NCBI GenBank assembly: GCA_017466805.1
Contig: JAFTTN010000063.1
Location: 7,156 to 71,155 of the forward strand
From: Clostridia bacterium
Lineage (GTDB): Bacteria > Bacillota > Clostridia > Oscillospirales > CAG-382
DNA: 64,000 nucleotides
Reading direction: 5' to 3'
Shown here: positions 1-64,000 of the stretch, piece after piece
Layout of the letters: every line of letters begins with the position of its first letter
Position numbering within the stretch: the first letter of the stretch is position 1
The notes under the pieces: generated by a model
Database searches by the model: none
What the model was told of the DNA's origin: nothing
The model's input: only the letters and a program-made list of their open reading frames with translations
Position numbers and translations under genes: made by a program

Positions 1-559
1 TTTTTTGCAATGTGGCAATAAAGTTGGATGCTGCGATGGGATCAAGCTGTGCAGTAGGCTCATCAAGCAGAATCAGCTTTGGTTGCATAGCCATCACCGA
101 TGCAAGATTAAGCAGCTGCTTTTCACCTCCCGAAAGCTCGTGTGTTTTTTTATGAAACCAGTGTTGAATGCCAAAATAGTTTGCCATTTCTGCAGTTCTT
201 CTTCGTATTTCGCCGGTGGGAAAACCAAGACTTTCCAAACCAAACGCAAGCTCGTGCCACACAAAATCAGTCACAATTTGTGCCTCGGGATTTTGCATTA
301 CAAAGCCTATCTCCGAAGCAGAAATGCGTTTGTCCAAATTTTCGGTTCTCGTTCCTCGGTACAAGACCGTACCCTTCTTATTGCCGAAAGGCGCAGTTTC
401 TTTTTTCAGCAGACGAAGAAGAGTTGATTTTCCGCAACCCGATACGCCGCACAGGACAACGAAATCGCCTTCATTTACCGAAAAAGATATTTCCTTTAAC
501 GCTTCGTTTGATGATTCGTTATAACGAAAATTTAAATTTTCGACTTGTAATATTTCCAT
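1..559 (-). CDS. ABC/ECF-type transporter ATP-binding protein, N-terminal part (gene runs off the window start)
   Basis: My translation of the minus strand from the ATG at 559-557 gives MEILQVENLNFRY...GVSGCGKST (Walker A)...LSGGEKQ (ABC signature)...LLDEPT (Walker B). An RBS GGAGG lies upstream. The frame is absent from the ORF track because no stop falls inside the window. Confidence 0.8.
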   Translation of the reverse strand, partial: MEILQVENLNFRYNESSNEALKEISFSVNEGDFVVLCGVSGCGKSTLLRLLKKETAPFGNKKGTVLYRGTRTENLDKRISASEIGFVMQNPEAQIVTDFVWHELAFGLESLGFPTGEIRRRTAEMANYFGIQHWFHKKTHELSGGEKQLLNLASVMAMQPKLILLDEPTAQLDPIAASNFIATLQK

Positions 560-1410
560 TGTAACTCCTCCTTTAGCTCAAGAATTACGGGTACAAAACA
601 CATAGTAACAAAAGCAAAAAACGCAGTTATCGTCATAGTATCGACCTTTGCCGTTGTAATATGCGGATAATATTCAAAATCAAATCCGCCGTTGATTAAG
701 GCCGAAATAATCAACGCATCGAACGTCACAGTTAAAACAACAAACAAAAAGTCGTTCAAACCGAATTTAAACAGCGAAAAATGCGTTCTTCCCTTCAATC
801 CGTATCCGCGGCTTTTCATCGAGGTTCCGACGTCGATTGCATTTTCAAGCGCCCAACCCACGAGTGAGGAATAGGCTCGCATCGTGTTTTTTACCCTATC
901 GATATATGCATCAGACGAATACATACCCATAGCCTTTTGTGAATCTTTGATTCTTTTTGCTTGGCTATTAAATAGTGGCAAAAATCTAAGCGACATCGAC
1001 AAAAGCAAAGCAAGCTTTGGTGAAATACCGCCAAATATGCAAAGTAGTTTGTCCTCGCTCATTATGCAATTAAAGCACTTGAACCAATAGATAACGGCAA
1101 TTATCATTAAAGCCATTCCAAAGCCATACAGTATTGATTCAAGGGTTACGGGGTTCTTGTTGATAAAAAACAGCGCCGTTTCGCCTTTGTGCGAAAAGAA
1201 CGGATTAACCGCCGCTATGATAAGAAGCATTGCCGCGTAAATCAACAATTCTTTTACAACACCGGACTTGCTATTTTTGGCATAAAACGCAAATGCACCC
1301 AAAAAAGAAACAAAGTGAACAAAAGGATTCTGCACGAACATCGACAGCATTAACACCGATGCGAAATACAAGCCCGAAGTTAAAGGGTGCAATTTATTTA
1401 ATCTCATCAT
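532..1410 (-). CDS. ECF transporter transmembrane (T) component, EcfT/CbiQ-like
   Basis: 292-aa polytopic membrane protein. It overlaps the downstream ATPase gene and shares one base (TAATG) with the upstream small ORF. Confidence 0.65.
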   Translation of the reverse strand: MMRLNKLHPLTSGLYFASVLMLSMFVQNPFVHFVSFLGAFAFYAKNSKSGVVKELLIYAAMLLIIAAVNPFFSHKGETALFFINKNPVTLESILYGFGMALMIIAVIYWFKCFNCIMSEDKLLCIFGGISPKLALLLSMSLRFLPLFNSQAKRIKDSQKAMGMYSSDAYIDRVKNTMRAYSSLVGWALENAIDVGTSMKSRGYGLKGRTHFSLFKFGLNDFLFVVLTVTFDALIISALINGGFDFEYYPHITTAKVDTMTITAFFAFVTMCFVPVILELKEELQWKYYKSKI

Positions 1411-1619
1411 TACTTATTCCTCTTTTTTGTTTTCGGATCAAATATCTTCGCTTGCTTCAAACCTGCTGCCTCTAAAGCACGCGGCCAAGGCCCGAGAAAT
1501 GCTTTTATACGGGATCTGGTGACTTCGTCAAAATCGTCTTTCTTTGGGAGTCTACCGACCTCCTTCTCTTTTTTTATGAGCAAATCGATTGCCCACAGCT
1601 TTTTCTCTTCGGGTGTCAC
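1410..1619 (-). CDS. small soluble basic protein, resembles a single homing-endonuclease-associated (HNH-repeat-like) helix-turn unit
   Basis: 69 aa with a GTG start 8 nt after GGAGGT. The motif FLGPWPRALEAAGL resembles the FGSW..AL..AGL repeat. It is the first gene after the riboswitch. Confidence 0.45.
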   Translation of the reverse strand: MTPEEKKLWAIDLLIKKEKEVGRLPKKDDFDEVTRSRIKAFLGPWPRALEAAGLKQAKIFDPKTKKRNK

Positions 1620-1711
1620 AAGCCATACCTCCGAATTATTCTAAAATAAAATACCCTTTAACCAAAAGGTTAAAGAGTACAACAGACCTAAAGCACAGCG
1701 AAAAAAGTGTG

Positions 1712-1765
1712 CAATACAAAAAGAGTGCATCACCGAAACGCATAGATAGATCGGTTGCACTCTTC
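1712..1765 (-). terminator. intrinsic terminator / riboswitch expression platform
   Basis: Minus strand reads AAGAGTGCA...TGCACTCTT followed by TTTGTATT, located between the aptamer and the first gene. Confidence 0.55.
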
Positions 1766-1789
1766 ACACCAAAGTTGTGTTAAACCTAC

Positions 1790-1985
1790 GGGAGAACCCA
1801 AAAAGACACGGCAGGTATCCTGACTTATGATGTAGCGGCATAGCCGCAAAAGAACGCGCCTTCTCGGATCGCTCCAATGGCATACACGTCCTTTATCTTG
1901 TCAAATACAGTAATGGCGGTTGTTCCGGATTCGAACCGGATTCCCTTTTACATCTACTCAGCTTACAACTTTTCAAACCGTATCT
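1790..1985 (-). promoter_or_regulatory. cobalamin (B12) riboswitch aptamer
   Basis: Minus strand contains AAAAGGGAATCCGGTTCGAATCCGGAACAACCGCCATTACTGTA, then GCCATTGG...GAGAAGGCG, then a B12 box AGTCAGGATACCTGCCG (1809-1826). Confidence 0.8.
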
Positions 1986-2011
1986 TCTTTATCGGTATTT
2001 AATTTTTTGTA

Positions 2012-2040
2012 ATTATATCACAGTTAATATTATTTTTCAA
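2012..2040 (-). promoter_or_regulatory. sigma-A promoter for the riboswitch operon
   Basis: TTGAAA, 17 nt, TATAAT on the minus strand. Confidence 0.6.
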
Positions 2041-2071
2041 TATAAAAAATAAACAAAACCGCTTTTAAAAT

Positions 2072-3007
2072 CTACTTCTCTACACGATCGATAAAACGCG
2101 AAACCGCTTCATCGTATTTTATCGTATCTGCATAACGCAGTTGCGAATGCGCGCCGTGTTCAAACCAAACAATATCTTTTTCACTTCCGCATAAATCATA
2201 CAGCACTTGAGCTGTTTCGGGGAGCGAATACAAATCCTCTTTGCTATGTAGCATCAACAACGGCTTTTTTAGTTTTCCTATAACGTTTATAGGTCCATAT
2301 TTCATGGTAATTCCGATTTTTTTGTTCACAAGCCGTTCCACCAACTGCAAATACGGTGATACCGGCTTTTTTAGAGCTATCATATGGTTTTTAAAGCTCT
2401 CGTAAAAATTCGGGTACATTCCCTCTGCTGTCATGCCGATAAAATAATCGGGGCAATTTTTATCCGTAAGCGCAAACAAGGAGCAGGAAGAGCCGATGCA
2501 AATACCGTGCAGCCATATTTTTTTTATACCGTATTTTTCATTTAGCAATTTGCCCCAAGCGAGAACGTCCTTATGCTCCTTAAAACCGATCGAATTATAC
2601 TTCCCGTCGCTTTTTCCGTGCGCTCTTTGATCTATTGTAAGTATGTTATATCCGTTATCGGCGTAAACCTTTGCAAAATAGTAACCGTAATACAACGCTT
2701 CGGTTCTGCCCGGAACTATTATAACAGCTTTGTCGTAGCCCAAATCGGTGTATTCGCCGTAGAGCCTATAGCCTTCGTTTGTCAATTCCATTTCTTGAAT
2801 ATTCGTAAGGCTTTTTCTGTATTCAAGAGCCGAATCATACATAGAACACTGTATCGGCTCATCTGCCGAACATTGCCTTCCCCACTTGCTCTTGGTCGTG
2901 CGGTTTAAGTGAATATTGAACAGAATACGCGCAACGGCAAAGAAAGACCACACGGTAAATGCGGCTATCGCAAGCATGCATACTGCTATTATTTGTATAG
3001 CATTCAT
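2072..3007 (-). CDS. membrane-anchored alpha/beta hydrolase (nucleophile elbow G-I-C-I-G)
   Basis: 311 aa with an N-terminal TM helix. Hydrolase-fold features: HGICIGSS elbow, later SKEDLY and EHGAHS. Confidence 0.65.
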   Translation of the reverse strand: MNAIQIIAVCMLAIAAFTVWSFFAVARILFNIHLNRTTKSKWGRQCSADEPIQCSMYDSALEYRKSLTNIQEMELTNEGYRLYGEYTDLGYDKAVIIVPGRTEALYYGYYFAKVYADNGYNILTIDQRAHGKSDGKYNSIGFKEHKDVLAWGKLLNEKYGIKKIWLHGICIGSSCSLFALTDKNCPDYFIGMTAEGMYPNFYESFKNHMIALKKPVSPYLQLVERLVNKKIGITMKYGPINVIGKLKKPLLMLHSKEDLYSLPETAQVLYDLCGSEKDIVWFEHGAHSQLRYADTIKYDEAVSRFIDRVEK

Positions 3008-3011
3008 AAAA

Positions 3012-3653
3012 CTACCTCTGGTTAGAAGCTACGCGAGCATCGAGCTCTGCTCTTAATTCCAAAGCTTTATTCCGCACCATTTCGTTCAAAGCAACTATTT
3101 CTTCGCGTGTTGGATTTAAAGAAGCGCAATAATCGGAAAGATATATTTTTTTGCCGATTATAATGTGAACTCTTTTGAAAAAACCGTAATTTCCGTCTGT
3201 CATCACGGGTATTATCGGAACGTTTGCGCGCAGAGCTATCATAATATAGCTGGGCTTGAAATCGAGCATTGATCCGTCTTTGGAAATGTGTGCTTCCGGA
3301 TAGATTTGTACAAGCTTTCCCTTTTCCAAAACACGAACGCTTTCGTCAATAAAGCGCATACCCATAATATCTCTGTCGGAACGAATTCCACCAAAACAAC
3401 GCATTGCCCAATGAAAAAACTTTCCACGCTTAAATATCATTTCCGCCATAACGACAAAAAGCTTTCTGCAGGGGAAAAGAAACATATTAACCATATAATC
3501 CAATACGCTGTAGTGATTGGATATTATCAAAGCACCGCCTTTAATAAAACGGTTAGAAGTTCTTTTATCTTCGTAGTATGTTTTTCTTTTGAAAAACAAC
3601 ACTTGAACCGGCCAAGCCGTTATCAACGCAAGCCAACGAAAAAAGCCATACAT
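3012..3653 (-). CDS. PlsC-family lysophospholipid/1-acylglycerol-3-phosphate acyltransferase
   Basis: NHYSVLD (HX4D motif) and IYPEAHIS block. 213 aa. Confidence 0.75.
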   Translation of the reverse strand: MYGFFRWLALITAWPVQVLFFKRKTYYEDKRTSNRFIKGGALIISNHYSVLDYMVNMFLFPCRKLFVVMAEMIFKRGKFFHWAMRCFGGIRSDRDIMGMRFIDESVRVLEKGKLVQIYPEAHISKDGSMLDFKPSYIMIALRANVPIIPVMTDGNYGFFKRVHIIIGKKIYLSDYCASLNPTREEIVALNEMVRNKALELRAELDARVASNQR

Positions 3654-3654
3654 A

Positions 3655-5586
3655 TTAGTTAATAAGGTCCTTTATAAGTTTTTCAAAGTGGTTTACCGTG
3701 TATCCGAACTGTTCTAAATTATACTCGCTTCCAAAATCGATTTTTAAGTCAAAACGCTTATCAAGCTCATTAATTAAAGTAAAATAATCCAAGCTCGTAC
3801 CGCCCAAATCGTTCATAAAATGCATATCGTCACCGATTGTGTCGATACTCCTATCCAACACTGTTGCAAACGTTTCGCGTATTATTCGTTTCAATTCATT
3901 GTCGCCGTTGCTTATCTCGACCAGCGGTTCGTTTGAATCAAACAGTCGAATTTTCTTATCGCGGATTGCTTTTCTTAAATAAGCCCTGCTAACCTTGATT
4001 CCGCCGTCCTCCACGAGCGAATCGAACGTGAACTTAACGTCCTTAACTCGATACGAAGCAGGTAAAGATGAGTTACAAAGCTCAATTTCCGATTTTAAGC
4101 GTTCCTTTTGCTTAACCAAAAGATTTCTTGAAATTCTGACAATCAACACTAATTTCGTATTGTCTTCATTGCCGAGAACAGAAAAGTCTATAGCGTCTCT
4201 AAGCGAGAACGCCTTTTCCGCAAGATCGGGATTTAAATTTTCGCCATCGTCAGAAAATACTACGTCGGAAAAACGACCGTTTATATAATATCTGCCGTCA
4301 TCATCGACAGATACAATATCTCCGGTATCAAACCAATCGTTGTTGTATACTTCTTTTCCGTCTATTATGCATTTTCTACACAGAGAAGAGCCTTTAACAA
4401 AAAGTCTGCCCTCTTTCTCGATATTGTACTCCAAAGAATCGAAAGGCTTGCCGATCGAACAAAGGATTCTTTCTTTGGGGCTTTTGCCCAATTCAACCGA
4501 GCAGATTCCGATTTCGGTCATTCCATAACCGTTGCAAAGCGGATAGCCGATTGCATTAAGCAATTCCACTGCAGAGGTCTTTATATAGCTACCGCCCGAG
4601 ATGCAAAAACGTATTTCGTTGCCCAAAAGCCTACTGCGAACATCTTTAAACGCAAGCTTTGCAAAAAACGCTCCCATTGAACAAGAAAAATTTTGCAGCT
4701 TTAAAGAAGTCTTACACGCTTTTTCAAACTTCGAGCGCATTTTTTCGTCATTTGCAGCAATTTCTTTTCTTACAGCTTTTTCTATTGCATGCCAAAGCAT
4801 AGGCACTGCAAAAACGTGTGTTACACCGTGATTTCTAATGGTTCGTAAAATGTTTTCGGGAGCATAGTCATTTAAAAAGACAAAGGTACTCCCAAAAAAC
4901 GCATACCATAAAAACATAGCCACAAGACCGAAAACATGATATAGCGGCAGGAAAGCAAGCATTTTAATACCGTCTTTTGATGCGGCCACTATTCTTTTGT
5001 TTGTATCAATTATGCTTTCGAGATTTAAAATTTGTTCGGATATCTCTTGTCCGCTATAAATACAAACTTTTTGTTTTAAAGTCGTTCCGCTCGTTGAAAT
5101 AGCAAACTCGTTAGAAAATTCCGGAAAGCTGTATTCATTTTCGTTATCGATACAAGATAAATCTTTATAAGAAACCGTTTGAATGCCGTATTCGATATTG
5201 GAGTTCACGGTAATAACAGCGTTTGCTCCAAGTGTATTGAGTATTTCTTCTGTTGATGATTTCGGCTGACGCAGATTAATAACGTAAGGCTTATTTCCGC
5301 TTTTCAAAATAGCCCAAAATGAAATTATCCACTCGGGAGAATTTTCACCGTGAAGCCCGATAAAAGCATTTCCGTTTGGAAATCTTTGTAAAATCGACGC
5401 AGCAACCGAATCAATTCTGTCGGAAACGTCGGCATAAGTATACGTCACCTTACGAGTCATAGTGGCGCATTCAAGAAAGACGCTGTCGTTATGTGACATT
5501 ATAATCGAATATATATCACATAACGTTTTATTGCTGTTTTGCAGTTTTTCGGCATTCCGGAAAATAGACTTTTTAAGATTACTCAT
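3655..5586 (-). CDS. acyl-AMP/acyl-carrier ligase fused to a C-terminal phosphopantetheine carrier domain
   Basis: AMP-binding motifs STSGTTLKQK, GYGMTE and WFDTGD. The C-terminal DLGGTSLDY is a carrier-protein Ser motif. Confidence 0.75.
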   Translation of the reverse strand: MSNLKKSIFRNAEKLQNSNKTLCDIYSIIMSHNDSVFLECATMTRKVTYTYADVSDRIDSVAASILQRFPNGNAFIGLHGENSPEWIISFWAILKSGNKPYVINLRQPKSSTEEILNTLGANAVITVNSNIEYGIQTVSYKDLSCIDNENEYSFPEFSNEFAISTSGTTLKQKVCIYSGQEISEQILNLESIIDTNKRIVAASKDGIKMLAFLPLYHVFGLVAMFLWYAFFGSTFVFLNDYAPENILRTIRNHGVTHVFAVPMLWHAIEKAVRKEIAANDEKMRSKFEKACKTSLKLQNFSCSMGAFFAKLAFKDVRSRLLGNEIRFCISGGSYIKTSAVELLNAIGYPLCNGYGMTEIGICSVELGKSPKERILCSIGKPFDSLEYNIEKEGRLFVKGSSLCRKCIIDGKEVYNNDWFDTGDIVSVDDDGRYYINGRFSDVVFSDDGENLNPDLAEKAFSLRDAIDFSVLGNEDNTKLVLIVRISRNLLVKQKERLKSEIELCNSSLPASYRVKDVKFTFDSLVEDGGIKVSRAYLRKAIRDKKIRLFDSNEPLVEISNGDNELKRIIRETFATVLDRSIDTIGDDMHFMNDLGGTSLDYFTLINELDKRFDLKIDFGSEYNLEQFGYTVNHFEKLIKDLIN

Positions 5587-6916
5587 TTCTATGTTTATCT
5601 TTTCCTATAAAAGCAATAGATTTGGGAAGGAAAAATGCGATTATAAACGCTATAACGCAAAATGCCGCAACAATTATTGTCATATATTGAATTAGGTCAT
5701 TTTGCTTTAAAAATACGAGAATCAAACCGGTAGCAGAGCCGGCAGAAATGCCTTCGAAAAGACCTTGAACAGCAAAATACATAGATGAAGCACAAATTCC
5801 GCTGCGTTTGTTTTCCTCGGCTGCAAGATGTGAAGGAACGGTATAGCTAACCGAGAAGAACGCACCGATTGCAAAAGAAACGATAATACTGCAAAGAATT
5901 GCAACGGGAAGCATTATCGATTTATCGAGCATTCTGCAGAAAAACATCAACGACATACCAAGTGCGAACATTAGTATTACGTATTGATAAGCAAACTTCA
6001 ATCCCTTTTTCTTAACAACCTTATTGTAGAGAATCAAGGTTAACGGTACCGGTACAAAAGAAGATGCCATAACAAAAGTCATATTCAGTCCGGTAGTGGA
6101 AAAATATTCATTTATCCCACCCAAGAAAAGCTGCAAACCCGTATTTAATATTGCGTGAGTAAATAGCCAAAAGATAAAATGCTTGTTTTTGAAAGAATAT
6201 ATAAGAGACTTAACAAAACCGACTCTCTGTTCGGGGACGTAGCCTTCGCGACGCTTTACTCCGTTTACGGTAGATTCCTCTTTGATCATAAACAAAGGAA
6301 TAAGCATTGTAGCGGCAAGCGGAAGGAAGATAAGCGCAACGTATCGAATATTGATACCCATGCTTACAAACGCGGGAACAAGCGCAAAGCCAAGCGAAAA
6401 ATAAACTACGTCACACACCGACTTAATATTAGAAAGGAAAATCCTTTCGCTTTCAGTTTCAACGATTTCCGCAAAGGTTGCATAATAGGTAACCATGGTA
6501 AGCGTATACGCTGCATAATAAATCGCAAGCAAAACAGCAAACCACACAGTATTTAAAATGCCTGCTTCATTGTTAAGCGGAAACAGAAACAGAACGTACG
6601 CAATCAGCAGTGGAACAAGACCGATAAGAATTGCAGGACGACGTCTTCCCCACTTCGTTCTTAAATTATCGGTCAAGGAGGAAAGCGGAATATCTATAAT
6701 GCCGTCAAAAATCTTTATCGCAAATACCAAAACAGCCCAAAGAGCAGCAACGACAAGGTCTTTGTTCGCGTATGTCCAGGATTCAACGTTAGATTCGAAT
6801 CCTCCGACAAGCAGAGCGCTGCAAAGATACGAACCTACTATTAGATTAAGCATATTAAGTCCAAGACCGGCACAACCGTAAAGAGCTATATGCCATTTTT
6901 TAGTTAAAAGCTTCAT
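5579..6916 (-). CDS. GPH-family (MelB/MFSD2-like) MFS transporter
   Basis: 12-TM-like 445-aa protein with a GPH signature DGIIDIPLSSLTDNLRTKWGRRRP. Confidence 0.7.
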   Translation of the reverse strand: MKLLTKKWHIALYGCAGLGLNMLNLIVGSYLCSALLVGGFESNVESWTYANKDLVVAALWAVLVFAIKIFDGIIDIPLSSLTDNLRTKWGRRRPAILIGLVPLLIAYVLFLFPLNNEAGILNTVWFAVLLAIYYAAYTLTMVTYYATFAEIVETESERIFLSNIKSVCDVVYFSLGFALVPAFVSMGINIRYVALIFLPLAATMLIPLFMIKEESTVNGVKRREGYVPEQRVGFVKSLIYSFKNKHFIFWLFTHAILNTGLQLFLGGINEYFSTTGLNMTFVMASSFVPVPLTLILYNKVVKKKGLKFAYQYVILMFALGMSLMFFCRMLDKSIMLPVAILCSIIVSFAIGAFFSVSYTVPSHLAAEENKRSGICASSMYFAVQGLFEGISAGSATGLILVFLKQNDLIQYMTIIVAAFCVIAFIIAFFLPKSIAFIGKDKHRNE

Positions 6917-6933
6917 GATAATTTCCTCTACTG

Positions 6934-8580
6934 TTATTCTAATGTCAAAATCACGTTATAAAAGCTGTCGTCTGTATCATTAATTTCAACTTCTGTTAAC
7001 GTACTGTGATTGTTTACGTATGCGACAATAGCTTCTTTAATATTCTCGGGAACGCTTTGGTTGGCAAAAACCGTTACTATTTCGCGGTCGCATTTCGAAA
7101 ACGCTTGCTTTAATGCCGCCCCTACTACGTATGCAAGGGAATTTCCGCAAACGAGGATACTTTTGTCGCTAAGCATAGCAACAAAATCGCCTTCTTTTAC
7201 GCTGTGATCGGAGATATTTGCATTTTTTGTTGCACGAGTAACCAGCACAGTATCGATTGTTCCGACCGCTTCATTTAAAACATCGGCAACTTCGCCACAT
7301 TGTTCGGATTCATAATCGACAAGCGGCAGCACCGCATAACATTCGCTGTCGGTTTTTGTGTTAACGATGTGAATTTCGGTATCGCGGCAAAGTGAAGCAG
7401 CTTGAGAAGCCGTTAAGCAGGTATTCTTATCGTTCGGAAAAACAATAATACTCTTTCCCTTTGTGAGTTTAAATGCGTTCACAAAATCCGATGCCGTAGG
7501 AATATATGCGTATCCGCCACTCAAAACAACGTCCGCTCCCATTTCGAAAAAGCTTTGCTCCATTTTTGCGCTATGTGCGACCGCCACTACCGAAACAGCC
7601 GACGCTTCGTTTTGTGATACCTTAAGGTTACTGTTAAGCGTTTCTTGGTGCTGAACGCTCATATTCTCGATTTTTACTGCAAGAAATTCACCGTAGGTAT
7701 GACAATGAGCCAATATCTTTTCGGGCGATTTGGTATGTATATGTAACTTAACCTTATCGCTTTCTTGTGAAAGCACAATCGAATCGCCTAGCCTCGAAAG
7801 CTCTTCTCTAAAGTCGGAAAGCGAAAAAGAATCTGCTCTGAAGGTTAACTGAATTAAAAGCTCCGTACAATACCCGTATTCGAATACACTGTTTTTGTTA
7901 AAAGCCGAATAATCTCCCGTGGTTTCCGCCAACCGAGGCCCGTTATCTACTATTGGAAGGCTTTTACCTTCAAGATAGCACTTCATGCCTTCAAAAACGT
8001 ATATTATACCCGCGCCGCCGCTATCAACAACGTTTGCGTTTTTTAATACTGCGAGCATTTTCGGTGTATTATCCAACGTAATTCTGGCTTTTTCCAAAAA
8101 AGCATTAATTATATCATTTATAGAATCAAGACGGTAATTGTCGAGCTCGTAACGGATATATTCTATCGCCTCACGTATTACGGTCAATATAGTTCCTTCA
8201 ACCGGATTTGCAACCGATTTATACGCAGAATCGACACCGTGTTCGAGTGCCGAAGCAAATTCACAGAAGTCTGCTGTTTCCAAATCGTAAAAGCTTTCAG
8301 ACATTCCGCGGAAAAATTGCGAAAGAATAACACCCGAATTGCCTCGAGCCCCAAAAACGATTGCACGGGCAAACGATTGCGCCATTTTGCCGAGGGAAAG
8401 CTTTGTATCTTTTATCGCAGCAAGCCCATTTTGAAGCGTCAAAAGCATATTCGTACCGGTGTCCCCATCGGGAACCGGAAATACGTTAAGCATATTCACT
8501 TTATCTTTATATACGGCAAGATTTCGTATTCCGTAATCCAACAGATTGTAAAAATGTGTGCCGTTTATATTATAGATCAT
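6934..8580 (-). CDS. fakA: DAK2-domain fatty acid kinase subunit (YloV/FakA type)
   Basis: 548 aa. N-terminal VFPVPDGDTGTNM DAK2 motif and the typical FakA length. Confidence 0.8.
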   Translation of the reverse strand: MIYNINGTHFYNLLDYGIRNLAVYKDKVNMLNVFPVPDGDTGTNMLLTLQNGLAAIKDTKLSLGKMAQSFARAIVFGARGNSGVILSQFFRGMSESFYDLETADFCEFASALEHGVDSAYKSVANPVEGTILTVIREAIEYIRYELDNYRLDSINDIINAFLEKARITLDNTPKMLAVLKNANVVDSGGAGIIYVFEGMKCYLEGKSLPIVDNGPRLAETTGDYSAFNKNSVFEYGYCTELLIQLTFRADSFSLSDFREELSRLGDSIVLSQESDKVKLHIHTKSPEKILAHCHTYGEFLAVKIENMSVQHQETLNSNLKVSQNEASAVSVVAVAHSAKMEQSFFEMGADVVLSGGYAYIPTASDFVNAFKLTKGKSIIVFPNDKNTCLTASQAASLCRDTEIHIVNTKTDSECYAVLPLVDYESEQCGEVADVLNEAVGTIDTVLVTRATKNANISDHSVKEGDFVAMLSDKSILVCGNSLAYVVGAALKQAFSKCDREIVTVFANQSVPENIKEAIVAYVNNHSTLTEVEINDTDDSFYNVILTLE

Positions 8581-8616
8581 TTAACGAAGTTTGCTCCTTG
8601 TATTTATAAGCGACTG

Positions 8617-9549
8617 TTATTTGCCGAGTATATTGTTCATTACTTCTTTCTCTTTCGAAAGGTCATCGGAAACCTCTTCACCAAGATAATATGCACCAAC
8701 CATACCCGGACCTATGTTTGCACCGCATCCGCAAAACACATCGGAAAGAAAAACTTCTTTGGGAGATAGTTCGGATTCAAGCTTTTCTTTTAATGCTTTT
8801 GCATACACTTCTCGATCGGAGTGAACCAACATAATATAATTTTGGCTTATATCTGTTGCTGTTTCTTTAATATATTGCACGGTAACGTCAAGGGCTTTAT
8901 TAATACCCTTTACTTTTGCGAGAACGGTTGTATAACCCTCTCCGTTACAATCGCCCATAGGCTTTACTCCGGCAAAACTGCCCATAATCGCCTTGCCCAT
9001 TGTAATTCTACCGCGGCGTGCAATAAAGAAAAGATCGTCAATCGGCCCCATTTGATGAACCTTGAGCTTATTGTCTTCGAGCCACGCAACAATTTCATCA
9101 AAGCTCTTACCGTTGTTTTTTAAATCGTATGCATATATAACCAACAAACCTATGGCACCGGACATACGCAACGAATCCACACAATAAACGCGAGCATCGA
9201 AATACTCTGCATTCAAACGAGCCGCGGCATTACTTGCAAAATTATACGTGGAACTGATTTTTGACGAAAGCGATATGTTTATAATCGAATAGCCCTGTTC
9301 AACGAAGTGCTTAAAATACTCATAATATTCCTCCGCGTTCAACGGAGAGGTAGATATATTGTTTTTCTTGTCAGAAAGCGCTTTATAAAATTCCTCTCGG
9401 GATATTTGGCTCCAATCGAGAGTACCTTCGATATCTCTGCCCTCTGCGAGATGAATATGTCCCTTGGAATATGAAGGCATACCGATTCGGTTTCGTATTT
9501 CTTCGGATAAATCGCAGGTAAAATCTGCAAGTATAATAAACTTTTCCAT
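8617..9549 (-). CDS. DegV-family fatty-acid-binding protein (FakB type)
   Basis: DegV-like sequence. Start moved to the ATG (MEKFIIL) 6 nt after GGAG; the track ORF begins at an upstream TTG. Confidence 0.8.
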   Translation of the reverse strand: MEKFIILADFTCDLSEEIRNRIGMPSYSKGHIHLAEGRDIEGTLDWSQISREEFYKALSDKKNNISTSPLNAEEYYEYFKHFVEQGYSIINISLSSKISSTYNFASNAAARLNAEYFDARVYCVDSLRMSGAIGLLVIYAYDLKNNGKSFDEIVAWLEDNKLKVHQMGPIDDLFFIARRGRITMGKAIMGSFAGVKPMGDCNGEGYTTVLAKVKGINKALDVTVQYIKETATDISQNYIMLVHSDREVYAKALKEKLESELSPKEVFLSDVFCGCGANIGPGMVGAYYLGEEVSDDLSKEKEVMNNILGK

Positions 9550-9684
9550 AACGTGCTCCAAAAACAATATTTTAAATTATTAAAATCCAAATTATTATAG
9601 CATAAACCAATAGATTAATCAACAATTTTTCGACAATTTTCCTGCCTTTTACTGCCACCTGTTCATATTTTCTTAATTGTTTTA

Positions 9685-9728
9685 ACAAATAAAACTCCTG
9701 CGGCAATTTAAACGTCGCAGGAGTTTTG
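9685..9728 (-). terminator. intrinsic terminator after the EEP lipoprotein gene
   Basis: AAAACTCCTGCG...CGCAGGAGTTTT hairpin with flanking T/A runs. Confidence 0.7.
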
Positions 9729-9735
9729 TATTAAT

Positions 9736-10545
9736 TTAATATTCAAATTCGGCGTAAAGAAGAACGTGATCCGAATGATACATTTGATATATTCCGTAAC
9801 AATCTTCGACAAGCTTGAATTCCGACGAATAGCAGATATTGTCTATCTTTCTATCACCTTCGGGATGTGTAATAAAATCCGTTTCGGGATTATTGATATA
9901 CGAAAGCGGCTTTAATACTTCGAATTCTTCGTATGCATCTACGTTAAAGTCGCCAACGAGTATACAGTTGTTTTTATCCTTTACGGTTTCGGCAACGATT
10001 TTAAATTCATCGGCGCGTATACTGTCGCTCTTTATTGTAAGATGAGTGTTGAAGAAATTGATTTCTTTTCCCTCAACGTCGATTTTCGCATACGTAAGAA
10101 GGCGTCTTTCGACTTGAGAACCATCGTTGAGTTCGATTTCCTTGGTTTCTAAAATAGGATATTTTGAAAGAATCGCGGTACCGTATTCGCCGCCGTCGTA
10201 GTCTATGCATTTAAAAAACGCATAATACTGCATACCGGTGTATTGCTTTAGCAATTCCATTGTATCGGAATTCTTGGACCGATTACAAAATTGGTCGACC
10301 TCTTGAATACCAACGATATCAAGCTCGTTTTTCACTATATCGTCGGCAAGAACCTTGAAATCCCAATAGATTTCTCTGCCGTTTGCTATATTATACGAGC
10401 CAATTTTTAACTTTTTCGTTTCCACTGCACTAATCTCACTTTCCTCGGGAGTAGACGATACAACCTCGCCTTCGCTGCAACCTGACATACATACAAGCGT
10501 TACGACAAACACAGCGGAAAGAAGCAAAAACAATATTCTTTTCAT
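9736..10545 (-). CDS. endonuclease/exonuclease/phosphatase-family lipoprotein
   Basis: Signal peptide with lipobox MSGC. EEP motifs SYNI, GIQEV and HSDH. Confidence 0.75.
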   Translation of the reverse strand: MKRILFLLLSAVFVVTLVCMSGCSEGEVVSSTPEESEISAVETKKLKIGSYNIANGREIYWDFKVLADDIVKNELDIVGIQEVDQFCNRSKNSDTMELLKQYTGMQYYAFFKCIDYDGGEYGTAILSKYPILETKEIELNDGSQVERRLLTYAKIDVEGKEINFFNTHLTIKSDSIRADEFKIVAETVKDKNNCILVGDFNVDAYEEFEVLKPLSYINNPETDFITHPEGDRKIDNICYSSEFKLVEDCYGIYQMYHSDHVLLYAEFEY

Positions 10546-10623
10546 AGCTTTCACCTTTCGAATTTATCGATTTACATTATACTGCAAATATCGCGCATTA
10601 TCAAGATGTGATTTCAATTAATG

Positions 10624-11808
10624 CTAAAACTTAAACCGCTTTGCAACCTTTGCTGCAACTCTGTATATGGGCCCTTCGAGCTCCTTTCGTGCCGCCTTAA
10701 GTTCTTTTCTGATTTCAATTCCCTGTGGGCAATGCTTTTCGCATTTTCCGCATTCAACACAATTTGATGCGGAGGTCGAATTTGTGCGTAATGCTGTGCA
10801 CATAAAATAATCAACATACGCCCAAAACTTACCCTCCGAAAACCTTCGGTTATATGCAGCAAACGTTCCCGGTATATCAACGTTTTTGGGACAAGGCATA
10901 CAGTAGCCGCAACCGGTGCAGCCAACCTTCATTTTGGCATTTATTGCCGCAACGACCGATTTTAGCATATCTTCATCCTTTTCGGTAAGGGAACCGACGC
11001 TTGCATCACTCGCGGTATTAACGTTATCTTCAAGCATTTCCATTGAATTCATACCCGAAAGCACAACCGTAACCTCGGGCTGATTCCAAAGCCAGCGGAA
11101 CGCCCACTGTGCAGGAGTATGCGAAACGCTGTGAGAGGCGAAAACCTTTTCGGCGTCTTCGGGTAGATGAGTAACCAGCTTTCCTCCGCGTAGCGGCTCC
11201 ATAATTATAACCGGTATTCCCTTCGAATTTGCATACAAAAGACCTCTTCTGCCTGCTTGAGAGTTCTCGTCCATATAATTGTACTGAATCTGACAAAAAT
11301 CCCAATCGTATGCATCTATAAGAGCGCAAAAGGCTTCCGAATTTCCGTGATACGAAAAGCCGATTTGTTTTATTGCTCCGCTCGATTTCTTTTCTTCTAT
11401 CCAATCGAGTATACCGAGCGATATAAGTCTGCCCCAGGTATCTACATCAGTAAGCATATGCATAAGATAATAGTCTATGTGGTCGGTGCGCAGTCTTTTT
11501 AGCTGTTCATTGAATTTGGTTTCGAGATCTTTCCTGCTTTTTATAAGATAATGCGGAAGCTTTGTTGCAACGTATATCTTATCCCGCAAAGAATTTTTTT
11601 CGAGTATTTCACCCAAAACAGACTCGCTTCCGCCGTAAACGTACGCAGTGTCGAAATAGTTTATACCGTTCTCAACGGCATAAACTATTTCTTTTTCGGT
11701 TTCTTCGAAATCTATACCGGTTGCCTTGCGTGGAAAACGCATACATCCGAATCCGAGAATCGAAAGCTTGTTGCCGTATTTATCTTCTCTGTAATTCAAT
11801 ATCATCAT
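10624..11808 (-). CDS. aldo/keto reductase with C-terminal 4Fe-4S ferredoxin-type domain
   Basis: AKR fold with CTGCGYCMPCP and CVECGKCEKHCP cluster motifs. The exact start is uncertain (several candidates between 11799 and 11847). Confidence 0.8.
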   Translation of the reverse strand: MMILNYREDKYGNKLSILGFGCMRFPRKATGIDFEETEKEIVYAVENGINYFDTAYVYGGSESVLGEILEKNSLRDKIYVATKLPHYLIKSRKDLETKFNEQLKRLRTDHIDYYLMHMLTDVDTWGRLISLGILDWIEEKKSSGAIKQIGFSYHGNSEAFCALIDAYDWDFCQIQYNYMDENSQAGRRGLLYANSKGIPVIIMEPLRGGKLVTHLPEDAEKVFASHSVSHTPAQWAFRWLWNQPEVTVVLSGMNSMEMLEDNVNTASDASVGSLTEKDEDMLKSVVAAINAKMKVGCTGCGYCMPCPKNVDIPGTFAAYNRRFSEGKFWAYVDYFMCTALRTNSTSASNCVECGKCEKHCPQGIEIRKELKAARKELEGPIYRVAAKVAKRFKF

Positions 11809-11955
11809 CTCCTTTGACATTATAGCATAACGGTGTATAAAGAGCAATACGATATTGTAATTTAAATTTTTTAATGATATTATATAATAAAAGTGAGTGT
11901 TTTTAACAACTCATACGTATAAACACTTGAAACCGAAGTTAACGAGGTTCATAAA

Positions 11956-12501
11956 ATGAACAACGATCAGGGTGCAGTTTTCTACAAGCGGTTTCTTGAA
12001 GGCGACGAAAGCGCTTTCGAGGAGATACTGAACACCTATCGCGAGGGTCTGACGTTCTTTATCTGCCGCTACGTAAAAAACGTTGACGTTGCCGAGGATA
12101 TCGCTGCCGACGTTTTTGCGTACATTATCTTCAAACCGAAGAAATACAACTTCAAAGTAAGCCTTAAAACCTATCTTTACACGATAGGCAGGTCTCGTGC
12201 GCTCGATTGGCTAAGAAAAGAATCAAAACGAAGGCATATTCCGATCGAATCGCTTTACAACGAGCCTTCGGATAACAGCAAAACGCTTGAAGAAACGGTT
12301 ATCGCCGAGGAAGAAAAGCGCAAGCTTTACGCTGCAATGGATAAGCTTCCCGACGATTACAAAACGGCAATGCATCTTGTTTATTTCGAAGGCTTATCGT
12401 ATGAAGAAGCCGCAAAGGTAATGGACAAGAACAAAAAGCAAATCGAAAACATAATTTACAGAGCCAAAAAGACCTTGCGAAAATATTTGGAGGAAAGCTG
12501 A
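11956..12501 (+). CDS. ECF-type sigma-70 family RNA polymerase sigma factor
   Basis: 181 aa with only regions 2 and 4. The stop lies 1 nt before the next start. Confidence 0.85.
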   Translation: MNNDQGAVFYKRFLEGDESAFEEILNTYREGLTFFICRYVKNVDVAEDIAADVFAYIIFKPKKYNFKVSLKTYLYTIGRSRALDWLRKESKRRHIPIESLYNEPSDNSKTLEETVIAEEEKRKLYAAMDKLPDDYKTAMHLVYFEGLSYEEAAKVMDKNKKQIENIIYRAKKTLRKYLEES

Positions 12502-12502
12502 T

Positions 12503-14218
12503 ATGAGATCAAACGAAGAATTCAAGCAGCTTGTTAACGATAAATACGAAAAGTTAAATAAAAACAGACGCAATTTCAGACGCAGGCTTATGACAGTCGG
12601 CTCGAGCTTGATCGTAACGGTTATCGCGCTGAACGTATTTATCGGAAACGGTCTGTATAAAAAAATATTTTCCGGTGCTTCCGATTACGCATCTTCTGAA
12701 AGCGAAATCAGCAGCGCCGAATCACAAATCGATCACGACGGTAACGACTATCTTTCTGAAGAAGGCGGCAATGATACTCTGCAAAGCGAAGCAGAGGATT
12801 TTGAAGAATCCAAAGGTAACGTTTCGGAAGAAATTTTCGCAGAAGAAGGTGTCGACGCTTCAAACGGTCCCGATTTGACCGTAAGTGAAGACGAATACGA
12901 CTCCGATACATCCAAAAACGAAATATTCGACGCGGACGAAGACTTTATCTTTCGCCCCGACGGAATAATGAATATATATTCGACCGTTGATTTGATGCAC
13001 GAGCTTTACGGAGTTATCTACGAAGATCTATGCGGACCCGAAGACGAAGAGAATCTTTCTTTCCCCGAAGTAAGCGAGGGCGAAAGCGGAGCCGAAGAAA
13101 CACCGTTAGAACCCGACGTTGATTTAAGTCAAACACAAAACGGGCTGACAGATTTCAGTTTTTCGATATTTCGCGAATCGTACGAATACGGCAAAAACAA
13201 CTGTGTTTCGCCCGCGTCTGCCTTCTACGTACTTGGTATGGCTGCAAACGGTGCGCACGGCAACACCCTGCAAGAAATGATAGACACTCTTTGCGGTACC
13301 GATATTTACTCCTTGAATGCCTTTATGAAACACTATAAGGAGTTATACACGAACGACCTTTACCAAACGGCGAGCATTAACGGAGCGATGTGGTTTGATA
13401 GTGACGTAAGCATCGATAAGGGCTTTTTGAACACAAACAAAGAGTATTACAAAATGAACGCATACAAAACCGTAATGAACGACGGAACGGCGCTTGAAAG
13501 CATAAACGAGTGGATCAACAGAAAAACCTACGGTTTAATCCCCCGAATGCTTGACAACCTCAATCCCGGCACCGATATCGTTATGGCAAGTACGGTATAT
13601 TTCGAATCAAGCTGGAACAACAAATTCTCTTTATTGGAGGGTACGCAGAATTTCACATCCTCCGACGGCAAGATTAAGCAGGTTGAAATGATGATAGGCA
13701 GTGCCGACAAATATTTAGAAAACGGCCACTGCAAAGGATTTATCAAAGACTACGGCGAAAAGGGCAAGTTTAAATTTATTGCACTTTTACCGAACGAGAA
13801 TATAAGCTTAAAAATGCTGTTAGGTTCGCTTAATTCGCAAGAATACAGAAAGCTATTAAGCAATGCGAGCTATATCGACACCAACGTAACTATGCCTTTG
13901 TTTGAATGCACAGCAAGGCTTGAGCTGACCGATACGCTGAAAAAAATGGGCATTAAAGATGCTTTTGACGCCCAAAATGCTAACTTCTATCGTCTTACAG
14001 ACTCGAATTTATCTTTATCCAACGTATACCAAGACGTTACGATATCCGTTCACGAAAAGGGCACTCTTGCGGCAAGTGCAACAATAATTACCACACCCGG
14101 TGCAACTCCACCTTCCGAGACAAAGGAGTTAATATTCGACAAACCATTCCTATATATGATTATCGACAACGAAACAAAGCTTCCGATGTTTATAGGTACG
14201 GTCGAGGATTTCGAATAA
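12503..14218 (+). CDS. membrane-anchored serpin: short cytoplasmic N-terminus, 1 TM, acidic linker, serpin domain
   Basis: TM helix at roughly aa 30-52, an acidic low-complexity region to about aa 205, then a serpin fold. The hinge/RCL is EKGTLAASATIITTPGA and the C-terminal block is FDKPFLYMI. Confidence 0.85.
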   Translation: MRSNEEFKQLVNDKYEKLNKNRRNFRRRLMTVGSSLIVTVIALNVFIGNGLYKKIFSGASDYASSESEISSAESQIDHDGNDYLSEEGGNDTLQSEAEDFEESKGNVSEEIFAEEGVDASNGPDLTVSEDEYDSDTSKNEIFDADEDFIFRPDGIMNIYSTVDLMHELYGVIYEDLCGPEDEENLSFPEVSEGESGAEETPLEPDVDLSQTQNGLTDFSFSIFRESYEYGKNNCVSPASAFYVLGMAANGAHGNTLQEMIDTLCGTDIYSLNAFMKHYKELYTNDLYQTASINGAMWFDSDVSIDKGFLNTNKEYYKMNAYKTVMNDGTALESINEWINRKTYGLIPRMLDNLNPGTDIVMASTVYFESSWNNKFSLLEGTQNFTSSDGKIKQVEMMIGSADKYLENGHCKGFIKDYGEKGKFKFIALLPNENISLKMLLGSLNSQEYRKLLSNASYIDTNVTMPLFECTARLELTDTLKKMGIKDAFDAQNANFYRLTDSNLSLSNVYQDVTISVHEKGTLAASATIITTPGATPPSETKELIFDKPFLYMIIDNETKLPMFIGTVEDFE

Positions 14219-14228
14219 GAGAATACGC

Positions 14229-14255
14229 AAAAAGGACACCTTACGTGTCCTTTTT
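14229..14255. terminator. bidirectional intrinsic terminator
   Basis: AAAAAGGACAC-cttac-GTGTCCTTTTT lies between convergent genes. Confidence 0.7.
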
Positions 14256-14267
14256 GTTATACAAAAC

Positions 14268-15509
14268 TTATTCACCAAGCATTTCGGCAAGTGCGGTCAA
14301 TATACCGAGTTTGCCGCTTTCGTAAGTAAGACCGCCCTGCATATATACCAGATACGGCTCACGAAGAGGCGCATCGGCAGAAAGCTCGATCGAGCTTCCT
14401 TGAGTAAAAGCACCTGCAGCCATTACGACAGAATCGTTATATCCCGGCATTTCCCAGCCTTCAGGTGTAACGAAGCTGTCAACGGGCGAGCCCTTTTGTA
14501 TTCCTCGGCAGAATTTAAGAACGTTTTCTGCGTTATGAAGTCTGATTGTTTGAATAATGTCACTTCTTCTTTCGTTCGAAGGAGGATAGCATTCAAAACC
14601 TTGACGTTCGAACATCGCAGCCGCGAAATGTGCGGTTTTGATAGCCTGCGCGGTTATATGCGGTGCAAAGAAAAGGCCCTTTATCATAGGCTTTGTCGCA
14701 CCCATAGATGCACCTGCCTCCAATCCGATACCCGGAACTGTAAGACGGTAGGATGCGAGCTCAACCGCACGCTTAGTGCCGACTATATAGCCGCCCGTTT
14801 CGGCAATACCGCCGCCTGCGTTTTTAATAAGCGAGCCGACAAGAAGGTCGCCCTTCGGTTCTTCCTCTTCGGTAAATTCACCATAGCAGTTATCGACGAC
14901 AAGATAAACGCCATCGAATTCGCGCACAAGCGCAAACAGCTCGTTTATTTCTGCAACCGTAAGCGTTCTGCGGTCGCCATAGCCCTTCGAGCGCTGAACG
15001 AACACTACCTTTATGCTTTTATCGCTAATAAGCGCTTCGCGAATTGCGTCCAAATTAAGAGTTTTACCGTCGACAAGCGGAATCTCGCGATATTTTACAC
15101 CGTATTCGGCAAGCGATCCTTCGCCGTTTTTGTCGCTGCCGTTTATACCGATAACGTTATCGAGCGTATCGTAAGGCTTTCCGCTTGCGGCAAGCATAGT
15201 ATCGTTTGGTCTTAAAAGCCCATACAACGCAATAGCAAGCGCGTGGGTACCCGAAATTATTTGAGAACGCGCAAAGCCTGACTCGGCACCGAAAGCTTCG
15301 GCGAACATTTTATCGCAAAGATCGCGTCCGTCGTCATTATATCCGTATCCGCAGGTAGAATTAAAATGACGGTCGGAAAGACGGTTTTCGCGGAACACCG
15401 ACATTACCTTTTGGGTATTCTTAAAAGCAACCGCATCGATTTCGGAAAAAATCGGCGCAAGATCGCGCTCGCATTCTTCGGCGAGCTTCAAAAGTTTTTC
15501 GCTAAACAT
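14268..15509 (-). CDS. YnbB-type PLP-dependent methionine gamma-lyase-family protein (so-called aluminium resistance protein)
   Basis: Family-typical N-terminus MFSEKLL...GYGYNDDGRD. Start moved to the ATG 8 nt after GGAAG. Confidence 0.7.
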   Translation of the reverse strand: MFSEKLLKLAEECERDLAPIFSEIDAVAFKNTQKVMSVFRENRLSDRHFNSTCGYGYNDDGRDLCDKMFAEAFGAESGFARSQIISGTHALAIALYGLLRPNDTMLAASGKPYDTLDNVIGINGSDKNGEGSLAEYGVKYREIPLVDGKTLNLDAIREALISDKSIKVVFVQRSKGYGDRRTLTVAEINELFALVREFDGVYLVVDNCYGEFTEEEEPKGDLLVGSLIKNAGGGIAETGGYIVGTKRAVELASYRLTVPGIGLEAGASMGATKPMIKGLFFAPHITAQAIKTAHFAAAMFERQGFECYPPSNERRSDIIQTIRLHNAENVLKFCRGIQKGSPVDSFVTPEGWEMPGYNDSVVMAAGAFTQGSSIELSADAPLREPYLVYMQGGLTYESGKLGILTALAEMLGE

Positions 15510-15528
15510 ATTTTTACTTCCGTTACAA

Positions 15529-16524
15529 TTATTCTGCGCCGTTTTCGATAAACGCAATAAGAAGATCGCCGCACGCCTTTAAATCGTCGCTATCGATGGT
15601 TTCAACGGGGCTATGAACGTAGCGTGTGGGAAGCGAAATACAACACGCATGCGAGCCTGCACCGGCTATCTGCATTTGCGAGGTATCGGTACCGCCGGCA
15701 AGAAGCACCTCGTATTGATATTTGATGTTGTTCGCTTCAGCCAAATCGGTAAGTCTGTCCACTATCTTTCTTGAGCAGATAACCGAGCTGTCCTTTATTT
15801 TAATAGCCGCACCGTTGCCGAGCTTTGCTGTAAGATGGTTTGGGTTACCGCAAGCAGGCGCAGGCGTAACGTCGAGCGCGATTGAATAATCGGGCATTAC
15901 CGCAAAGGACGAGGGCTTTGCACCGCGGCAGCCTACCTCTTCCTGAGTTGTGAATACGAAATAGGTATCATACGCGGGTACCTTGCAGTTAAGTGCTGCG
16001 TAAGCCGAAATAGCACAGCATACGCGGTCATCAAACGCTTTGGAAGCGTAACGCTTCGAGGAAAGCTTTTTGAACATAGGAGCAAGCGCGCATACGTCGC
16101 CAACCTTAACCTTGCGCTTCGCCTTAGCTCCGCTGTCTGCGCCGATATCGACAAAAAGCTTATTTGCAGTAAGATCGGAAGCTCGTGTACCGTCCTCTAC
16201 AACCAATATGCCCTGCGTTCCATTTTGGAATTTTACGTTATGGTAGCAGGAAGCCAGCGCGTTGATACCGCCGATAGGTGCAACGCGAATCATGCCGTTA
16301 TCTTCTACGTTTACAACCATAAAGCCGATTTCATCCATATGCGAAGCAATCATAAGCTTTTTCGAGGAATCCTTGCCCTTTTTAAGAACGATTACGTTCC
16401 CCATAGCATCGATAGAAATTTCATCGGCTATTCCGGCAAGATCGGTTTTGATTATTTCGGCGAGTTCGGTTTCGTAACCGGAAACTGAGAATGCGTTTTG
16501 ATATTTTTTTACGTGATTAAGCAT
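15529..16524 (-). CDS. M42-family metallo-aminopeptidase (FrvX/TET-like), paralog 3
   Basis: HMDEIGFMV and AFDDRV motifs. 331 aa. Confidence 0.85.
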   Translation of the reverse strand: MLNHVKKYQNAFSVSGYETELAEIIKTDLAGIADEISIDAMGNVIVLKKGKDSSKKLMIASHMDEIGFMVVNVEDNGMIRVAPIGGINALASCYHNVKFQNGTQGILVVEDGTRASDLTANKLFVDIGADSGAKAKRKVKVGDVCALAPMFKKLSSKRYASKAFDDRVCCAISAYAALNCKVPAYDTYFVFTTQEEVGCRGAKPSSFAVMPDYSIALDVTPAPACGNPNHLTAKLGNGAAIKIKDSSVICSRKIVDRLTDLAEANNIKYQYEVLLAGGTDTSQMQIAGAGSHACCISLPTRYVHSPVETIDSDDLKACGDLLIAFIENGAE

Positions 16525-17543
16525 TAGTCAAAGCTCCTTTCATTAATCGCTGCGGCAAGGTCGGCCACAGCCTGCATATCGGAAAGCGACAGCACGTTTG
16601 ATGCGGAATGGATATATCTTGCAGGTGCACTAATTGCAAGAACTCTTGCACCGGTAGCGGCACGCTGATATACACCGGCTTCGTTACCGCCCGCGACGAC
16701 GTTTTTATACTGCCATTTAATATTCTTTTCTTTCGCAACCTCGGTTGCGAGAAGCACGAGCTCTTTATCGTAAATAGTGCTTCTGTCCATAAGCGAAAGC
16801 ACCGCACCGCTGCCTACCGAGCAAGCGCATTTTGATTTAGGCACACCGAGTATATCGCCCGCAGTTGTTGCCTCGAGCGCGATAACTATATCGGGACGAA
16901 GTCTGTGGGATACCTCTTTTGCACCGTCGCACCCGATTTCCTCGCAGGTATTGAACGCAAAATAAGTATCGTATTCGAGCTCGCTGTTTATCATCGCAAC
17001 GAGTGCGGCGCATCCGAAACGGTCATCGAGGGCCTTGGAACGAACGAGCCCATTGCCGAACTCTTCGTAATTCGGTTCGAAAGTACAGCAATCACCGATA
17101 GTGATATATTTTTTCGCGTCTTCGCGGCTTGATGCGCCGATATCGATATGCATTTCGCTTATAGCTTCGCATTTTCCGCGTTCCTCGAGCGTTTGCATAT
17201 GAATTGCTTTCGATGCAACGACACCGTTAATACCGCTTTCACAGAACACGATTCTCTTGCCGCTTACGACGCGTCTGTCGATACCGCCGACTGCATCGAA
17301 CCATAGGTAGCCTTCCTCGTCTATATACTTGATCATAAATCCTACTTCATCTGTATGTGCCGAGAATAGAACCTTTTTGTTTCTTCTGTTTTTCCCTTTT
17401 TTGAAAACGATAAGGTTGCCTATCGGATCGGTTTCGTATTCTGCACCCGAATCCTTAATATCTTCGATAATTGCTTCACGTATCGCATCCTCCATACCCG
17501 AAGGACCGAGGATATCGCAATATCTTTTCAAATATTTCATCAT
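16524..17543 (-). CDS. M42-family metallo-aminopeptidase, paralog 2
   Basis: HTDEVGFMI and ALDDRFG motifs. 339 aa. Confidence 0.85.
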   Translation of the reverse strand: MMKYLKRYCDILGPSGMEDAIREAIIEDIKDSGAEYETDPIGNLIVFKKGKNRRNKKVLFSAHTDEVGFMIKYIDEEGYLWFDAVGGIDRRVVSGKRIVFCESGINGVVASKAIHMQTLEERGKCEAISEMHIDIGASSREDAKKYITIGDCCTFEPNYEEFGNGLVRSKALDDRFGCAALVAMINSELEYDTYFAFNTCEEIGCDGAKEVSHRLRPDIVIALEATTAGDILGVPKSKCACSVGSGAVLSLMDRSTIYDKELVLLATEVAKEKNIKWQYKNVVAGGNEAGVYQRAATGARVLAISAPARYIHSASNVLSLSDMQAVADLAAAINERSFD

Positions 17544-17557
17544 TGCGTTTTCCTCCC

Positions 17558-18589
17558 TTACATCGAAGCTATAACCGCCGCGATAAGCCGCGAGGTATTA
17601 TAGGCATCGTTCATATTCACAATTTCGCTCATTGTATGCATATTTTTAAGCGGAATAGATATTAAAAGTGTGGGTATACCGTTGCGCGTTGTCTGTACCG
17701 CATTGGAATTCGTGCCCGTTCTGCCGGGTGCGGCGGAAAGCTGATAAGGTATTTCCTCACGTTCTGCTATTGCAACAGCCTGCTTAGTAAACGCACGGTT
17801 GGTTTGAGGAGAAAAACAAATATCGCCGCCTTTTCCTGCGCGAACGCCCTCACGAGTTTTCGGCGCGCCGGGAACGAATGCATGTGTAACGTCGATAACT
17901 ATCGCTTTGTCGGGATTAAGGCGGTAAGCTGTAGTCATTGCGCCTTTATATCCGGTTTCCTCATTACCCGAAAATTGAAACGCAACGTCGACGTTAAGTT
18001 TTGATTTATCGAGCATCATAAGCGCACGTACTATTGCCGCTCCGCAAAGCCTATCGTCGAAGCCTGCGCCAGCAAGGTTATCGTTTAAAAGCTTTTTAAG
18101 CTTGCAGGGGAAGCCGACGGGAGTACCGATACGCACAATTTTTTTAAGCTCATCGAGCGAAAGACCCGTATCAACGCAAAGGTCGGTAACGTTCATTTTC
18201 TTTTCGCTTTCTCCGGGCTCCTGCAAATGCGGAGGCTTTGAGCCGAACACGCCGCGAATTGTTTTTTTGCCGTACACCTTGACCTCTGCAGAGGGTAGAA
18301 TCTTCGCCGCAATACCGCCGATAGGGGCAATTCGGAGAAAACCGCCCTCGCAAAGCTCGGTAACGACGAAGCCGACTGTATCGAGATGGGCGTCGCAAAG
18401 AACAAGCGGTGCGTTTTCCTTGCCGCAACGCATTATTCCATAGAAGCTGCCGACCGAGGTAGTGCCGATTTCATCGAAAACGCCAAGTGTTTCGACGTAG
18501 CGTTTCAGTTCGTCAAACGCCATATCCTCGAACCCCGAAACGCCGGGATAAGAGGTAAAGTTTTCGACGAGAGAGTATAGCCTTTCCAT
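17558..18589 (-). CDS. M42-family metallo-aminopeptidase, paralog 1
   Basis: AHLDTVGFVV and GFDDRLC motifs. 343 aa. Confidence 0.85.
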   Translation of the reverse strand: MERLYSLVENFTSYPGVSGFEDMAFDELKRYVETLGVFDEIGTTSVGSFYGIMRCGKENAPLVLCDAHLDTVGFVVTELCEGGFLRIAPIGGIAAKILPSAEVKVYGKKTIRGVFGSKPPHLQEPGESEKKMNVTDLCVDTGLSLDELKKIVRIGTPVGFPCKLKKLLNDNLAGAGFDDRLCGAAIVRALMMLDKSKLNVDVAFQFSGNEETGYKGAMTTAYRLNPDKAIVIDVTHAFVPGAPKTREGVRAGKGGDICFSPQTNRAFTKQAVAIAEREEIPYQLSAAPGRTGTNSNAVQTTRNGIPTLLISIPLKNMHTMSEIVNMNDAYNTSRLIAAVIASM

Positions 18590-18601
18590 ATATATCCTCC
18601 T

Positions 18602-19948
18602 TTAAAGAGAGTTTACTATTGTTTTGAATACGTTGCCGCGTTCGGCAAAGTTTTTGAACATATCGAAGCTTGCAGATGCGGGAGTAAGAACAACGTTATC
18701 GCCGCAAACCGCTTTTGATGCAGCAAAGCGCACGGCCGAATCGAAGCTATCGAGAACGGTATATTCGCTATATCCGACTTTTTCGAAAACCTCTGCGATT
18801 TTTTTTGCGGTAGCACCGCAAAGCACGGTGTATTTAACCTTTTCTCTAAAAAGCTCGCCGAGCGGTTCATACGGTATATTTTTATCGTAGCCGCCGCATA
18901 TTGCTATGACCGGCGTTATGAAGGCATTTATGCACGCGGTGGTGCGTGACGGAGAAGAGTCGATAGAGGAATTATAAAATTTCACGCCGTTAATTTCGCG
19001 CACGAATTCAATTCTGTGCTCAACGCCTCCGAATTCCTTCGCAACCTTACGCAATGTTTCGACCGAAACGATATCTCTTACAGCGGAGTAAGCCGCGGCA
19101 TAGTTATATCTGTTATGTCTGCCGACTATACGTATTTCATCATCGGCAACCAACAGTTCGTTTTCTTTCGAAAAAATACCTTTTTCGTTAAAATAAATAT
19201 CGCCGTTTTCGGTATTGCCCGAAATAGAAGCAACACTTCCCTTTGCTGCTTTTGCAAAGCTTTCGGCATATTCGTCATCAAGATTCAATACGAGCTTCGA
19301 ATCCTTATCCTGAAAAGCAAAGATTCTCTTTTTCGCCTCGACGTATTCGTTCATATCGGTATGCCAATCCAAATGGTTCGGAGCAACGTTGGTTACGACG
19401 GCAACGTTAGGGCTTTCTGAAAGCTTCATAAGCTGGAATGACGAAAGCTCGATAACAGCGAAGTCCTCGGTTTGAATTTCATCAAGAGTTGCAAACAGGT
19501 TTATACCTATATTCCCGCCGAGCCATACCTTGCAGCCCTCGGCTTCCAAAAGCTTCGCGATAAGCGTGGTTGTAGTAGTCTTACCGTCGCTGCCGGTAAC
19601 AGCGATTTTTTTGCAAGGACAAAGACGGAAAAACTCTTCCATTTCGCTCGTAACGCGCGTTCCGTTTAAACGCGCAACGTTTATTCCTTCCAAATCGGGA
19701 CGAACTGCAGGAGAAAGAAAAAGCAGAGATTCTTTTATATTGTCGAGATATCCCTCTCCCATTATAAATTCAACGCCCGCGTTTTTCAGACCGTTATAAA
19801 AATCGCGCGAAGAAAGATCGTTTTTGTCACGCACGGTACATTTTGCGCCTGCCGCAATAAAAAGCTTGATCACCGGCAGATTTGAAACGCCCATACCGAC
19901 GAAACCGACGGATTTTTTACAGTATTCCGATGCATATTCCTTTAACAC
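18602..19948 (-). CDS. murD: UDP-N-acetylmuramoyl-L-alanine--D-glutamate ligase
   Basis: GMGVSN Rossmann N-terminus and GSDGKTTTT P-loop. Start set at the GTG 8 nt after GGAGG. Confidence 0.9.
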   Translation of the reverse strand: MLKEYASEYCKKSVGFVGMGVSNLPVIKLFIAAGAKCTVRDKNDLSSRDFYNGLKNAGVEFIMGEGYLDNIKESLLFLSPAVRPDLEGINVARLNGTRVTSEMEEFFRLCPCKKIAVTGSDGKTTTTTLIAKLLEAEGCKVWLGGNIGINLFATLDEIQTEDFAVIELSSFQLMKLSESPNVAVVTNVAPNHLDWHTDMNEYVEAKKRIFAFQDKDSKLVLNLDDEYAESFAKAAKGSVASISGNTENGDIYFNEKGIFSKENELLVADDEIRIVGRHNRYNYAAAYSAVRDIVSVETLRKVAKEFGGVEHRIEFVREINGVKFYNSSIDSSPSRTTACINAFITPVIAICGGYDKNIPYEPLGELFREKVKYTVLCGATAKKIAEVFEKVGYSEYTVLDSFDSAVRFAASKAVCGDNVVLTPASASFDMFKNFAERGNVFKTIVNSL

Positions 19949-20014
19949 GAAGAATACCTCCAAATATTTCTAACTAATATATTATATAACCGATAAAAAA
20001 AATAATCAAGACAT

Positions 20015-20043
20015 TTGACAAAATTAAAATGTTATGATACAAT
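20015..20043 (+). promoter_or_regulatory. sigma-A promoter of rnpB
   Basis: TTGACA, 17 nt, TACAAT. Confidence 0.6.
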
Positions 20044-20047
20044 TTTC

Positions 20048-20402
20048 GAGCGACCGTACCGAACAATCGCGCGGTATCACAGCGAAAGCTCATACCGTGA
20101 GGAAAGTCCGAGCTCCACAGAGCAGGATAACAGATAACATCTGCCGAAGGCGACTTTAGGGCCAGTGCAACAGAAATATACCGCCTGCTTTTGCAGGTAA
20201 GGATGGAAAGGCGAGGTAAGAGCTCACCGGTGTGGCGGAGACGTCACAGCCATGTAAACCCTATCCGGAGCAACACCGTGGCGGGGGCATATGCTTGCTC
20301 GGCAGCCCCTATGGAGGTGGCAAAGAGGTTTATGGCGACATAAATCCAAGATAGATGATTGTTCACGACAGAACTCGGCTTATAGGTACGTTTGTCGCTT
20401 CT
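20048..20402 (+). ncRNA. rnpB: RNase P RNA (type-A-like)
   Basis: GAGGAAAGTCCGAGCTCCACAGAGCAGG (CR-I) and ACAGAACTCGGCTTATAGG (CR-V). The 5' GCGACCGTACC pairs with the 3' GGTACG..GTCGC as P1. Confidence 0.85.
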
Positions 20403-20410
20403 TTAACGTA

Positions 20411-20446
20411 AAAAGCACCCGTTTTAACACGGGTGCTTTCGTTTTA
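20411..20446. terminator. bidirectional intrinsic terminator (rnpB / serpin-2)
   Basis: AGCACCCG-ttttaaca-CGGGTGCT followed by TTTCGTTTT. Confidence 0.7.
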
Positions 20447-20450
20447 TATT

Positions 20451-21794
20451 TTATGCATTCGGATTCATCATCGTTCCAATAAAGAACGGGGTATTTGTTT
20501 CGCTGTCTATAATCATATAAACATACGGTCTGTTGAGATACACCTCTTCATATTCGGGCATACCGCCGCAATTCATTTCAACAACAGTCGCAGCGCCCGC
20601 CTTTGTGCCCGTGTACGTCACGGCTATCGACGTTTCGTGATATACTTTGGAAATATAAAGTCCGGCAGGATTTCCCATATTTGAAAAATCTGCAGATAAC
20701 GAATCGAATGCGAGAGGCATTCCCATTTCTATCAGCGCGTCGTTAAGATTCGTCTTAAACCCCGTTTCAAATGAAGGCATCGAAGCGTAGACTGTTGTTT
20801 GTCGCTGTGACATAAACAGATCATTCAGTTTTTCGCCGCTGAGCGATTGAACGTAATCGGTTATACTTATATCCTCGTTCGGTAATATTGCGGCAAACGC
20901 ATATTTACCGTCCTTATATGGCTTAATAAAGCCTGTCGCGTCATCGGAGGAGAGATATATAGATTCGGTAGAACCCATATATTCAACCTTGACCTGCTCT
21001 CCGTTTTCAAGATTGAAGTAATTCTTTACAATGCCGTGCTTCTCATATATTTCTTCCCACTCGGCTTCAAATACAAGCGCATTGATAAGATACATTATCG
21101 CATCAGGATCGATCTCATCGAGCATTTGGGGAATCATTCCGTCAGTCTTTAGATCGATCCACTTATTGATATCGTTCAACGTACCGTTATCGAAAACATC
21201 TTTTCTGATTTCCGCCGAATAATAATCCGCGTTGGTCTGAAGAAAGTCCCTGTTCGGTTCAAATTCGGGGGTATCCCTGAACCAGATCGCGTTTGCTATA
21301 TCGAAGCTGTATTTATCACCTTGAGGGCGAGTATTTATATAGCTGTATAAATATTCATTCAGCTCGCGAACGCTCATTCCGAGAACCGATTCCATTTGCG
21401 AGAGCGTTTCGCCGTTTGCTCCGTTTGCCGTCATCGAAAGCGCGCAAAGCACGGAAAGCGGCGATATAAGAGTGTTTTTACCGCTCTGCTCGGTTGCCTT
21501 AAACAATCTGACGGCAAAATCGTTATATGCGTCATTACCTTTATCAATGCTTGTTATCGCAATATGATTCGGAACGATGCCTTCCATAAGGTTTTCTGCT
21601 TTTACAGTATTTTCGCTGTCGGGCAGAAGCGCAAACACCACAAACGAAAAAACCATACAGAAGCAGGCGGCGATTGCAATACCTTTTAGAAGAAACCTTT
21701 TCTTCTTGGGCTTACCTCTTCTTAATTTATCGACCTTTTCTATGTATTCGTCATCTATCAAGTTTAATGCTTCTTGTAAATTTTCTGTTTTCAT
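20451..21794 (-). CDS. membrane-anchored serpin: short cytoplasmic N-terminus, 1 TM, serpin domain
   Basis: N-terminus MKTENLQEALNLIDDEYIEKV, TM helix at roughly aa 36-56, then a serpin fold. The hinge/RCL is TGTKAGAATVVEMNCGG and the C-terminal block is LNRPYVYMI. Confidence 0.85.
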   Translation of the reverse strand: MKTENLQEALNLIDDEYIEKVDKLRRGKPKKKRFLLKGIAIAACFCMVFSFVVFALLPDSENTVKAENLMEGIVPNHIAITSIDKGNDAYNDFAVRLFKATEQSGKNTLISPLSVLCALSMTANGANGETLSQMESVLGMSVRELNEYLYSYINTRPQGDKYSFDIANAIWFRDTPEFEPNRDFLQTNADYYSAEIRKDVFDNGTLNDINKWIDLKTDGMIPQMLDEIDPDAIMYLINALVFEAEWEEIYEKHGIVKNYFNLENGEQVKVEYMGSTESIYLSSDDATGFIKPYKDGKYAFAAILPNEDISITDYVQSLSGEKLNDLFMSQRQTTVYASMPSFETGFKTNLNDALIEMGMPLAFDSLSADFSNMGNPAGLYISKVYHETSIAVTYTGTKAGAATVVEMNCGGMPEYEEVYLNRPYVYMIIDSETNTPFFIGTMMNPNA

Positions 21795-22351
21795 AGCTTA
21801 TAGCCCTCCTTTTCGAGATGAATTTTAAGTTTTTGCCGAGTGCGGAAAAGCAGAGTTTTGGCTTTGCTTTCGCTCACACCGCAATAACGGCTTACTTCTT
21901 TTAGCGAATCGGAAAAGTAATATCTTCCGATAAACAGATTCCGCGAGGTTTCGGGGAGTTCTTTAAGAAAATCATTTATCACGCCTGCAAGATGACGCAC
22001 TTCGATTTCCTGTTCGGTAGAGTTCCCCACCGAAAGACAGCCTTCCAATTCATTCATCGAAACAACGTATTCCGACGGAATACGCTTATCGCGGTTTCTT
22101 TTACGAAAAATATCTATTGCAATACGCCTTGTTAGCTTTGCCAAATAAACCGACAAGGTTAACGGCCTTTGCGGCGGAATAGAATTCCACGCGGCAAGAT
22201 ATGTATCGTTTACACTTTCTTCGCTGTCTTGATTATCCGAAAGAATATTGTATGCGATTTTAAAAAGATATTTGCCGTATTTGTCCTGCGTTTCTTTAAG
22301 CGCAGATTCATTTCTTTCCCAATACAGCTCTACTATTTTTTCATCCTGCAT
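21791..22351 (-). CDS. ECF-type sigma-70 family RNA polymerase sigma factor
   Basis: 186 aa with regions 2 and 4. ATGA overlap with the serpin gene. Confidence 0.85.
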   Translation of the reverse strand: MQDEKIVELYWERNESALKETQDKYGKYLFKIAYNILSDNQDSEESVNDTYLAAWNSIPPQRPLTLSVYLAKLTRRIAIDIFRKRNRDKRIPSEYVVSMNELEGCLSVGNSTEQEIEVRHLAGVINDFLKELPETSRNLFIGRYYFSDSLKEVSRYCGVSESKAKTLLFRTRQKLKIHLEKEGYKL

Positions 22352-22396
22352 CTTATTCCCTCCCTTTTTATGTGTTCGGCGCCTGCATACATATAT

Positions 22397-22422
22397 ATCG
22401 TTTTATTTTAAATTCGGTTTCA
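22397..22422 (-). promoter_or_regulatory. candidate ECF-type promoter TGAAAC-N16-CGAT upstream of sigma-2
   Basis: Minus strand reads TGAAACcgaatttaaaataaaaCGAT, 46 nt before the ATG. It resembles the SigW-type TGAAAC-N16-CGTA consensus. Confidence 0.35.
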
Positions 22423-22519
22423 CTTTTTATAAAATTATAATACAAAAAACAATAAAAATCAAATTTAACAAAAGTTTATATTTTTTACATTACATATTTG
22501 AATTTTGCTGTATATTTCC

Positions 22520-22548
22520 TTGACATAACGGCAATTTTCGAATATAAT
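22520..22548 (+). promoter_or_regulatory. sigma-A promoter of prfB
   Basis: TTGACA, 17 nt, TATAAT. Confidence 0.55.
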
Positions 22549-22581
22549 GAGGTTGTATAGAAATAATTAAGGAGATCCCTT

Positions 22582-23691
22582 GTGATATTACAGTTAGAGC
22601 AGGCGAAGCTTTCGTTGGGAGAGCTTGCCGAAGGTATAAAGGATCTTGGTGATTCGATTGGTTTTGAAACACTCAAAACCGAGGTTGAAGAGCTTGAAAA
22701 CAAAACCGCAGAGCCGGGTTTTTGGGACAAGCCGCAGGAATCGCAAGTCGTTTTAAAACAATTAAAATTCAAAAAAGGCACGCTTGAACGTTATATTGCA
22801 CTAAAGCGCAGCTTCGACGATATTGAAACGCTTATAGACATATCTATCGAAGAAGACGACGACAGCGTAGTAGAAGACGTTTTAAACGATCTTGAAGAGG
22901 TAAAAAAGGAATACGAACGCCAAAAAATAGAAATACTTTTATCGGGCGAATACGACGGCAGCAACGCTATTATTTCGATACACCCCGGTGCCGGCGGAAC
23001 CGAGGCACAGGATTGGGCGCAAATGCTATACAGAATGTATTCGCAATACGCCGCTAAAAAGGGCTTTAAGCTTAAAGTGCTTGATTATCTTGACGGCGAT
23101 GAAGCGGGTATTAAAAGTGTTTCCTTTATGGTTGAGGGCGAAAACGCTTACGGCTATTTAAAGAGCGAATCGGGCGTGCACAGATTGGTTCGTGTTTCCC
23201 CCTTCGATTCGAGCGGACGCAGACACACCTCGTTTGCGTCGGTCGAGGTATTGCCCGAATTCAACGATGAAATCACTATTGAAATCAACGAAGCCGATTT
23301 AAAAATTGATGCGCATCGAGCAAGCGGCGCAGGCGGTCAGCACGTTAACAAGACCGACTCCGCTATACGTATCACACACATTCCCACCGGCATAGTCGTC
23401 GGATGTCAGACAGAGCGCAGTCAGGTGCAAAACCGCGAAACCGCGATGAAGATGCTTAAAAGTAAGCTTTTGGAGATTAAGGAACGCGAGCATTTAGAGC
23501 GTGTCGAAGACATTACCGGAACCAAGATGAACATTGAATGGGGCAGTCAAATTAGGTCTTACGTATTTATGCCTTACACCTTGGTAAAGGACAACAGAAC
23601 CAACTATGAAACCGGCAACATACAAGCTGTTATGGACGGCGATCTTGACGGATTTATTAACGAATATTTGAAATTAAACTGCAACAAATAA
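22582..23691 (+). CDS. prfB: peptide chain release factor 2 (single uninterrupted frame)
   Basis: SPF motif (VSPFDS) and GGQ motif (SGAGGQHVNKT). GTG start 7 nt after AAGGAG. Confidence 0.9.
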   Translation: MILQLEQAKLSLGELAEGIKDLGDSIGFETLKTEVEELENKTAEPGFWDKPQESQVVLKQLKFKKGTLERYIALKRSFDDIETLIDISIEEDDDSVVEDVLNDLEEVKKEYERQKIEILLSGEYDGSNAIISIHPGAGGTEAQDWAQMLYRMYSQYAAKKGFKLKVLDYLDGDEAGIKSVSFMVEGENAYGYLKSESGVHRLVRVSPFDSSGRRHTSFASVEVLPEFNDEITIEINEADLKIDAHRASGAGGQHVNKTDSAIRITHIPTGIVVGCQTERSQVQNRETAMKMLKSKLLEIKEREHLERVEDITGTKMNIEWGSQIRSYVFMPYTLVKDNRTNYETGNIQAVMDGDLDGFINEYLKLNCNK

Positions 23692-23710
23692 CCAACACGG
23701 AGGTATTATT

Positions 23711-24013
23711 ATGAAAAAGCTCAGACCCATTTTGGCAATTTCGCTTCTTGTTCAATCGGTAACGTTTTTCGTGCTTTGCCTTTTGAATCTTGAAAAGAAA
23801 AAAAGTCTTGCAAAATGCTTCGGCATTTTCGGTGCACTCGGCGGTGTCGCAGGCGCGGTTCTTCTTTACACCGAATATAAGGAACGCAAGGCTATAAAGG
23901 CATCCGACGATGATTATTTCGAGGAATTTGACGAATTCGATGAATTCGATGAATTTGACGACGAAATTACCGAGGACGAAATCAACTGCGCTTTCGAAAG
24001 CGAAGAAGCTTAA
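23711..24013 (+). CDS. small 2-TM membrane protein with acidic EFD-repeat tail
   Basis: 100 aa with two hydrophobic helices. C-terminus is FEEFDEFDEFDEFDDE. Confidence 0.5.
   Translation: MKKLRPILAISLLVQSVTFFVLCLLNLEKKKSLAKCFGIFGALGGVAGAVLLYTEYKERKAIKASDDDYFEEFDEFDEFDEFDDEITEDEINCAFESEEA
23924..23959 (+). repeat. 4 x 9-nt in-frame tandem repeat (GAATTYGAY)
   Basis: gaatttgac gaattcgat gaattcgat gaatttgac encodes (EFD)4. Confidence 0.9.
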
Positions 24014-24082
24014 ACACACAGTTTGGGAGAATCGGCAAACGCCGATTCTCTTATTACGATAAAGCAAAGGAAGGTTAATATT

Positions 24083-25840
24083 ATGTCTAAAGGCGCGCTT
24101 TCGGTCGATACCGAGCACCTATTCCCTATTATTAAAAAATGGTTATATTCCGAAAAGGATATTTTCATTCGCGAGGTTGTTTCCAACGCCTGCGACGCAA
24201 TTACCAAGCACAAACGTCTTATATCGCTCGGCGAAGCCGAGGACGACGGTTGCAATTACCGTATTACGATAACTGCCGACAAGGACGAACGCACTATAAC
24301 CGTTTGCGACAACGGTATAGGTATGAATTCCGACGAGGTAGAACGCTACATTAACAACATCGCTCTTTCGGGCGCGGTTGAATTTATTTCGAAATACGAG
24401 GGCGAATCGGGCAGCGGAATTATCGGCCATTTCGGTTTGGGCTTTTATTCGATGTTTATCGTTGCCGAAAAGGTTGAAATGTTTACTCGTTCCTATAAGG
24501 GTGGCGAAGGAGTACACTGGATTTGCGACGCGAACGGAAATTTTGAAAGCGAGCCCTGCGAGCGCGATACACACGGCACCGAAATTATTATGCACGTTTC
24601 CGACGATGAGCTTGCCTACCTCGACAACGAAAAGCTTAAAAGCGTGCTCGAGCGTTACTGTGCGTTTATGCCCTACGATATAGTTCTTGTTAACGGAAAA
24701 GATGAAACCGTTGTAAACGACACCAATCCGCTTTGGCAACGTAACCCGAGCGAGATAAGCGACGAGGAATACAACGAGTTCTACAAAAAGGTATTCAACG
24801 ATTACGAGGATCCTCTGTTCAAGCTCCACATCGTTGCAGACTATCCTCTTAACTTCAAGGGCGTTTTGTTTAGTCCGAGAAGAAAGAGCGGATATGATTC
24901 AACCGAAAGCGAAATCAAGCTGTTTTATAATTCGGTTTTCGTTGCCGACAATATAAAGGGTGCCTGCCCCGAGCATTTGGTTAATTTCCGCGGCATACTC
25001 GATTGCCCCGAGCTTCCTTTGAACGTTTCGCGCAGTTATTTGCAAAACGATGCATACGTTCGCAAGGTTGCATCGCATATTTCCAAAAAAGTTGCCGACA
25101 AGCTTAACTCTATGTTTAACAACGACAGAGAGGCGCTCGAAAAGAACTGGAACGATATGAGGGCATATTTTGAATATGCTTGTATGCGCGATGAAAAGTT
25201 TGGCGACAGAGCGAGAAACAGCATTCTTTTCGAAAAGGCAGAGGGCGGTTTTGCCACTGTTAACGAATATCTCGACGGCAAGGACGAGGGCACGGTTTAC
25301 TATACGAGCGATAAGGAAGGTCAGAGCTATTATCTTGATTTATTTGCCGAAAAGGAAAAACCGGTATTAATACTCGACAGCATAATCGACAACAGCTTTG
25401 CACAGTATTTCGAAAGCAAGAACGAAAAGATAAAGTTCCGCAGAGTCGACTCCGGATTTGAAGAAAACGAAGCAAGCAAGAACGAAAGGCTTGCAGAGAT
25501 TTTCAAGAAGGCGTGCGGCAGAGATGATATCGAAATAACCTTCGTATCGCTTGGCGCAGACGGTGCGGCGGCTTTGATTTCGCTTTCAGAGGAAAGCAGA
25601 CGTTTTGCCGATATGATGAAAATGTACAGCATGAACGGCGGCGGAGAAGCTTTCAAGATGCCCAACAGTGAAGCTCTTGCTGTAAACGTAGACAACCCTA
25701 TTATTAAAAAGCTCGAAGGCGACGCAGAAAACGCCGAGGAGCTTGCCAAGCATATTTATCTTTCCGCAGTGCTTCTTTCAAGAACGCTTACCGCAGAGGA
25801 AGCAAAGGAATTTGTTAGGCTTAACAACAGGCTTCTGTAA
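24083..25840 (+). CDS. htpG: molecular chaperone HtpG (Hsp90)
   Basis: REVVSNACDAI and GHFGLGFYS motifs. Start at the ATG (MSKGAL) after AAGGAAGG. Confidence 0.9.
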   Translation: MSKGALSVDTEHLFPIIKKWLYSEKDIFIREVVSNACDAITKHKRLISLGEAEDDGCNYRITITADKDERTITVCDNGIGMNSDEVERYINNIALSGAVEFISKYEGESGSGIIGHFGLGFYSMFIVAEKVEMFTRSYKGGEGVHWICDANGNFESEPCERDTHGTEIIMHVSDDELAYLDNEKLKSVLERYCAFMPYDIVLVNGKDETVVNDTNPLWQRNPSEISDEEYNEFYKKVFNDYEDPLFKLHIVADYPLNFKGVLFSPRRKSGYDSTESEIKLFYNSVFVADNIKGACPEHLVNFRGILDCPELPLNVSRSYLQNDAYVRKVASHISKKVADKLNSMFNNDREALEKNWNDMRAYFEYACMRDEKFGDRARNSILFEKAEGGFATVNEYLDGKDEGTVYYTSDKEGQSYYLDLFAEKEKPVLILDSIIDNSFAQYFESKNEKIKFRRVDSGFEENEASKNERLAEIFKKACGRDDIEITFVSLGADGAAALISLSEESRRFADMMKMYSMNGGGEAFKMPNSEALAVNVDNPIIKKLEGDAENAEELAKHIYLSAVLLSRTLTAEEAKEFVRLNNRLL

Positions 25841-25845
25841 TTCAC

Positions 25846-25878
25846 AGCTGACGCATATATCTTGCGTCAGCTTTTTTT
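25846..25878 (+). terminator. intrinsic terminator of htpG
   Basis: AGCTGACGCA-tatatct-TGCGTCAGCT followed by TTTTTTT. Confidence 0.75.
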
Positions 25879-25965
25879 ATAAAAATCGTGACGTATGCCG
25901 ATATGGTTAAATATACTTTTAAAGAAGGTGTTTATGCCTTTTTACGAAAGGAGCAATATTTACCG

Positions 25966-26835
25966 ATGGCAACGATAATAACAAACAGAGCTACCGTTAA
26001 TTACAGTTTCGGAAGTATAACTGCCACCGCAGTTTCGAATATAACGAATACGGTACTCAGCGGTGCATTAAGCATAAGAAAAAGCTCGCTTAGCGAACGA
26101 TACAGAATCGGACAAGAAATCACCTATATCATAACGCTCACAAATAACGGAAGCGGCGTTATCGGCAACGTTACGGTTGTCGACACCCTCGGCTCATTCG
26201 CAACGGGAGGAAGCGTATATACTCCCCTAACCTACGTCGGTCCCGCACAGCTATACGTTAACGGCGAATTTATCGATAGCATCACGCCTACGGTATCCGC
26301 CTCGGGATTAATTTTTAATATCGAAAGCATTCCCGCGAGCAGCAACGTACAGATAATATATATAGCTCGAGTCAACTCGTTCGCAAGCGGTGAATCGGGG
26401 GCATATATTACCAACTCCGCCACGGTCGACGGCGATTGCAATTGCCTTTGCGAAGAAACCGAAAGCGACAGCAATACGATTTTCGCCGACGAATACGCCG
26501 ATTTGCGTATTACAAAATCGGTATGTCCGAACCCGGTTATATGCGGCGGTGAGATAAGCTACGTTATTGATCTTTACAATTACGGCAATCTTCCCGCATC
26601 GAACGTGACTTTGAGCGATACGTTTGAACCCGCTCTCGCAGATATTTCGGTGTCTGTTGACGGAGTAATATTGCCTGAAAGCGATTACAGCTACGAAAAC
26701 GGTGTTTTGACTCTGCCCGCAAACGACGGCGAGCTGCTTGCGGTACCCGCGGCGGAGTTTATAAGAAATATTCTGACGGGTGAAATAGAAATAATACCGA
26801 GGCATTTACAGGTTGTTATCGTAGGTAGGATTTAA
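25966..26835 (+). CDS. DUF11-like repeat (beta-sandwich) protein without recognizable signal peptide
   Basis: Two repeat units with ...TNSATVDG... and ...LSDTFEPAL... signatures. The start is uncertain (25888, 25903 or 25966). Confidence 0.55.
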   Translation: MATIITNRATVNYSFGSITATAVSNITNTVLSGALSIRKSSLSERYRIGQEITYIITLTNNGSGVIGNVTVVDTLGSFATGGSVYTPLTYVGPAQLYVNGEFIDSITPTVSASGLIFNIESIPASSNVQIIYIARVNSFASGESGAYITNSATVDGDCNCLCEETESDSNTIFADEYADLRITKSVCPNPVICGGEISYVIDLYNYGNLPASNVTLSDTFEPALADISVSVDGVILPESDYSYENGVLTLPANDGELLAVPAAEFIRNILTGEIEIIPRHLQVVIVGRI

Positions 26836-26918
26836 AAACAAAAGGTTCCCTGCGGGAGCCTTTTTATATTGCAATGAATTAAAATTTATGCTATCATATT
26901 TGTAAGATTGGTATATGT

Positions 26919-26951
26919 CTTAATCGCACTTTAATATATTTTGTGTAGAAT
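26919..26951 (+). promoter_or_regulatory. candidate response-regulator box plus -10: CTTAAT-N4-CTTTAAT-N10-TAGAAT
   Basis: Direct repeat with ~11-bp phasing in the -35 position, upstream of the response-regulator (RR) gene. The same architecture occurs at 29044-29076. Confidence 0.45.
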
Positions 26952-26973
26952 TGTATCGGAAGGATGTGAATAT

Positions 26974-27648
26974 ATGAGAATACTCGTTGTGGAAGACGAA
27001 AAAAATTTAAACAGACTTATTTCCGATATGCTCAAAAAAGAGCATTACAGCGTTGATTCCTGCTTTCGCGGCGACGAAGCGGAGGACTACCTGCGCGGAG
27101 CCGAATACGATGCGATAGTGCTTGATATAATGCTGCCCGCAAAAAACGGTATACAAATTTTGCGCGATATGAGGGTGCGAAAAGACAAAACACCGGTGCT
27201 TTTGCTAACCGCAAAGGACAGCGTAGCAGACAGAGTTGCCGGACTTGATGCAGGTGCAGACGATTATTTGGTAAAGCCGTTTGCCAAGGACGAGCTTTTG
27301 GCGCGTATAAGAGTTATGATAAGGCGTTCCTCCGGCAGCGTAAGCAACGTATTCAGCGTTGCCGATTTAACCGTTGATTGCGATTCACGCATTGCAAAGC
27401 GCGGCGAAAGCGTGATTCAGCTTGCAACGAAGGAATTTGATTTATTGGAATATTTAATTCGAAACGCAGGTAAGGTTTTAACTCGCGAAAAGATAAGCCA
27501 CCATATTTGGAATTACGATTACGAGGGCGGCTCGAACGTCGTCGACGTTTACATACGCTATCTGCGCAAAAAGCTTGACGAGGGATTTGAGCCCAAGCTG
27601 ATACATACGGTACGCGGCGCAGGCTACGTTTTGAGGGTTAACGAATGA
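26974..27648 (+). CDS. OmpR-family response regulator
   Basis: MRILVVEDE receiver domain and a winged-helix C-terminus ([11 protein letters not shown]). Confidence 0.9.
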
Positions 27649-28997
27649 AGCGGTTATCGATTAAGTTTAAAGTCACCTTTTGGTTTACGCTGATAATGAT
27701 TCTTATAGTTGCGGCTACTCTTGCTTTTTTGTTCTATATGGGCGAAAAAATAGTTTACGAGGAAACAAACGCAAGACTTACCGACGCCGTAGACGACAGT
27801 TTTAGCGAAATCAAATATCGCTTCGGGGAGCTTGATATCGACGACGACCTTGATTATTACAACGAGGGTGTATACATAGCCGTATACGACTCGGATAACA
27901 AGCTTATATACGGAAGACTGCCATCGGATTTCGACAGAGCACTTCCCTTTCGCTACGGCGAAATGCAGGCTATAGGAAATGACGAAAACGTTAAATACGT
28001 GCTTGATGAAGTACGTGACGTCGGCAAAGGATACGAGGTAACCGTACGCGGTGTTTTATCTACTTCCGGCAGTGAACGCGCTTTTTCTGCAATGCTATCG
28101 GTTGCTTTGATTGCTTTCCCGGCTCTGATCATCATTGCCGCTTTGGTGGGATATTTGCTAACCAAGCGCGCATTTAAGCCGGTTAAGCAGATAGTATCCT
28201 CGGCAGAGCATATTAACAGCGGCAACGATCTTTCAAAGCGAATTGGATTGGAAGACGGAAAAGACGAAATACACCAGCTTGCAAACGCATTCGATATGAT
28301 GTTCGACAGGCTTCAGGAATCGTTCGAAAACGAAAAAAGATTCACATCGGATGCATCTCACGAATTGCGCACACCGATTGCGGTTATTATTGCCGAGGCA
28401 GAAAACGCATTGGACAGCGGCGAAACACAGGGCGAAGCGAGAAGAGCACTTGAAGTAATATATGAAACTGCGGCAGATACCTCCGTATTGATTTCAAGCC
28501 TGCTAATGCTTGCGCGCGCGGACAAGGGACATCTTAAATTAAATAAAGAAATTATTGATTTCTCGGAAATATGCAGATTGGTATCGGAGCTTACGGCGGA
28601 AACGGCAGAAGAAAAAGAAATAGCTGTGACGTTTGAATCCAAGGAAAGTATTTTTATCGATGGCGACCAAGCCATGCTTATTCGAATGCTTTTGAATATC
28701 TGCGAAAACGGTATTAAATACGGAAAAAATGGCGGAAGGCTCGATATTTCACTTGAAAAAGACGGAAAATATGCAGTATGTCATATTATAGACGACGGGA
28801 TCGGGATTTCCGATGAAGGAACAAAAAGGATTTGGGAGCGCTTTTACCGCGTGGACGAGGCACGTTCTGACGGAAGCGGGCTCGGATTACCGCTTGCAAA
28901 ATATATTGCAGAGGCACACGGCGGTACGATTACCGTTAAAAGCGAATTGGGCAAGGGCAGCGAATTTTGTATAACCCTCCCCATATACGAGCGTTGA
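27645..28997 (+). CDS. sensor histidine kinase (2 TM, HAMP, HisKA, HATPase)
   Basis: H-box SHELRTP and G-boxes DDGIGI and GSGLGL. ATGA overlap with the RR gene. Confidence 0.9.
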
Positions 28998-29043
28998 ACA
29001 AATCAATTTTTAAAAATTTAAAGATTAAAAATTTTTTCGATTC

Positions 29044-29076
29044 CTTAATGTGTCTTTAATCTTAGATGGATAAAAT
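29044..29076 (+). promoter_or_regulatory. candidate response-regulator box plus -10: CTTAAT-N4-CTTTAAT-N10-TAAAAT
   Basis: Same motif and spacing as at 26919-26951, upstream of the PepSY lipoprotein gene. Confidence 0.45.
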
Positions 29077-29131
29077 ATAGGTGTAAGATGAAGACATCGA
29101 ACAAATAACAATTTTAGAAAGGAATCATACT

Positions 29132-30223
29132 ATGAAAAAGAAGGTTTTATTATTAACCGTTTGCGCACTCGTTGCTTCGCTTTTGCTTGCAGGCTGCAAC
29201 GGCCTTGGAGCAGTTGAACCCGAATACACCACAGCAGGAAACGGTGCACAGGTAATTACCGAAGACACAGCAAAGCGTGCTTCGACCGGCTCGCAATCGA
29301 TCAACAGCGAAGACGTTACGTTTACCTCTGTCGAGCTCGAAACCGAAAACGGCAAAAGTGCTTACGAAGTGGAATTTTTATACGACGGATACAAATACAA
29401 GGTTGACATTGACGCTGAAACCGGCGACGTTCTCGAGGTAAAAAAAGAAGCCTACAGCGACGAAATCCTCGAGGTTGTATATATCACCGAAGAGGCTGCT
29501 CTTGATTCTCTTTTCGCCAAGGCCGGCTTAACCAACGTTACAAAGGCAGACCTTGAATATTGCGAAATCGAGCTTGATGACGACGGTGCTTTTTACAAAT
29601 ACGAAATCGAGTTTGTTTACAACGGCGTTGGTTATGAGGCTGACGTTTCCGCAATAGACGGAGCGGTTTATAATTACGAGCAATGGTTTATCAGAAACGC
29701 CGACATCGATAACGACAACGATGACGACGATGACGACGATAAAGTAACCGTTAACACCGACGAAATCATAAGCAAGGACGACGCACTCGCAAAGGCATTG
29801 GCGCACGCAGGTATTGAAGAAGCCGATATTCTCGGCAAGGTACACGTTAAGCTCGAACGCGACGACGGAAAAGCGGTTTACGAAATCGAATTTGTTTCGG
29901 GTTACACCGAATACGATTATGATATCGATGCAGTTACCGGTGAAGTAGTAAGCTTCGACCGTGATGGCGAGCACGCCTCCGCACCCGAAGCATCTATTCC
30001 CAATGCAAGCGAGCTTATCGACAATGAAGCGGCACTTGCTGCAGCATTTGCACACGCAGGAATTGATGCAGGTGCAGCAAGCAAAATTGAAATCGAGCTG
30101 GACGACGAAAACGGCGAATACGTTTACGAAATCGAATTTATGAGCGGCGAATACGAATACAGCTACGACGTTGATGCATTTGACGGCAGTGTTCTTCGTT
30201 TCGACAAAGAAATCGACGACTAA
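29132..30223 (+). CDS. lipoprotein with four PepSY domains
   Basis: Lipobox LLAGC. Four repeats of the Y.YE.EF...Y.Y..D..TG.V type, with a poly-Asp linker. Confidence 0.8.
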   Translation: MKKKVLLLTVCALVASLLLAGCNGLGAVEPEYTTAGNGAQVITEDTAKRASTGSQSINSEDVTFTSVELETENGKSAYEVEFLYDGYKYKVDIDAETGDVLEVKKEAYSDEILEVVYITEEAALDSLFAKAGLTNVTKADLEYCEIELDDDGAFYKYEIEFVYNGVGYEADVSAIDGAVYNYEQWFIRNADIDNDNDDDDDDDKVTVNTDEIISKDDALAKALAHAGIEEADILGKVHVKLERDDGKAVYEIEFVSGYTEYDYDIDAVTGEVVSFDRDGEHASAPEASIPNASELIDNEAALAAAFAHAGIDAGAASKIEIELDDENGEYVYEIEFMSGEYEYSYDVDAFDGSVLRFDKEIDD

Positions 30224-30230
30224 ACATAAC

Positions 30231-30265
30231 AAAAAATCCAACGGTTTGATACCGTTGGATTTTTC
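30231..30265. terminator. bidirectional intrinsic terminator
   Basis: AAAAAATCCAACGGT-ttgat-ACCGTTGGATTTTT. Confidence 0.75.
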
Positions 30266-30268
30266 TTT

Positions 30269-31189
30269 TTATTTTCTGTTCATATCAAGGTTTATATAAT
30301 ATTCGCTGCCATCGTATATATAAACTTCGGTGGGAGAATAGTCAAAGCCTTGAACGCTTTTATCCGGCCAGATGCTTACTGCCGAATTTTCCAATTCGGT
30401 CCATTCCTGTATTTCGCCCTTTTTGTAAAGCGAAAGGTTGGTGGCGTGAAGCTTGCGGAAATAAATCCCTTTATCTGAGTTTGCAAGGGTAATTTCCGTC
30501 CAATCCTCGCAAGGCTCGCCGTTTCTGTCGAGCTTCGTGTTGGGAGGATAATCAAGCGCAACGTTGAAAAGGAACGAAGTATTGCTTCCATCCTTTTTCG
30601 CGCCCTTTACCTCGACAGTTACGCTGTCTTTAAAGCGTCCGTCCAAGCTGTTTACGGTTAACACGGCGTAATTATCCTCTTTAATCGTCATCTTCATTTG
30701 ATACTGTGCGTTTTTTGGCAGGGTTTTTGACGATTCATACCAGCTGTTAGTATCTTCATTCAAGGTTTCATAGATATTATAAAAGAGGTGCCATCCGCCG
30801 TTTACGCCCGACCAGCAAAGGCCAACGTCGACACAGTTTATCCAATAGTTACCTTCGTATACGTCTATACCGAGGAAGCAATAGGCGTTAACGTGTCGCC
30901 CGTCGGGCAATACGTTATGGATTTCGGAATTTGCTATATCGAGCTCGACTGAAGCGCCGTTGTAGCCGCGCTTTGAATAGGCAACGAAAGCAGGTCCGTC
31001 ATCATCACTCATTTTGCCCTTGTTTTTATAATCGAGGGTTTTTATAGACTTTGTTGCATTTGCGGTTGGATCGGTGATTTCTTGTATTTGCTCCGACGCC
31101 GCTTCCGAAGAAGAATCGTTAGCTTTATCGCAAGCGGAAAGCGAAAGCAAAAGCAAAACGGTTAAAAGAAGCATTATTAATCTTTTCAT
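30269..31189 (-). CDS. hypothetical lipoprotein
   Basis: Signal peptide with lipobox LSAC. I recognised no family. Confidence 0.55.
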   Translation of the reverse strand: MKRLIMLLLTVLLLLSLSACDKANDSSSEAASEQIQEITDPTANATKSIKTLDYKNKGKMSDDDGPAFVAYSKRGYNGASVELDIANSEIHNVLPDGRHVNAYCFLGIDVYEGNYWINCVDVGLCWSGVNGGWHLFYNIYETLNEDTNSWYESSKTLPKNAQYQMKMTIKEDNYAVLTVNSLDGRFKDSVTVEVKGAKKDGSNTSFLFNVALDYPPNTKLDRNGEPCEDWTEITLANSDKGIYFRKLHATNLSLYKKGEIQEWTELENSAVSIWPDKSVQGFDYSPTEVYIYDGSEYYINLDMNRK

Positions 31190-31617
31190 TATTCACCTGT
31201 TTTAACGGCATTGTTCTTTTCGTATGCATCGACAAGATAGGTAATTACCGCTTTTCGAGTTACGATACCGATAAATACTCCCCTATCGTCGACCACGGGA
31301 ACAAAGTTTTGCTCGGTTATACGGTTGAAAAGCTGATCGACTGTGCAGGTAATGCTTACAGCGGGATTCCAACCCTCGCGCACGATATCCTTTATGCTCA
31401 CCTTTTCGTGCTCTCGCATATCGTTATCGCCTATATTCAGCATACAGCGAAGCAGGTCGCCTTCGGTAAGCGTACCGACGTAAACTCCGTCGGGATTAAC
31501 AACAGGAATCGCGCTGTATTTATGATAAGTCATTTTTTCAAATCCGTTACGCACAGTAGATACCGAATCGATATAAGCTACGTTACTTTTCGGAGTGAGA
31601 AAACGCATTATATTCAT
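31189..31617 (-). CDS. CBS-pair domain protein
   Basis: 142 aa with two CBS-like repeats. Confidence 0.75.
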   Translation of the reverse strand: MNIMRFLTPKSNVAYIDSVSTVRNGFEKMTYHKYSAIPVVNPDGVYVGTLTEGDLLRCMLNIGDNDMREHEKVSIKDIVREGWNPAVSITCTVDQLFNRITEQNFVPVVDDRGVFIGIVTRKAVITYLVDAYEKNNAVKTGE

Positions 31618-31630
31618 AATTTTCTCCTAT

Positions 31631-32089
31631 TTACAGTTTTATCTCCATATGACGCGTACGCGTGGAAAAGCCATATTTTTCATAGAATTCGACAGCGTTT
31701 TGATTGAATTCCCACACATTGAGCATTAAAAATTCACAGTCCTTTAGATTTGCATATTCACGTGCTTTATCGAGAAGGCTTTTGCCCACGCCGTGACGGC
31801 GCGCAGAGGGATCGACGCATAGATCGTCTATATACAAGGTAAGACCGTTTCCTTCTTTTATAATATCGCAAAAAATATAGCCGACAACCTCTTTATTAAG
31901 TTCGGCAACGAAAACGCCGTTATCTTCCATCGAAAGACGTTCGCGCACCTCTTCGACGGTATATTTACTGGTTAGATTCGGGAACATATCGGGTCTTCCG
32001 TTTTTATGCAGGTCGGCGATTAAACACAGAAGTCTATGAACGGATGAACTATCCTCGGGACGTGAATTTCTGATTATAAGATTATTCAT
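31631..32089 (-). CDS. GNAT-family N-acetyltransferase
   Basis: RRHGVGKSLL acetyl-CoA-binding motif. Confidence 0.8.
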   Translation of the reverse strand: MNNLIIRNSRPEDSSSVHRLLCLIADLHKNGRPDMFPNLTSKYTVEEVRERLSMEDNGVFVAELNKEVVGYIFCDIIKEGNGLTLYIDDLCVDPSARRHGVGKSLLDKAREYANLKDCEFLMLNVWEFNQNAVEFYEKYGFSTRTRHMEIKL

Positions 32090-32595
32090 TTTCTTTTATA
32101 GGTGCAGAATCGGAAAAGCATATCCGGTTCGGTATCGGTTTCGGGATTTGTGATTTGCGTTTCGCCCAGCGATAGCAATTCCCAATCGGGAGAAGCATCG
32201 AGATTCGGGAAAAACGCATCGCTTTCGAAATTTTTTTCGAATTTGGTAACGTAAGCGGTATCGCAATACGGGAGCAGCTGTTCGTATACCGTTGCGCCGC
32301 CGATTACGAAAACCTTATCGGTATCGTAGCTTTCGAGCTCCTTCAAGAGCGAATCGATAGAGCTGACGACTATTGCACCCTCGGGCGCATAACCGTCTTT
32401 GCGAGAAAGGACTATATTCGTTCTATCCTTTAGCACTCTGCCGCCCGGAAAGGTGGCAAGCGTTTTTGAACCGAGGATTACTGTATTCCCTTTGGTTAAG
32501 CTTTGAAAATAGCGAAGGTCGGCACGGACGCGAGCCAAAAGCTCGCCTTTATAACCGATACCCCAATTTTTATCTACTGCAACGACAAGCTTCAT
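32086..32595 (-). CDS. folA: dihydrofolate reductase
   Basis: MKLVVAVDKNWGIG...GSKT motifs. 169 aa. Confidence 0.9.
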   Translation of the reverse strand: MKLVVAVDKNWGIGYKGELLARVRADLRYFQSLTKGNTVILGSKTLATFPGGRVLKDRTNIVLSRKDGYAPEGAIVVSSIDSLLKELESYDTDKVFVIGGATVYEQLLPYCDTAYVTKFEKNFESDAFFPNLDASPDWELLSLGETQITNPETDTEPDMLFRFCTYKRK

Positions 32596-32603
32596 TTTTT
32601 CTC

Positions 32604-33434
32604 CTAAACCGCTATCGGAAATTTGCCGATTTTTTCGCCGTGAACGTAGTTTTCGACGGTAAAGCTTTCGGGAGTGAAGGCATAAAAATCGGTTATAGAG
32701 GGATCAAGCGTTACCTTGGGCGCATCGAACTGCTCACGGGTTATAATTTCCTTAACTATGGGTATATGTCTATCGTAAATATGTGCATCGGCAATAACGT
32801 GGACCAATTCACCCGGTTGCAACCCCGATGCCTGTGCAAGCATTAAAACGAGCGCGGCATACTGCGCGACGTTCCAAGCGTTTGCGGCAAGCATATCCTG
32901 CGAGCGCTGGTTAAGAATAGCGCACAGCTTACCGTCGACAACGTTAAAGGTCATCGAATATGCGCAGGGGTAAAGTGCCATTTCGTGAAGGTCTTGGAAG
33001 TTATACATATTGGTCATAATACGGCGGGAGCAGGGATTGTTTTTTAGGTCGTAAAGCACGCGGTCGACCATATCGAATTCGCCCTCGCGGTATTTATGCT
33101 TAACACCCATTTGGTAGCCGTAGGCTTTACCGATAGAGCCGTTTTCATCTGCCCAAGCATCCCAAATTTTGCTGTTGAGATCGTTTATATTATTGGATTT
33201 TTTTTGCCAGATCCAAAGTATTTCATCAACGGCTTTTGTAAAGGAAATGGGGCGGATTGTGAGAAGCGGAAATTCCTTTGAAAGATCATAGCGGTTAACA
33301 ACACCGAATTTTTTTATTGTATATGCGGGAGTGCCGTCTTCCCAACGGGGACGAACACGTTCATCGAACACGGGAGTACCGTTTTCGATAATATCCAAAC
33401 AGGTTGCAACGAATGCTTTATCTGCAGAGCTCAT
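32604..33434 (-). CDS. thyA: thymidylate synthase (ThyA)
   Basis: ThyA-like sequence. Start at the ATG (MSSADK) 4 nt after AGGAGAAG. Confidence 0.9.
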   Translation of the reverse strand: MSSADKAFVATCLDIIENGTPVFDERVRPRWEDGTPAYTIKKFGVVNRYDLSKEFPLLTIRPISFTKAVDEILWIWQKKSNNINDLNSKIWDAWADENGSIGKAYGYQMGVKHKYREGEFDMVDRVLYDLKNNPCSRRIMTNMYNFQDLHEMALYPCAYSMTFNVVDGKLCAILNQRSQDMLAANAWNVAQYAALVLMLAQASGLQPGELVHVIADAHIYDRHIPIVKEIITREQFDAPKVTLDPSITDFYAFTPESFTVENYVHGEKIGKFPIAV

Positions 33435-33469
33435 TTTACTTCTCCTATACAACTTATTTTCTTAAATAT

Positions 33470-33498
33470 ATAATAACACCGTGCCGGTTGTTTGTCAA
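33470..33498 (-). promoter_or_regulatory. sigma-A promoter of the thyA operon
   Basis: TTGACA, 17 nt, TATTAT on the minus strand. Confidence 0.55.
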
Positions 33499-33515
33499 GG
33501 AAGCATACGCGCAGA

Positions 33516-33544
33516 TTGACAAATATAAACGTTTTTGGTAAAAT
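33516..33544 (+). promoter_or_regulatory. sigma-A promoter of the HAD gene
   Basis: TTGACA, 17 nt, TAAAAT. It covers the track ORF's ATG at 33535, which argues for the start at 33580. Confidence 0.55.
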
Positions 33545-33579
33545 ATTCACAAACTGTTAATTTGATTATCGGAGTAAAA

Positions 33580-34047
33580 ATGAAGGTAATATTTCTTGAT
33601 ATAGACGGTGTTTTGAATTCGTTTAAATACGACCTCCACCGAGGTGAAGGCGAAGGCAATATAGATATAACGCGCATGCCGCTTTTAAAGCGCATCGTTG
33701 ACAAGACGGGTGCTTTGATAGTATTATCGAGCAGTTGGCGCAAATATTGGGAAAAAGAGGATAATTTTGACCCTATCGGTGCAGAGCTAGACGCGGTTTT
33801 CGGTCGGTTTGGCTTGGAGATATACGACAAAACACCGTTTTTGCAGATAGGAAGCCGCGCACACGAAATAATGAGCTGGCTGGAACAGCACGAGAACGAG
33901 GTTGATGCTTTCGTAGTAATCGACGATGCTTTCGGCGGTTGGGGCGCGATTACGAGCAACGTGGTACGTACCGATGCACGAATCGGTTTTGGCTTGATGG
34001 GTACACACGTTGACAAGGCTATTGAAATTTTAAACCGAGCGAGATAA
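33580..34047 (+). CDS. HAD-superfamily phosphatase-like protein
   Basis: MKVIFLDIDGVLN (DxDG motif I). RBS GGAG. Confidence 0.7.
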   Translation: MKVIFLDIDGVLNSFKYDLHRGEGEGNIDITRMPLLKRIVDKTGALIVLSSSWRKYWEKEDNFDPIGAELDAVFGRFGLEIYDKTPFLQIGSRAHEIMSWLEQHENEVDAFVVIDDAFGGWGAITSNVVRTDARIGFGLMGTHVDKAIEILNRAR

Positions 34048-34048
34048 A

Positions 34049-34075
34049 AGACGGAGCTTAATGCTCCGCCTTTTC
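34049..34075 (+). terminator. intrinsic terminator of the HAD gene
   Basis: GACGGAGC-ttaat-GCTCCGCC followed by TTTTC. Confidence 0.6.
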
Positions 34076-34105
34076 ATCAAAAATCGATTTCTTTTCAACA
34101 AGGGG

Positions 34106-34186
34106 CTACTGCGCCCATTAGGTGTCGGTAGCCCTATGTCAATTTGATACCTCAAAGAAGTATTTAACTTAAAAGTTTATACAACA
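34106..34186. repeat. 81-nt repeat, copy R1
   Basis: 77 of 81 positions identical to 35118-35198. Contains a stem GGGCTACTG/CGGTAGCCC around the loop cgcccattaggtgt. Confidence 0.9.
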
Positions 34187-34255
34187 GAAAGATATATATG
34201 CTTTCTTTACAGTTCGTTATCTTGCGGTTTGTTTTCAAGTGGTGCGTTTTGCGCA

Positions 34256-34975
34256 CTACACTTTGAAAAATTCTATAAATGATCTGATAGCCCAACGAAT
34301 ACCGCGTTTTTTATTTATTGTGTTCAATGTATCCTTCATACGTTCAACAACGATTTCTTCGTTACAAAACTCTGAAGTCATGCTCTTAATATGCTCCGGA
34401 GCTATCCAAATCGGTTTTTGGAGCGCAGCTTCGAGTATTGTCTTTGAGGTTTTGTATACTTTAAATACCGTGCCGTAGCCTCCCGCGCAGAGTTTTTCTC
34501 GAAGTTCGTTTAAAACGAATATAACTTCATCGACAAACAGTATAAGCGTAAAAGAGTCGAGCTTCGCGGCATTTTCTTGTACATATCGAAGCATATCCAA
34601 AAGACCGTTACGGTCTGCTAAACGCACTATAATTTCACCGTAACTGTAAAACTCATGAAATTTGCGAGAAGCATTGTTTTCTTGCAAAAAGCCGTTGCGG
34701 TGTATCTCCTTTAACTCTTGCAACCATTTTTCTTCCAACGCTTTGGGAACTTCATGTTTTTTATAGGTGTCGTATATTTCTTCACGAGCCATGTGGAAAG
34801 CGCTACCATCATACTTCATAAAGATTTCTTTTGCTTCTTTGTATTTGTTTTCGTCGCCCTGCCAAGCGTATGTTTCACGAACGCTTGGTTGTTTTTTATT
34901 AGTGGACAGTAATCTATAAAACCGAAAGCACACAATCAAAAAAATAATTGCCATCAGAACATCATACATCGTCAT
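34256..34975 (-). CDS. hypothetical, island family 3 (N-terminal TM helix plus helical domain)
   Basis: Shares KY.EAKEIFMKY.G and C-terminal ..ILE.AL.KP.. blocks with 36768-37313. RBS AAGGAG. Confidence 0.6.
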   Translation of the reverse strand: MTMYDVLMAIIFLIVCFRFYRLLSTNKKQPSVRETYAWQGDENKYKEAKEIFMKYDGSAFHMAREEIYDTYKKHEVPKALEEKWLQELKEIHRNGFLQENNASRKFHEFYSYGEIIVRLADRNGLLDMLRYVQENAAKLDSFTLILFVDEVIFVLNELREKLCAGGYGTVFKVYKTSKTILEAALQKPIWIAPEHIKSMTSEFCNEEIVVERMKDTLNTINKKRGIRWAIRSFIEFFKV

Positions 34976-35011
34976 TTTTTCTTATGCTCCTTGATGTTTG
35001 TCGTTTGTGAT

Positions 35012-35095
35012 AATGTCTTATATATTTCTCTGCCTTGGCTATGGCTTCGGGGTTTTGGATTATGTAAATGTTTTTTACATCATCAAATATAAATC
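35012..35095 (-). pseudogene. 3'-end remnant of an island family 1 gene
   Basis: Minus-strand translation DDVKNIYIIQNPEAIAKAEKYI matches the conserved tail NILIIQNPEAIAEVEKYIS. It has no start and no N-terminal part. Confidence 0.7.
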
Positions 35096-35117
35096 TAAAT
35101 CCGTCACTCTGTAAATT

Positions 35118-35198
35118 CTACTGCGCCCATTAGGTGTCAGTAGCCCTCTGACAAATTGATACCTCAAAGAAGTATTTAACTTAAAAGTTTATACAACA
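35118..35198. repeat. 81-nt repeat, copy R2
   Basis: See R1. The stem here is CTACTG/CAGTAG; the G-to-A change converts a G-U pair into an A-U pair. Confidence 0.9.
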
Positions 35199-35234
35199 AG
35201 AAGGAGATGTTTTCCTCTTATAAAAAACACATTC

Positions 35235-36035
35235 TTATGAAATAGATTGGAGCTTATCAAACAGGTTTTCCAAGCGTTTTTTTACACTTTCCTCGGATGC
35301 GACACTTTCCCATAGACGTTTATTCAAGTACGCCTCCGACATTTGTATCGGCCGATTAAGCTCATTTTCAAGAATCGGCAACAGCAAGTCATTTATCTTT
35401 GCGGTCAACTCGTCGTTTCCGATTTTTTCAGCAGTATCGTAAAGCTTTTCTGCGCGAAGCAATACAGAAATCGAGTCGAGCTCCTTTGCATTATCCGCAA
35501 AATACGACAACATAAATTCCAATGCAGTAGAATCGTTTAGTATAACAGCTAAATTGCCGAGATTTTGAAAGTTAAAAGTTTTGGTGGCTTCATCAACCTC
35601 GCCGGGAGCGGCCGACAGCACATTTATTGCTTCTTGTTTTAACTCCTCATTAAAAGCTCGCGATGCTGCTTCCCATTTTGGCGCAAAATGCGCTTCATAT
35701 TTAGCCATTAGATCTTTACAATAATGCAAACTTGTAATGTTATCATAGTTTTCTATTAAATAATCGATCAAACCAAAGATGTCAACGTTTTCGATCGGCG
35801 CCATATTGTTTTCGGCTGTTAGTATTTGTGTTAGTTTAAAGATTGCCCCATCACCAAGATATCGAATTGTAATATCGGGCGATTCATCATATCGACCTTT
35901 TGACAGCGAGAACATATAAATTGTATTAGAGTAAGCTATTATGTTTTTTCTCGATGCAACGCACTTATAACCTATTTTTTTGAAACAACGCATTTTTCTT
36001 TTGATTTGCCTTTTTTCCTTGAATGTGAATTCCAT
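35235..36035 (-). CDS. hypothetical; C-terminal domain related to island family 3
   Basis: The C-terminal half aligns with family 3 (..AKELDSISVLL...LLPILENELNRP..). Start at the second ATG, 6 nt after AGGAGG. Confidence 0.55.
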   Translation of the reverse strand: MEFTFKEKRQIKRKMRCFKKIGYKCVASRKNIIAYSNTIYMFSLSKGRYDESPDITIRYLGDGAIFKLTQILTAENNMAPIENVDIFGLIDYLIENYDNITSLHYCKDLMAKYEAHFAPKWEAASRAFNEELKQEAINVLSAAPGEVDEATKTFNFQNLGNLAVILNDSTALEFMLSYFADNAKELDSISVLLRAEKLYDTAEKIGNDELTAKINDLLLPILENELNRPIQMSEAYLNKRLWESVASEESVKKRLENLFDKLQSIS

Positions 36036-36052
36036 ACTCATCCTCCTATGAA

Positions 36053-36239
36053 TTAATCATTCTTATGCTGAAATATTAAAGTGTTCGCGCCTGATGTGTC
36101 GCTTACTATCGTGCAGTTACCCCAAGCATCGTAGTTGTATCTCGCTACAATATTGCCGTTCGAGTCGAATACGTGTACTACGTCGCCTTGCGCGTTCTTG
36201 CCGTAGTATACGTTTTTTCTTTTTTGATTTGTATTTTTT
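36053..36239 (-). pseudogene. start-less RHS/YD-repeat stub
   Basis: My translation gives ..KNVYYGKNAQGDVVHVFDSNGNIVARYNYDAWGNCTIVSDTSGANTLIFQHKND*. There is no start codon, and a stop lies directly upstream. Confidence 0.7.
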
Positions 36240-36260
36240 CATAATCACACGTCGGAATAT

Positions 36261-36704
36261 TCAAGAAATCTTTTCGACAACCTCACAAATTTTTGTGTTT
36301 GGGTAGTATCTGATAAGATAAGTTTCGCCAACCTCGACACCCTGTAAGTGCAGTATTATGTATTCATCGGTATCGATAACATATAGCTTGGGGTCGTTGT
36401 ACGAAATTTGACCGTTACCGTCTAAATCACGTTCTATGCGCGTATATTCTATAACTTTGCATTCTTCTTCGATATAAGTATCGTTTGTTACGTATGACAA
36501 ATCTTTATAACATTCAACGAAATGCTTGGCGGTCAAAAATCCAAATAACAGAAGAGCGCAAACGGAAACAACTAAAAGAACCGAACCGTATTTTCTTTGT
36601 AAAAATATTCGTTTTGAAAATACAATTGATACTATTAGCAGTATGCAAATTAATATTAGCCCTATTAACGATAAATAAAATAGTGTCCAAAATTGCTTTT
36701 CCAT
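36261..36704 (-). CDS. hypothetical 2-TM protein, island family 2
   Basis: MEKQFW... with the conserved tail NDTYIE...TDEYIILH..G..VGETYLIRYYPNTKICEV. Paralogous to 40821-41288 and 41285-41731. Confidence 0.6.
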   Translation of the reverse strand: MEKQFWTLFYLSLIGLILICILLIVSIVFSKRIFLQRKYGSVLLVVSVCALLLFGFLTAKHFVECYKDLSYVTNDTYIEEECKVIEYTRIERDLDGNGQISYNDPKLYVIDTDEYIILHLQGVEVGETYLIRYYPNTKICEVVEKIS

Positions 36705-36767
36705 GTTTTTTCCTTTCATATTTTGTTATATGCAGATCTAAATACTGATACTATTATGCGACATTAT

Positions 36768-37313
36768 TTATGCATTTTTTAGTGTGTTTAGTGCCTCTTG
36801 CAAACGTTCATTTATGTTTTCTTCGGTAAAAGCCGAACGATCGATTAGTAAGAACTCTTCGGACAGCAATAAAGGTTTACTAAGTGCATCTTCAAGAATG
36901 GGAATAACAATTTCCTTTGTCTTTGCCAAAAAGGTTGCATCTTCAATAAACTCTTTAATGCGAATTGCTGTTCTTATGAGGTCTTCCGCCCATAGAACCA
37001 ATGGAATTGTTGTCATTTGTTTTGCACGTTGGGAGGTATTAATAAGAAGATCAATAAGACCGTCGATATCTTTTAATCTGTTTAGAACTTCAATTGCATC
37101 CCAGAATTTTTTAATATATTTCTTTTCATTCGTTTCACTATCGAGTCTTGATATACATATTTCTTTAAGCTCTGCCAACCATTTTCTTTCGATTCGGCGC
37201 GGCACACCGTAAGATTTATAGAGATCATATTCTCCGTCGAGGTCCATACCATAATGGTCGCCTTGATATTTCATAAATATTTCTTTTGCTTTTTCGTATT
37301 TCTTTGTAAACAT
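36768..37313 (-). CDS. hypothetical, island family 3
   Basis: KYEKAKEIFMKYQG... Paralogous to 34256-34975. Confidence 0.6.
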   Translation of the reverse strand: MFTKKYEKAKEIFMKYQGDHYGMDLDGEYDLYKSYGVPRRIERKWLAELKEICISRLDSETNEKKYIKKFWDAIEVLNRLKDIDGLIDLLINTSQRAKQMTTIPLVLWAEDLIRTAIRIKEFIEDATFLAKTKEIVIPILEDALSKPLLLSEEFLLIDRSAFTEENINERLQEALNTLKNA

Positions 37314-37358
37314 ATGAGAAAAATCCTTTCTATTTTATAGCTCTCCGAACTCATTTGT

Positions 37359-38189
37359 TTACTTACTTTCGTCGAAAACAGGTTCTACAATTACATTTTT
37401 TAAAAGCTTATTTTCATTAAGCAGTCTGTACAGCTTTTGAGAAATAATGTAAAGCGGCGCGGCGGAATTGCGTCCAAACATAGCTTCAGTTATATAAATG
37501 TCTTTGTTAAGTTCAAATTTAGAAAAATCGAGATGCAACTGCACCGTATTGCCTAGTGAATACCACTTTTGACCGCAAACTTGACAGGAAAATTCTTTTT
37601 CACCATATCCATGTTCTACACATTCCCTGCCTATAACAGTATCCGACGTGAGTTGATAAAAATTTTCGCTGTATTTCCCGCCGCGAACAATTACGTTCTT
37701 AAAAACGGCACCCTTTATATCGCTGGATTGAATCAAATCATAAACAGCACGAGAGGTAAGGAGGAACATCCGCTCGACGTACGCTTCTGCCCAAAAATGA
37801 GTTTTGCTTTTTGTGCTCGGCAAATCCCAAACCTTCAAATTGCCAACTTGCTCGTAAAGAAAATGTCTATTTCCCTGTACACCTTCACAAACTTCAACAA
37901 GAGCGGAATCTTCATAGTCGAATTTTTGATATTTAGGACGAATCGTTAATAACTTGGCTCTTTCTAATTCTTCTTTGTCAAATACACAAGTTACGGTCAA
38001 CATAAGTTGGTTACCCAAAGAAAACGGTTGATTAGATATTTCTTTTATAATTGCGCCTTCTCTTTCAGTGGGACCGACTATGTTAATAATTACAAAATCA
38101 TCCTTTATTTTGTATTTTATTTCATTCTTATCAAGCTGTTCGAGCAAACCCGGTTTTATACTACCTGCTGCATAATATCGGTATTTCAT
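37359..38189 (-). CDS. hypothetical; possibly Imm11/DUF1629-like immunity protein with a CxxC pair
   Basis: 276 aa. The resemblance (..FSCQVCGQKW.. and the tail ITEAMFG...PLYIISQKLYRLL) is from memory only. Confidence 0.35.
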   Translation of the reverse strand: MKYRYYAAGSIKPGLLEQLDKNEIKYKIKDDFVIINIVGPTEREGAIIKEISNQPFSLGNQLMLTVTCVFDKEELERAKLLTIRPKYQKFDYEDSALVEVCEGVQGNRHFLYEQVGNLKVWDLPSTKSKTHFWAEAYVERMFLLTSRAVYDLIQSSDIKGAVFKNVIVRGGKYSENFYQLTSDTVIGRECVEHGYGEKEFSCQVCGQKWYSLGNTVQLHLDFSKFELNKDIYITEAMFGRNSAAPLYIISQKLYRLLNENKLLKNVIVEPVFDESK

Positions 38190-38212
38190 ATTATCTCCTT
38201 AGTTAAATATCT

Positions 38213-38352
38213 TTCACATACTTTTTTATTGATAACAGTGCAACTGCTAACAATTTAGGGTTATCTTTGTATACTTCAAAAGCATTTTTTGCGAGCGTTA
38301 AATAATCCTGCGTGCCCTGTCCATATGACAAAAGCCTCTTTGTTGTTATAGT
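38213..38352 (-). pseudogene. start-less orphan tip following junction hairpin A
   Basis: The open frame TITTKRLLSYGQGTQDYLTLAKNAFEVYKDNPKLLAVALLSIKKYVKDI* starts right after a stop and shares the TITT junction with 42349-42570. Confidence 0.4.
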
Positions 38353-38412
38353 TCATAAGGCGAGGTGTTAGTACTTCGCCTTATTTACTGTTACACTTAG
38401 TTTGACAATTCA
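38338..38412. repeat. junction repeat A (hairpin 38357-38382)
   Basis: About 75 nt, nearly identical to 42541-42614. Contains the hairpin AAGGCGAGGT-gttagt-ACTTCGCCTT. Confidence 0.85.
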
Positions 38413-39412
38413 TTGTTGTTTCACTCATTTCCTGAACATTATGGTTTTTCAATGCACACAAAAAGCTCGACGAAAAGACCGATGATTGTGGTATTCTAAT
38501 AATCTTTCCGTTATTCATTTCGAGCACTATTTTATTGTTTTTTATACAATAGCCGCTGCAGTCTTTATAGTAAACGGTACGCCAAGAGCAAAGCATAGAA
38601 CGGTATTTGAAGTATTTTTCGTTTACAGACCACTCGAGCTTCCAAACGAATAAAAACACCAACCAAGCCAAGCTTATTAAAACAGCCGACGCCGAAAAAC
38701 ACGAAAGCAGAGCGTTTTTGCTTAAGCACGATTGAATCAGCAAAGCAAACGCACACGCAAACAGCAGAAGCGCAAAGAACATATACCTTTTCGGTTGAAA
38801 AAGAAACAGCTTTTTTTCGCGGCTTGTGCCTACAGCATTTCTTCCGTCATCGCCTTCGTTTGTATTTCGGGGCTTGTTCAACAGATTTGCCGCAATATTT
38901 GCGATTATCGGATTTTCGTTTTCGGACAGTTGCTTTAAATATCCGAAGGCTTCATCGGTGCCGATATTATAAAGCGCATACATACACTTTCGGTTAAATT
39001 CGCGGTAGTCGCTTTGATATTGCAGGTAATCGAAATCTACGGTAGATGCCTCGAACAAAGGCTTGGCGGTATTCGGATTTTTGCTTGCTGTTAATATCGA
39101 TGCAATGTCCTCGTGAGAAATGTGCCAATCCTGAATCAAGAGCGGTGCTAACCGTTCGTCGAATTGATTTGCGGTATCAAAATTAAGCATCAACAGCAGG
39201 AGCAATTCAAGCTCTTCTGCGTTTTTGTTACAAATTGCTTCATCGAGCATTGCTTTTATTTTTTCAAGATCGGGCAAATCGCTTCCAAAGAATTTTATGC
39301 AGAATTCTTTGTCTTTTTGTTTTTTTAATTCATTCGGTTCTCCGCATAATGCATATTGCGATTTGTCTTTTATTAGTCTGTTTTCGAGCAGTTTGAATTG
39401 TATCTCGTTCAT
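38381..39412 (-). CDS. hypothetical fusion: HEAT-like helical repeats, 2 TM helices, C-terminal beta-rich domain
   Basis: The segment ALYNIGTDEAFGYLKQLSENENPIIANIAANLL is HEAT-like. Two TM helices lie at roughly aa 215-265. Start at the ATG (MNEIQF). Confidence 0.55.
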   Translation of the reverse strand: MNEIQFKLLENRLIKDKSQYALCGEPNELKKQKDKEFCIKFFGSDLPDLEKIKAMLDEAICNKNAEELELLLLLMLNFDTANQFDERLAPLLIQDWHISHEDIASILTASKNPNTAKPLFEASTVDFDYLQYQSDYREFNRKCMYALYNIGTDEAFGYLKQLSENENPIIANIAANLLNKPRNTNEGDDGRNAVGTSREKKLFLFQPKRYMFFALLLFACAFALLIQSCLSKNALLSCFSASAVLISLAWLVFLFVWKLEWSVNEKYFKYRSMLCSWRTVYYKDCSGYCIKNNKIVLEMNNGKIIRIPQSSVFSSSFLCALKNHNVQEMSETTMNCQTKCNSK

Positions 39413-39533
39413 TATTAGCTTACCTTTCAAATCGGCGTATAAGACACGATACCACTATTTAATATATCTAAAGCTTTTCCAAAACCAAGTCCTATATTAA
39501 TCAGCAGACCTTCTCTTTTGTGATATTTTTCTG

Positions 39534-40034
39534 TCAAGAGATATATTTCTCGACTTCGGCTATGGCTTCGGGATTTTGGATTATTAAAATGTTTTTATCG
39601 TTCCAATAATCTCTGTATTCCATTCCTTCGTAAAGCTCCATATCTCGATAGAGAACGAGGCATTCGCTTGTTCGATCAAATCCACTTGCGTTCACATTGG
39701 CATATATAAAAGTAATCTTATGAAATACGTGCGAATATTCGGCATATCTATATTCTCTTATTATTTTGCCCAAACCGCTGTATAGCATTATGCCATCTTC
39801 AGTAATGCAAATCTTTCTGCGCAGCACAATTACAAAATACAGAACAGAAATAGTCAGCAAAAATAACATAAAACCCATTATTATAGCTATTAGTATAAGG
39901 ACATCAGAAAAATAAGCGGTTTCATATGTAAAAAACATTCCAATCATACTCAACAATATAATTAATGAAGTACTAATGAGCGTGCTCATACGAAAGGCTT
40001 TGATTTGTTTCTCATCATGTAATAATAATTTCAA
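39534..40034 (-). CDS. hypothetical 2-TM protein, island family 1
   Basis: Conserved tail ECLVLYRDMELYEGMEYRDYWNDKNILIIQNPEAIAEVEKYIS. TTG start inferred from paralog alignment. Confidence 0.55.
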   Translation of the reverse strand: MKLLLHDEKQIKAFRMSTLISTSLIILLSMIGMFFTYETAYFSDVLILIAIIMGFMLFLLTISVLYFVIVLRRKICITEDGIMLYSGLGKIIREYRYAEYSHVFHKITFIYANVNASGFDRTSECLVLYRDMELYEGMEYRDYWNDKNILIIQNPEAIAEVEKYIS

Positions 40035-40110
40035 TTTTCAAATACCCCCCTACCAATATCGCGTTCAACATAAAGTTCGTTTCGAGCGGTTCTTTGACTA
40101 TGAATAAGAT

Positions 40111-40165
40111 TCTTTGTTGTTATAGTTCATAAGGCGTGGTGTTAGTACTTCGCCTTATTTAAAAT
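40111..40165. repeat. junction repeat B (hairpin 40131-40156)
   Basis: ctttgttgttatagttcat AAGGCGTGGT-gttagt-ACTTCGCCTT attt. Confidence 0.85.
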
Positions 40166-40191
40166 TGCTTCTCTTTTGTGATATTTTTCTG

Positions 40192-40686
40192 TCAAGAGAT
40201 ATATTTCTCAACCTCGGCTATGGCTTCAGGGTTTTGGATTATTAAAATGTTTTTATCGTTCCAATAATCTCTGTATTCCATTCCTTCGTAAAGTTCCATA
40301 TTGCGATATAAAACGAGGCACTCTTTGTGAAAGGACTCAATTCTGTTGTTGCTTCCGCCCGCGTAGTCCAGCTTTATAATATGTCTTTTTGCATTATATT
40401 TATTATACTTATAACAATGAAATGCTTTTTCTTTGGCCGTGTATACCGTAACACCTTGCTCGTCGACAGTGATTTTTCTCCCGTATCTTTTATATCCGCG
40501 AATGGCCGTTACAAAAAGAAGAACAGACGGTAAAAACAGCAAACAAGAAAACGCAAACATATATCTGTAAAAAAAACCGCAAACAAACAAGCTTATGCTT
40601 GCTATCAAAAACAGAAGCGAAAAAATCAACGGACCCTTCACATATCCAAAAATTTTGTCCTTTTCAAATAGAAATCTTAAAGTCAT
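40192..40686 (-). CDS. hypothetical 2-TM protein, island family 1
   Basis: Same tail as 39534-40034 (one substitution). RBS AAGGAG. Confidence 0.6.
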   Translation of the reverse strand: MTLRFLFEKDKIFGYVKGPLIFSLLFLIASISLFVCGFFYRYMFAFSCLLFLPSVLLFVTAIRGYKRYGRKITVDEQGVTVYTAKEKAFHCYKYNKYNAKRHIIKLDYAGGSNNRIESFHKECLVLYRNMELYEGMEYRDYWNDKNILIIQNPEAIAEVEKYIS

Positions 40687-40694
40687 ATAAATAA

Positions 40695-40775
40695 TCTCCT
40701 TTTTTCATAATTGCCGTTCGGAGTCGAATATCATAACGCGCAATATGAACTTATCGCCGATGTGTTTTCTTGAAT
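40695..40775 (-). pseudogene. decayed RHS stub
   Basis: Nucleotide similarity to the ...GDVIHIFDSNGNY... segment of 42349-42570, but with a 1-nt insertion and internal stops. Confidence 0.45.
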
Positions 40776-40820
40776 ATTAAATTAATAGTTAATAGTCCAA
40801 AGCTCTATATAGCGAAACGT

Positions 40821-41288
40821 CTAATCAACAACGTCCGCGACTTCGCAAAGACGCGTGTGCGGATAATATACGACTCTGTACGTTTTTCCTATTTCCAAAC
40901 CTTTTTGATGCAAAACCAAACACTCGTCAGTTTCCGTAATATAAAATTTTACTTGATCGTTTAGCAGCAAATCTTCCAAATGTCCAAAATCCTGTTTATG
41001 ATCATATCTACAAGCTTCTGCCACAACCTCAATATAATCATCGTTAATAACTCTGGGGAGATCCAAAAAACAAAGTATTAGTTTTTCCGAAGCAAAAACA
41101 CTTAAACAGAGTATAACGAAACCAATAAAAAACGTTTCGAATTTCCCAAAGGAACTGACGCTTGATTTATAACGTTTGATTTCGTGTAGCAAGAAAAGAA
41201 ACAGCAAAACCGCAAGAATTAAAACGCCTATTGTAAGCAAAAGATGTCGCCAATACGTATCGGTTAAAACATTAGATAAATACTTCAT
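40821..41288 (-). CDS. hypothetical 2-TM protein, island family 2
   Basis: Tail NDDYIE...TDECLVLHQKGLEIGKTYRVVYYPHTRLCEV. ATGA overlap with the upstream paralog. Confidence 0.6.
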   Translation of the reverse strand: MKYLSNVLTDTYWRHLLLTIGVLILAVLLFLFLLHEIKRYKSSVSSFGKFETFFIGFVILCLSVFASEKLILCFLDLPRVINDDYIEVVAEACRYDHKQDFGHLEDLLLNDQVKFYITETDECLVLHQKGLEIGKTYRVVYYPHTRLCEVADVVD

Positions 41289-41731
41289 ATTATTTCCTCG
41301 ACAATTTCACAGATTCTGGAATTGGGATAGAATCTGATCAAATAAGTTTTTCCTACCTTTACGTTTTTTACGTCCAAGATAATATACTCGTCCGTTTCTG
41401 CAATATAGAATAGAGGATCTTCGACTACATAGTCTTCTGTAGATTCCCAATTTGCACGCTTGACATAAGTATATCTTATCACTTCCGCTTCGACTTCTAT
41501 ATAAGTATCGTTTCTTACATATTTATAGTCTTTCCAACAATTTATATTTGTCTGACCGAAATACACAAGCACCAAAAATACAGGAATAATCGCAAGCTTG
41601 AATAATATATTTGCGTTATTTTCGTTATCAACGATACGCTTGCGATTTTTTACACACAAAACAATCCCTATAAAAACCATTAGCAAGAGTATTGATGAAG
41701 ATATTAGAATTAACCAAAAACCTTTTTCCAC
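41285..41731 (-). CDS. hypothetical 2-TM protein, island family 2
   Basis: MEKGFW... with the tail TDEYIILDVKNVKVGKTYLIRFYPNSRICEI. GTG start after GAGGTG. Confidence 0.6.
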   Translation of the reverse strand: MEKGFWLILISSSILLLMVFIGIVLCVKNRKRIVDNENNANILFKLAIIPVFLVLVYFGQTNINCWKDYKYVRNDTYIEVEAEVIRYTYVKRANWESTEDYVVEDPLFYIAETDEYIILDVKNVKVGKTYLIRFYPNSRICEIVEEII

Positions 41732-41821
41732 TTTTAGTCACCTCAGCGTTACAATACATGTTTTGCACATGCTCTATAAAAACATTTGCCTAAGTCGATT
41801 TTCAGCGGCTCACTGAAAATA

Positions 41822-41850
41822 GTGGTGTTAGCACTTCGCCTTATTTAAAA
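41822..41850. repeat. junction repeat C (truncated; only one hairpin arm retained)
   Basis: gtggtgttagcacttcgccttattt matches the right half of repeats A, B and D. Confidence 0.7.
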
Positions 41851-41876
41851 TTGCTTCTTTTTTGTGATATTTTCTG

Positions 41877-42371
41877 TCAAGAGATATATTTCTCAACCTC
41901 GGCTATGGCTTCGGGATTTTGGATAAAAAGAATGTTCTTATCGTTCCAATAACTCCGATATTCCATACCCTCGTAAAGTTCCATATCTCGATACAAAACA
42001 AGGCACTCTTTGAGATAATGCTCTTCATCAAATATACGCCTCTGTGGCTCTAGCATTGCAATGATGAATTTTGTGCTTTTATACTCGCTAAATAAGTATT
42101 TGTGATAAAGTTTGCCGCCACTCGTATATAGGGTTATACCATCGTTTTCTATTGATATTTTTCTGGCGTGTCTCTTCCACCATACAATTGCTATATGCAA
42201 CGACAGCATCCATGATATGAAGAATACTACCGAAACGAACATGACTTTTTTCCAATAAAAGCCAAGTATGAGAAAAAACACGCTCATGATAAACATAAAA
42301 ATGCACCCGTATATCTGAATGGCGACATAATCTTTTCTCGTTTTTTCATCAAATAGAAATATTAATGGCAT
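41877..42371 (-). CDS. hypothetical 2-TM protein, island family 1
   Basis: Tail ECLVLYRDMELYEGMEYRSYWNDKNILFIQNPEAIAEVEKYIS. Start at the ATG (MPLIF) 9 nt after AAGGAG. Confidence 0.6.
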   Translation of the reverse strand: MPLIFLFDEKTRKDYVAIQIYGCIFMFIMSVFFLILGFYWKKVMFVSVVFFISWMLSLHIAIVWWKRHARKISIENDGITLYTSGGKLYHKYLFSEYKSTKFIIAMLEPQRRIFDEEHYLKECLVLYRDMELYEGMEYRSYWNDKNILFIQNPEAIAEVEKYIS

Positions 42372-42570
42372 ATAATTTATCTCCTTTTTCATAATTGCCG
42401 TTTGAGTCGAATATGTGAATTACATCGCCTTGGGCGTTCTTGCCGTAGTAATAGTAAGTGCCAAGATTCGAAATATTCCCAACATCCGCTCGGGCAAACC
42501 CTATTATACTGCCGGATGCATCGTATAAATAGGTCAGCTTCTGTGTGGTTATAGTTGATAAGGCGAAGTG
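42349..42570 (-). pseudogene. start-less RHS/YD-repeat stub overlapping the next gene's start
   Basis: My translation gives HFALSTITTQKLTYLYDASGSIIGFARADVGNISNLGTYYYYGKNAQGDVIHIFDSNGNYEKGDKLYAINISI*. A stop lies directly upstream and there is no ATG. Confidence 0.7.
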
Positions 42571-42614
42571 TTAGTACTTCGCCTTATTTACTGTTGCACT
42601 TAGTTTGACAATTC
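42541..42614. repeat. junction repeat D (hairpin 42560-42585)
   Basis: Nearly identical to repeat A. It sits 4 nt after the mutS2 stop on the minus strand. Confidence 0.85.
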
Positions 42615-42618
42615 ATCT

Positions 42619-45003
42619 TTACTTTTTGATTTTGAGTTCGAGAACGGTAACGCCCAAATCGCCCTCGCCGTATCTGCCGGAGCGGAAGCTGCGTATACGC
42701 GCTTTATCCTGGCGGAAGAACTGCCAAAGTGCTGCGCGAAGCGCACCCGTGCCTTTACCGTGGATAACGTAGACGGTTTCGTGACCCGCAAGGATAGCAT
42801 CTTCTAAATAGCGGTCGATTATAAACCAAGCGTCATCACCGGTATTGCCGCGAACGTCGATTTCGTTTTTGACGGCGGAAACGCTATGTGTATATTGCGC
42901 CCTGCCTTTTTCTTTTTTCTGCTTTTCGACGGCTGCCGCATTGGCAAGGAGGCGGATATTTTTGATATTCGTCTTGGTTTCCAGCCTGCCCATTGCGCAG
43001 AAAACGGTATCGCCCGAAATGCTTTTTACAACCGCTTCTTTGCCTATATCGGCAAGAAGAACCTTATCGCCTATTTGAAGCGGGCGCGGAAGAGTATAGT
43101 TATCCTCCTCGACTTCGAATTCCTCGATATCGGAGATGGCGGCAGAGGTATCCTTTAGATTTTGGCGGACTGCCTTGCGTGCTTCCTCGATACGAGCGAG
43201 CTCGAGGCGTTTTGCATCAGCTTTTTTGAGCTCGTTTAGCTCTTCGAACACCTGATTGCTTGTTTTTTTAGCGGCATCGAGTATACGCTGTGCCTGTGCA
43301 CGAGCTCGGTCGAGCTCGGCTTCGGCGCGTTCTTGCATTTCCTTTGCCTGCTTTTCGGCTTCGGCACGTATCTTTAATGCTTCTGCACGGGCGCGTTCGG
43401 ATTCCGAGCGTTCTTTACGAAGATCCTGCTCGGTTTCCTCCAAGCGAACGATGACGTCCTCGAAGCGAATATTATCCTCGGCAAGAAGCTCCTTTGCCCT
43501 TGCGATAACGCTTTCGTCCATACCCAATCGAAGCGAGATTTCGAAAGCGTTACTTCTGCCGGGTATACCGGTTATAAGGCGATACGTCGGCTTTAGAGTT
43601 GCAAGGTCGAATTCGCAGGAGGCATTAAGCACGCCTTCGGTATCGAGCGCGTATATTTTAATTTCCGAATAGTGTGTCGTTGCGGCTACTATTGCACCCG
43701 AGGCACGAACGCGCTCCAATATTGCGATAGCGAGAGACGCACCTTCGGTTGGGTCGGTACCCGCACCGAGCTCATCGAACAGCACGAGCGTACCTTTACC
43801 GCATTCCTTTAAAATCGAAACAACGTTAACCATATGCGAAGAGAAGGTAGAAAGCGATTGCTCGATGCTTTGCTCATCGCCGATATCGGCAAGAACGCCG
43901 TTGAAGGTGGGAAGAGTGCTTCCGTCGTCTGCGGGAATATACAGACCGCTTTGAGCCATTAACGCAAGCAAGCCGAGTGTTTTTAGCGTTACGGTTTTAC
44001 CGCCGGTATTAGGGCCGGTAATTATAAGTGCGTTATCCCTTTCGCCGAATTCGACCGAAATCGGAACTACCTTGCTTTTGGGTATAAGCGGATGGCGTGC
44101 ACGGACAAGGCGGATAGAGCTTGCGTTCGTTTTTGGACGTATGCCCGAAATATCCGAGGAATACGAGGCGCGCGCAAATATTACGTCGAGGTCGGTTATG
44201 ACCTTGAAATCGACACGAATAATATTTGCGATACCGGCAACCTTTACCGAAAGCTCGGAAAGGATTTTTTCGATTTCTTCGGTTTCCCTGCCCTTTAGCT
44301 CGCGCAGCTTATTGTTCGCTTCGATAACCGCCATCGGCTCGATAAAAAGGGTTTGTCCCGAAGCCGAGGAATCGTGAACCAAGCCCTTGATTTCGTTTTT
44401 ATGCTCGGAGCGCACGGGAATAACGTATCTGCCCGAGCGAATAGTAACGACAGCATCGCGAAGATATTTTGAATTTTCACCGGTGGTAAGGTTCGAAAGA
44501 ATTGTGCGAACGCTATCCTCGGCACGACGGATATCGCGGCGGATACGGTAAAGCTCGGGCGAGGCATCGTCGGCTATAGTATCTTCGCCGATTATTTTCA
44601 TATCGATTTCCTCGGCAAGAGCGCGGGATTCGGTAAGCGACGAGAAATACGGATAAAGCGCGGGAATTTCCTTGCCCTCGGGATATTTTTTCACCGAGCC
44701 GACCGCGCGCAGCATTGAAGCGATATTTATAAGCTCTATCGGTGTGAGCGTTGCGCCCTTTTCGGCACGGTCTGCGGAATCGACAACGCCTTCGGGCGCG
44801 GAAAAGCCGGGTTTCCCCTTCATAACCAGCAAATCGAGTGCTTGCTCGGTTTCATCAAGCAGGCGCGAAATAATGACAGAATCGGTTTCGGGAATTGTTT
44901 CGGCAAGCTTTTTTCTTGCAGCCGCAGTGGTAGCAAAGCTTGAAGCGTAGCCGATTATTTTATCGTATTCAAGTATGGTTTTTGCTTTAGTAAAGCCTTT
45001 CAT
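42619..45003 (-). CDS. mutS2: endonuclease MutS2 (with Smr domain)
   Basis: GPNTGGKT Walker A and a C-terminal Smr domain (VIHGKGTGALR). 794 aa. Confidence 0.9.
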   Translation of the reverse strand: MKGFTKAKTILEYDKIIGYASSFATTAAARKKLAETIPETDSVIISRLLDETEQALDLLVMKGKPGFSAPEGVVDSADRAEKGATLTPIELINIASMLRAVGSVKKYPEGKEIPALYPYFSSLTESRALAEEIDMKIIGEDTIADDASPELYRIRRDIRRAEDSVRTILSNLTTGENSKYLRDAVVTIRSGRYVIPVRSEHKNEIKGLVHDSSASGQTLFIEPMAVIEANNKLRELKGRETEEIEKILSELSVKVAGIANIIRVDFKVITDLDVIFARASYSSDISGIRPKTNASSIRLVRARHPLIPKSKVVPISVEFGERDNALIITGPNTGGKTVTLKTLGLLALMAQSGLYIPADDGSTLPTFNGVLADIGDEQSIEQSLSTFSSHMVNVVSILKECGKGTLVLFDELGAGTDPTEGASLAIAILERVRASGAIVAATTHYSEIKIYALDTEGVLNASCEFDLATLKPTYRLITGIPGRSNAFEISLRLGMDESVIARAKELLAEDNIRFEDVIVRLEETEQDLRKERSESERARAEALKIRAEAEKQAKEMQERAEAELDRARAQAQRILDAAKKTSNQVFEELNELKKADAKRLELARIEEARKAVRQNLKDTSAAISDIEEFEVEEDNYTLPRPLQIGDKVLLADIGKEAVVKSISGDTVFCAMGRLETKTNIKNIRLLANAAAVEKQKKEKGRAQYTHSVSAVKNEIDVRGNTGDDAWFIIDRYLEDAILAGHETVYVIHGKGTGALRAALWQFFRQDKARIRSFRSGRYGEGDLGVTVLELKIKK

Positions 45004-45752
45004 TGAAGTTCCTCACAATGTTTATAAAAGGAAAGTGTTTTGAACCCCCGTTCCGCACGCGCAAGCAAAAAGCGTTCGGCTACACCCGAAAGAACAGCCT
45101 CGTCGCTTTGGCTTATACGGAAGGAAAGAAAACGCGCAAGCTCGGATTCGGTTATATGCGCAATAGCCTTTCCGACGGCATTCGGAAGCCTTATATAATC
45201 GTTTCCCGCAGTAGCACAATCACGGCAGAGCGCAACACCGCCAACGATGCTGAACAAAAAATCGTCGTTGCCGAGCTCGCTGCCGCATTCGGCGCAAAAA
45301 GCGGTTTCGGGAAGAAAGCCGCATTCGGCACAAAGCCTTATTTCGAAGCACGATTTAATGAGCGCACGGCTTGACAGCTTGTTTTCGAGAGCATACAAAG
45401 AGTTCAAAAGCAATCTTAAAATACTTGCGGATTCTTCGCCCGGTATCGAGAAAGAAGAAGCTGCTTCGCAAAGATAGCAAGCGAGAGAATAATCCTTTAT
45501 ATCCTTGCGCAGAGAATAAAAGTCCGCAATGAGAGCGGCTTCAACCAAAGTATAGAAGCCGTTTTTTTCGTATAAAAGCATATTTGAAAAGGCAAACTGC
45601 TGTGCGCATTTTAAATAGGGCGACGAAAGCTTACGCACCCCTTTTGCGTTTACGGTTATTACACCGAGGTTCGAGGTAAGAACGGTTAGCAGCCTGCTCG
45701 TTTCACCCTTTGGGATTTCGCGTATGACGATACCTTTAAGCTTATGATGCAT
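45000..45752 (-). CDS. recO: DNA repair protein RecO
   Basis: 250 aa with an OB-fold N-terminus and a CxxC...CxxC zinc motif. Sits in the era-recO context. Confidence 0.8.
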   Translation of the reverse strand: MHHKLKGIVIREIPKGETSRLLTVLTSNLGVITVNAKGVRKLSSPYLKCAQQFAFSNMLLYEKNGFYTLVEAALIADFYSLRKDIKDYSLACYLCEAASSFSIPGEESASILRLLLNSLYALENKLSSRALIKSCFEIRLCAECGFLPETAFCAECGSELGNDDFLFSIVGGVALCRDCATAGNDYIRLPNAVGKAIAHITESELARFLSFRISQSDEAVLSGVAERFLLARAERGFKTLSFYKHCEELQ

Positions 45753-46642
45753 TATTCAAGCTCATCCTTAAAGCCGAAATCCGAAAGGAAGGATGGGCGG
45801 TCGCGCCAATTTTCCTTTACCTTTACCCAAAGGTCCAAGAAAACCTTCGTTTCGAAGAGAGCTTCGGCATCCTCGCGAGCGTAGGATCCGATTTTTTTGA
45901 GCATCGCTCCGTTTTTGCCGATAATTATACGTTTATGCGATTCGCGCTCGCAATAGATTTCGGCACGGACCGAAAGCAAGCCCTTCTTTTCCTTGAATTC
46001 CTCTACCGAAACGGCAACGCCATGGGGTATTTCGTCATCGAGAAGGCGAAGCACCTTTTCGCGTATGATTTCGGCAAAAATCTTTCGTTCGGGCTGGTCG
46101 GTAATATAATCCTCGGGAAAGAAATGAACGCTTTCGGTAAGCAGAGGCTCGAGCTCATCAAGAATATATTCGACACCGTCGCCGTTCAATGCGGAAACGG
46201 GTACTACCGCATGGAATTTATAGCGGTTGGAAAGCTCCATAATCTGTTCGGCAAGCTTAACCTTGTTTGCGCGGTCGGTTTTATTGATTACAAGTATAAC
46301 GTCCATACCCGAAGCGTTATATTTATCGAGCGCAGACACCTCGTTGGGATTAAGCTCGGTGCAGGCTTCGACGACGAAAAGGACGATATCCGAAGAATCC
46401 GCAACGTTGCCGACAGATTTCATCATATATTCGCCGAGCAGGGTTTTGGGCTTATGAAGACCGGGGGTATCGGTAAACACGTATTGATTTTCGCCCTTTG
46501 TTAGTACGCCGGTAATTCGGTTACGCGTGGTTTGCGGCTTACGCGAAACGATAGCAACCTTTTCGCCGAGAAGTGTGTTTAAAAGCGTGCTTTTGCCAAC
46601 GTTGGGCTTGCCCGCTATCATTATAAATGCTGTTTTAGTCAT
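45752..46642 (-). CDS. era: GTPase Era
   Basis: GKPNVGKST, DTPG and NKTD motifs with a KH C-terminus. Confidence 0.9.
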   Translation of the reverse strand: MTKTAFIMIAGKPNVGKSTLLNTLLGEKVAIVSRKPQTTRNRITGVLTKGENQYVFTDTPGLHKPKTLLGEYMMKSVGNVADSSDIVLFVVEACTELNPNEVSALDKYNASGMDVILVINKTDRANKVKLAEQIMELSNRYKFHAVVPVSALNGDGVEYILDELEPLLTESVHFFPEDYITDQPERKIFAEIIREKVLRLLDDEIPHGVAVSVEEFKEKKGLLSVRAEIYCERESHKRIIIGKNGAMLKKIGSYAREDAEALFETKVFLDLWVKVKENWRDRPSFLSDFGFKDELE

Positions 46643-46644
46643 AA

Positions 46645-47091
46645 TTACCTCTTTATTCCGAGTTGATCAAGTATTTCGCGCTGTTTGGCTTCCATTTCTT
46701 CCCTTTCGGATTCGGTTTCGTGGTCGTAGCCCAAAAGGTGAAGAGCCGAATGTGCGGCAAGGAAGCAGAATTCACGCTTGGGTGAATGACCGTATTCCTT
46801 CGCCTGACTGTAGGCGGTATCGCGCGAGATGATTATATCGCCGAGAAGTGTCATAACGTTTGGGGTTTCGAAATCGAGAAACGGGAAGGAAAGAACGTCG
46901 GTAGGTCGATCGATGCCGCGGTGCTCGTTATTGATTTCCCTTATCGTTTCATCGTCGCACACGGTTACGTTGACTTCGAAGCGGTGGTTCGGGTAATGCT
47001 CGGTAACGGCTTTGCGTATTACCCTTTTCATAAGCGTTTCATAAAGCTTTGGGATAGGTTCTGTTTGTATATCGAAATAAATTCTTATCAT
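46645..47091 (-). CDS. ybeY: rRNA maturation endoribonuclease YbeY
   Basis: HSALHLLGYDH zinc motif. Confidence 0.9.
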   Translation of the reverse strand: MIRIYFDIQTEPIPKLYETLMKRVIRKAVTEHYPNHRFEVNVTVCDDETIREINNEHRGIDRPTDVLSFPFLDFETPNVMTLLGDIIISRDTAYSQAKEYGHSPKREFCFLAAHSALHLLGYDHETESEREEMEAKQREILDQLGIKR

Positions 47092-48107
47092 TCCTTGGGT
47101 CTCCTTTTAAACGCTTCGCGGCGCGGGCGGTCGTTTTCGTTTTTCTGCCCTTGCTCGCGGTTACGTTTTTCGTATGCCAAAATAATCTTTTGAACGAGAG
47201 GGTGACGCACGACGTCCTTATGTGTAAAGCGGAAAATACAAATACCCTTGATATCCTCGAGTATTTCGAGTGCATCGATAAGTCCGCTTTTGCGCAGATA
47301 CGGAAGGTCTACCTGCGTTATATCGCCGGTGATTATCGCTTTACTGTTATTTCCAAGACGAGTGAGAAACATTTTCATTTGCTCGGGAGTGGTATTTTGA
47401 GCTTCGTCGAGGATTATAAAGGCATCGTCAAGCGTTCTGCCGCGCATATATGCAAGCGGAACTATTTCGATTATTCCCTTTTCGCCGCAGTTGCGGAAGC
47501 TTTCGTTGCCGAGCATTTCGCCCAACGCATCGTAAAGTGGGCGAAGGTATGGGTCGATTTTGCTTTGAAGATCGCCGGGGAGGAAGCCGAGCTTTTCGCC
47601 TGCTTCTACGGCAGGTCTTGTAAGAACGATTTTTGAAACCTGCTTTTTCTTAAGAGCGTTTACCGCCATTGCAACCGCAAGAAAGGTTTTGCCGGTACCT
47701 GCGGGGCCTACGCCGAAAACTATGGTATTATTGTTAATTGCATCGACGTACTTTTGCTGTCCTACGGTTTTTGCCTTTATAGGCTTGCCTTTATTGGTAA
47801 GACAGATACAATCGTTATAAATCGCACCAAGCTCGTTTTGCTTTTCCTCGCGCACCATTGTTATAACGTAGTTAATGGTATTTTCATCGATGCTTTCGGA
47901 GGTGCGGCTGACGCGCTCGAGCTGCTCTATACAAGACGCTGCAAGATTAACGTCGTTTGCATTCTCGCCGGATATTTTGATAACGCCTTCACGTGCGACG
48001 ACCGACACCGAAAAAGCTGTTTCTATATTTTCTATATTTCCATCGAGTGTACCGAAAAGCTTTAGCACAAAATCTATTGACAAATCCTGAATTGATTTTT
48101 CGAACAT
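47088..48107 (-). CDS. phoH: PhoH-family ATPase
   Basis: GPAGTGKTFLA motif. Start at the ATG (MFEKS) 8 nt after GGAGC, because the promoter -10 lies only ~15 nt before the track's ATG. Confidence 0.85.
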   Translation of the reverse strand: MFEKSIQDLSIDFVLKLFGTLDGNIENIETAFSVSVVAREGVIKISGENANDVNLAASCIEQLERVSRTSESIDENTINYVITMVREEKQNELGAIYNDCICLTNKGKPIKAKTVGQQKYVDAINNNTIVFGVGPAGTGKTFLAVAMAVNALKKKQVSKIVLTRPAVEAGEKLGFLPGDLQSKIDPYLRPLYDALGEMLGNESFRNCGEKGIIEIVPLAYMRGRTLDDAFIILDEAQNTTPEQMKMFLTRLGNNSKAIITGDITQVDLPYLRKSGLIDALEILEDIKGICIFRFTHKDVVRHPLVQKIILAYEKRNREQGQKNENDRPRREAFKRRPKE

Positions 48108-48148
48108 TACTTTTGCTCCATTCGCATTTAGCATACTTATACAAATGT

Positions 48149-48177
48149 ATTATACCACAGTATTTCCTGCTTGTCAA
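48149..48177 (-). promoter_or_regulatory. sigma-A promoter of the phoH-ybeY-era-recO-mutS2 operon
   Basis: TTGACA, 17 nt, TATAAT, with a TG extended -10. Confidence 0.6.
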
Positions 48178-48185
48178 AATATATC

Positions 48186-48214
48186 TTGACTAAATAGTAT
48201 TTTTTTGTTACAAT
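48186..48214 (+). promoter_or_regulatory. sigma-A promoter of the solute-binding protein (SBP) gene
   Basis: TTGACT, 17 nt, TACAAT. Confidence 0.55.
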
Positions 48215-48268
48215 ACAAATTATGAATAATAGGGCGAGTACGCGCCCGAACAAATATGGAGGAATATT

Positions 48269-49777
48269 ATGAAAAAAGCAACACGCATTTTAGCCCTGCT
48301 TATTATGCTTTGCCTTACCGTTATGGCTGTTTCCGCCTGCAACGGCGAAGAAGCAAACGAAAGCAGCACAAGCTCCGAAACCTCGGCTAAAAAAGAGCTG
48401 TTCTCTACCCTTCCCGACAAGGATTACGACGGAACTTCGGTTACCGTGCTCGTAGAGGGTGACTGGCGCGGCGACTATCAGTCGGTTGAAGTTACCGCAC
48501 ACGAAAATTCTCCCGAGCTTCTTAACGACAAGGTTAAGCAGCGTAACGAATTGGTAGAAAGCAAATTCAACGTAAAGATTGAAGAAGTTACCACCACTAA
48601 CGATCAGCAGATGGTTACGCTCGTACGTAACGCAGTTATGTCCAACACAGCCGATTACGATATCGTTATGCCCTACATCACCGATGCTGCAACTCTCGCA
48701 CTCGAGGATTCGTTCTATTTGATTAACGATATGGAATATATCGATCTCGAAAACGACTGCTGGGACAGCAACGCAACCAAGAGCCTTTCGATTAACAACA
48801 AGAACTATTTCGTTACCGGCGACATAAGCCTTCTTTCTTTGGCTTGCACCCACGCAATCGTTTTCAACAAGGACCTTATCAGCAAGAACGGTATGGAAAA
48901 TCCTTATGACCTTGTTAACGAAGGCAAGTGGACTATCGACAAGCTTAAAGAAATGGCAAGAAAAGTAACTGCCGATATCGACGGCACCACCGGTATGTCT
49001 CACAAGGACAGATACGGCTTCCTTATTAACAACAACTTCGTTACCTCGATGTACGTCGGCTCCGGTCACAATCTTACCGGCAAGGATGCCAACGACCTTC
49101 CTTACATTTCTATCATTGACGAAGCTACCACCGCATTCCCTATTTTCGAAAAGATTTTCGAATTGGTTAACGACACCACCGCTACCGGTCAGATCGACAA
49201 CACCACCGGTTCCTACTACACCTCTGCTATCGCAGACGGTTCGAGCGTTTGGGACGTTGCCACCGAATCGGTTGCAAACGACCTTGCTCTCTTCCGCGCT
49301 ATGGCTATTATCGATATCATAGACCTTGGCGAATACGACTGCAACTTCGGTATCCTTCCTATTCCCAAGTACAACGAGCAACAGGATAATTATCACTCGC
49401 TCGTATCCACGATTTATGCAACCTCTGTTGCTATTCCCGTTTCTGCGGCTGATCCCGAAATGTCTTCGATCGTTGCACAGGCTATGTGTGAAGCTTCGAC
49501 CGACACCACCAAGGATGCTTACGTTGAAGTAATTCTTAAGCTTCGTAAGATTCAGGACAACGAAAGCGAAGCAATGCTTGACAAGATCTTTGCAGAGCGT
49601 GTATACGACCTCGGTATTATTTACAACTGGGGCGGCTCGACCGACGCAACCAAGTCTGTAGGCAGCTTTATGAACAACATCGCGTTCAGCGGCACCCAGA
49701 CCTTTGCTTCCACTCTTGAAAGCATTACCGACGTCGTTGAAGCAGATCTTCAGAAGACTTTGGAAACCTTTGAATAA
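48269..49777 (+). CDS. ABC-transporter extracellular solute-binding lipoprotein (sugar-type family 1-like)
   Basis: Lipobox VSAC. 502 aa with an SBP-like composition. No permease or ATPase gene is adjacent. Confidence 0.65.
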   Translation: MKKATRILALLIMLCLTVMAVSACNGEEANESSTSSETSAKKELFSTLPDKDYDGTSVTVLVEGDWRGDYQSVEVTAHENSPELLNDKVKQRNELVESKFNVKIEEVTTTNDQQMVTLVRNAVMSNTADYDIVMPYITDAATLALEDSFYLINDMEYIDLENDCWDSNATKSLSINNKNYFVTGDISLLSLACTHAIVFNKDLISKNGMENPYDLVNEGKWTIDKLKEMARKVTADIDGTTGMSHKDRYGFLINNNFVTSMYVGSGHNLTGKDANDLPYISIIDEATTAFPIFEKIFELVNDTTATGQIDNTTGSYYTSAIADGSSVWDVATESVANDLALFRAMAIIDIIDLGEYDCNFGILPIPKYNEQQDNYHSLVSTIYATSVAIPVSAADPEMSSIVAQAMCEASTDTTKDAYVEVILKLRKIQDNESEAMLDKIFAERVYDLGIIYNWGGSTDATKSVGSFMNNIAFSGTQTFASTLESITDVVEADLQKTLETFE

Positions 49778-49795
49778 TATATAGTTAAATTGACG

Positions 49796-49826
49796 AAAAA
49801 GGTCTGCTTTACGCAGACCTTTTTTA
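49796..49826 (+). terminator. intrinsic terminator
   Basis: AAAAAGGTCTGC-tttac-GCAGACCTTTTTT. Confidence 0.75.
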
Positions 49827-49916
49827 TATTGCAAAACTGCGTTGTTTACAATTTGTTCATACATTATAAGTCGATTTATGGTATCCTTAAGTATATTTTG
49901 TTTATGAGGTGTATTT

Positions 49917-51155
49917 ATGAGAAACATCGAGTATTTATACAACGTTGACAGCGAAATTGCTTCCGCTATCGACAGTGAGCTTAAGCGCCAAAAGCGCAAT
50001 ATCGAGCTTATCGCAAGCGAAAATATAGTTAGCGAAGGCGTTCTCGCAGCTGCGGGCACTATTCTTACCAACAAGTATGCAGAAGGCTATCCCGGACGCA
50101 GATACTACGGTGGATGTGAGGAGGTAGACAAGGTTGAAGCTATCGCTATCGAACGCGCGAAGAAGCTTTTCGGTGCAGAGCACGCCAACGTTCAGCCCCA
50201 CTGCGGCGCGAGTGCAAACCTTGCAACGTTTTTTGCATTCCTTCAGCCCGGCGACACGGTTATGGGTATGAATCTTGCGCACGGCGGCCACCTTTCGCAC
50301 GGCTCGCCTGTTAATATTTCGGGTAAATATTTCAACGTTGTTCCCTACGGTGTTGATTCCGAAACACACAGAATAGATTACGACAAAATGGAAGCGATCG
50401 CTATCGAATGCCAGCCCAAGATGATAGTTGTGGGCGCAAGCGCTTATCCGAGAGTTATTGATTTTAAGCGTTGCAGAGAGATTGCCGACAGAGTCGGTGC
50501 GATTCTTATGGTCGATATGGCGCACATCGCAGGTCTTGTTGCTGCAGGACAGCATCCCAGCCCCGTCCCCTATGCAGACGTAGTTACCACCACCACTCAC
50601 AAAACCCTTCGCGGTCCGAGAGGCGGTCTTATCCTTTGCAAGGAACAGTACGCAAAACAGATCGACAAAGCGATTTTCCCCGGCACGCAGGGCGGTCCTC
50701 TTGAGCACATCATTGCGGCAAAGGCTGTTGCTTTCGGCGAAGCGCTTACCGATGAATTCAAGTCTTATCAGGCACAGATCGTTAAGAATGCAAAGGCACT
50801 TGAAATTGCACTAAAGGAAGAAGGCTTCGACCTCGTTTCCGGCGGTACCGATAACCATTTGCTTCTTATCGACCTTCGCAGCATGGGCGTTACAGGCAAG
50901 GAGCTCGAGCACAATCTTGACGAAGTTCATATCACCGTTAACAAGAATGCGATTCCCGACGATCCTCAGAAGCCTACTATCACCAGCGGTATTCGCGTAG
51001 GCACTCCCGCTGTAACCTCGCGCGGTTTCAAGGAAGAGGATATGAAGACGATTGCAAAGCTTATCAAGCTTACCGCAACCGATCTTGAAAACAGCCGCGA
51101 TTACATTATTTCCGAGGTAGACAAGCTTTGCACAAAGTATCCCATATATGAATGA
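49917..51155 (+). CDS. glyA: serine hydroxymethyltransferase
   Basis: Typical SHMT sequence ([17 protein letters not shown]-Lys motif). Confidence 0.95.
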
Positions 51156-51591
51156 TTTGAAAATTATTGCATATATCGAGCTTCCCGAGGACGCTGTTGA
51201 GATACGCAAAGAGGTTTTTGTAGAAGAACAGGGCTTTATCGAAGAATTTGACGTTGACGATAACGATGCAGTGCATCTTGTTGCGTTTATCGGCGAAAAA
51301 CCCGTGGCGAGCTGCAGGATCATTACAAAGGACAAACAAAATTATATGATCGGCAGAATCGCCGTGCGAAAGGAACACCGCAAAAAAGGCATTGGCGCCG
51401 AAATAGTAAAAGCCGCAGAAACAGTAATTACTCAGTGGAAAATCCATTACAAGCTCGGCGATACCGTAAGCGTTTATATTCATTCGCAGATGCAGGCAGT
51501 TCCCTTTTATGAAAAGATCGGATATATTTCAACAGGAAAAACCGATTACGAGCAAGACTGTCCGCATTTAATGCTAAAAAAAGAAATATAA
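51148..51591 (+). CDS. GNAT-family N-acetyltransferase
   Basis: [18 protein letters not shown] motif. 8-nt overlap with glyA. Confidence 0.75.
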
Positions 51592-51595
51592 AATT

Positions 51596-51630
51596 ATACC
51601 TCCCATTTTTCGTGGGAGGTATGTTTATTC
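51596..51630 (+). terminator. intrinsic terminator
   Basis: ATACCTCCCA-tttttcg-TGGGAGGTAT followed by GTTTATT. Confidence 0.7.
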
Positions 51631-51659
51631 TTGACATACTGATATTTAAAATATATAAT
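51631..51659 (+). promoter_or_regulatory. sigma-A promoter
   Basis: TTGACA, 17 nt, TATAAT. Confidence 0.6.
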
Positions 51660-51703
51660 CAAAATATAATCAATTTCTAATACAAACCAACGAGGTGAAA
51701 CAG

Positions 51704-52522
51704 ATGCAGATTGCATTTTCGGGGAAATTAGGAAGCGGAAAATCGACCGTTTGCGCGATACTTAAAGAAAAATACGGATATGAAATATACAGCACCGGCA
51801 CTATTCAGCGCAAGGTTGCCGAGGAAATGGGCATTTCGACGCTTGAACTGAATAAAAGAATGGCAGAAGACCCATCGTTAGACCATATTATCGATGATGC
51901 GGTGGCGAAGCTCTCACGCGAACGCAAGGGTGACAAGCTTATATACGACTCCAGAATGGCTTGGCATTTTGCAGAAAGCACGTTTAAGGTATATATGTAT
52001 GTCGACCCAACCGTTGCGGCAAAGCGCGTTACAGCAGCCGACAGGGGCAACGTAGAGAAATACGAAAGCGTTGAAGAAGCGCGTGAAATGCTTATTGCGC
52101 GCAGTTTGGAAGAAAACAAGCGTTTTAAAGACATTTACGGCGTTGACAATTTCGATTACGGCAACTACGATCTTATAGTAGATTCCACCTCTGCCACCCC
52201 CGAGCAGATTGCAGAAACGATAGTTACGCAGGCAGAGCTTTTTGAAAAAGAGCCTTTCCGCGAAACTAAGATATTCTTATCGCCCTACGTACTCTTCCCC
52301 ACCAAGCCGTTTGGAACCGACGACGGCGAAAGCATAAAGGTCGCTTTAAAATACGGTTTACATTACGTTATTAGCGGGCACGGTAAGCTTTCCGCGTTAC
52401 AGTGCGGAAAAGCAAGTCTTGTCGAAGCATCGTTATGTAACGCAGAATTTGAGAGCAACAAAGATTACATCGACGAGTATGAGGCCGCAGGCGGTTTTAT
52501 TTACGAAAGCAAGCCCGAATAA
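51704..52522 (+). CDS. cytidylate-kinase-like P-loop protein with an extra ~90-aa C-terminal domain
   Basis: GKLGSGKST P-loop and a CMP-kinase-like N-terminal ~185 aa. The C-terminal ..ALKYGLHYVISGHGKLSALQCG.. domain is of uncertain type. Confidence 0.6.
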   Translation: MQIAFSGKLGSGKSTVCAILKEKYGYEIYSTGTIQRKVAEEMGISTLELNKRMAEDPSLDHIIDDAVAKLSRERKGDKLIYDSRMAWHFAESTFKVYMYVDPTVAAKRVTAADRGNVEKYESVEEAREMLIARSLEENKRFKDIYGVDNFDYGNYDLIVDSTSATPEQIAETIVTQAELFEKEPFRETKIFLSPYVLFPTKPFGTDDGESIKVALKYGLHYVISGHGKLSALQCGKASLVEASLCNAEFESNKDYIDEYEAAGGFIYESKPE

Positions 52523-52545
52523 ATATTTGAATGATGGTGAACGTT

Positions 52546-55107
52546 ATGAAGCGTTTTATTGCTTTTGCTTTGGCATTGATTTTTATTCTTTCATTTTCTG
52601 CTTGCAACGAGCAGGAGGTACAAAACGAGTCCTCGGAGATTTCGGATGAAACAAGTGTTGTTTTGAATGAATTCGTTATGAGCGACGAGGTAGAAAAAAT
52701 CGACGGATATCTTACCAACGATATCGACAGAAGCCTACGCGCGACAAACTTATTTAGAGGAAAGCAATATAAAATCAGCAAGCCCACAAGTGAATCCTAC
52801 GCCGACAACCACGGCTTTAAGCTTACTGACGGCTCGACGGTTAAGGTTTTTGACGCATATTCGTATTTGGGCTGGGAGGGCCGAACAGAAGTATCGATAG
52901 ATTTTGATTTAGGCAGCACCGAGCACAGCATTGCGGACATAACAGTTGGATGTCTGCGTGTTATGGATTACGGCATAGGCTTGCCTCGGTACGTATCGCT
53001 ACGAGTTTCTGAAGACGGTAAGGAATACACCGAAGTCGCAAAAATTATGACTCCGACAGACGTCGTGCCTTCGATGAAATACGAATACAGCTTTGCATTG
53101 CCCAAGGGAACGAGCGCACGATATATACGCATTTATTGCGCACAGCCGGACAACGCTTTTACCTTTATCGATGAAATTTCCGCTTACGAATACAGCGAAA
53201 GCGGGACTATAGACAGAACTATAGGCGTTGATGCTGACCAGCTTTATACCGTTACCGACTATTACGATTACAAACTGAATTTGGGTGAATCGAGCGTTGC
53301 GGTAAGCGAAAGCGACAAGGACTATAATACAGAGCAGAATTTATCGTTGCTCGACGGAGTTGAATTTCAGGTTTATCATTTCGATCCATTGAGAGAAGAT
53401 CATAGCAACAGCCCTAAGGAAAAGCTTAGTTTACTTAAAAACGGTGTTACGCACGGTGAATTTAATACCGATTACTTCATTTCTTACCGCGGAGGCGGAA
53501 GACATATCGTTGCAGATTTGGGGCAGGTTATGTCGGTAAGCGGTACGAATCTTTACTTTTACGATAGATACACATACGGCATATCGACTCCGCCTGTATT
53601 TTACGTTAGTTTAAGTGAAAACGGCAAGGACTGGACAACCGTATACGCAACTTATAAAGAAAATTACGGCAAGGAAGAAAAGATACACGACACCCACAAG
53701 ATTGATTTCAAAGGAGATTACAGAGCAAGATACGTTCGCGTAACCTTTGAAACGGTTCCCGACAACTCGGTTTCATGTGCGGTATATCTCGGTGAATTTG
53801 AAATTATCGGCAAGAAGAATGCCGAATTGGCGGTTACTGCAGTCGAAAACAACGATACTCCTTACGGTAAATATGTCAAAACCGAGGATTACGGAATCAA
53901 AAACATCCTTTTCGCTCCGATTACCGACGGTTACGGCAAGCACTGCGTTGACGTCCACGCAATGAGCGAGGAAAGTGCATATATTTATCTTACCGAATTC
54001 GATAAAAACGGTAAGCCCTGCGGTACCTTTATGGATTCGATGGCATTTTCGACGCGCGGTGCTTTGAACGACCACAAGGACCGAAACGAATGTATGGAAT
54101 GGTTCTTCAGCGAGCTGTTTTACGAGGGTATGAACCTCGACGCAGTAGATAAAGCCAAAGAAAAGCTAAATTCCGAATTAGGCGTTGACGAAAAGGTTAA
54201 GATATGGGTTTCGGTAAATGCACCTGCGCAAAACGATATTTTCGACGGACAAGTGATAACAACGAAAAAACAGTACGATGCTTGCCTGAAGTGGCAGGTG
54301 GATGAAATTATTAAACGTTTTAACGAGCAGAATTATAAAAATCTTGAATTCGTTGGATTTTATTGGCAATTCGAATCGGTTCGCACCGAAGAAGACGTTG
54401 ACGGTATGAAGGCATTGAACGATTACGTTCACAGCAAGGGGTATATGACGTTTTGGTGCCCCTATTACAGCGCCGCGGGAATATATTACAATCAATACGT
54501 CGGATTCGACATAACCTGTTTACAGCCAAACTATATGTTTTACGACACCGAGCCGACAAGACTGCAGACCACTGCAGAGCGCGCAAAGCTTTACGGTATG
54601 TGCGTTGAAATAGAAATAGAGGACGGAACGCAAAGCAGCGAATCGTTAAAGCTGTACCGCGATTATCTTAGAGCCGGATACGATACCGGATATATGAACT
54701 CTATAAAGGTATATTATCAAGGCGGACTTCCGGGTGCATACGTTACAGGATACAATTCCGACGATGCATTCCAGAAGGCTGTATACGACGAAACTGTTTT
54801 ATACGCAACCGGCAAGCTTGAATCCAACTACCACACAAGCGGTATGTTTGATTTATCGAGCTTTAACGACATTGAAATTACCGTAAGACACGGCAAAAAG
54901 GCAAAAATAGAATTGGGCGAGCTTGGTGAAATAGTACACCGATTCGTAACCACACCGGCATACGGCGCGGTAAGGCTTAACAGCGACGGTATTTTGACTT
55001 ACGACGCTATGTACGGCTACAAGGGCGAGGATATTATAAAAATCGAGCTGTACGACGGTGTAGGAGATAGCAAAATTATTACAGTTAAGGTAACCGTAAC
55101 CGAATAA
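52546..55107 (+). CDS. large secreted lipoprotein with two discoidin (F5/8 type C)-like domains, a central uncharacterised domain (possibly DUF4855-like) and a C-terminal Ig-like domain
   Basis: Lipobox FSAC. ARYIRIY...IDEISAYE and ARYVRVTF...LGEFEIIG are discoidin-like strand endings. Confidence 0.5.
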   Translation: MKRFIAFALALIFILSFSACNEQEVQNESSEISDETSVVLNEFVMSDEVEKIDGYLTNDIDRSLRATNLFRGKQYKISKPTSESYADNHGFKLTDGSTVKVFDAYSYLGWEGRTEVSIDFDLGSTEHSIADITVGCLRVMDYGIGLPRYVSLRVSEDGKEYTEVAKIMTPTDVVPSMKYEYSFALPKGTSARYIRIYCAQPDNAFTFIDEISAYEYSESGTIDRTIGVDADQLYTVTDYYDYKLNLGESSVAVSESDKDYNTEQNLSLLDGVEFQVYHFDPLREDHSNSPKEKLSLLKNGVTHGEFNTDYFISYRGGGRHIVADLGQVMSVSGTNLYFYDRYTYGISTPPVFYVSLSENGKDWTTVYATYKENYGKEEKIHDTHKIDFKGDYRARYVRVTFETVPDNSVSCAVYLGEFEIIGKKNAELAVTAVENNDTPYGKYVKTEDYGIKNILFAPITDGYGKHCVDVHAMSEESAYIYLTEFDKNGKPCGTFMDSMAFSTRGALNDHKDRNECMEWFFSELFYEGMNLDAVDKAKEKLNSELGVDEKVKIWVSVNAPAQNDIFDGQVITTKKQYDACLKWQVDEIIKRFNEQNYKNLEFVGFYWQFESVRTEEDVDGMKALNDYVHSKGYMTFWCPYYSAAGIYYNQYVGFDITCLQPNYMFYDTEPTRLQTTAERAKLYGMCVEIEIEDGTQSSESLKLYRDYLRAGYDTGYMNSIKVYYQGGLPGAYVTGYNSDDAFQKAVYDETVLYATGKLESNYHTSGMFDLSSFNDIEITVRHGKKAKIELGELGEIVHRFVTTPAYGAVRLNSDGILTYDAMYGYKGEDIIKIELYDGVGDSKIITVKVTVTE

Positions 55108-55111
55108 ACGC

Positions 55112-55149
55112 AAAAGCACACAAGGTTTTATTACCTTGTGTGCTTTTTT
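55112..55149. terminator. bidirectional intrinsic terminator
   Basis: AAAAGCACACAAGGT-tttatt-ACCTTGTGTGCTTTTTT. Confidence 0.75.
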
Positions 55150-56662
55150 ACTGTTCATATTTAAAGAGTGTATTAGGGCTCATAGTTTCTCTGAAGGTTT
55201 TTACGACATAGAAATAATTGCCGTTCAATATAGTTCTCGTATCGAGATTACGCTTATCGAGATCGCAAAGCATTTCACGGAAGCGATGAGCCGGAAGATC
55301 TATACAGCAATCGTTGAAGCGATCGTGAAGCGCTCCGACAAGCATAGAAAGCTGAGTTTCATCGCTACGCTTGAGAAATTTGATTATATCACTGTAACCG
55401 TTCGTATCGCTTATATCTACCGCGAAATCATATACGTTTCCCTTTGAGGTCATAGCGGCGAAAACGAAAAAGGTTTCATTTTCCTTTAGTTCTATGGTTT
55501 CACATCTTTTTTTAACTATAGAGTGCAGATTTTCGAACGGTTTACGCTCGTTATAAGGAACCGAGCAAAAGGGATCGACCCAGCCGCGATTTGTTTTAAT
55601 AAGCTCGATAAGCTCAACTACCTCGGGAAGCTCTTTATAATCCTTGGTAATATTGCTTTCAAGAAGAACTTCGATTTCAAAATAATCGTTCGAAAAACGC
55701 TCTATACCATATTCAAAGCCGTAATTATCGAAAAGCTCTGTCGAGCCGCAAACTCTTTTTCCGACCAAGTTTTTCGAAACCGAAAGAAGAACCTTCATAC
55801 GCTTTAAGGATTCGACGAATTTTTCTATCCGACCGCAATACAGATAGGTTGCGGCAAGGCAGGTTTCGGCATTTATGCGTATAGAAATAAATATATCGTC
55901 GTCGCGGACAGAAAAAATATCGATTATTCGTTTTACCGCCAGGCAGTTTTCGACAGTATCACTTTTACGACCGAACATATCGCGAGATGATGGCGAGCTC
56001 TTGTGATTCATCAAATAGAGCACCTTCGAAATATCCTGAAAGAGCACCTCCGAACGTTGCAAGCTCCATTCGGGCTCGTTACGTTTTACGAAGTGGCGGA
56101 AGAGAATAAGATCATGCCAGCAGGCAAAGTTATTATCGTCGGTGATGTATTGCTCCCATTCCGAAAGCCTTTCCTCGCTTTCGTTAATTACTATATTTGT
56201 TAGTATTCTGTTTCTGTGCGGAAGAGGAATTTCGTGAAGGCGCGATTTGACCTTTGTGAATATTTCCATAAAATGCTCTTCGGGGATAATCAACTCCTCA
56301 CGAAGTCTTCTTGCCGCGTTTAAAAGCTCGGTAATAAAAAGGTGGTGTTTTATTTCAAAGCATTTTTCTAACAGAGAGAGATATTCAAGCTTTTCCAGCG
56401 GGGTTCCCGCCCGCGCCTTTTCGCGAGCTGATCTGAGTTTTATTGTTAGCGAGTGTGCTGTGGAGGGCGGGATACCGAGAAGTTCATCTACGCTTATATT
56501 AAATATCGCAGAAAGCTGAGGGAGCTTTTCTATATCCGGATATGCAAGACCCTTTTCCCAACGCGAAACCGACTGCGGCGTTACAAACAGCGCCTCGGCA
56601 AGCTCACTTTGTGTCATACCGAGCGCCTCACGGAAGGCTTTTATATTCTCGTTAAGCTTCAT
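55148..56662 (-). CDS. XRE-family HTH transcriptional regulator with a ~430-aa C-terminal extension
   Basis: N-terminal LGMTQSELAEALFVTPQSVSRWEKG. 504 aa. Confidence 0.75.
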   Translation of the reverse strand: MKLNENIKAFREALGMTQSELAEALFVTPQSVSRWEKGLAYPDIEKLPQLSAIFNISVDELLGIPPSTAHSLTIKLRSAREKARAGTPLEKLEYLSLLEKCFEIKHHLFITELLNAARRLREELIIPEEHFMEIFTKVKSRLHEIPLPHRNRILTNIVINESEERLSEWEQYITDDNNFACWHDLILFRHFVKRNEPEWSLQRSEVLFQDISKVLYLMNHKSSPSSRDMFGRKSDTVENCLAVKRIIDIFSVRDDDIFISIRINAETCLAATYLYCGRIEKFVESLKRMKVLLSVSKNLVGKRVCGSTELFDNYGFEYGIERFSNDYFEIEVLLESNITKDYKELPEVVELIELIKTNRGWVDPFCSVPYNERKPFENLHSIVKKRCETIELKENETFFVFAAMTSKGNVYDFAVDISDTNGYSDIIKFLKRSDETQLSMLVGALHDRFNDCCIDLPAHRFREMLCDLDKRNLDTRTILNGNYFYVVKTFRETMSPNTLFKYEQ

Positions 56663-56691
56663 CCTTACTCCTCCTTTTAGTAGCTGATAAT

Positions 56692-56734
56692 ATTATACAC
56701 CCGCTATGAGACGATGTCAATCAAACGTTGATTG
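56692..56734 (-). promoter_or_regulatory. sigma-A promoter of the XRE gene, overlapped by a 7-3-7 palindrome
   Basis: TTGACA, 17 nt, TATAAT. The palindrome CAATCAA-acg-TTGATTG (56718-56734) overlaps the -35. Confidence 0.55.
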
Positions 56735-56752
56735 CAGTAATTAAATTTTAGA

Positions 56753-56790
56753 GTGAAAAAAATTCGCCGAAACAAATCGGCGAATTCTTT
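56753..56790 (-). terminator. intrinsic terminator after ftsZ
   Basis: Minus strand reads GAATTCGCCGA-tttgtt-TCGGCGAATTTTTTT. Confidence 0.75.
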
Positions 56791-56803
56791 ATTAAAATTT
56801 GAT

Positions 56804-57889
56804 TTATCTCTTATTGAGCATGCTGAGGATATCATCGATATCCGAATTGGAATCCTTAACGGGTTCTTCGGGCGCAGCGGCCTTCTGTGCAGCCTCGGCA
56901 GCAGCCATCTGACGACGAACGTCTGCATTTTTCTTATCGGCATCGAAGCCGGTAGCAATAAGAGTAATACGCATTTCGTCTTCAAGAGTGGGATCGAGAG
57001 CAGCACCGAAGATGATGGTAGCATCGGGCTGTGCTTCGGTAGTGATCATTGCAACAGCGGAATCGATTTCATCGAGGCCGATATCGGGCGAGCCGATGAT
57101 TTGAACAACGATACCCTTTGCACCGCTGATATTAGTTTCAAGAAGCGGGCTGGACATAGCCATCTTAGCAGCCTGTTCAGCTTTATCCTTACCCTTCGCG
57201 GCGCCAACACCCATATGTGCAAGGCCTGCGTTAGACATTACAGCAGATACGTCTGCAAAGTCGAGGTTGATGATACCTTCAACAGTGATAAGATCGCAGA
57301 TAGATTGAACGCCCTTACGGAGAACGTCATCGGCTTCCTGGAATGCGTTGAGGAAGGTGATCTTTTTATCGGTGAGAAGCTTGAGTCTTTCATTGGGAAT
57401 AACGATAAGCGAGTCAACGGTTTCAGCAAGCTTTTCGATACCTGCTTCTGCCTGCATCATACGCTTTTTGCCTTCGAAAAGGAAGGGCTTGGTAACAACC
57501 GCAACGGTGAGGATATCGAGAGATTTTGCAATCTTTGCGATAACGGGAGCTGCACCGGTACCGGTACCGCCGCCCATACCTGCGGTGATGAAGACCATAT
57601 CCGCGCCTTTGATAGCTTCGGTGATTTCTTCGATAGATTCATCGGCAGCCTTTTCGCCGAGTTCGGGGTTTGCGCCTGCGCCGTGGCCCTTGGTGATGCG
57701 GTCGCCTATAGCGATCTTGGTGGGAGCGCTGGATTTGATGAGAATCTGAGTATCGGTGTTTACGTTGATGAATTCAACGTCTGCTGCGTCGATAGAGGAA
57801 ATCATACGGTTGACCGCGTTACCGCCGCCACCGCCGACGCCGATGACCTTAATAACCACTTTATTGGGATCTTCGATCATATTTTGCAT
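56804..57889 (-). CDS. ftsZ: cell division GTPase FtsZ
   Basis: [13 protein letters not shown] and [10 protein letters not shown] motifs. Confidence 0.95.
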
Positions 57890-58027
57890 TTTGAACCTCC
57901 AAAAAACTTATATCTTATTTTCATTCACTATATAATATAATATGTTTTTGCTTGAAATGCAAGAGTTTTTTTCGTTTTTCTTTAAAAACCGATGCATTTT
58001 TGGCAAATTTTTTCGATTTTAATGCTT

Positions 58028-58819
58028 TTACGAGAGTGCAACAGACGCTTCGCGGTGATTTGAAATATCTATCTTGCCTTTTGAGCCTTCTGCAAGCTCA
58101 TCTATTATCCCCACAAGGAAGCGTATTTTTATATCGATATTATCGGTATCGCCGAGGTACACCTCGAATCTGTTATCGTAATCGATATAAATATCAAATC
58201 GCGAACGGACGTCCACGCCCTTTATTTTGGTTTCTATTGCATTTTCTTCGAAGCAGGCGTATAGCTCGTGGAGCGCATCAAGCGTGCGTTCATCGACGAA
58301 TTCAACGGTATTACCGACAATGCAACGGCGAACGCTTGTTAAAGAAAGCGACGCAAGGCCCAAGCTATCGGAATCGGTATCGGGAAGTTTTTCCAAAACC
58401 TTTAAATCTGCAGACATCAAATAGGTATCACCTGCAAGCTCGGCGGCAAAATACGGTTTTTTTTCGATTATATTTACTTCCACGGTTGTAGGAAGATCGC
58501 GCTTGATTTCCACTTTGCCAACGTATGGCAAAGCCTGCTTTATAGCTTCTTCAATTTCTTCGGAATCGTAAGAAAAGATATTCGTACCGAGCTCGATTGG
58601 AACGTGTTCGATAATTTCTTCGTAGGTATACTTTTCTATACCGTTTACGGTTATATTTTCGACGTTTAAGAACACAGCGGCGCAAACGGCAAGGAAAACA
58701 AGCGAAACGGCGAGAAACAGAAATACATAGAACACGGTACGACGTGTACGCTTTTTTTCCTGACGGCGCTGTGCATCGAACATAGTTGTATTTTTACGCA
58801 CAAAGCGTTGCTGTTCCAT
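58028..58819 (-). CDS. ftsQ: cell division protein FtsQ/DivIB (POTRA)
   Basis: Single TM helix followed by a POTRA-like region, in dcw context. Start at the ATG (MEQQRF). Confidence 0.75.
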   Translation of the reverse strand: MEQQRFVRKNTTMFDAQRRQEKKRTRRTVFYVFLFLAVSLVFLAVCAAVFLNVENITVNGIEKYTYEEIIEHVPIELGTNIFSYDSEEIEEAIKQALPYVGKVEIKRDLPTTVEVNIIEKKPYFAAELAGDTYLMSADLKVLEKLPDTDSDSLGLASLSLTSVRRCIVGNTVEFVDERTLDALHELYACFEENAIETKIKGVDVRSRFDIYIDYDNRFEVYLGDTDNIDIKIRFLVGIIDELAEGSKGKIDISNHREASVALS

Positions 58820-58850
58820 ATATTTCACTTCCCTTCTTTTAGATTATACG

Positions 58851-59954
58851 TTATTTTAGCAAAGCAAGTGCCTCGTCTGCTATACGCTCGACAGAATCGG
58901 GCATTGCAAAGCTTTTAACGCTTTCTTCCATTCTTCTGCGTTTATTGGGGTTAGAAAGCAATTCCGAAACGGTATCGGAAAGAAGCTTGGTGCTAATTTC
59001 TGATTCACGGAAAACAACTGCCGCACCTGCATCTGCGATAAGGCGTGCGTTTTTATATTGATGATCCTCGGTAACGTAGGGGCTGGGTATTAGCACAGCC
59101 GCTCTGCCGCGAATAGCAAGCTCGGAAAGAGTCATTGCGCCCGCACGGCAGATTATAACATCGGCCGCGGCTTGATGAACCGGCATATCGTAGATATATT
59201 CATCGATAGAAAGGTTGGAGCAATTATAAAAGCCCTTTTCCTTTGCAAGAGCAGAGAACTTTTCGAGACCCACTCTGCCGATTGCATGGGTGTGGCGAAT
59301 ATTTTGGGGAACCGAAAGCGATTCCATAAGCGCAAACGAGAGCTCGTTGATTTTATCTGCTCCCATACTTCCGCCATAGGAAAGAATATACGGCTCTGTG
59401 TCGGAAAGACCGAGCTTTGCGCGTGCCTCGGTGCGCGACATACCGTCGATTATAACGGGGTTACCGGTTAAAATGAGCTTATCGCGTACTGCTTCATCAA
59501 AAAACTTTTCGCTTCCCGCAAAGGAAATGCAAACCTTATTTGCATATTTCGAAAGCATTTTTGTGGTAACACCGGGAAAAGCGTTTTGCTCGTGAATAAG
59601 TGTCGGAATACCGAGCTTCGAAGCCGCCTTTACAGTCGGCCAAGAAACGTATCCGCCTGTGCCGATAACCAAATCGGGCTTGAACCTTTTTATAATCTTT
59701 TTTGCTTCGGAAACCGACGTTAGCGCGTGCCAAGCCGCTTTAACGTTTTTTAATGTAAGCTTACGGGAAAAGCCCGAAACCTCGACAAAATCGATTTTAT
59801 AACCAAATTTGGGCACGAGAGTGCTTTCTATTCCGCGTTTTGTCCCGATAAACATGATTTCGGCATCGGGGTGACGCGCTTGTATTGTTTTTGCGATATT
59901 CAAAGCGGGGTTAACGTGGCCGCTCGTACCGCCGCCGCAGAGGATAATTTTCAT
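58851..59954 (-). CDS. murG: UDP-GlcNAc:lipid I GlcNAc transferase MurG
   Basis: GGGTSGHVNPAL motif. Confidence 0.9.
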   Translation of the reverse strand: MKIILCGGGTSGHVNPALNIAKTIQARHPDAEIMFIGTKRGIESTLVPKFGYKIDFVEVSGFSRKLTLKNVKAAWHALTSVSEAKKIIKRFKPDLVIGTGGYVSWPTVKAASKLGIPTLIHEQNAFPGVTTKMLSKYANKVCISFAGSEKFFDEAVRDKLILTGNPVIIDGMSRTEARAKLGLSDTEPYILSYGGSMGADKINELSFALMESLSVPQNIRHTHAIGRVGLEKFSALAKEKGFYNCSNLSIDEYIYDMPVHQAAADVIICRAGAMTLSELAIRGRAAVLIPSPYVTEDHQYKNARLIADAGAAVVFRESEISTKLLSDTVSELLSNPNKRRRMEESVKSFAMPDSVERIADEALALLK

Positions 59955-59971
59955 TTAAATAACACCTTTCA

Positions 59972-61198
59972 TCAGCCCTGTTCGATAAAGGAATAACGAG
60001 ATACCGAAAGAACAATGCCCATTTCGGCAAGAAGAATGATAAGCGAGGTTCCGCCGTAGCTGAAGAACGGCAGACTGATACCGGTACTCGGGAAGGTATT
60101 CGTAACAACCGCAAGATTCAAAAGCACCTGTACCACGACCTGCGCGGTGATGCCCATAGACAATAGCGAGCAGAAGCGGTTGGGCGAATTTTTGGAAATA
60201 CAATAGCCGCGGTAGGCGAGCACGCCGAAAATGGCAATAACGCAAACCACACCGAAAAAGCCGAGTTCTTCGCTTAATATAGCAAATATATAGTCGTTTT
60301 GAGGCTCGGGAAGATAGCCGTGCTTTTGGTTGCTTTGACCTAATCCAAGTCCCCAAAAGCCGCCGGAAGATATAGCATACAGCGATTGTGCAGGCTGCCA
60401 GCCGTCACCGCCCGATTCGAACGACATATATGCAAACGGATCGCGCCAAATATCAAGACGGGTTATTGCGTGGGGTACTATTTTTGCAAGGATACCTCGC
60501 CCGACTGTTAGGAAGAAAGCACCGACAACGCTACCTGCACCGAGAACGGCGCCGAAATAGAAGCCCTTTAAGCCCGAAAGCCACATCATAACGACCATTA
60601 ATATTAATATAATAATGGTTGCTGAAAGGTGGCTTTGCATAAGCGTAGCCATTGCGGCAGGAAGTGTAAGCAAAAACAAAGGAAGAGCGCCCTTGCGAAG
60701 CGTTTTCATTTCGCTTGCGTGGTTGCTTATATAGGTCGCACAAGCAAGAACAAGCGCGAACTTTAACAGCTCGGACGGTTGGAATTCCACGCCGAAAATT
60801 ACGAACCATCGGGTTGCACCTTTATTCGTTTTACCGAAAAAGGGAACGAGGTAGTTTAGCCCGAGCGTGATAGCATAGATAATATACGAGAAACGTTTTA
60901 GAACGCGGTAATCGAGAAACCGCGCGATAAGCGCCATTGCGGCAAGACCGATAATAACCCAGCGCACTTGGGACCGAGCGAAGTAATAGGAATCGCCGAA
61001 GCGAGTATCGGCAACCGCGTACGATGCAGAGAATATCATTACCGAGCCGATACAAACGAGCGCGATAATAACGATAAGCATAGGACGGTCGACCTCGCCG
61101 ATCAAGCGGTATATTCTATTTGGGTTTACTCTTACGCTGCGTTTTTTCTTTTCGCCCTGCGCAGAAGCTACCGTTTGTTCGTTTTTCTTCGAGGCCAT
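59972..61198 (-). CDS. ftsW: SEDS-family FtsW/SpoVE peptidoglycan polymerase
   Basis: 10-TM SEDS protein in dcw context. Confidence 0.85.
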   Translation of the reverse strand: MASKKNEQTVASAQGEKKKRSVRVNPNRIYRLIGEVDRPMLIVIIALVCIGSVMIFSASYAVADTRFGDSYYFARSQVRWVIIGLAAMALIARFLDYRVLKRFSYIIYAITLGLNYLVPFFGKTNKGATRWFVIFGVEFQPSELLKFALVLACATYISNHASEMKTLRKGALPLFLLTLPAAMATLMQSHLSATIIILILMVVMMWLSGLKGFYFGAVLGAGSVVGAFFLTVGRGILAKIVPHAITRLDIWRDPFAYMSFESGGDGWQPAQSLYAISSGGFWGLGLGQSNQKHGYLPEPQNDYIFAILSEELGFFGVVCVIAIFGVLAYRGYCISKNSPNRFCSLLSMGITAQVVVQVLLNLAVVTNTFPSTGISLPFFSYGGTSLIILLAEMGIVLSVSRYSFIEQG

Positions 61199-61213
61199 AG
61201 CAACCTTCCTTTT

Positions 61214-62239
61214 TTAGAAATACATTATGTAGTACGAAAGTGCCGCAAAGGCGGCGGTTACAAGCGAGAACACTGCTACTATCTTCACTTCGCTCCAGCC
61301 GCATTTTTCGAAATGATGGTGTATTGGACTCATTTTAAATATACGCTTGCCGAAGACCTTGAAGGAAAATACCTGTAGGACAACCGAAAGCCCTTCGATT
61401 ATCCAGATACAGCTTATGGGAAGCAGAACGAATTCGTTATTGGTAAACATTACCGCACCCACTATAAAGCCGCCGAGGAAGAGAGATCCGGTATCGCCCA
61501 TAAATATCTTTGCGGGGTGGAAGTTGAATACAAGAAACGCAAGCAACGCCCCAACGAGAGCCGAAACGGATATTGCGAAATAATCGAACGTAAGATAGTA
61601 TAATGACGAAATCAAATTACTTGTATGTATTCCGAAAATAACGAGCATTATGCATATTATGAACGCAATACTGCCTGCCAAGCCGTCTATCCCGTCGGTA
61701 AGGTTGGCGCAGTTGATTATATAAACAATTGCAAGAAGCATTGCTATATAATAGAACACACCAAGCTCGAGCTCGCCCCAAGGAGTGTTTATTGCGGTAT
61801 CCGCATCGAGAAAATATGCGTTTACAAAAAGATATATTCCCGTTGTAAGAAATTGCAGAATAAGCTTTTGGGTTGCGCTCAAACCCTTATTGCGTTTTTT
61901 GAAGAGCTTAACGTAGTCATCGATAAATCCGATAACTGCTTGAGAAAGGGCGAACAGAACGAAAACGATAATACCCTTCGCGTAGTTGCCGTATTCCCAT
62001 ATAGGCAATATAACGGTTACCGCAACGGCAATCGCAACGAGCATAGAAACGATGAAAATCACGCCACCCAGGTTAGGTGTGCCTTCCTTTGCTTTGTGCC
62101 AGGAAGGTCCGATTTCAAGAATTTTCTGACCGAGCTTTACTTTACGCAAAAGCGGGATAAATATTTTGAAGAGCACGATGCCAATTACGAAGGATATTGC
62201 GGCAGTTATTCCGCAGGAAGCATATATATTCATTGCCAT
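61214..62239 (-). CDS. mraY: phospho-N-acetylmuramoyl-pentapeptide transferase
   Basis: MraY motifs (NLTDGIDGLA, MGDTGSL). Confidence 0.9.
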   Translation of the reverse strand: MAMNIYASCGITAAISFVIGIVLFKIFIPLLRKVKLGQKILEIGPSWHKAKEGTPNLGGVIFIVSMLVAIAVAVTVILPIWEYGNYAKGIIVFVLFALSQAVIGFIDDYVKLFKKRNKGLSATQKLILQFLTTGIYLFVNAYFLDADTAINTPWGELELGVFYYIAMLLAIVYIINCANLTDGIDGLAGSIAFIICIMLVIFGIHTSNLISSLYYLTFDYFAISVSALVGALLAFLVFNFHPAKIFMGDTGSLFLGGFIVGAVMFTNNEFVLLPISCIWIIEGLSVVLQVFSFKVFGKRIFKMSPIHHHFEKCGWSEVKIVAVFSLVTAAFAALSYYIMYF

Positions 62240-62248
62240 TCCCCTTAT

Positions 62249-63586
62249 TTATACTATTAACAAGCCAAGCTTCATACCGTTGCTTGCCTTATACAGAACG
62301 GTATCGCCCTCTTTAACAAAGCTGTTAAGGAACTGCTTTAGCTTTTCCGCTTCTTCTTTTTTGAAGGAATAGGTTTCGATTCTTGCGGTTGAAGCAATAT
62401 ATTCGGCCTGCTCGCCATAGGTTACGAGAACATCGGCACAGCCGTTAAGATATTCGCCTACCCTTTTATGAAGGCTTGCCGATTCGTTGCCAAGCTCGAG
62501 CATATCGCCAAGCACGGCTATACGCCTTCCCTTTGCAGTTTTTAAAACCGAAAGTGCAGCCTCCATCGACTCGGGAGAAGCGTTATAGCAATCGGATATA
62601 ACCGTATGTCCATTGGTTTGATAGATATATTGGCGTTTGCCGTCGCTTTCGTAATTATTTAGCGCAGCAGCCGCTTTTCTTATATCTAAGCCCAGATGAT
62701 ACGCAACGGCAAGCGCAAACAACGAATTGATAACGAAATGCTTTCCGCGAACGCTCAAAGCAACTTCGACGGTTTCTCCATAAACGACGGCTTCGAAGCA
62801 TACGCCCTGTTCGGATTCGGAAATATTTGTTGCGTAGCAATCGTTTTCAGAATTTTCGTAGGAAACGAAGCACACCTTTTTGTTTTCGTAATTATATTCA
62901 CGCAGTAACGGTTCATCACCGTTTAACACCAATATCGAACCGTTTGGTGAGAAAGAAGCAATTTTAAGCTTTTCATTGCGAATTGCCTCACGCGAGCCGA
63001 GGTTTTCGATATGCGAGTATCCGATATTTGTTATAACCGAAATACGAGGCCGGGCAACCGAAGCAATACGCTCCATTTCGCCCTTTTCGGACATACCCAG
63101 CTCGAAAACCGCGCAATCGACGTCTGCCGGGGTAGCGAGAACGGTTTGCGGCAAGCCGATTTGGCTATTTGCATTGCCGAGCGTTTTATGAACGGACAAG
63201 CCCGAGCTTAACGCAAGTGCAACCATATCCTTGGTGGTAGTCTTCCCTACCGAGCCGGTGATGCCAACTACTTCGGTGCTTAAAAGCTTTGTTTCGCGGA
63301 AGTGCTTTGCAAGCTTTAGAAGTGCTGTTCTTACGTCTTTTACATAGATATAATCACCGCTAAGCGAAAGGCTTTCTTGGCTATCGGTCATAACAGCGCA
63401 GTCGTTTTTAAGCAGCTCCGGCACGAATTTATTCGCATCGACGTGTTCGCCGCGCAAAGCAAGAAACAGCTTTGATTTATCGGGAGTACGGCTATCGGTA
63501 AAAAAGCCTTCTATAATTCGTTCGGGGTCTGCGGTGCTTGAAAGAGCTCCGCAGACGTCCGCGATATACTTTAAAGTAAAATTCAT
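62249..63586 (-). CDS. murF: UDP-MurNAc-tripeptide--D-Ala-D-Ala ligase
   Basis: FTDSRTP...FLALRGEHVDANKF and GITGSVGKTTTKDM motifs. Confidence 0.85.
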   Translation of the reverse strand: MNFTLKYIADVCGALSSTADPERIIEGFFTDSRTPDKSKLFLALRGEHVDANKFVPELLKNDCAVMTDSQESLSLSGDYIYVKDVRTALLKLAKHFRETKLLSTEVVGITGSVGKTTTKDMVALALSSGLSVHKTLGNANSQIGLPQTVLATPADVDCAVFELGMSEKGEMERIASVARPRISVITNIGYSHIENLGSREAIRNEKLKIASFSPNGSILVLNGDEPLLREYNYENKKVCFVSYENSENDCYATNISESEQGVCFEAVVYGETVEVALSVRGKHFVINSLFALAVAYHLGLDIRKAAAALNNYESDGKRQYIYQTNGHTVISDCYNASPESMEAALSVLKTAKGRRIAVLGDMLELGNESASLHKRVGEYLNGCADVLVTYGEQAEYIASTARIETYSFKKEEAEKLKQFLNSFVKEGDTVLYKASNGMKLGLLIV

Positions 63587-64000
63587 TACTGTATTGCTTC
63601 CTCGTATAAGAATTCGAGTTCTATTACCGTACCGGGAAGTACGTATTCTCCTGCCGCAACCGACTGCGAAACAACCTTACAGTTGGTGTAATCGCCGTTG
63701 AATATACCCTTGACAGATACGTTGAGATTACTGTTGACAAGTGCCTTTATTGCAGCGGTGGGCGATTTGCCCATTACGTCGGGTACTTTTGCGTTGGCAG
63801 TAATTTCGGCGCCCTCGGTATAAAGAATCACCACGCCGTCCTTTGTGATAACGGTATCCTTTTCGGGAAGTTGATTTACAACCGTATCGCCTTCACCGCG
63901 AACGATGCATTTTATACCCGATGCTTCCAAAAGCTCTTTTGCACTTGCGGCGGTCTTGCCCGCATAGTCGGCAACCGTGAAGCTGTTTGCTTCTGCGGTA
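63586..64000 (-). CDS. penicillin-binding protein (FtsI/SpoVD type), C-terminal PASTA part; gene runs off the window end
   Basis: The frame stays open to position 64000. PASTA-like repeats (..VPDVMGKSPTAAIKAL...) in dcw context. Confidence 0.7.
   Translation of the reverse strand, partial: TAEANSFTVADYAGKTAASAKELLEASGIKCIVRGEGDTVVNQLPEKDTVITKDGVVILYTEGAEITANAKVPDVMGKSPTAAIKALVNSNLNVSVKGIFNGDYTNCKVVSQSVAAGEYVLPGTVIELEFLYEEAIQ

Follow-up and report, generated by a model that had tools for sequence, protein, structure and literature searches.

Cellulolytic clostridia carry multiple paralogous SigI/RsgI pairs, in which the single-pass anti-sigma factors have varied ectodomains. The ectodomains of RsgI proteins bind the carbohydrate substrate whose degrading or handling machinery is induced by the sigma factor. 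In the sigma-V/RsiV system of Bacillus subtilis and Clostridioides difficile, an ECF sigma factor is co-transcribed with a single-pass anti-sigma factor, and the operon is autoregulated. The ectodomain of RsiV directly recognises a host defence enzyme, lysozyme (PMC4183432, PMC6066255). A juxtamembrane element of RsiV masks the signal peptidase site until the ligand is present, so that cutting at site 1 by signal peptidase has to await ligand binding, and intramembrane proteolysis comes next (PMC6066255, PMC4183432). Class II anti-sigma domains, such as those of CnrY and NepR, are very short cytoplasmic sigma binders made of two helices (PMC6101532). The helices clamp regions 2 and 4 of the sigma factor.

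Gut bacterial serpins, including siropins, miropin, and the Bifidobacterium serpin, are under study for the modulation of host proteases in inflammatory bowel disease. We know of no account of how Clostridia control their gut serpins. Siropins of Eubacterium siraeum inhibit neutrophil elastase and proteinase 3 (PMC5127057), and the siropin and Gut Serpinome papers do not connect these serpins with any sigma factor. In bifidobacteria, a two-component system, and not an ECF sigma factor, governs the serpin, according to work cited in PMC8201313. Tengpin of Thermoanaerobacter tengcongensis (2PEE/2PEF) inhibits elastase, and its metastable native state is trapped by an N-terminal clamp peptide (A-N-L-M...), in which N-L-M is essential (PMC1905895). 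That work, done on a truncated soluble form of tengpin, left aside the first 31 residues and the gene neighbourhood, and interpreted the clamp as serving stability and not signalling (PMC1905895). Our literature search found no paper linking serpins with ECF sigma or anti-sigma factors, in agreement with an earlier note on this DNA that knew of no serpin in the anti-sigma position, and the main text of the ECF reclassification paper mentions neither serpin nor macroglobulin. The sigma-serpin layout is apparently undescribed.

The window, by which we mean the whole 64-kb stretch of DNA that was analysed, contains two operons composed of an ECF sigma gene and the gene of a serpin protein. The first operon is on the plus strand. 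Sigma factor 1 (181 aa, 11956..12501) is of the type-B family and matches the Pfam models Sigma70_r2 (E 5.9e-9) and Sigma70_r4_2 (E 3.9e-13). Against the NCBIfam sigma70-ECF model TIGR02937, which has a cutoff of 42.9 bits, sigma 1 scores 94.5 bits and sigma 2 scores 70 bits. Both sigma factors contain only regions 2 and 4, and the absence of regions 3 and 1.1 is a feature of ECF (group 4) sigma factors. The stop codon TGA of sigma 1 (12499-12501) is followed by one base and then by the ATG of serpin protein 1 at 12503, with GGAGG located 9 nt upstream of the ATG. The reading frame of serpin protein 1 extends over 571 codons for amino acids (12503-14218), in exact agreement with the earlier note, according to which a single nucleotide separates an ECF sigma gene from a 571-aa gene. 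A promoter-like site of the housekeeping type (TTTAAA-16-TATAAT, 11861..11888), assigned by consensus match only, has 10 of the 12 sigma-70 consensus bases. An ECF-type promoter-like motif, GTGTTTTT-N11-CGTATAA (11897..11922), is kept upstream of the sigma gene in the aligned pair-1 orthologues and has a single occurrence in the 64-kb window (0.01 expected). The operon is closed by a hairpin terminator with a 12-bp stem (AAAAAGGACAC/GTGTCCTTTTT, 14228..14256), which is positioned between convergent genes.

The label "pair 1" used in the earlier note implied a second pair, which is present on the minus strand (22351-20451). Sigma factor 2 (186 aa, 21791..22351) is of the type-A family and contains Pfam regions r2 and r4_2, and its gene overlaps that of serpin protein 2 (447 aa, 21794-20451) in an ATGA sequence. 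The ECF-type promoter motif of operon 2, TGAAACC-N14-ACGATAT, that is, TGAAAC-N16-CGAT (22395..22422), is kept upstream of type-A sigma genes in 17 loci and is unique in the 64-kb window (0.01 expected). An intrinsic terminator consisting of an 11-bp GC-rich stem and, on the minus strand, a following run of T (20412..20439) closes the operon. Autoregulated ECF sigma genes are typically transcribed from promoters with an AAC-type -35 element and a CGT- or CGA-type -10 element, and each operon may be autoregulated from its ECF-type promoter motif. The sigma factors of the two pairs are 20% identical and the serpins 34%, and because of these low identities a recent duplication was rejected as the origin of the pairs.

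Serpin protein 1 starts with a putative sigma-binding (anti-sigma) segment (aa 1-28, 12503..12586, plus strand), in which residues 1-27 include nine K/R and four D/E. A single transmembrane helix (aa 29-52, 12587..12658) is predicted from hydropathy and from AlphaFold, in whose model one continuous helix covers aa 5-48. The spacer that follows (aa 53-159, 12659..12979) is acidic and predicted to be disordered: there are 48 D/E and 5 K/R in aa 51-212, the pLDDT is below 50 for aa 57-155, and the mean identity of the spacer among pair-1 orthologues is 0.15. A degenerate tengpin-like clamp motif, STVDLMHELYGVI (aa 160-172, 12980..13018), has the form T-V-D-L-M/L, which is retained in six of the eight pair-1 orthologues, and the AlphaFold model has a short, low-confidence helix here (aa 158-169). 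The VDLM motif may be homologous to the tengpin clamp. The serpin domain (aa 213-571, 13139..14218) matches Pfam Serpin PF00079 with an E-value of 7.8e-72 over model positions 3-369 of 370 (aa 215-569), has a pLDDT of about 90, and has tengpin (2PEE/2PEF, E about 4e-54) as its best solved relative. It includes the hinge and reactive centre loop (RCL) EKGTLAASATIITTPGA (aa 518-534, 14054-14104), with Ala at P1 when counted from the P17 Glu of the hinge, and the s1C block FDKPFLYMI (aa 545-553, 14135-14161). The features proposed earlier for this protein, namely a basic N-terminus of about 30 residues with one transmembrane helix, a strongly acidic spacer, a complete serpin fold with the FDKPFLYMI block, and Ala at P1 by hinge counting, were all recovered.

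The cytoplasmic N-terminal module of serpin protein 2 (aa 1-33, 21696..21794, minus strand) contains ALNLIDDEYIEKVDKLRR and a basic stretch. AlphaFold models it as two short helices (aa 4-11 and 15-26) before the transmembrane helix, which is a likeness to class II anti-sigma domains at the level of the model only; unlike these domains, the N-terminus of pair 1 forms, in its model, one uninterrupted helix with the transmembrane segment. The transmembrane helix of serpin protein 2 (aa 34-57, 21624..21695) is predicted from hydropathy and corresponds to an AlphaFold helix at aa 31-56. It is followed by a juxtamembrane V-K-A and a tengpin-type clamp, AENLMEGIVPNHIA (aa 64-79, 21558..21605), which lies about 10 residues past the helix, and by the serpin domain (aa 89-447, 20451..21530; Pfam Serpin E 2.4e-83) with its RCL at aa 393-419 (20538-20618). 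Tengpin is the closest solved structure to pair 2, being the best Foldseek match of the serpin model at 45% identity (phmmer E 5.8e-106), and the two proteins have the N-terminal clamp peptide in common. The clamp of serpin protein 2 lines up residue for residue with the start of tengpin 2PEE, VQAANLMDRIKANPVS (pair 2 VKAENLMEGIVPN vs tengpin VQAANLMDRIKAN). The tengpin-type feature A-x-(D/N)-L-M before helix A is thus present in pair 2, and 31 sequences conserve the motif, with A66 and M70 of serpin protein 2 invariant among them. Pair 1 has only the degenerate VDLM motif.

The serpins of both pairs have the complete fold, with a serpin body that AlphaFold models confidently, and belong to the same prokaryotic group as the gut-commensal serpins of E. 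siraeum (siropins) and Bifidobacterium longum, and miropin. The hinge rule for inhibitory serpins (Gly at P15, Thr or Ser at P14, and small uncharged residues at P12-P9) holds in pair 1 (G-T-L-A-A-S-A, P15-P9) and in pair 2 (G-T-K-A-G-A-A, with Tyr at P17, where Glu is usual). From fold and hinge, serpins 1 and 2 are predicted to be of the inhibitory type. The inhibitory-type hinge claimed by the earlier note is present in pair 1 of the window, but not in the pair-1 orthologues L028 and L029, which have charged residues at inward-facing hinge positions and look non-inhibitory; L026 is doubtful (2 or 3 of 7). The cleavage site reported for siropin 2, the P6-P5 Val-Glu bond (PMC5127057), has its counterpart in Val-Glu at the same positions of pair 2. 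The RCL is inserted, as in a latent serpin, in the AlphaFold model of pair 2, and the hinge is a strand in that of pair 1; therefore, the models are mute on the docking of the clamp in the native state. Cleavage of the RCL, which is located near the C-terminus, does not by itself shorten the ectodomain, which speaks against the serpin as a sensor. Cleaved serpins are very stable.

The serpin protein is in the anti-sigma position, directly 3' of the sigma gene, and the sigma-serpin synteny that the earlier note proposed to check is strongly conserved. Pair-1 orthologues are present in at least eight species; orthologues of sigma 1 (68-86% identical) were found in seven GTDB MAGs, and the pair-1 fusion adjoins its sigma gene in the P0002 contigs, in six complete orthologues from GTDB MAGs, and in one truncated copy. 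A homologue search with the whole pair-1 protein gave 14 matches, and we guess that the low-complexity spacer perhaps crowded the candidates. Orthologues of sigma 2 (58-85% identical) were found in 17 MAGs. Within the pair-2 clade, every sigma factor at least 58% identical has a serpin that is either fused or encoded directly 3' of a small single-pass partner. A serpin-centred survey of pair-2 relatives showed that 35 of the 68 assessable loci were sigma-linked (7 fused, 28 split), so that, among the tengpin/siropin-like serpin loci closest to pair 2, roughly half of those assessable are in ECF sigma/anti-sigma operons. The split form consists of three genes, encoding the sigma factor, the small single-pass partner, and a lipoprotein serpin, and is commoner than the fusion. 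The gene directly 3' of the sigma gene encodes one transmembrane helix past a basic N-terminus in every locus examined, and an overlap or a 1-nt gap translationally couples the sigma and partner genes in nearly all loci. Anti-sigma factors of the RsiV, RsiW, and RsiP type, which are regulated by intramembrane proteolysis, have the same layout of a single-pass protein with its N-terminus inside, encoded next to and coupled with the sigma factor. The sigma-serpin arrangement is widespread and occurs in two sigma families.

In the fusions, the partner's own ectodomain is lost and the serpin is in its place, and the N-terminal module replaces the lipoprotein signal peptide exactly. The serpin protein is best read as a small anti-sigma-like gene fused to a lipoprotein serpin. 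Bootstrapped trees of type-A sigma factors contain five to seven changes between the fused and split states, and fused forms are also present in the type-B family, in the pair-1 clade and in locus L105. The fusion of partner to serpin appears to have arisen repeatedly and independently in two sigma families. The folded ectodomains of the split partners differ between the two sigma families, and no ectodomain shared by the split partners of both, which would be a candidate serpin-binding domain, was found; this observation also counts against the serpin as a sensor.

The cytoplasmic part of the serpin proteins, about 28-33 residues long, is far shorter than a class I anti-sigma domain, which has four helices and about 80-90 residues (RsiW, RseA, ChrR; zf-HC2), as the earlier note had cautioned. 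The N-terminal parts and three stand-alone partners have no significant match in Pfam (E up to 10) or NCBIfam (up to 0.1), a DUF4179 match over the transmembrane helix being non-significant (E 0.19), and a word-index search with the 58-aa N-terminus of pair 1 gave no matches. The pairs resemble SigI/RsgI in that multiple paralogous pairs with single-pass proteins and varied ectodomains occur in Clostridia. Unlike in SigI/RsgI, the Pfam search found no RsgI_N domain and no SigI-type sigma factor with its specific C-terminal domain in either pair, the sigma factors have an ordinary r4_2, and the ectodomain is a protease inhibitor and not a carbohydrate binder.

Among the pair-1 orthologues from eight species, the N-terminus is the most conserved segment, with a mean pairwise identity of 0.50 vs 0.37 for the serpin. 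The N-terminus of serpin protein 1 is among the top matches of the type-B partner HMM, weakly (E 7.6e-4), and pair-1 orthologues reach 7.9e-6; the profile links pair 1 to the split partners of sigma-1-family sigma factors. Only one type-B partner, L032, was seen without serpin linkage. The type-A profile picks the gene after the sigma gene in 27 type-A sigma loci and nothing else among 2,897 ORFs, having missed L024 and L005 among the type-A sigma loci searched. In a large library, it matches 1,432 clusters (50% identity) with varied C-terminal parts, always at the N-terminus (residues 1 to about 55), and a sigma gene is directly upstream in all three informative cases. A second and unrelated protease trap, an alpha-2-macroglobulin with a bait-region domain, is found on this sigma-partner chassis too: the type-A module is fused to it directly after a type-A sigma gene. 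Across 12 fused type-A systems, divergence of the N-terminus correlates with that of the sigma factor (r = 0.82, partial 0.72), vs a partial r of -0.14 with its own serpin. Since the codons of the N-terminus lie right beside the sigma gene, physical linkage could account for part of this co-variation. The conservation and co-variation support more than an anchoring role for the short N-terminus, which is a putative anti-sigma-like, sigma-binding segment. Judged from sequence profiles, the N-termini belong to two unannotated partner families, one of the pair-1/type-B and one of the pair-2/type-A kind. Members of the latter follow a sigma gene throughout, whichever ectodomain they carry.

From the observed architecture, conservation, modularity, promoter motif, and co-variation of N-terminus and sigma factor, we infer the binding, cleavage, trigger, and target proteases of a possible mechanism. 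Each pair may be an autoregulated ECF sigma/anti-sigma operon, in which the ectodomain of the anti-sigma factor is a tengpin-type inhibitory serpin and attack on it frees the sigma factor; in our judgement, this reading has an even chance of being correct. The N-terminus of about 30 residues would hold the sigma factor at the membrane, and the transmembrane helix would anchor the protein and display the serpin outside the cell. The serpin of pair 1 would stand on the disordered acidic spacer of about 110 residues, and that of pair 2 almost directly on the membrane. Attack of proteases on the ectodomain would lead to a cut of the anti-sigma factor near the membrane, followed by intramembrane proteolysis, and the freed sigma factor would act at the conserved ECF-type promoter to transcribe the operon that encodes it. 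More sigma factor and more surface serpin would result, that is, a protease-inducible supply of suicide inhibitor that replaces what is consumed. The target proteases are probably elastase-like, because of Ala at P1 and the tengpin and siropin relatives. No site-2 protease was seen among the about 40 ORFs of the window scanned against Pfam. The pairs are like sigma-V/RsiV in the co-transcription of an ECF sigma factor with a single-pass, putative anti-sigma factor and in the proposed autoregulation. Unlike in RsiV, the serpin ectodomain would be the countermeasure itself and would be consumed by its ligand, and no DUF4179 or RsiV-type domain is recognised in the N-terminal module. The proposed switch would be the stressed-to-relaxed transition of the serpin and not amphipathic helices.

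The most specific route of coupling would be that of pair 2, in which the clamp peptide of the metastable state (A-E-N-L-M...) is about 10 residues past the transmembrane helix. Protease attack would expel the clamp, because insertion of the RCL in tengpin moves strand s1A into the clamp site. The juxtamembrane V-K-A would thereby be bared to a site-1 protease, perhaps signal peptidase as in the RsiV system. For pair 1, cutting would more likely occur in the exposed acidic spacer. The complete chain, in which the stressed-to-relaxed switch acts as a transmembrane receptor (covalent protease capture, RCL insertion, clamp expulsion, cut at V-x-A, and sigma release), is possible, although we hold it only tentatively. 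If it is true, serpins, and alpha-2-macroglobulin in the sister system, are the sensing domains of a protease-detecting anti-sigma family of gut Clostridia, and commensals have a direct route to read host or competitor protease activity. The layout may let the bacteria sense and answer proteases. A serpin sensor would be the first case found of the conformational change of a suicide inhibitor being used in transmembrane signalling, and would offer a simple, transplantable protease-responsive gene switch.

The serpin may be cargo and not a sensor, since in the commoner split form the partner has its own ectodomain and the serpin is separate. The N-terminus would then be a true anti-sigma factor and the serpin a fused-on effector, for which fusion provides membrane anchoring and 1:1 co-expression, and the sigma factor would be freed by a different cue, for example envelope stress or general turnover, and not through an attack on the serpin. 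We regard this as rather unlikely. That most relatives have a separate lipoprotein serpin 3' of an ectodomain-bearing partner suggests that the sensor is normally something else, and some pair-1 orthologues with non-inhibitory-looking hinges keep the architecture. However, the replacement of the partner's ectodomain by the serpin leaves no other candidate sensor domain in the fusions, and fusion is repeated in two sigma families. The linkage to protease traps looks specific, because the same module is also fused to alpha-2-macroglobulin. Even with the serpin as cargo, two large unannotated anti-sigma-like N-terminal families are defined, of which the pair-2-type alone has >1,400 clusters at 50% identity, and a testable regulatory logic of commensal protease defence is provided.

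A small-x-Ala sequence is located just before the clamp, 5-9 residues past the hydrophobic segment, in 11 of the 12 fused type-A proteins. It is compatible with the N-terminus and transmembrane segment being a long signal peptide, which signal peptidase, the known site-1 protease for RsiV and RsiP, would cut constitutively at V-x-A to release a soluble serpin. A site-2 protease would clear the leftover sigma-bound peptide, and sigma activity would report serpin export; the exact replacement of the lipoprotein signal peptide by the module in the fusions fits this scheme. Nevertheless, the hydrophobic segment of about 24 residues is typical of an anchor and not of a signal peptide, and constitutive release combined with positive autoregulation would result in runaway expression. 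Furthermore, lipoprotein serpins and tengpin conserve V-x-A just as well; in tengpin it packs on helix F, and it may therefore be structural. The aligned pair-1 orthologues have no conserved A-x-A past the transmembrane helix. We consider such secretion-coupled release improbable.

It is quite improbable that there is no anti-sigma factor and that a signal-anchored serpin is merely co-transcribed with the sigma factor driving it, which would be set by transcription or an unlinked factor: the N-terminus matches no known anti-sigma model and its cytoplasmic part has only about 30 residues, but a plain anchor needs positive charges and a hydrophobic stretch, whereas here a specific motif outranks the serpin in conservation, tracks the sigma factor and not the serpin, forms, in the pair-2 type, a large N-terminal family adjoining its sigma gene (with L032 as one pair-1-type example), and is encoded by genes coupled through an overlap or 1-nt gap in nearly all loci. 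Between pair 2 of the window and locus L069, the serpins are 89% identical, the sigma factors 61%, and the N-termini 26%.

The 571-residue serpin protein of pair 1 (12503-14218, + strand) is encoded one base after the 181-residue ECF sigma factor, sigma 1 (11956-12501, + strand), and the junction between the sigma TGA codon (12499-12501) and the serpin gene contains GGAGG-N9-ATG. Pfam detected both Sigma70_r2 and Sigma70_r4_2 in sigma 1, and NCBIfam assigned it, over the cutoff, to the sigma70-ECF superfamily. The direct succession of the two genes described in the earlier note is thus borne out by the reading-frame coordinates and by Pfam regions 2 and 4. The layout proposed there for the 571-residue protein likewise agrees with its composition, AlphaFold model and Pfam matches. 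The protein has a basic N-terminus (nine K/R within residues 1-27), a single hydrophobic helix (residues 29-52), an acidic spacer (48 D/E versus 5 K/R over residues 51-212) and a full-length serpin (E 7.8e-72, model positions 3-369 of 370, residues 215-569). In the AlphaFold model, the spacer is disordered (pLDDT <50 at residues 57-155 and 170-204) and the serpin body is confidently modelled. The hinge and reactive centre loop (RCL) EKGTLAASATIITTPGA (residues 518-534) and the FDKPFLYMI block (residues 545-553) are both present as claimed. The nearest solved structure to the pair-1 serpin is tengpin, a serpin of a thermophilic Firmicute that inhibits elastase (PMC1905895).

Pair 2 is located on the minus strand, where the gene of sigma 2 (22351-21791) shares an ATGA overlap with that of a 447-residue serpin protein (21794-20451). 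The two pairs are at best old relatives, their serpins being 34% and their sigma factors 20% identical. Each operon consists of two genes with a hairpin terminator 3' of the serpin gene, has no same-strand neighbours nearby, and the genes around it belong to the ordinary chromosomal complement of a Clostridia bacterium. Animal-gut MAGs of the Oscillospiraceae/Eubacteriales are the nearest relatives. Both pairs are adjacent on one contig, as in the window, in two related MAGs (loci L026/L070 and L028/L069), where they are separated by about 8-9 kb according to contig coordinates. Between the two operons of the window are three tandem paralogous M42 aminopeptidase genes (15529-18589, - strand).

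Support is strong for both the architecture and its conservation. A full-length orthologue of the pair-1 protein, 42% identical, follows a sigma factor within the same flanking genes. The sigma-serpin synteny, which the earlier note had proposed to check in relatives, is conserved. Scanning of one genome per species identified sigma 1 orthologues of 68-86% identity in seven MAGs, six of which directly precede a 525-567-residue protein of the same layout, and the seventh copy is truncated. All 17 loci whose sigma factors are 58-85% identical to sigma 2 contain a serpin, which is fused to the N-terminal module in some and encoded directly 3' of a single-pass partner of about 180-430 residues in the others. 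Partners of this kind, but with other ectodomains, accompany sigma factors 41-44% identical to sigma 2. The gene after that of a distant sigma 1 relative (54%) encodes a protein whose N-terminus and transmembrane helix are similar, with a different small ectodomain and without a serpin; after another such relative come the genes of a 150-residue single-pass protein and of a lipoprotein serpin, the latter separate. One pair-1 orthologue (L027:4548-5138) ends after 196 residues, within the acidic spacer, and could represent either a pseudogene or an error of assembly.

A survey centred on the serpin took in the best 79 out of at least 555 related loci. Seven were fused, 28 were split into sigma, partner and lipoprotein serpin, 33 had no sigma gene within at least 1.5 kb upstream, and the remaining 11 lay at contig edges. 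Therefore, about half of the 68 assessable loci are sigma-linked. Some genomes contain two to four serpin genes in tandem (L016, L020, L009, L085), and other serpin relatives (P0008-P0011) carry SLH or copper-amine-oxidase-N-like wall-binding domains; these are alternative ways to hold serpins at the cell surface.

Judging from alignments, the 571- and 447-residue proteins are fusions in which a putative anti-sigma-like partner is joined to a lipoprotein serpin. When 31 relatives of the pair-2 serpin are aligned, fused and lipoprotein forms are collinear from V-x-A-(E/K/Q)-(D/N)-L-M-E-G-I onward. The fused forms carry M-K-x-E-x-L-x-D-A-L-x-L-I-D-D-x-x-I-E..., a basic stretch and a transmembrane helix in place of the lipoprotein signal peptide and cysteine. 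This N-terminal module is also found in stand-alone partners, whose own folded ectodomains were lost in the fusions. Stand-alone partners of the sigma 2 family (type-A; L048:2922-4223, L049:5558-6808, L037/L041/L044) end in a small beta-rich domain of about 90 residues, which matches no Pfam model and of which L048 and L049 have three or four copies. Partners of the sigma 1 family (type-B) have at least two other unannotated ectodomain families.

The fused state requires six changes on neighbour-joining trees of type-A sigma factors (5-7 over 100 bootstraps), and the type-B family likewise contains fusions (L105 and the pair-1 clade); therefore, fusion arose repeatedly. Such recurrence speaks for a joint function of partner and serpin, following the reasoning commonly applied to gene fusions. 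Alternatively, in the split form, which is the commoner one, sensing may fall to the ectodomain of the partner, the serpin being no more than cargo.

The behaviour of the short N-terminus is that of a partner module of the sigma factor, with putative sigma-binding capacity. Residues 1-27 are the best-conserved segment of eight pair-1 orthologues, with a mean pairwise identity of 0.50; the serpin reaches 0.37 and the spacer 0.15. Conserved positions of the modules include E5, F7, L10, V11 and Y15 in pair 1 and L10, I13, D14, D15 and I18 in pair 2. The profile of the pair-2 module matched the gene 3' of sigma in 27 type-A loci and no other reading frame (2,897 ORFs), and missed the two most divergent type-A loci (L024 and L005). 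In a library of 1.84 billion representatives it matched 1,432 clusters, always at residues 1 to about 55 of proteins of 59-1,592 residues, and a type-A sigma gene was directly upstream in three of three informative genomic contexts. The top matches of the type-B module profile (M-R-x-F-E-E-R-K-A-E-I-F-R-R-S-E...) include pair-1 N-termini, that of the window only weakly (E 7.6e-4), and the sigma factors at the top-match loci are relatives of sigma 1 (E 1e-52 to 1e-60). No model in Pfam or NCBIfam covers the N-terminal modules, and the pair-1 and pair-2 proteins fall outside the class I anti-sigma domain and RsgI groups. AlphaFold predicts two short helices ahead of the transmembrane helix in pair 2; two-helix class II anti-sigma domains are short and similar in size to the N-termini of the serpin proteins (PMC6101532).

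Across 12 fused type-A systems, the identity of the N-terminus tracks that of the sigma factor (r = 0.82; partial r = 0.72 with the serpin controlled for), to which linkage contributes since the N-terminal codons adjoin the sigma gene; the partial correlation with the attached serpin is -0.14. Relative to the window (20451-22351), locus L069 (SVRD01000003.1), of the closest relative, has a serpin 89%, a sigma factor 61% and a cytoplasmic N-terminus 26% identical, and the corresponding values for L036/L070/L071 are 55-57%, 78-85% and 89%. The sigma factor and N-terminal module appear to have been swapped as one unit relative to the serpin between L069 and the window.

ECF-type promoter motifs common to orthologous loci precede the sigma genes, GTGTTTTT-N11-CGTATAA in pair 1 (11897-11922) and TGAAAC-N16-CGA(T/G)AT in pair 2 (22422-22395). 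Each occurs once in the 64-kb window, at its own operon, versus 0.01 expected. The predicted output of each sigma factor within the window is itself and its serpin, and nothing else, so that the circuit looks closed on itself. Housekeeping-type promoter-like sites just 5' of the ECF-type motifs (11861-11888, + strand; 22434-22462, - strand) would supply basal expression, according to their match to the sigma-70 consensus.

The same N-terminal module is also fused to alpha-2-macroglobulin, with Big_5, MG2, bait-region and A2M domains. At locus L063 (NCBI GCA_964403505.1, CAYOFP010000002.1, 3447-8779), the gene of a 185-residue type-A sigma factor overlaps the start of that of a 1,592-residue protein with the module and transmembrane helix, in which the CxEQ thioester motif was not found. 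An upstream promoter-like motif, TGTAACC-N16-ACGTC, matches the type-A promoter. Alpha-2-macroglobulins are inhibitors that act by protease-triggered conformational change and are unrelated to serpins. The presence of a second, unrelated conformational-change inhibitor on the same module strengthens the protease theme.

Based on the structure of tengpin, a specific and testable sensing mechanism can be proposed. The pair-1 and pair-2 serpins belong to the tengpin/siropin group, and crystallised tengpin starts with VQAANLMDRIKANPVSEKNID, which aligns one to one with VKAENLMEGIVPNHIAITSID of pair 2. The N-terminal peptide of tengpin acts as a clamp on a hydrophobic patch located at strand s1A and helix E; residues N40-L41-M42 are essential, and serpin without the clamp peptide relaxes spontaneously (PMC1905895). 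After the stressed-to-relaxed transition, s1A fills the place of the clamp (PMC1905895). The pair-2 clamp starts about 10 residues past the transmembrane helix and is preceded by V-K-A, a small-x-Ala motif of a kind present in 11 of 12 fused proteins. Given the displacement in tengpin and this juxtamembrane position, attack of a protease on the RCL should free the juxtamembrane peptide. The serpin systems would then work like the receptor-type RsiV/sigma-V system, in which ligand binding unmasks a juxtamembrane signal-peptidase site and starts regulated proteolysis of RsiV (PMC4183432, PMC6066255); their likeness to RsgI/SigI is in modularity. The clamp motif of pair 1 is degenerate and far from the membrane. 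Its cut site may be the long acidic spacer, which may also raise the serpin through the cell wall.

Several observations caution against the sensing mechanism. Cleavage of the RCL by itself leaves the ectodomain length unchanged. Inward-facing positions of the hinge are occupied by charged residues in two or three of the pair-1 orthologues, and P17 of pair 2 is Tyr. The V-x-A motif is also kept in lipoprotein serpins and tengpin, where its role is structural. In AlphaFold models, the RCL is inserted in pair 2 and the hinge forms a strand in pair 1.

A link between sigma factors and serpins was not mentioned in the papers on gut bacterial serpins and ECF classification found by literature search. 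The sole case of serpin control described for gut bacteria is a bifidobacterial two-component system (cited in PMC8201313).

Many serpins of mesophilic gut Clostridia keep a tengpin-type clamp, A-x-D/N-L-M-E-G-I-x-P-N, immediately C-terminal to the lipobox cysteine or transmembrane helix (31-serpin alignment; tengpin 2PEE). In the literature, the tengpin N-terminal clamp has been treated as a thermostability adaptation. Elsewhere in the window (26941-30223, + strand), a protein with three PepSY (peptidase-propeptide-like) repeats is encoded after an OmpR-type response regulator and a HAMP histidine kinase; the three may form another protease-related envelope module. The stretch 34000-42400 (- strand) has a GC content of 0.34-0.37, versus about 0.44 elsewhere, and contains ten consecutive minus-strand reading frames of 150-350 residues, eight without a Pfam match and two with weak DUF matches only; it may be an acquired island.

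Follow-up and report, generated by a model that had tools for sequence, protein, structure and literature searches.

In the Gram-positive Bacillus subtilis, contact-dependent toxicity of the RHS type is exerted by WapA, against which WapI (Pfam PF24716) gives immunity. In Bacteroidales, AID clusters and recombinase-associated AID clusters were reportedly described by Ross et al. in 2019. Orphan immunity within AID has been mentioned (PMC10470768). In Salmonella Typhimurium, Rhs orphan toxin-immunity modules are arrayed downstream of rhs genes (PMC3967940), and Salmonella Typhi carries a T6SS immunity islet, small and chromosomal, with orphan immunity genes and toxin remnants (PMC7400221). Arrays of the T7SS immunity paralogues esaG, tipC, and tsaI evolve by homologous recombination, with conserved gene-end blocks serving as the recombination substrates for gene gain and loss, and the tsaI product is a membrane protein (PMC9484751).

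The locus described here is an AT-rich 8.5-kb island between mutS2 and a HAD gene of an uncultured gut member of the Clostridia (Eubacteriales), within a stretch of 64,000 nucleotides called the window. The island starts at the mutS2 stop codon, and homology to a related locus (L001) runs out at 42618. The GC content is 0.360 in the island, compared with 0.504 in mutS2, 0.442 in the HAD gene, 0.453 in thyA, and 0.430 in the window as a whole; the island is the window's lowest-GC block and, as the original prediction stated, AT-richer than both flanks. Eleven intact minus-strand ORFs of 148–349 aa, most of them preceded by a Shine-Dalgarno-like sequence, occupy 34256–42392 (Table 1). The minus-strand array was thus correctly placed between mutS2 and the HAD gene, but twelve intact genes had been counted, and the only candidate for a twelfth is a 42-aa ORF at 38203–38331. 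All-against-all BLASTP of the island proteins, by which the paralogue families were defined, recovered all three predicted families with three copies each, leaving g5 and g6 as singletons: family 1 comprises g7, g8, and g11 (identity 43–52%, E 1e-35 to 6e-46), family 2 g3, g9, and g10 (36–40%, 3e-17 to 6e-31), and family 3 g1, g2, and g4 (25–34%, 1e-7 to 3e-29). Searches of the island proteins against Pfam, NCBIfam, PHROGs, and PADLOC gave no match to toxin, secretion, integrase, or transposase families, and the longest ORF of the 64-kb window (858 aa) is not RHS, in agreement with the predicted lack of full-length genes of these kinds.

Table 1. Features of the island and its flanks, with positions counted from the first nucleotide of the window.
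Feature	Position	Strand	Description
HAD_SAK_2 gene	33535–34047	plus	Pfam 2.1e-25; convergent downstream flank; in 4/4 locus variants
g1, family 3	34256–34975	minus	N-terminal TM helix; L034 ortholog 91% DNA identity, dN/dS 0.20
Family 1 tail relic (repeat D2)	35020–35075	minus	Fused to toxin relic; recombination breakpoint in strain variants
Toxin C-terminal domain relic	35064–35114	minus	17 aa (LQSDGFRFIFDDVKNIY); cognate to family 3; upstream of g1
g2, family 3	35235–36041	minus	Family 3 C-terminal domain, differing 100-aa N-terminus; L001 ortholog 94.4% DNA identity, dN/dS 0.29
RHS stub B	36056–36238	minus	Start-less; second half of ancestral stub; stops 15 nt upstream of g2, short of the NPxRYxGYYYD motif
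g3, family 2	36261–36719	minus	100% identical protein in L032
g4, family 3	36768–37313	minus	Minimal 181-aa all-alpha putative immunity domain; L032 ortholog preceded by toxin relic
g5	37359–38189	minus	276-aa singleton; 95% identical protein in second island locus L031
Start-less 49-aa fragment	38206–38352	minus	Opens with RHS 'TITTK' junction; no Pfam match
Repeat D3 copy 3	38333–38413	minus	Overlaps g6 stop
g6	38381–39430	minus	Helical N-terminal domain, two TM helices, DUF6560 C-terminal domain
g7, family 1	39534–40034	minus	dN/dS against orthologs 0.79–0.89
Repeat D3 copy 2	40107–40187	minus	
g8, family 1	40192–40686	minus	L001 ortholog 91.9% DNA identity, dN/dS 0.18
g9, family 2	40821–41288	minus	4-nt overlap with g10
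g10, family 2	41285–41731	minus	Two TM helices, then beta-rich C-terminal domain
g11, family 1	41877–42392	minus	Two TM helices and invariant tail; likely true start 42371, giving 164 aa
RHS stub A	42394–42570	minus	Start-less; first half of ancestral 101-aa stub; ...FDSNGN fused to g11 ribosome-binding site
Repeat D3 copy 1	42536–42616	minus	81 nt: 30-nt copy of g6 3' end, 10-bp hairpin, RHS stub start (TITT...)
mutS2	42619–45003	minus	Pfam MutS_V 2.8e-31, Smr 3.3e-19; conserved upstream flank

The island is probably a degenerate RHS orphan toxin-immunity array, in which the toxin tips were deleted while the immunity genes stayed intact and under selection, and which would therefore work as an orphan immunity gene store. 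The original prediction of an immunity reservoir with its toxins erased is supported by the RHS stubs, the partner domain of family 3, the toxin relics, and purifying selection. The island would represent a known type of bacterial defence store, here holding protein families that have so far had no names.

The array carries RHS core fragments as well as toxin relics. Stub B passes the Pfam RHS_repeat model (26.3 bits against a cut-off of 22, E 9.7e-6), whereas stub A alone has no Pfam match. Together the stubs are the two halves of a single 101-aa stub that is whole in the sister strain L032, to which stub A is 94% identical over 54 aa and stub B 90% identical over 48 aa. The core end of real RHS proteins aligns with both stubs (that of L003 with stub A), and database relatives of the stubs carry PF05593 and PF25023. 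The claim that the YD fragments derive from RHS genes is thereby confirmed. The L003 locus has the canonical layout, in which a real RHS end with its toxin tip and immunity gene is followed by an orphan stub, tip, and immunity gene. In L032 the g4 ortholog is preceded, at a distance of 20 nt, by a 66-aa relic of the partner toxin domain, and it is this relic that the 17-aa relic of the window matches with 76% identity over 17 aa (E 7e-6, tblastn). Except for this relic, a tblastn search of the whole window with the RHS core-end motif (NPxRYxGYYYD...RYYDPxxGRF) and the cognate toxin domain gave a best E of 0.55; those 17 aa are all that the window retains of a toxin domain. A full-length rhs gene of this lineage, for which the prediction proposed looking, did not emerge from the database search, which returned short stubs only.

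The core fragments would be usable as recombination homology in a silent but re-activatable array of orphan toxins, as in Salmonella, in which recombination with a main rhs gene could return a stored tip to use, and the related loci L003 and L012 do retain complete orphan tips. Nevertheless, such an array is extremely unlikely here and is largely refuted by the absence of a toxin-domain ORF: apart from the relic the window contains no toxin tip, and both stubs end before NPxRYxGYYYD...RYYDP, each fused without a gap to the sequence that precedes an immunity gene. The resemblance to the Rhs arrays of Enterobacteria lies in the short RHS core fragments that head the modules, in the immunity genes that follow, with a cognate immunity gene directly after the tip in the case of family 3 only, and in reshuffling by recombination in the shared core. 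In contrast to those arrays, no toxin domain follows a core-end motif, mutS2 instead of a full-length main rhs gene lies directly upstream, and the host belongs to the Eubacteriales; since the toxin tips are deleted, nothing remains to be re-activated.

Support for an immunity role comes from family 3, which is widespread (192 clusters at 50% identity) and has no Pfam entry. At 10 of 19 loci (L008–L013, L016, L017, L024, and L032), 8 of them independent, a conserved unannotated C-terminal domain of ∼115 aa is followed 20–152 nt on by a family 3 homolog. This domain is carried by RHS proteins wherever enough sequence is present: in L012 and L024 it forms the end of proteins with above-threshold matches to Pfam RHS_repeat (4e-18 and 1e-16), and in L010 the N-terminus is YD-repeat-like, a Pfam scan of the C-terminal 330 aa having given no match. 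Genomic context thus identifies family 3 as a putative immunity family, the partner of one specific unannotated C-terminal toxin domain on RHS proteins. At about seven independent family 3 loci no upstream toxin was found, and these may be orphans too. Like WapA and WapI, the family 3 loci combine an RHS/YD-repeat toxin of polymorphic C-terminus with a small downstream immunity gene, and a WapI gene occurs together with a family 3 homolog and an integrase gene in an island of Alicyclobacillus sp. SO9 (L030); however, no protein of the present island matches WapI, and the window has no full-length WapA-like gene. The Salmonella Typhi islet likewise joins orphan immunity genes to toxin remnants but differs in secretion system, protein families, and phylum.

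The eleven kept genes are probably antidote (immunity) genes. Deletions would have removed the toxin-encoding tips and left the immunity genes behind, and each product may bind or block a toxin from neighbouring bacteria and so protect the cell. For g6 and for families 1 and 2, with their two TM helices, the site of action would be the membrane. The hypervariable head of family 1 might set specificity, and its invariant 42-residue tail might have a common role.

Families 1 and 2 are nearly restricted to this lineage, with 9 and 4 database matches, respectively, and family 1 is present in 1 of 185,579 species representatives. None of these matches adjoins an intact toxin, and no toxin-linked homolog of g5 or g6 was found. 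Because homologs outside such islands are almost absent, families 1 and 2 together with g5 and g6, which amount to 8 of the 11 genes, are classed as immunity genes by association alone. The proposal that families 1–3 are unassigned immunity families is therefore upheld for family 3, through its toxin-domain neighbours, and for the other two extends no further than this association. As for the singletons, g6 had been described as a HEAT/TM fusion; its two TM helices stand, residues 217–333 pass Pfam DUF6560 (PF20197; 29.9 bits against a cut-off of 27.8, E 7.5e-7), and a profile search of the N-terminus gave no HEAT match. The suggestion that g5 is Imm11-like was not sustained, as no match to PF07791 appeared at E values up to 10 and BLASTP against a true Imm11 protein, that of L012, gave an E of 2.4; the profile searches assigned g5 to no other family either. 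A single-sequence AF2 model of g5 (pLDDT 32) was unusable.

The many two-TM proteins at a hypervariable, low-GC locus, and a weak PADLOC match of g3 to a SLATT-type model (E 3.8e-5), would also fit an anti-phage or abortive-infection island of small membrane effectors. We consider this very unlikely, given that PADLOC returned no further match, that the match of g3 does not extend to its paralogues g9 and g10, that genes for sensor or enzyme partners are absent, and that the array embeds RHS stubs and toxin relics, with family 3 linked to RHS toxins.

The orphan immunity array differs in content among strains, as comparison of the mutS2-HAD junction, a check put forward in the original prediction, made apparent: the junction holds 1 gene in L034, 4 in L001, ∼6 in L032, and 11 in the window. 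The flanks of L032 are 99% identical to those of the window, yet the gene content of the island differs. Genes of g5, family 1, and DUF6560 type also occur at a second locus, which is flanked by GH3 and GtrA genes. Repeats occur within the array; the D3 pattern was matched 4 times by 3 copies, of which copy 1 was hit on both strands, whereas the chance expectation is 0. In L027 and L028 the genes from g6 to g2 are missing and the breakpoint falls within the repeat formed by the family 1 tail, which places the break of at least one gain or loss in a repeat. The T7SS arrays of Firmicutes likewise line up immunity paralogues that are not identical, a likeness of array dynamics only: no T7SS or LXG gene lies near the island, no island protein matches EsaG/DUF600, TipC, or TsaI in Pfam or NCBIfam, and the family 1 block is an invariant protein tail, not merely a DNA repeat.

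In L001 the island lies between directly repeated 76-nt copies of the mutS2 3' end, raising the possibility that the island is what remains of the cargo of an integrative mobile element, which entered at the mutS2 3' end and later lost its integrase. The low GC of the island, dS values below those of the flanks, and the analogous Alicyclobacillus island, whose first genes encode a tyrosine integrase and an HTH_17 protein, are in keeping with such an origin, which is compatible with the immunity reading. It is nonetheless rather doubtful, as the window lacks the distal copy of the mutS2 end, an integrase, an excisionase, and a transfer gene, PHROGs gave no match, viral contigs hold no relatives, and recombination between internal repeats partly accounts for the changes in content among strains. 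The island shares with Bacteroidales AID clusters immunity homologs (family 3 by context) that stand without toxins or a secretion system, horizontal acquisition, variability among strains, and a presumed protective effect against toxins of neighbours. AID genes, however, counter T6SS effectors, whereas the island genes stem from RHS modules, and all protein families differ; a recombinase such as that of recombinase-associated AID is present in the Alicyclobacillus island, whereas no integrase or transposase match was obtained in the window's island.

The several start-less fragments, the fused relics, and a dN/dS for g7 near 0.8–0.9 could be taken as signs that the island is a graveyard in which the non-functional ORFs of a lost rhs locus are decaying. 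This is quite improbable in view of the 11 intact ORFs, mostly with ribosome-binding sites, the retention of the same genes at two loci and in several species, and the substitution rates. Across species, dN/dS is 0.18–0.29 for g8, g2, and g1, and in the family 1 tail, which is invariant at the protein level, dN is 0.02–0.055 and dS 0.4–1.0 (dN/dS ∼0.05). The g7 ratio stands against a reading in which genes are kept by selection. For the same genome pairs, dS is 0.13–0.28 in island genes and 0.66–1.07 in mutS2 and thyA, a three- to sixfold reduction in the island. Because dN/dS is 0.18–0.29 and dS lies below that of the flanking core genes, the island genes are functional, under purifying selection, younger than their flanks, and horizontally exchanged.

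Eleven intact minus-strand open reading frames, most of them preceded by a Shine-Dalgarno-like sequence, were counted between mutS2 and the convergent HAD gene and are numbered from the HAD side; the original prediction had given twelve intact genes, the twelfth of which can only be a 42-aa ORF. The island was also described as AT-rich, and its GC content is indeed 0.360, versus 0.504 for mutS2, 0.442 for the HAD gene, and 0.430 for the whole window, where no other block has a GC content as low. GC is also reduced, though less so, at positions 2000-12000 (0.39-0.41), a stretch that bears no island signs and contains genes of ordinary lipid metabolism (FakA-like, DegV, acyltransferase, AMP-binding/PP-binding protein, MFS transporter). 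All-against-all BLASTP of the island proteins recovers the three recurrent families expected. No match to a curated family (Pfam, NCBIfam) was found among the island proteins except for the C-terminus of g6, and on sequence evidence the island protein families are considered new to Pfam, NCBIfam, and PADLOC.

Features of the island and its flanks in the window, and positions of the ~115-aa domain at comparison loci (L-numbers).
Feature	Coordinates	Strand	Description
HAD_SAK_2 gene	33535-34047	plus	convergent downstream flank
g1	34256-34975	minus	family 3
g2	35235-36041	minus	family 3
stub B	36238-36056		start-less RHS fragment
g3	36261-36719	minus	family 2
g4	36768-37313	minus	family 3
g5	37359-38189	minus	
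g6	38381-39430	minus	C-terminus passes DUF6560
g7	39534-40034	minus	family 1
g8	40192-40686	minus	family 1
g9	40821-41288	minus	family 2
g10	41285-41731	minus	family 2
g11	41877-42392	minus	family 1
stub A	42570-42394		start-less RHS fragment
mutS2	42619-45003	minus	upstream flank; MutS_V and Smr domains
~115-aa domain, L010	1853-2185		family 3 gene next
~115-aa domain, L012	5308-5658		family 3 gene next
~115-aa domain, L016	157-498		family 3 gene next
~115-aa domain, L013	157-528		family 3 gene next
~115-aa domain, L024	3249-3440		family 3 gene next

An exhaustive HMMER search finds family 3 in 192 representative clusters of mostly stand-alone proteins of ~180 aa, with the N-terminal motif AKEIFxKYxGSxFxMxREGxYxxYK and no consistent Pfam match across the 192 clusters. 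A metagenome scan with a 12-sequence subset of the family 3 alignment yielded 15 loci, bringing the total to 19 with other look-ups, and in 10 of these 19 loci (8 independent) the start of the family 3 homolog is 20-152 nt downstream of a conserved ~115-aa domain (...VxLGKY...SY...ATYFQLDxWD...NMWxINxQFLxQQ...GKxFxxSHNPxxATGYFxQEV...), which is without match in Pfam, NCBIfam, and PDB sequences. Proteins that pass Pfam RHS_repeat end in this domain at L012 and L024; the carrier protein at L010 has a YD-repeat-like start and no Pfam match in the 330 C-terminal residues scanned. The loci with both the domain and family 3 span GC contents of 0.33-0.59, and the pair is therefore taxonomically widespread. 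L012 also has a textbook orphan module consisting of an AHH nuclease tip and an Imm11 gene. A family 3 homolog is also found in the complete Alicyclobacillus sp. SO9 genome, within an island whose first genes encode a tyrosine integrase and an HTH_17 protein; this island contains a gene for WapI, the immunity family for Bacillus WapA, and closes with a HAD_SAK_2 gene. Judged from gene neighborhood, the ~115-aa C-terminal domain of RHS proteins is a candidate new toxin domain, invariably with a family 3 gene next to it downstream, and family 3 is regarded as the immunity family that partners it. This new, widely distributed candidate toxin-immunity pair is the main concrete yield of the analysis and provides a functional handle for at least 192 clusters of 'hypothetical' proteins. 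The predicted structure of family 3 is all-alpha (pLDDT 95); its Foldseek matches in the PDB are confined to designed helical repeats and 14-3-3 proteins (best E 0.027, TM <=0.49) and so provide no functional lead, and a profile search of PDB sequences returned designed helical-repeat proteins only, nothing informative.

The derivation of the YD fragments from RHS genes is confirmed by stub B, which passes Pfam RHS_repeat. Protein searches with the stubs retrieved short RHS fragments only, several with PF05593 or PF25023, and no parent full-length RHS gene, which would carry the core sequence ...TITTQKLTYLYDASG...YYYGKNAQGDV.... The canonical layout is seen at the related locus L003, where a true RHS C-terminal end (...YYYGKNAQGDVIAIYDASG...YEYDAWGN...NPIRYRGYYYD...RYYDAEARRF...) bears a toxin tip followed by a small immunity gene; the module after it is headed by an orphan stub and has a tip and an immunity gene of its own. 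The sister strain GCA_045546795.1 (L032), the flanks of which are 99% identical to those of the window, has a single uninterrupted 101-aa stub directly after mutS2; stub A is the first half of this stub (94% over 54 aa) and stub B the second half (90% over 48 aa), with YYGKNAQGDV.H.FDSNGN as their overlap. Stub A runs straight into the ribosome-binding site of g11 after ...FDSNGN, and stub B stops 15 nt before g2, short of the NPxRYxGYYYD motif, from which it follows that the toxin-coding parts were excised. The sister strain retains a 66-aa toxin-domain relic (E 1e-8 to 1e-13 against metagenomic C-terminal domains) that ends 20 nt before an ortholog 98% identical to g4. In the window, positions 35114-35064 encode LQSDGFRFIFDDVKNIY, the last piece of the toxin-domain relic, here joined to a fragment of a family 1 tail immediately before g1, and beyond this relic no toxin-domain or RHS core-end part is detectable in the 64 kb, in agreement with the claim that no toxin is present. 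The ancestor of the island was an RHS orphan array like those studied in Salmonella (PMC3967940), but the island is missing two defining features of an active array, the toxin tip and the upstream rhs gene. It displays a route from orphan toxin array to immunity-only island by way of toxin deletion, stub splitting, and recombination between repeats.

Family 1 has 9 database matches and is present in 1 of 185,579 species representatives, and family 2 has 4 database matches; no intact toxin adjoins either family among these matches. The proposal that families 1-3 are unassigned immunity families thus holds for family 3 through its domain neighbors, whereas for families 1 and 2, never seen beside an intact toxin, an immunity role is suggested by position and by co-occurrence with stubs. 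Stub A immediately precedes g11, and an 81-nt repeat (D3) and a stub follow family 1 genes in a related Eubacteriales MAG (L001) and at L033. Family 1 paralogues have a hypervariable two-TM head (dN ~0.7, dS saturated), and between the same paralogues dN is 0.02-0.055 over the final 42 codons, where dS is 0.4-1.0; this therefore indicates purifying selection on the tail at the protein level, beyond gene conversion alone. Kinship of family 1 with DUF6560 or the g6 C-terminus was rejected (hhalign probability 4.8%). The HEAT repeats proposed for g6 found no match, and g5, described as possibly Imm11-like, has no profile or pairwise similarity to Imm11; its single-sequence AF2 model has a pLDDT of 32, and no homologs were found in plasmid and phage collections. 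In PADLOC the g3 protein weakly matches a two-TM effector model of SLATT type (E 3.8e-5, 21.5 bits); its paralogues g9 and g10 have no such match, so that TM-helix composition probably accounts for it. An anti-phage defense role was rejected, PADLOC being empty apart from this match, as was a phage origin, with no meaningful PHROGs matches and families 1-3 absent from 2.9 million viral contigs.

The contents of the mutS2-HAD junction differ strongly between related genomes, as found by the comparison across strains originally proposed. The junction holds eleven genes in the window and in identical metagenome contigs, about six in the sister strain, four in the MAG L001 (SGB_6515; three of family 1, one of family 3), and in L034 one family 3 gene with a family 1 remnant. 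Two strain variants (L027 and L028) are missing g6 to g2 entirely and the greater part of g8, with one breakpoint at a 56-nt family 1 tail repeat (39541-39596 and 35020-35075). The 81-nt repeat, comprising the 3' end of g6, a hairpin, and the start of a stub, is present in three copies and a partial fourth, indicating duplication of one ancestral junction. An 86-nt direct repeat (93% identity; 34106-34191 and 35118-35203) lies downstream of g1 and g2, contains a GGGCTAC...GTAGCCC stem, is without Rfam match, and was not found in L001. For both repeats a role as structured RNA or as integron-like attC sites was rejected: no Rfam match rose above noise, and the hairpin copies, read by eye, have uncompensated mismatches; promoters and terminators are as numerous as expected by chance. 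Related genomes have a second hypervariable locus, flanked by GH3 glycosidase and GtrA genes (L002 2237-7309, L031 10001-12709), in which a g5 ortholog (95% protein identity) is accompanied by family 1 and DUF6560 genes and, in L002, by a frameshifted RHS fragment.

Relative to orthologs in other genomes, dN/dS is 0.18-0.29 for g8, g2, and g1, 0.79-0.89 for g7, and 0.78 for g5, the latter from very few differences (dN 0.019, dS 0.024). On these data the alternative that the island is a pseudogene graveyard is poorly supported. For the same genome pairs, dS is 0.13-0.28 in island genes versus 0.66-1.07 in mutS2 and thyA, a contrast with which DNA identities agree; the cassettes are thus younger than their carrier genomes, which points to horizontal exchange. 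The island might also have originated as the cargo of an integrative element, a plausible explanation compatible with an immunity function: in L001, 76 nt of the mutS2 3' end recur as direct repeats on either side of the island (about 9040-9113 and 12431-12506; homologous to window 42612-42687), resembling the att sites left by site-specific integration, although the window has neither a distal copy of the mutS2 end nor any recombinase.

Most orphan-immunity islands described to date are from Bacteroidales and Proteobacteria. The AID clusters of Bacteroidales are orphan immunity stores, and the island works alike, although the recombinase of recombinase-associated AID is missing. It likewise resembles the immunity islets known in Proteobacteria (PMC7400221) as an orphan immunity store, and its dynamics resemble those of Firmicute T7SS loci, the tandem immunity paralogues of which recombine (PMC9484751). 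RHS contact-dependent antagonism and hoarded orphan immunity genes are indicated as shaping the genomes of uncultured Clostridia. A broader reading, tentative and somewhat doubtful, is that gut or rumen Clostridia keep recombinase-free hotspots (the mutS2 3' end, GH3-GtrA) that swap immunity-only cassettes between species, that family 1 is a modular membrane scaffold joining a two-TM specificity head to an invariant 42-residue tail of common function, and that family 3 neutralizes a new RHS toxin fold. If true, these hotspots and scaffold would be a Firmicute counterpart of Bacteroidales AID built from unnamed families.

All four locus variants have the HAD_SAK_2 gene at the border of the island, and that ending the Alicyclobacillus island with integrase, WapI, and family 3 genes is at L030 15367-15810. 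The DNA identity of the HAD gene between genomes is 72.7%, more diverged than thyA (89%), and in L001 (12566-13831) it is adjoined by an ADP-ribosylglycohydrolase gene; the HAD gene might serve in immunity of an enzymatic, 'repair' type. Elsewhere in the window (11956-14218), a 181-aa ORF precedes a 571-aa bacterial serpin having a 214-aa N-terminal extension, perhaps an anti-sigma/serpin fusion; L034 has this pair too, and there the counterpart of the ORF encodes a 186-aa product with ECF sigma-factor Pfam domains.
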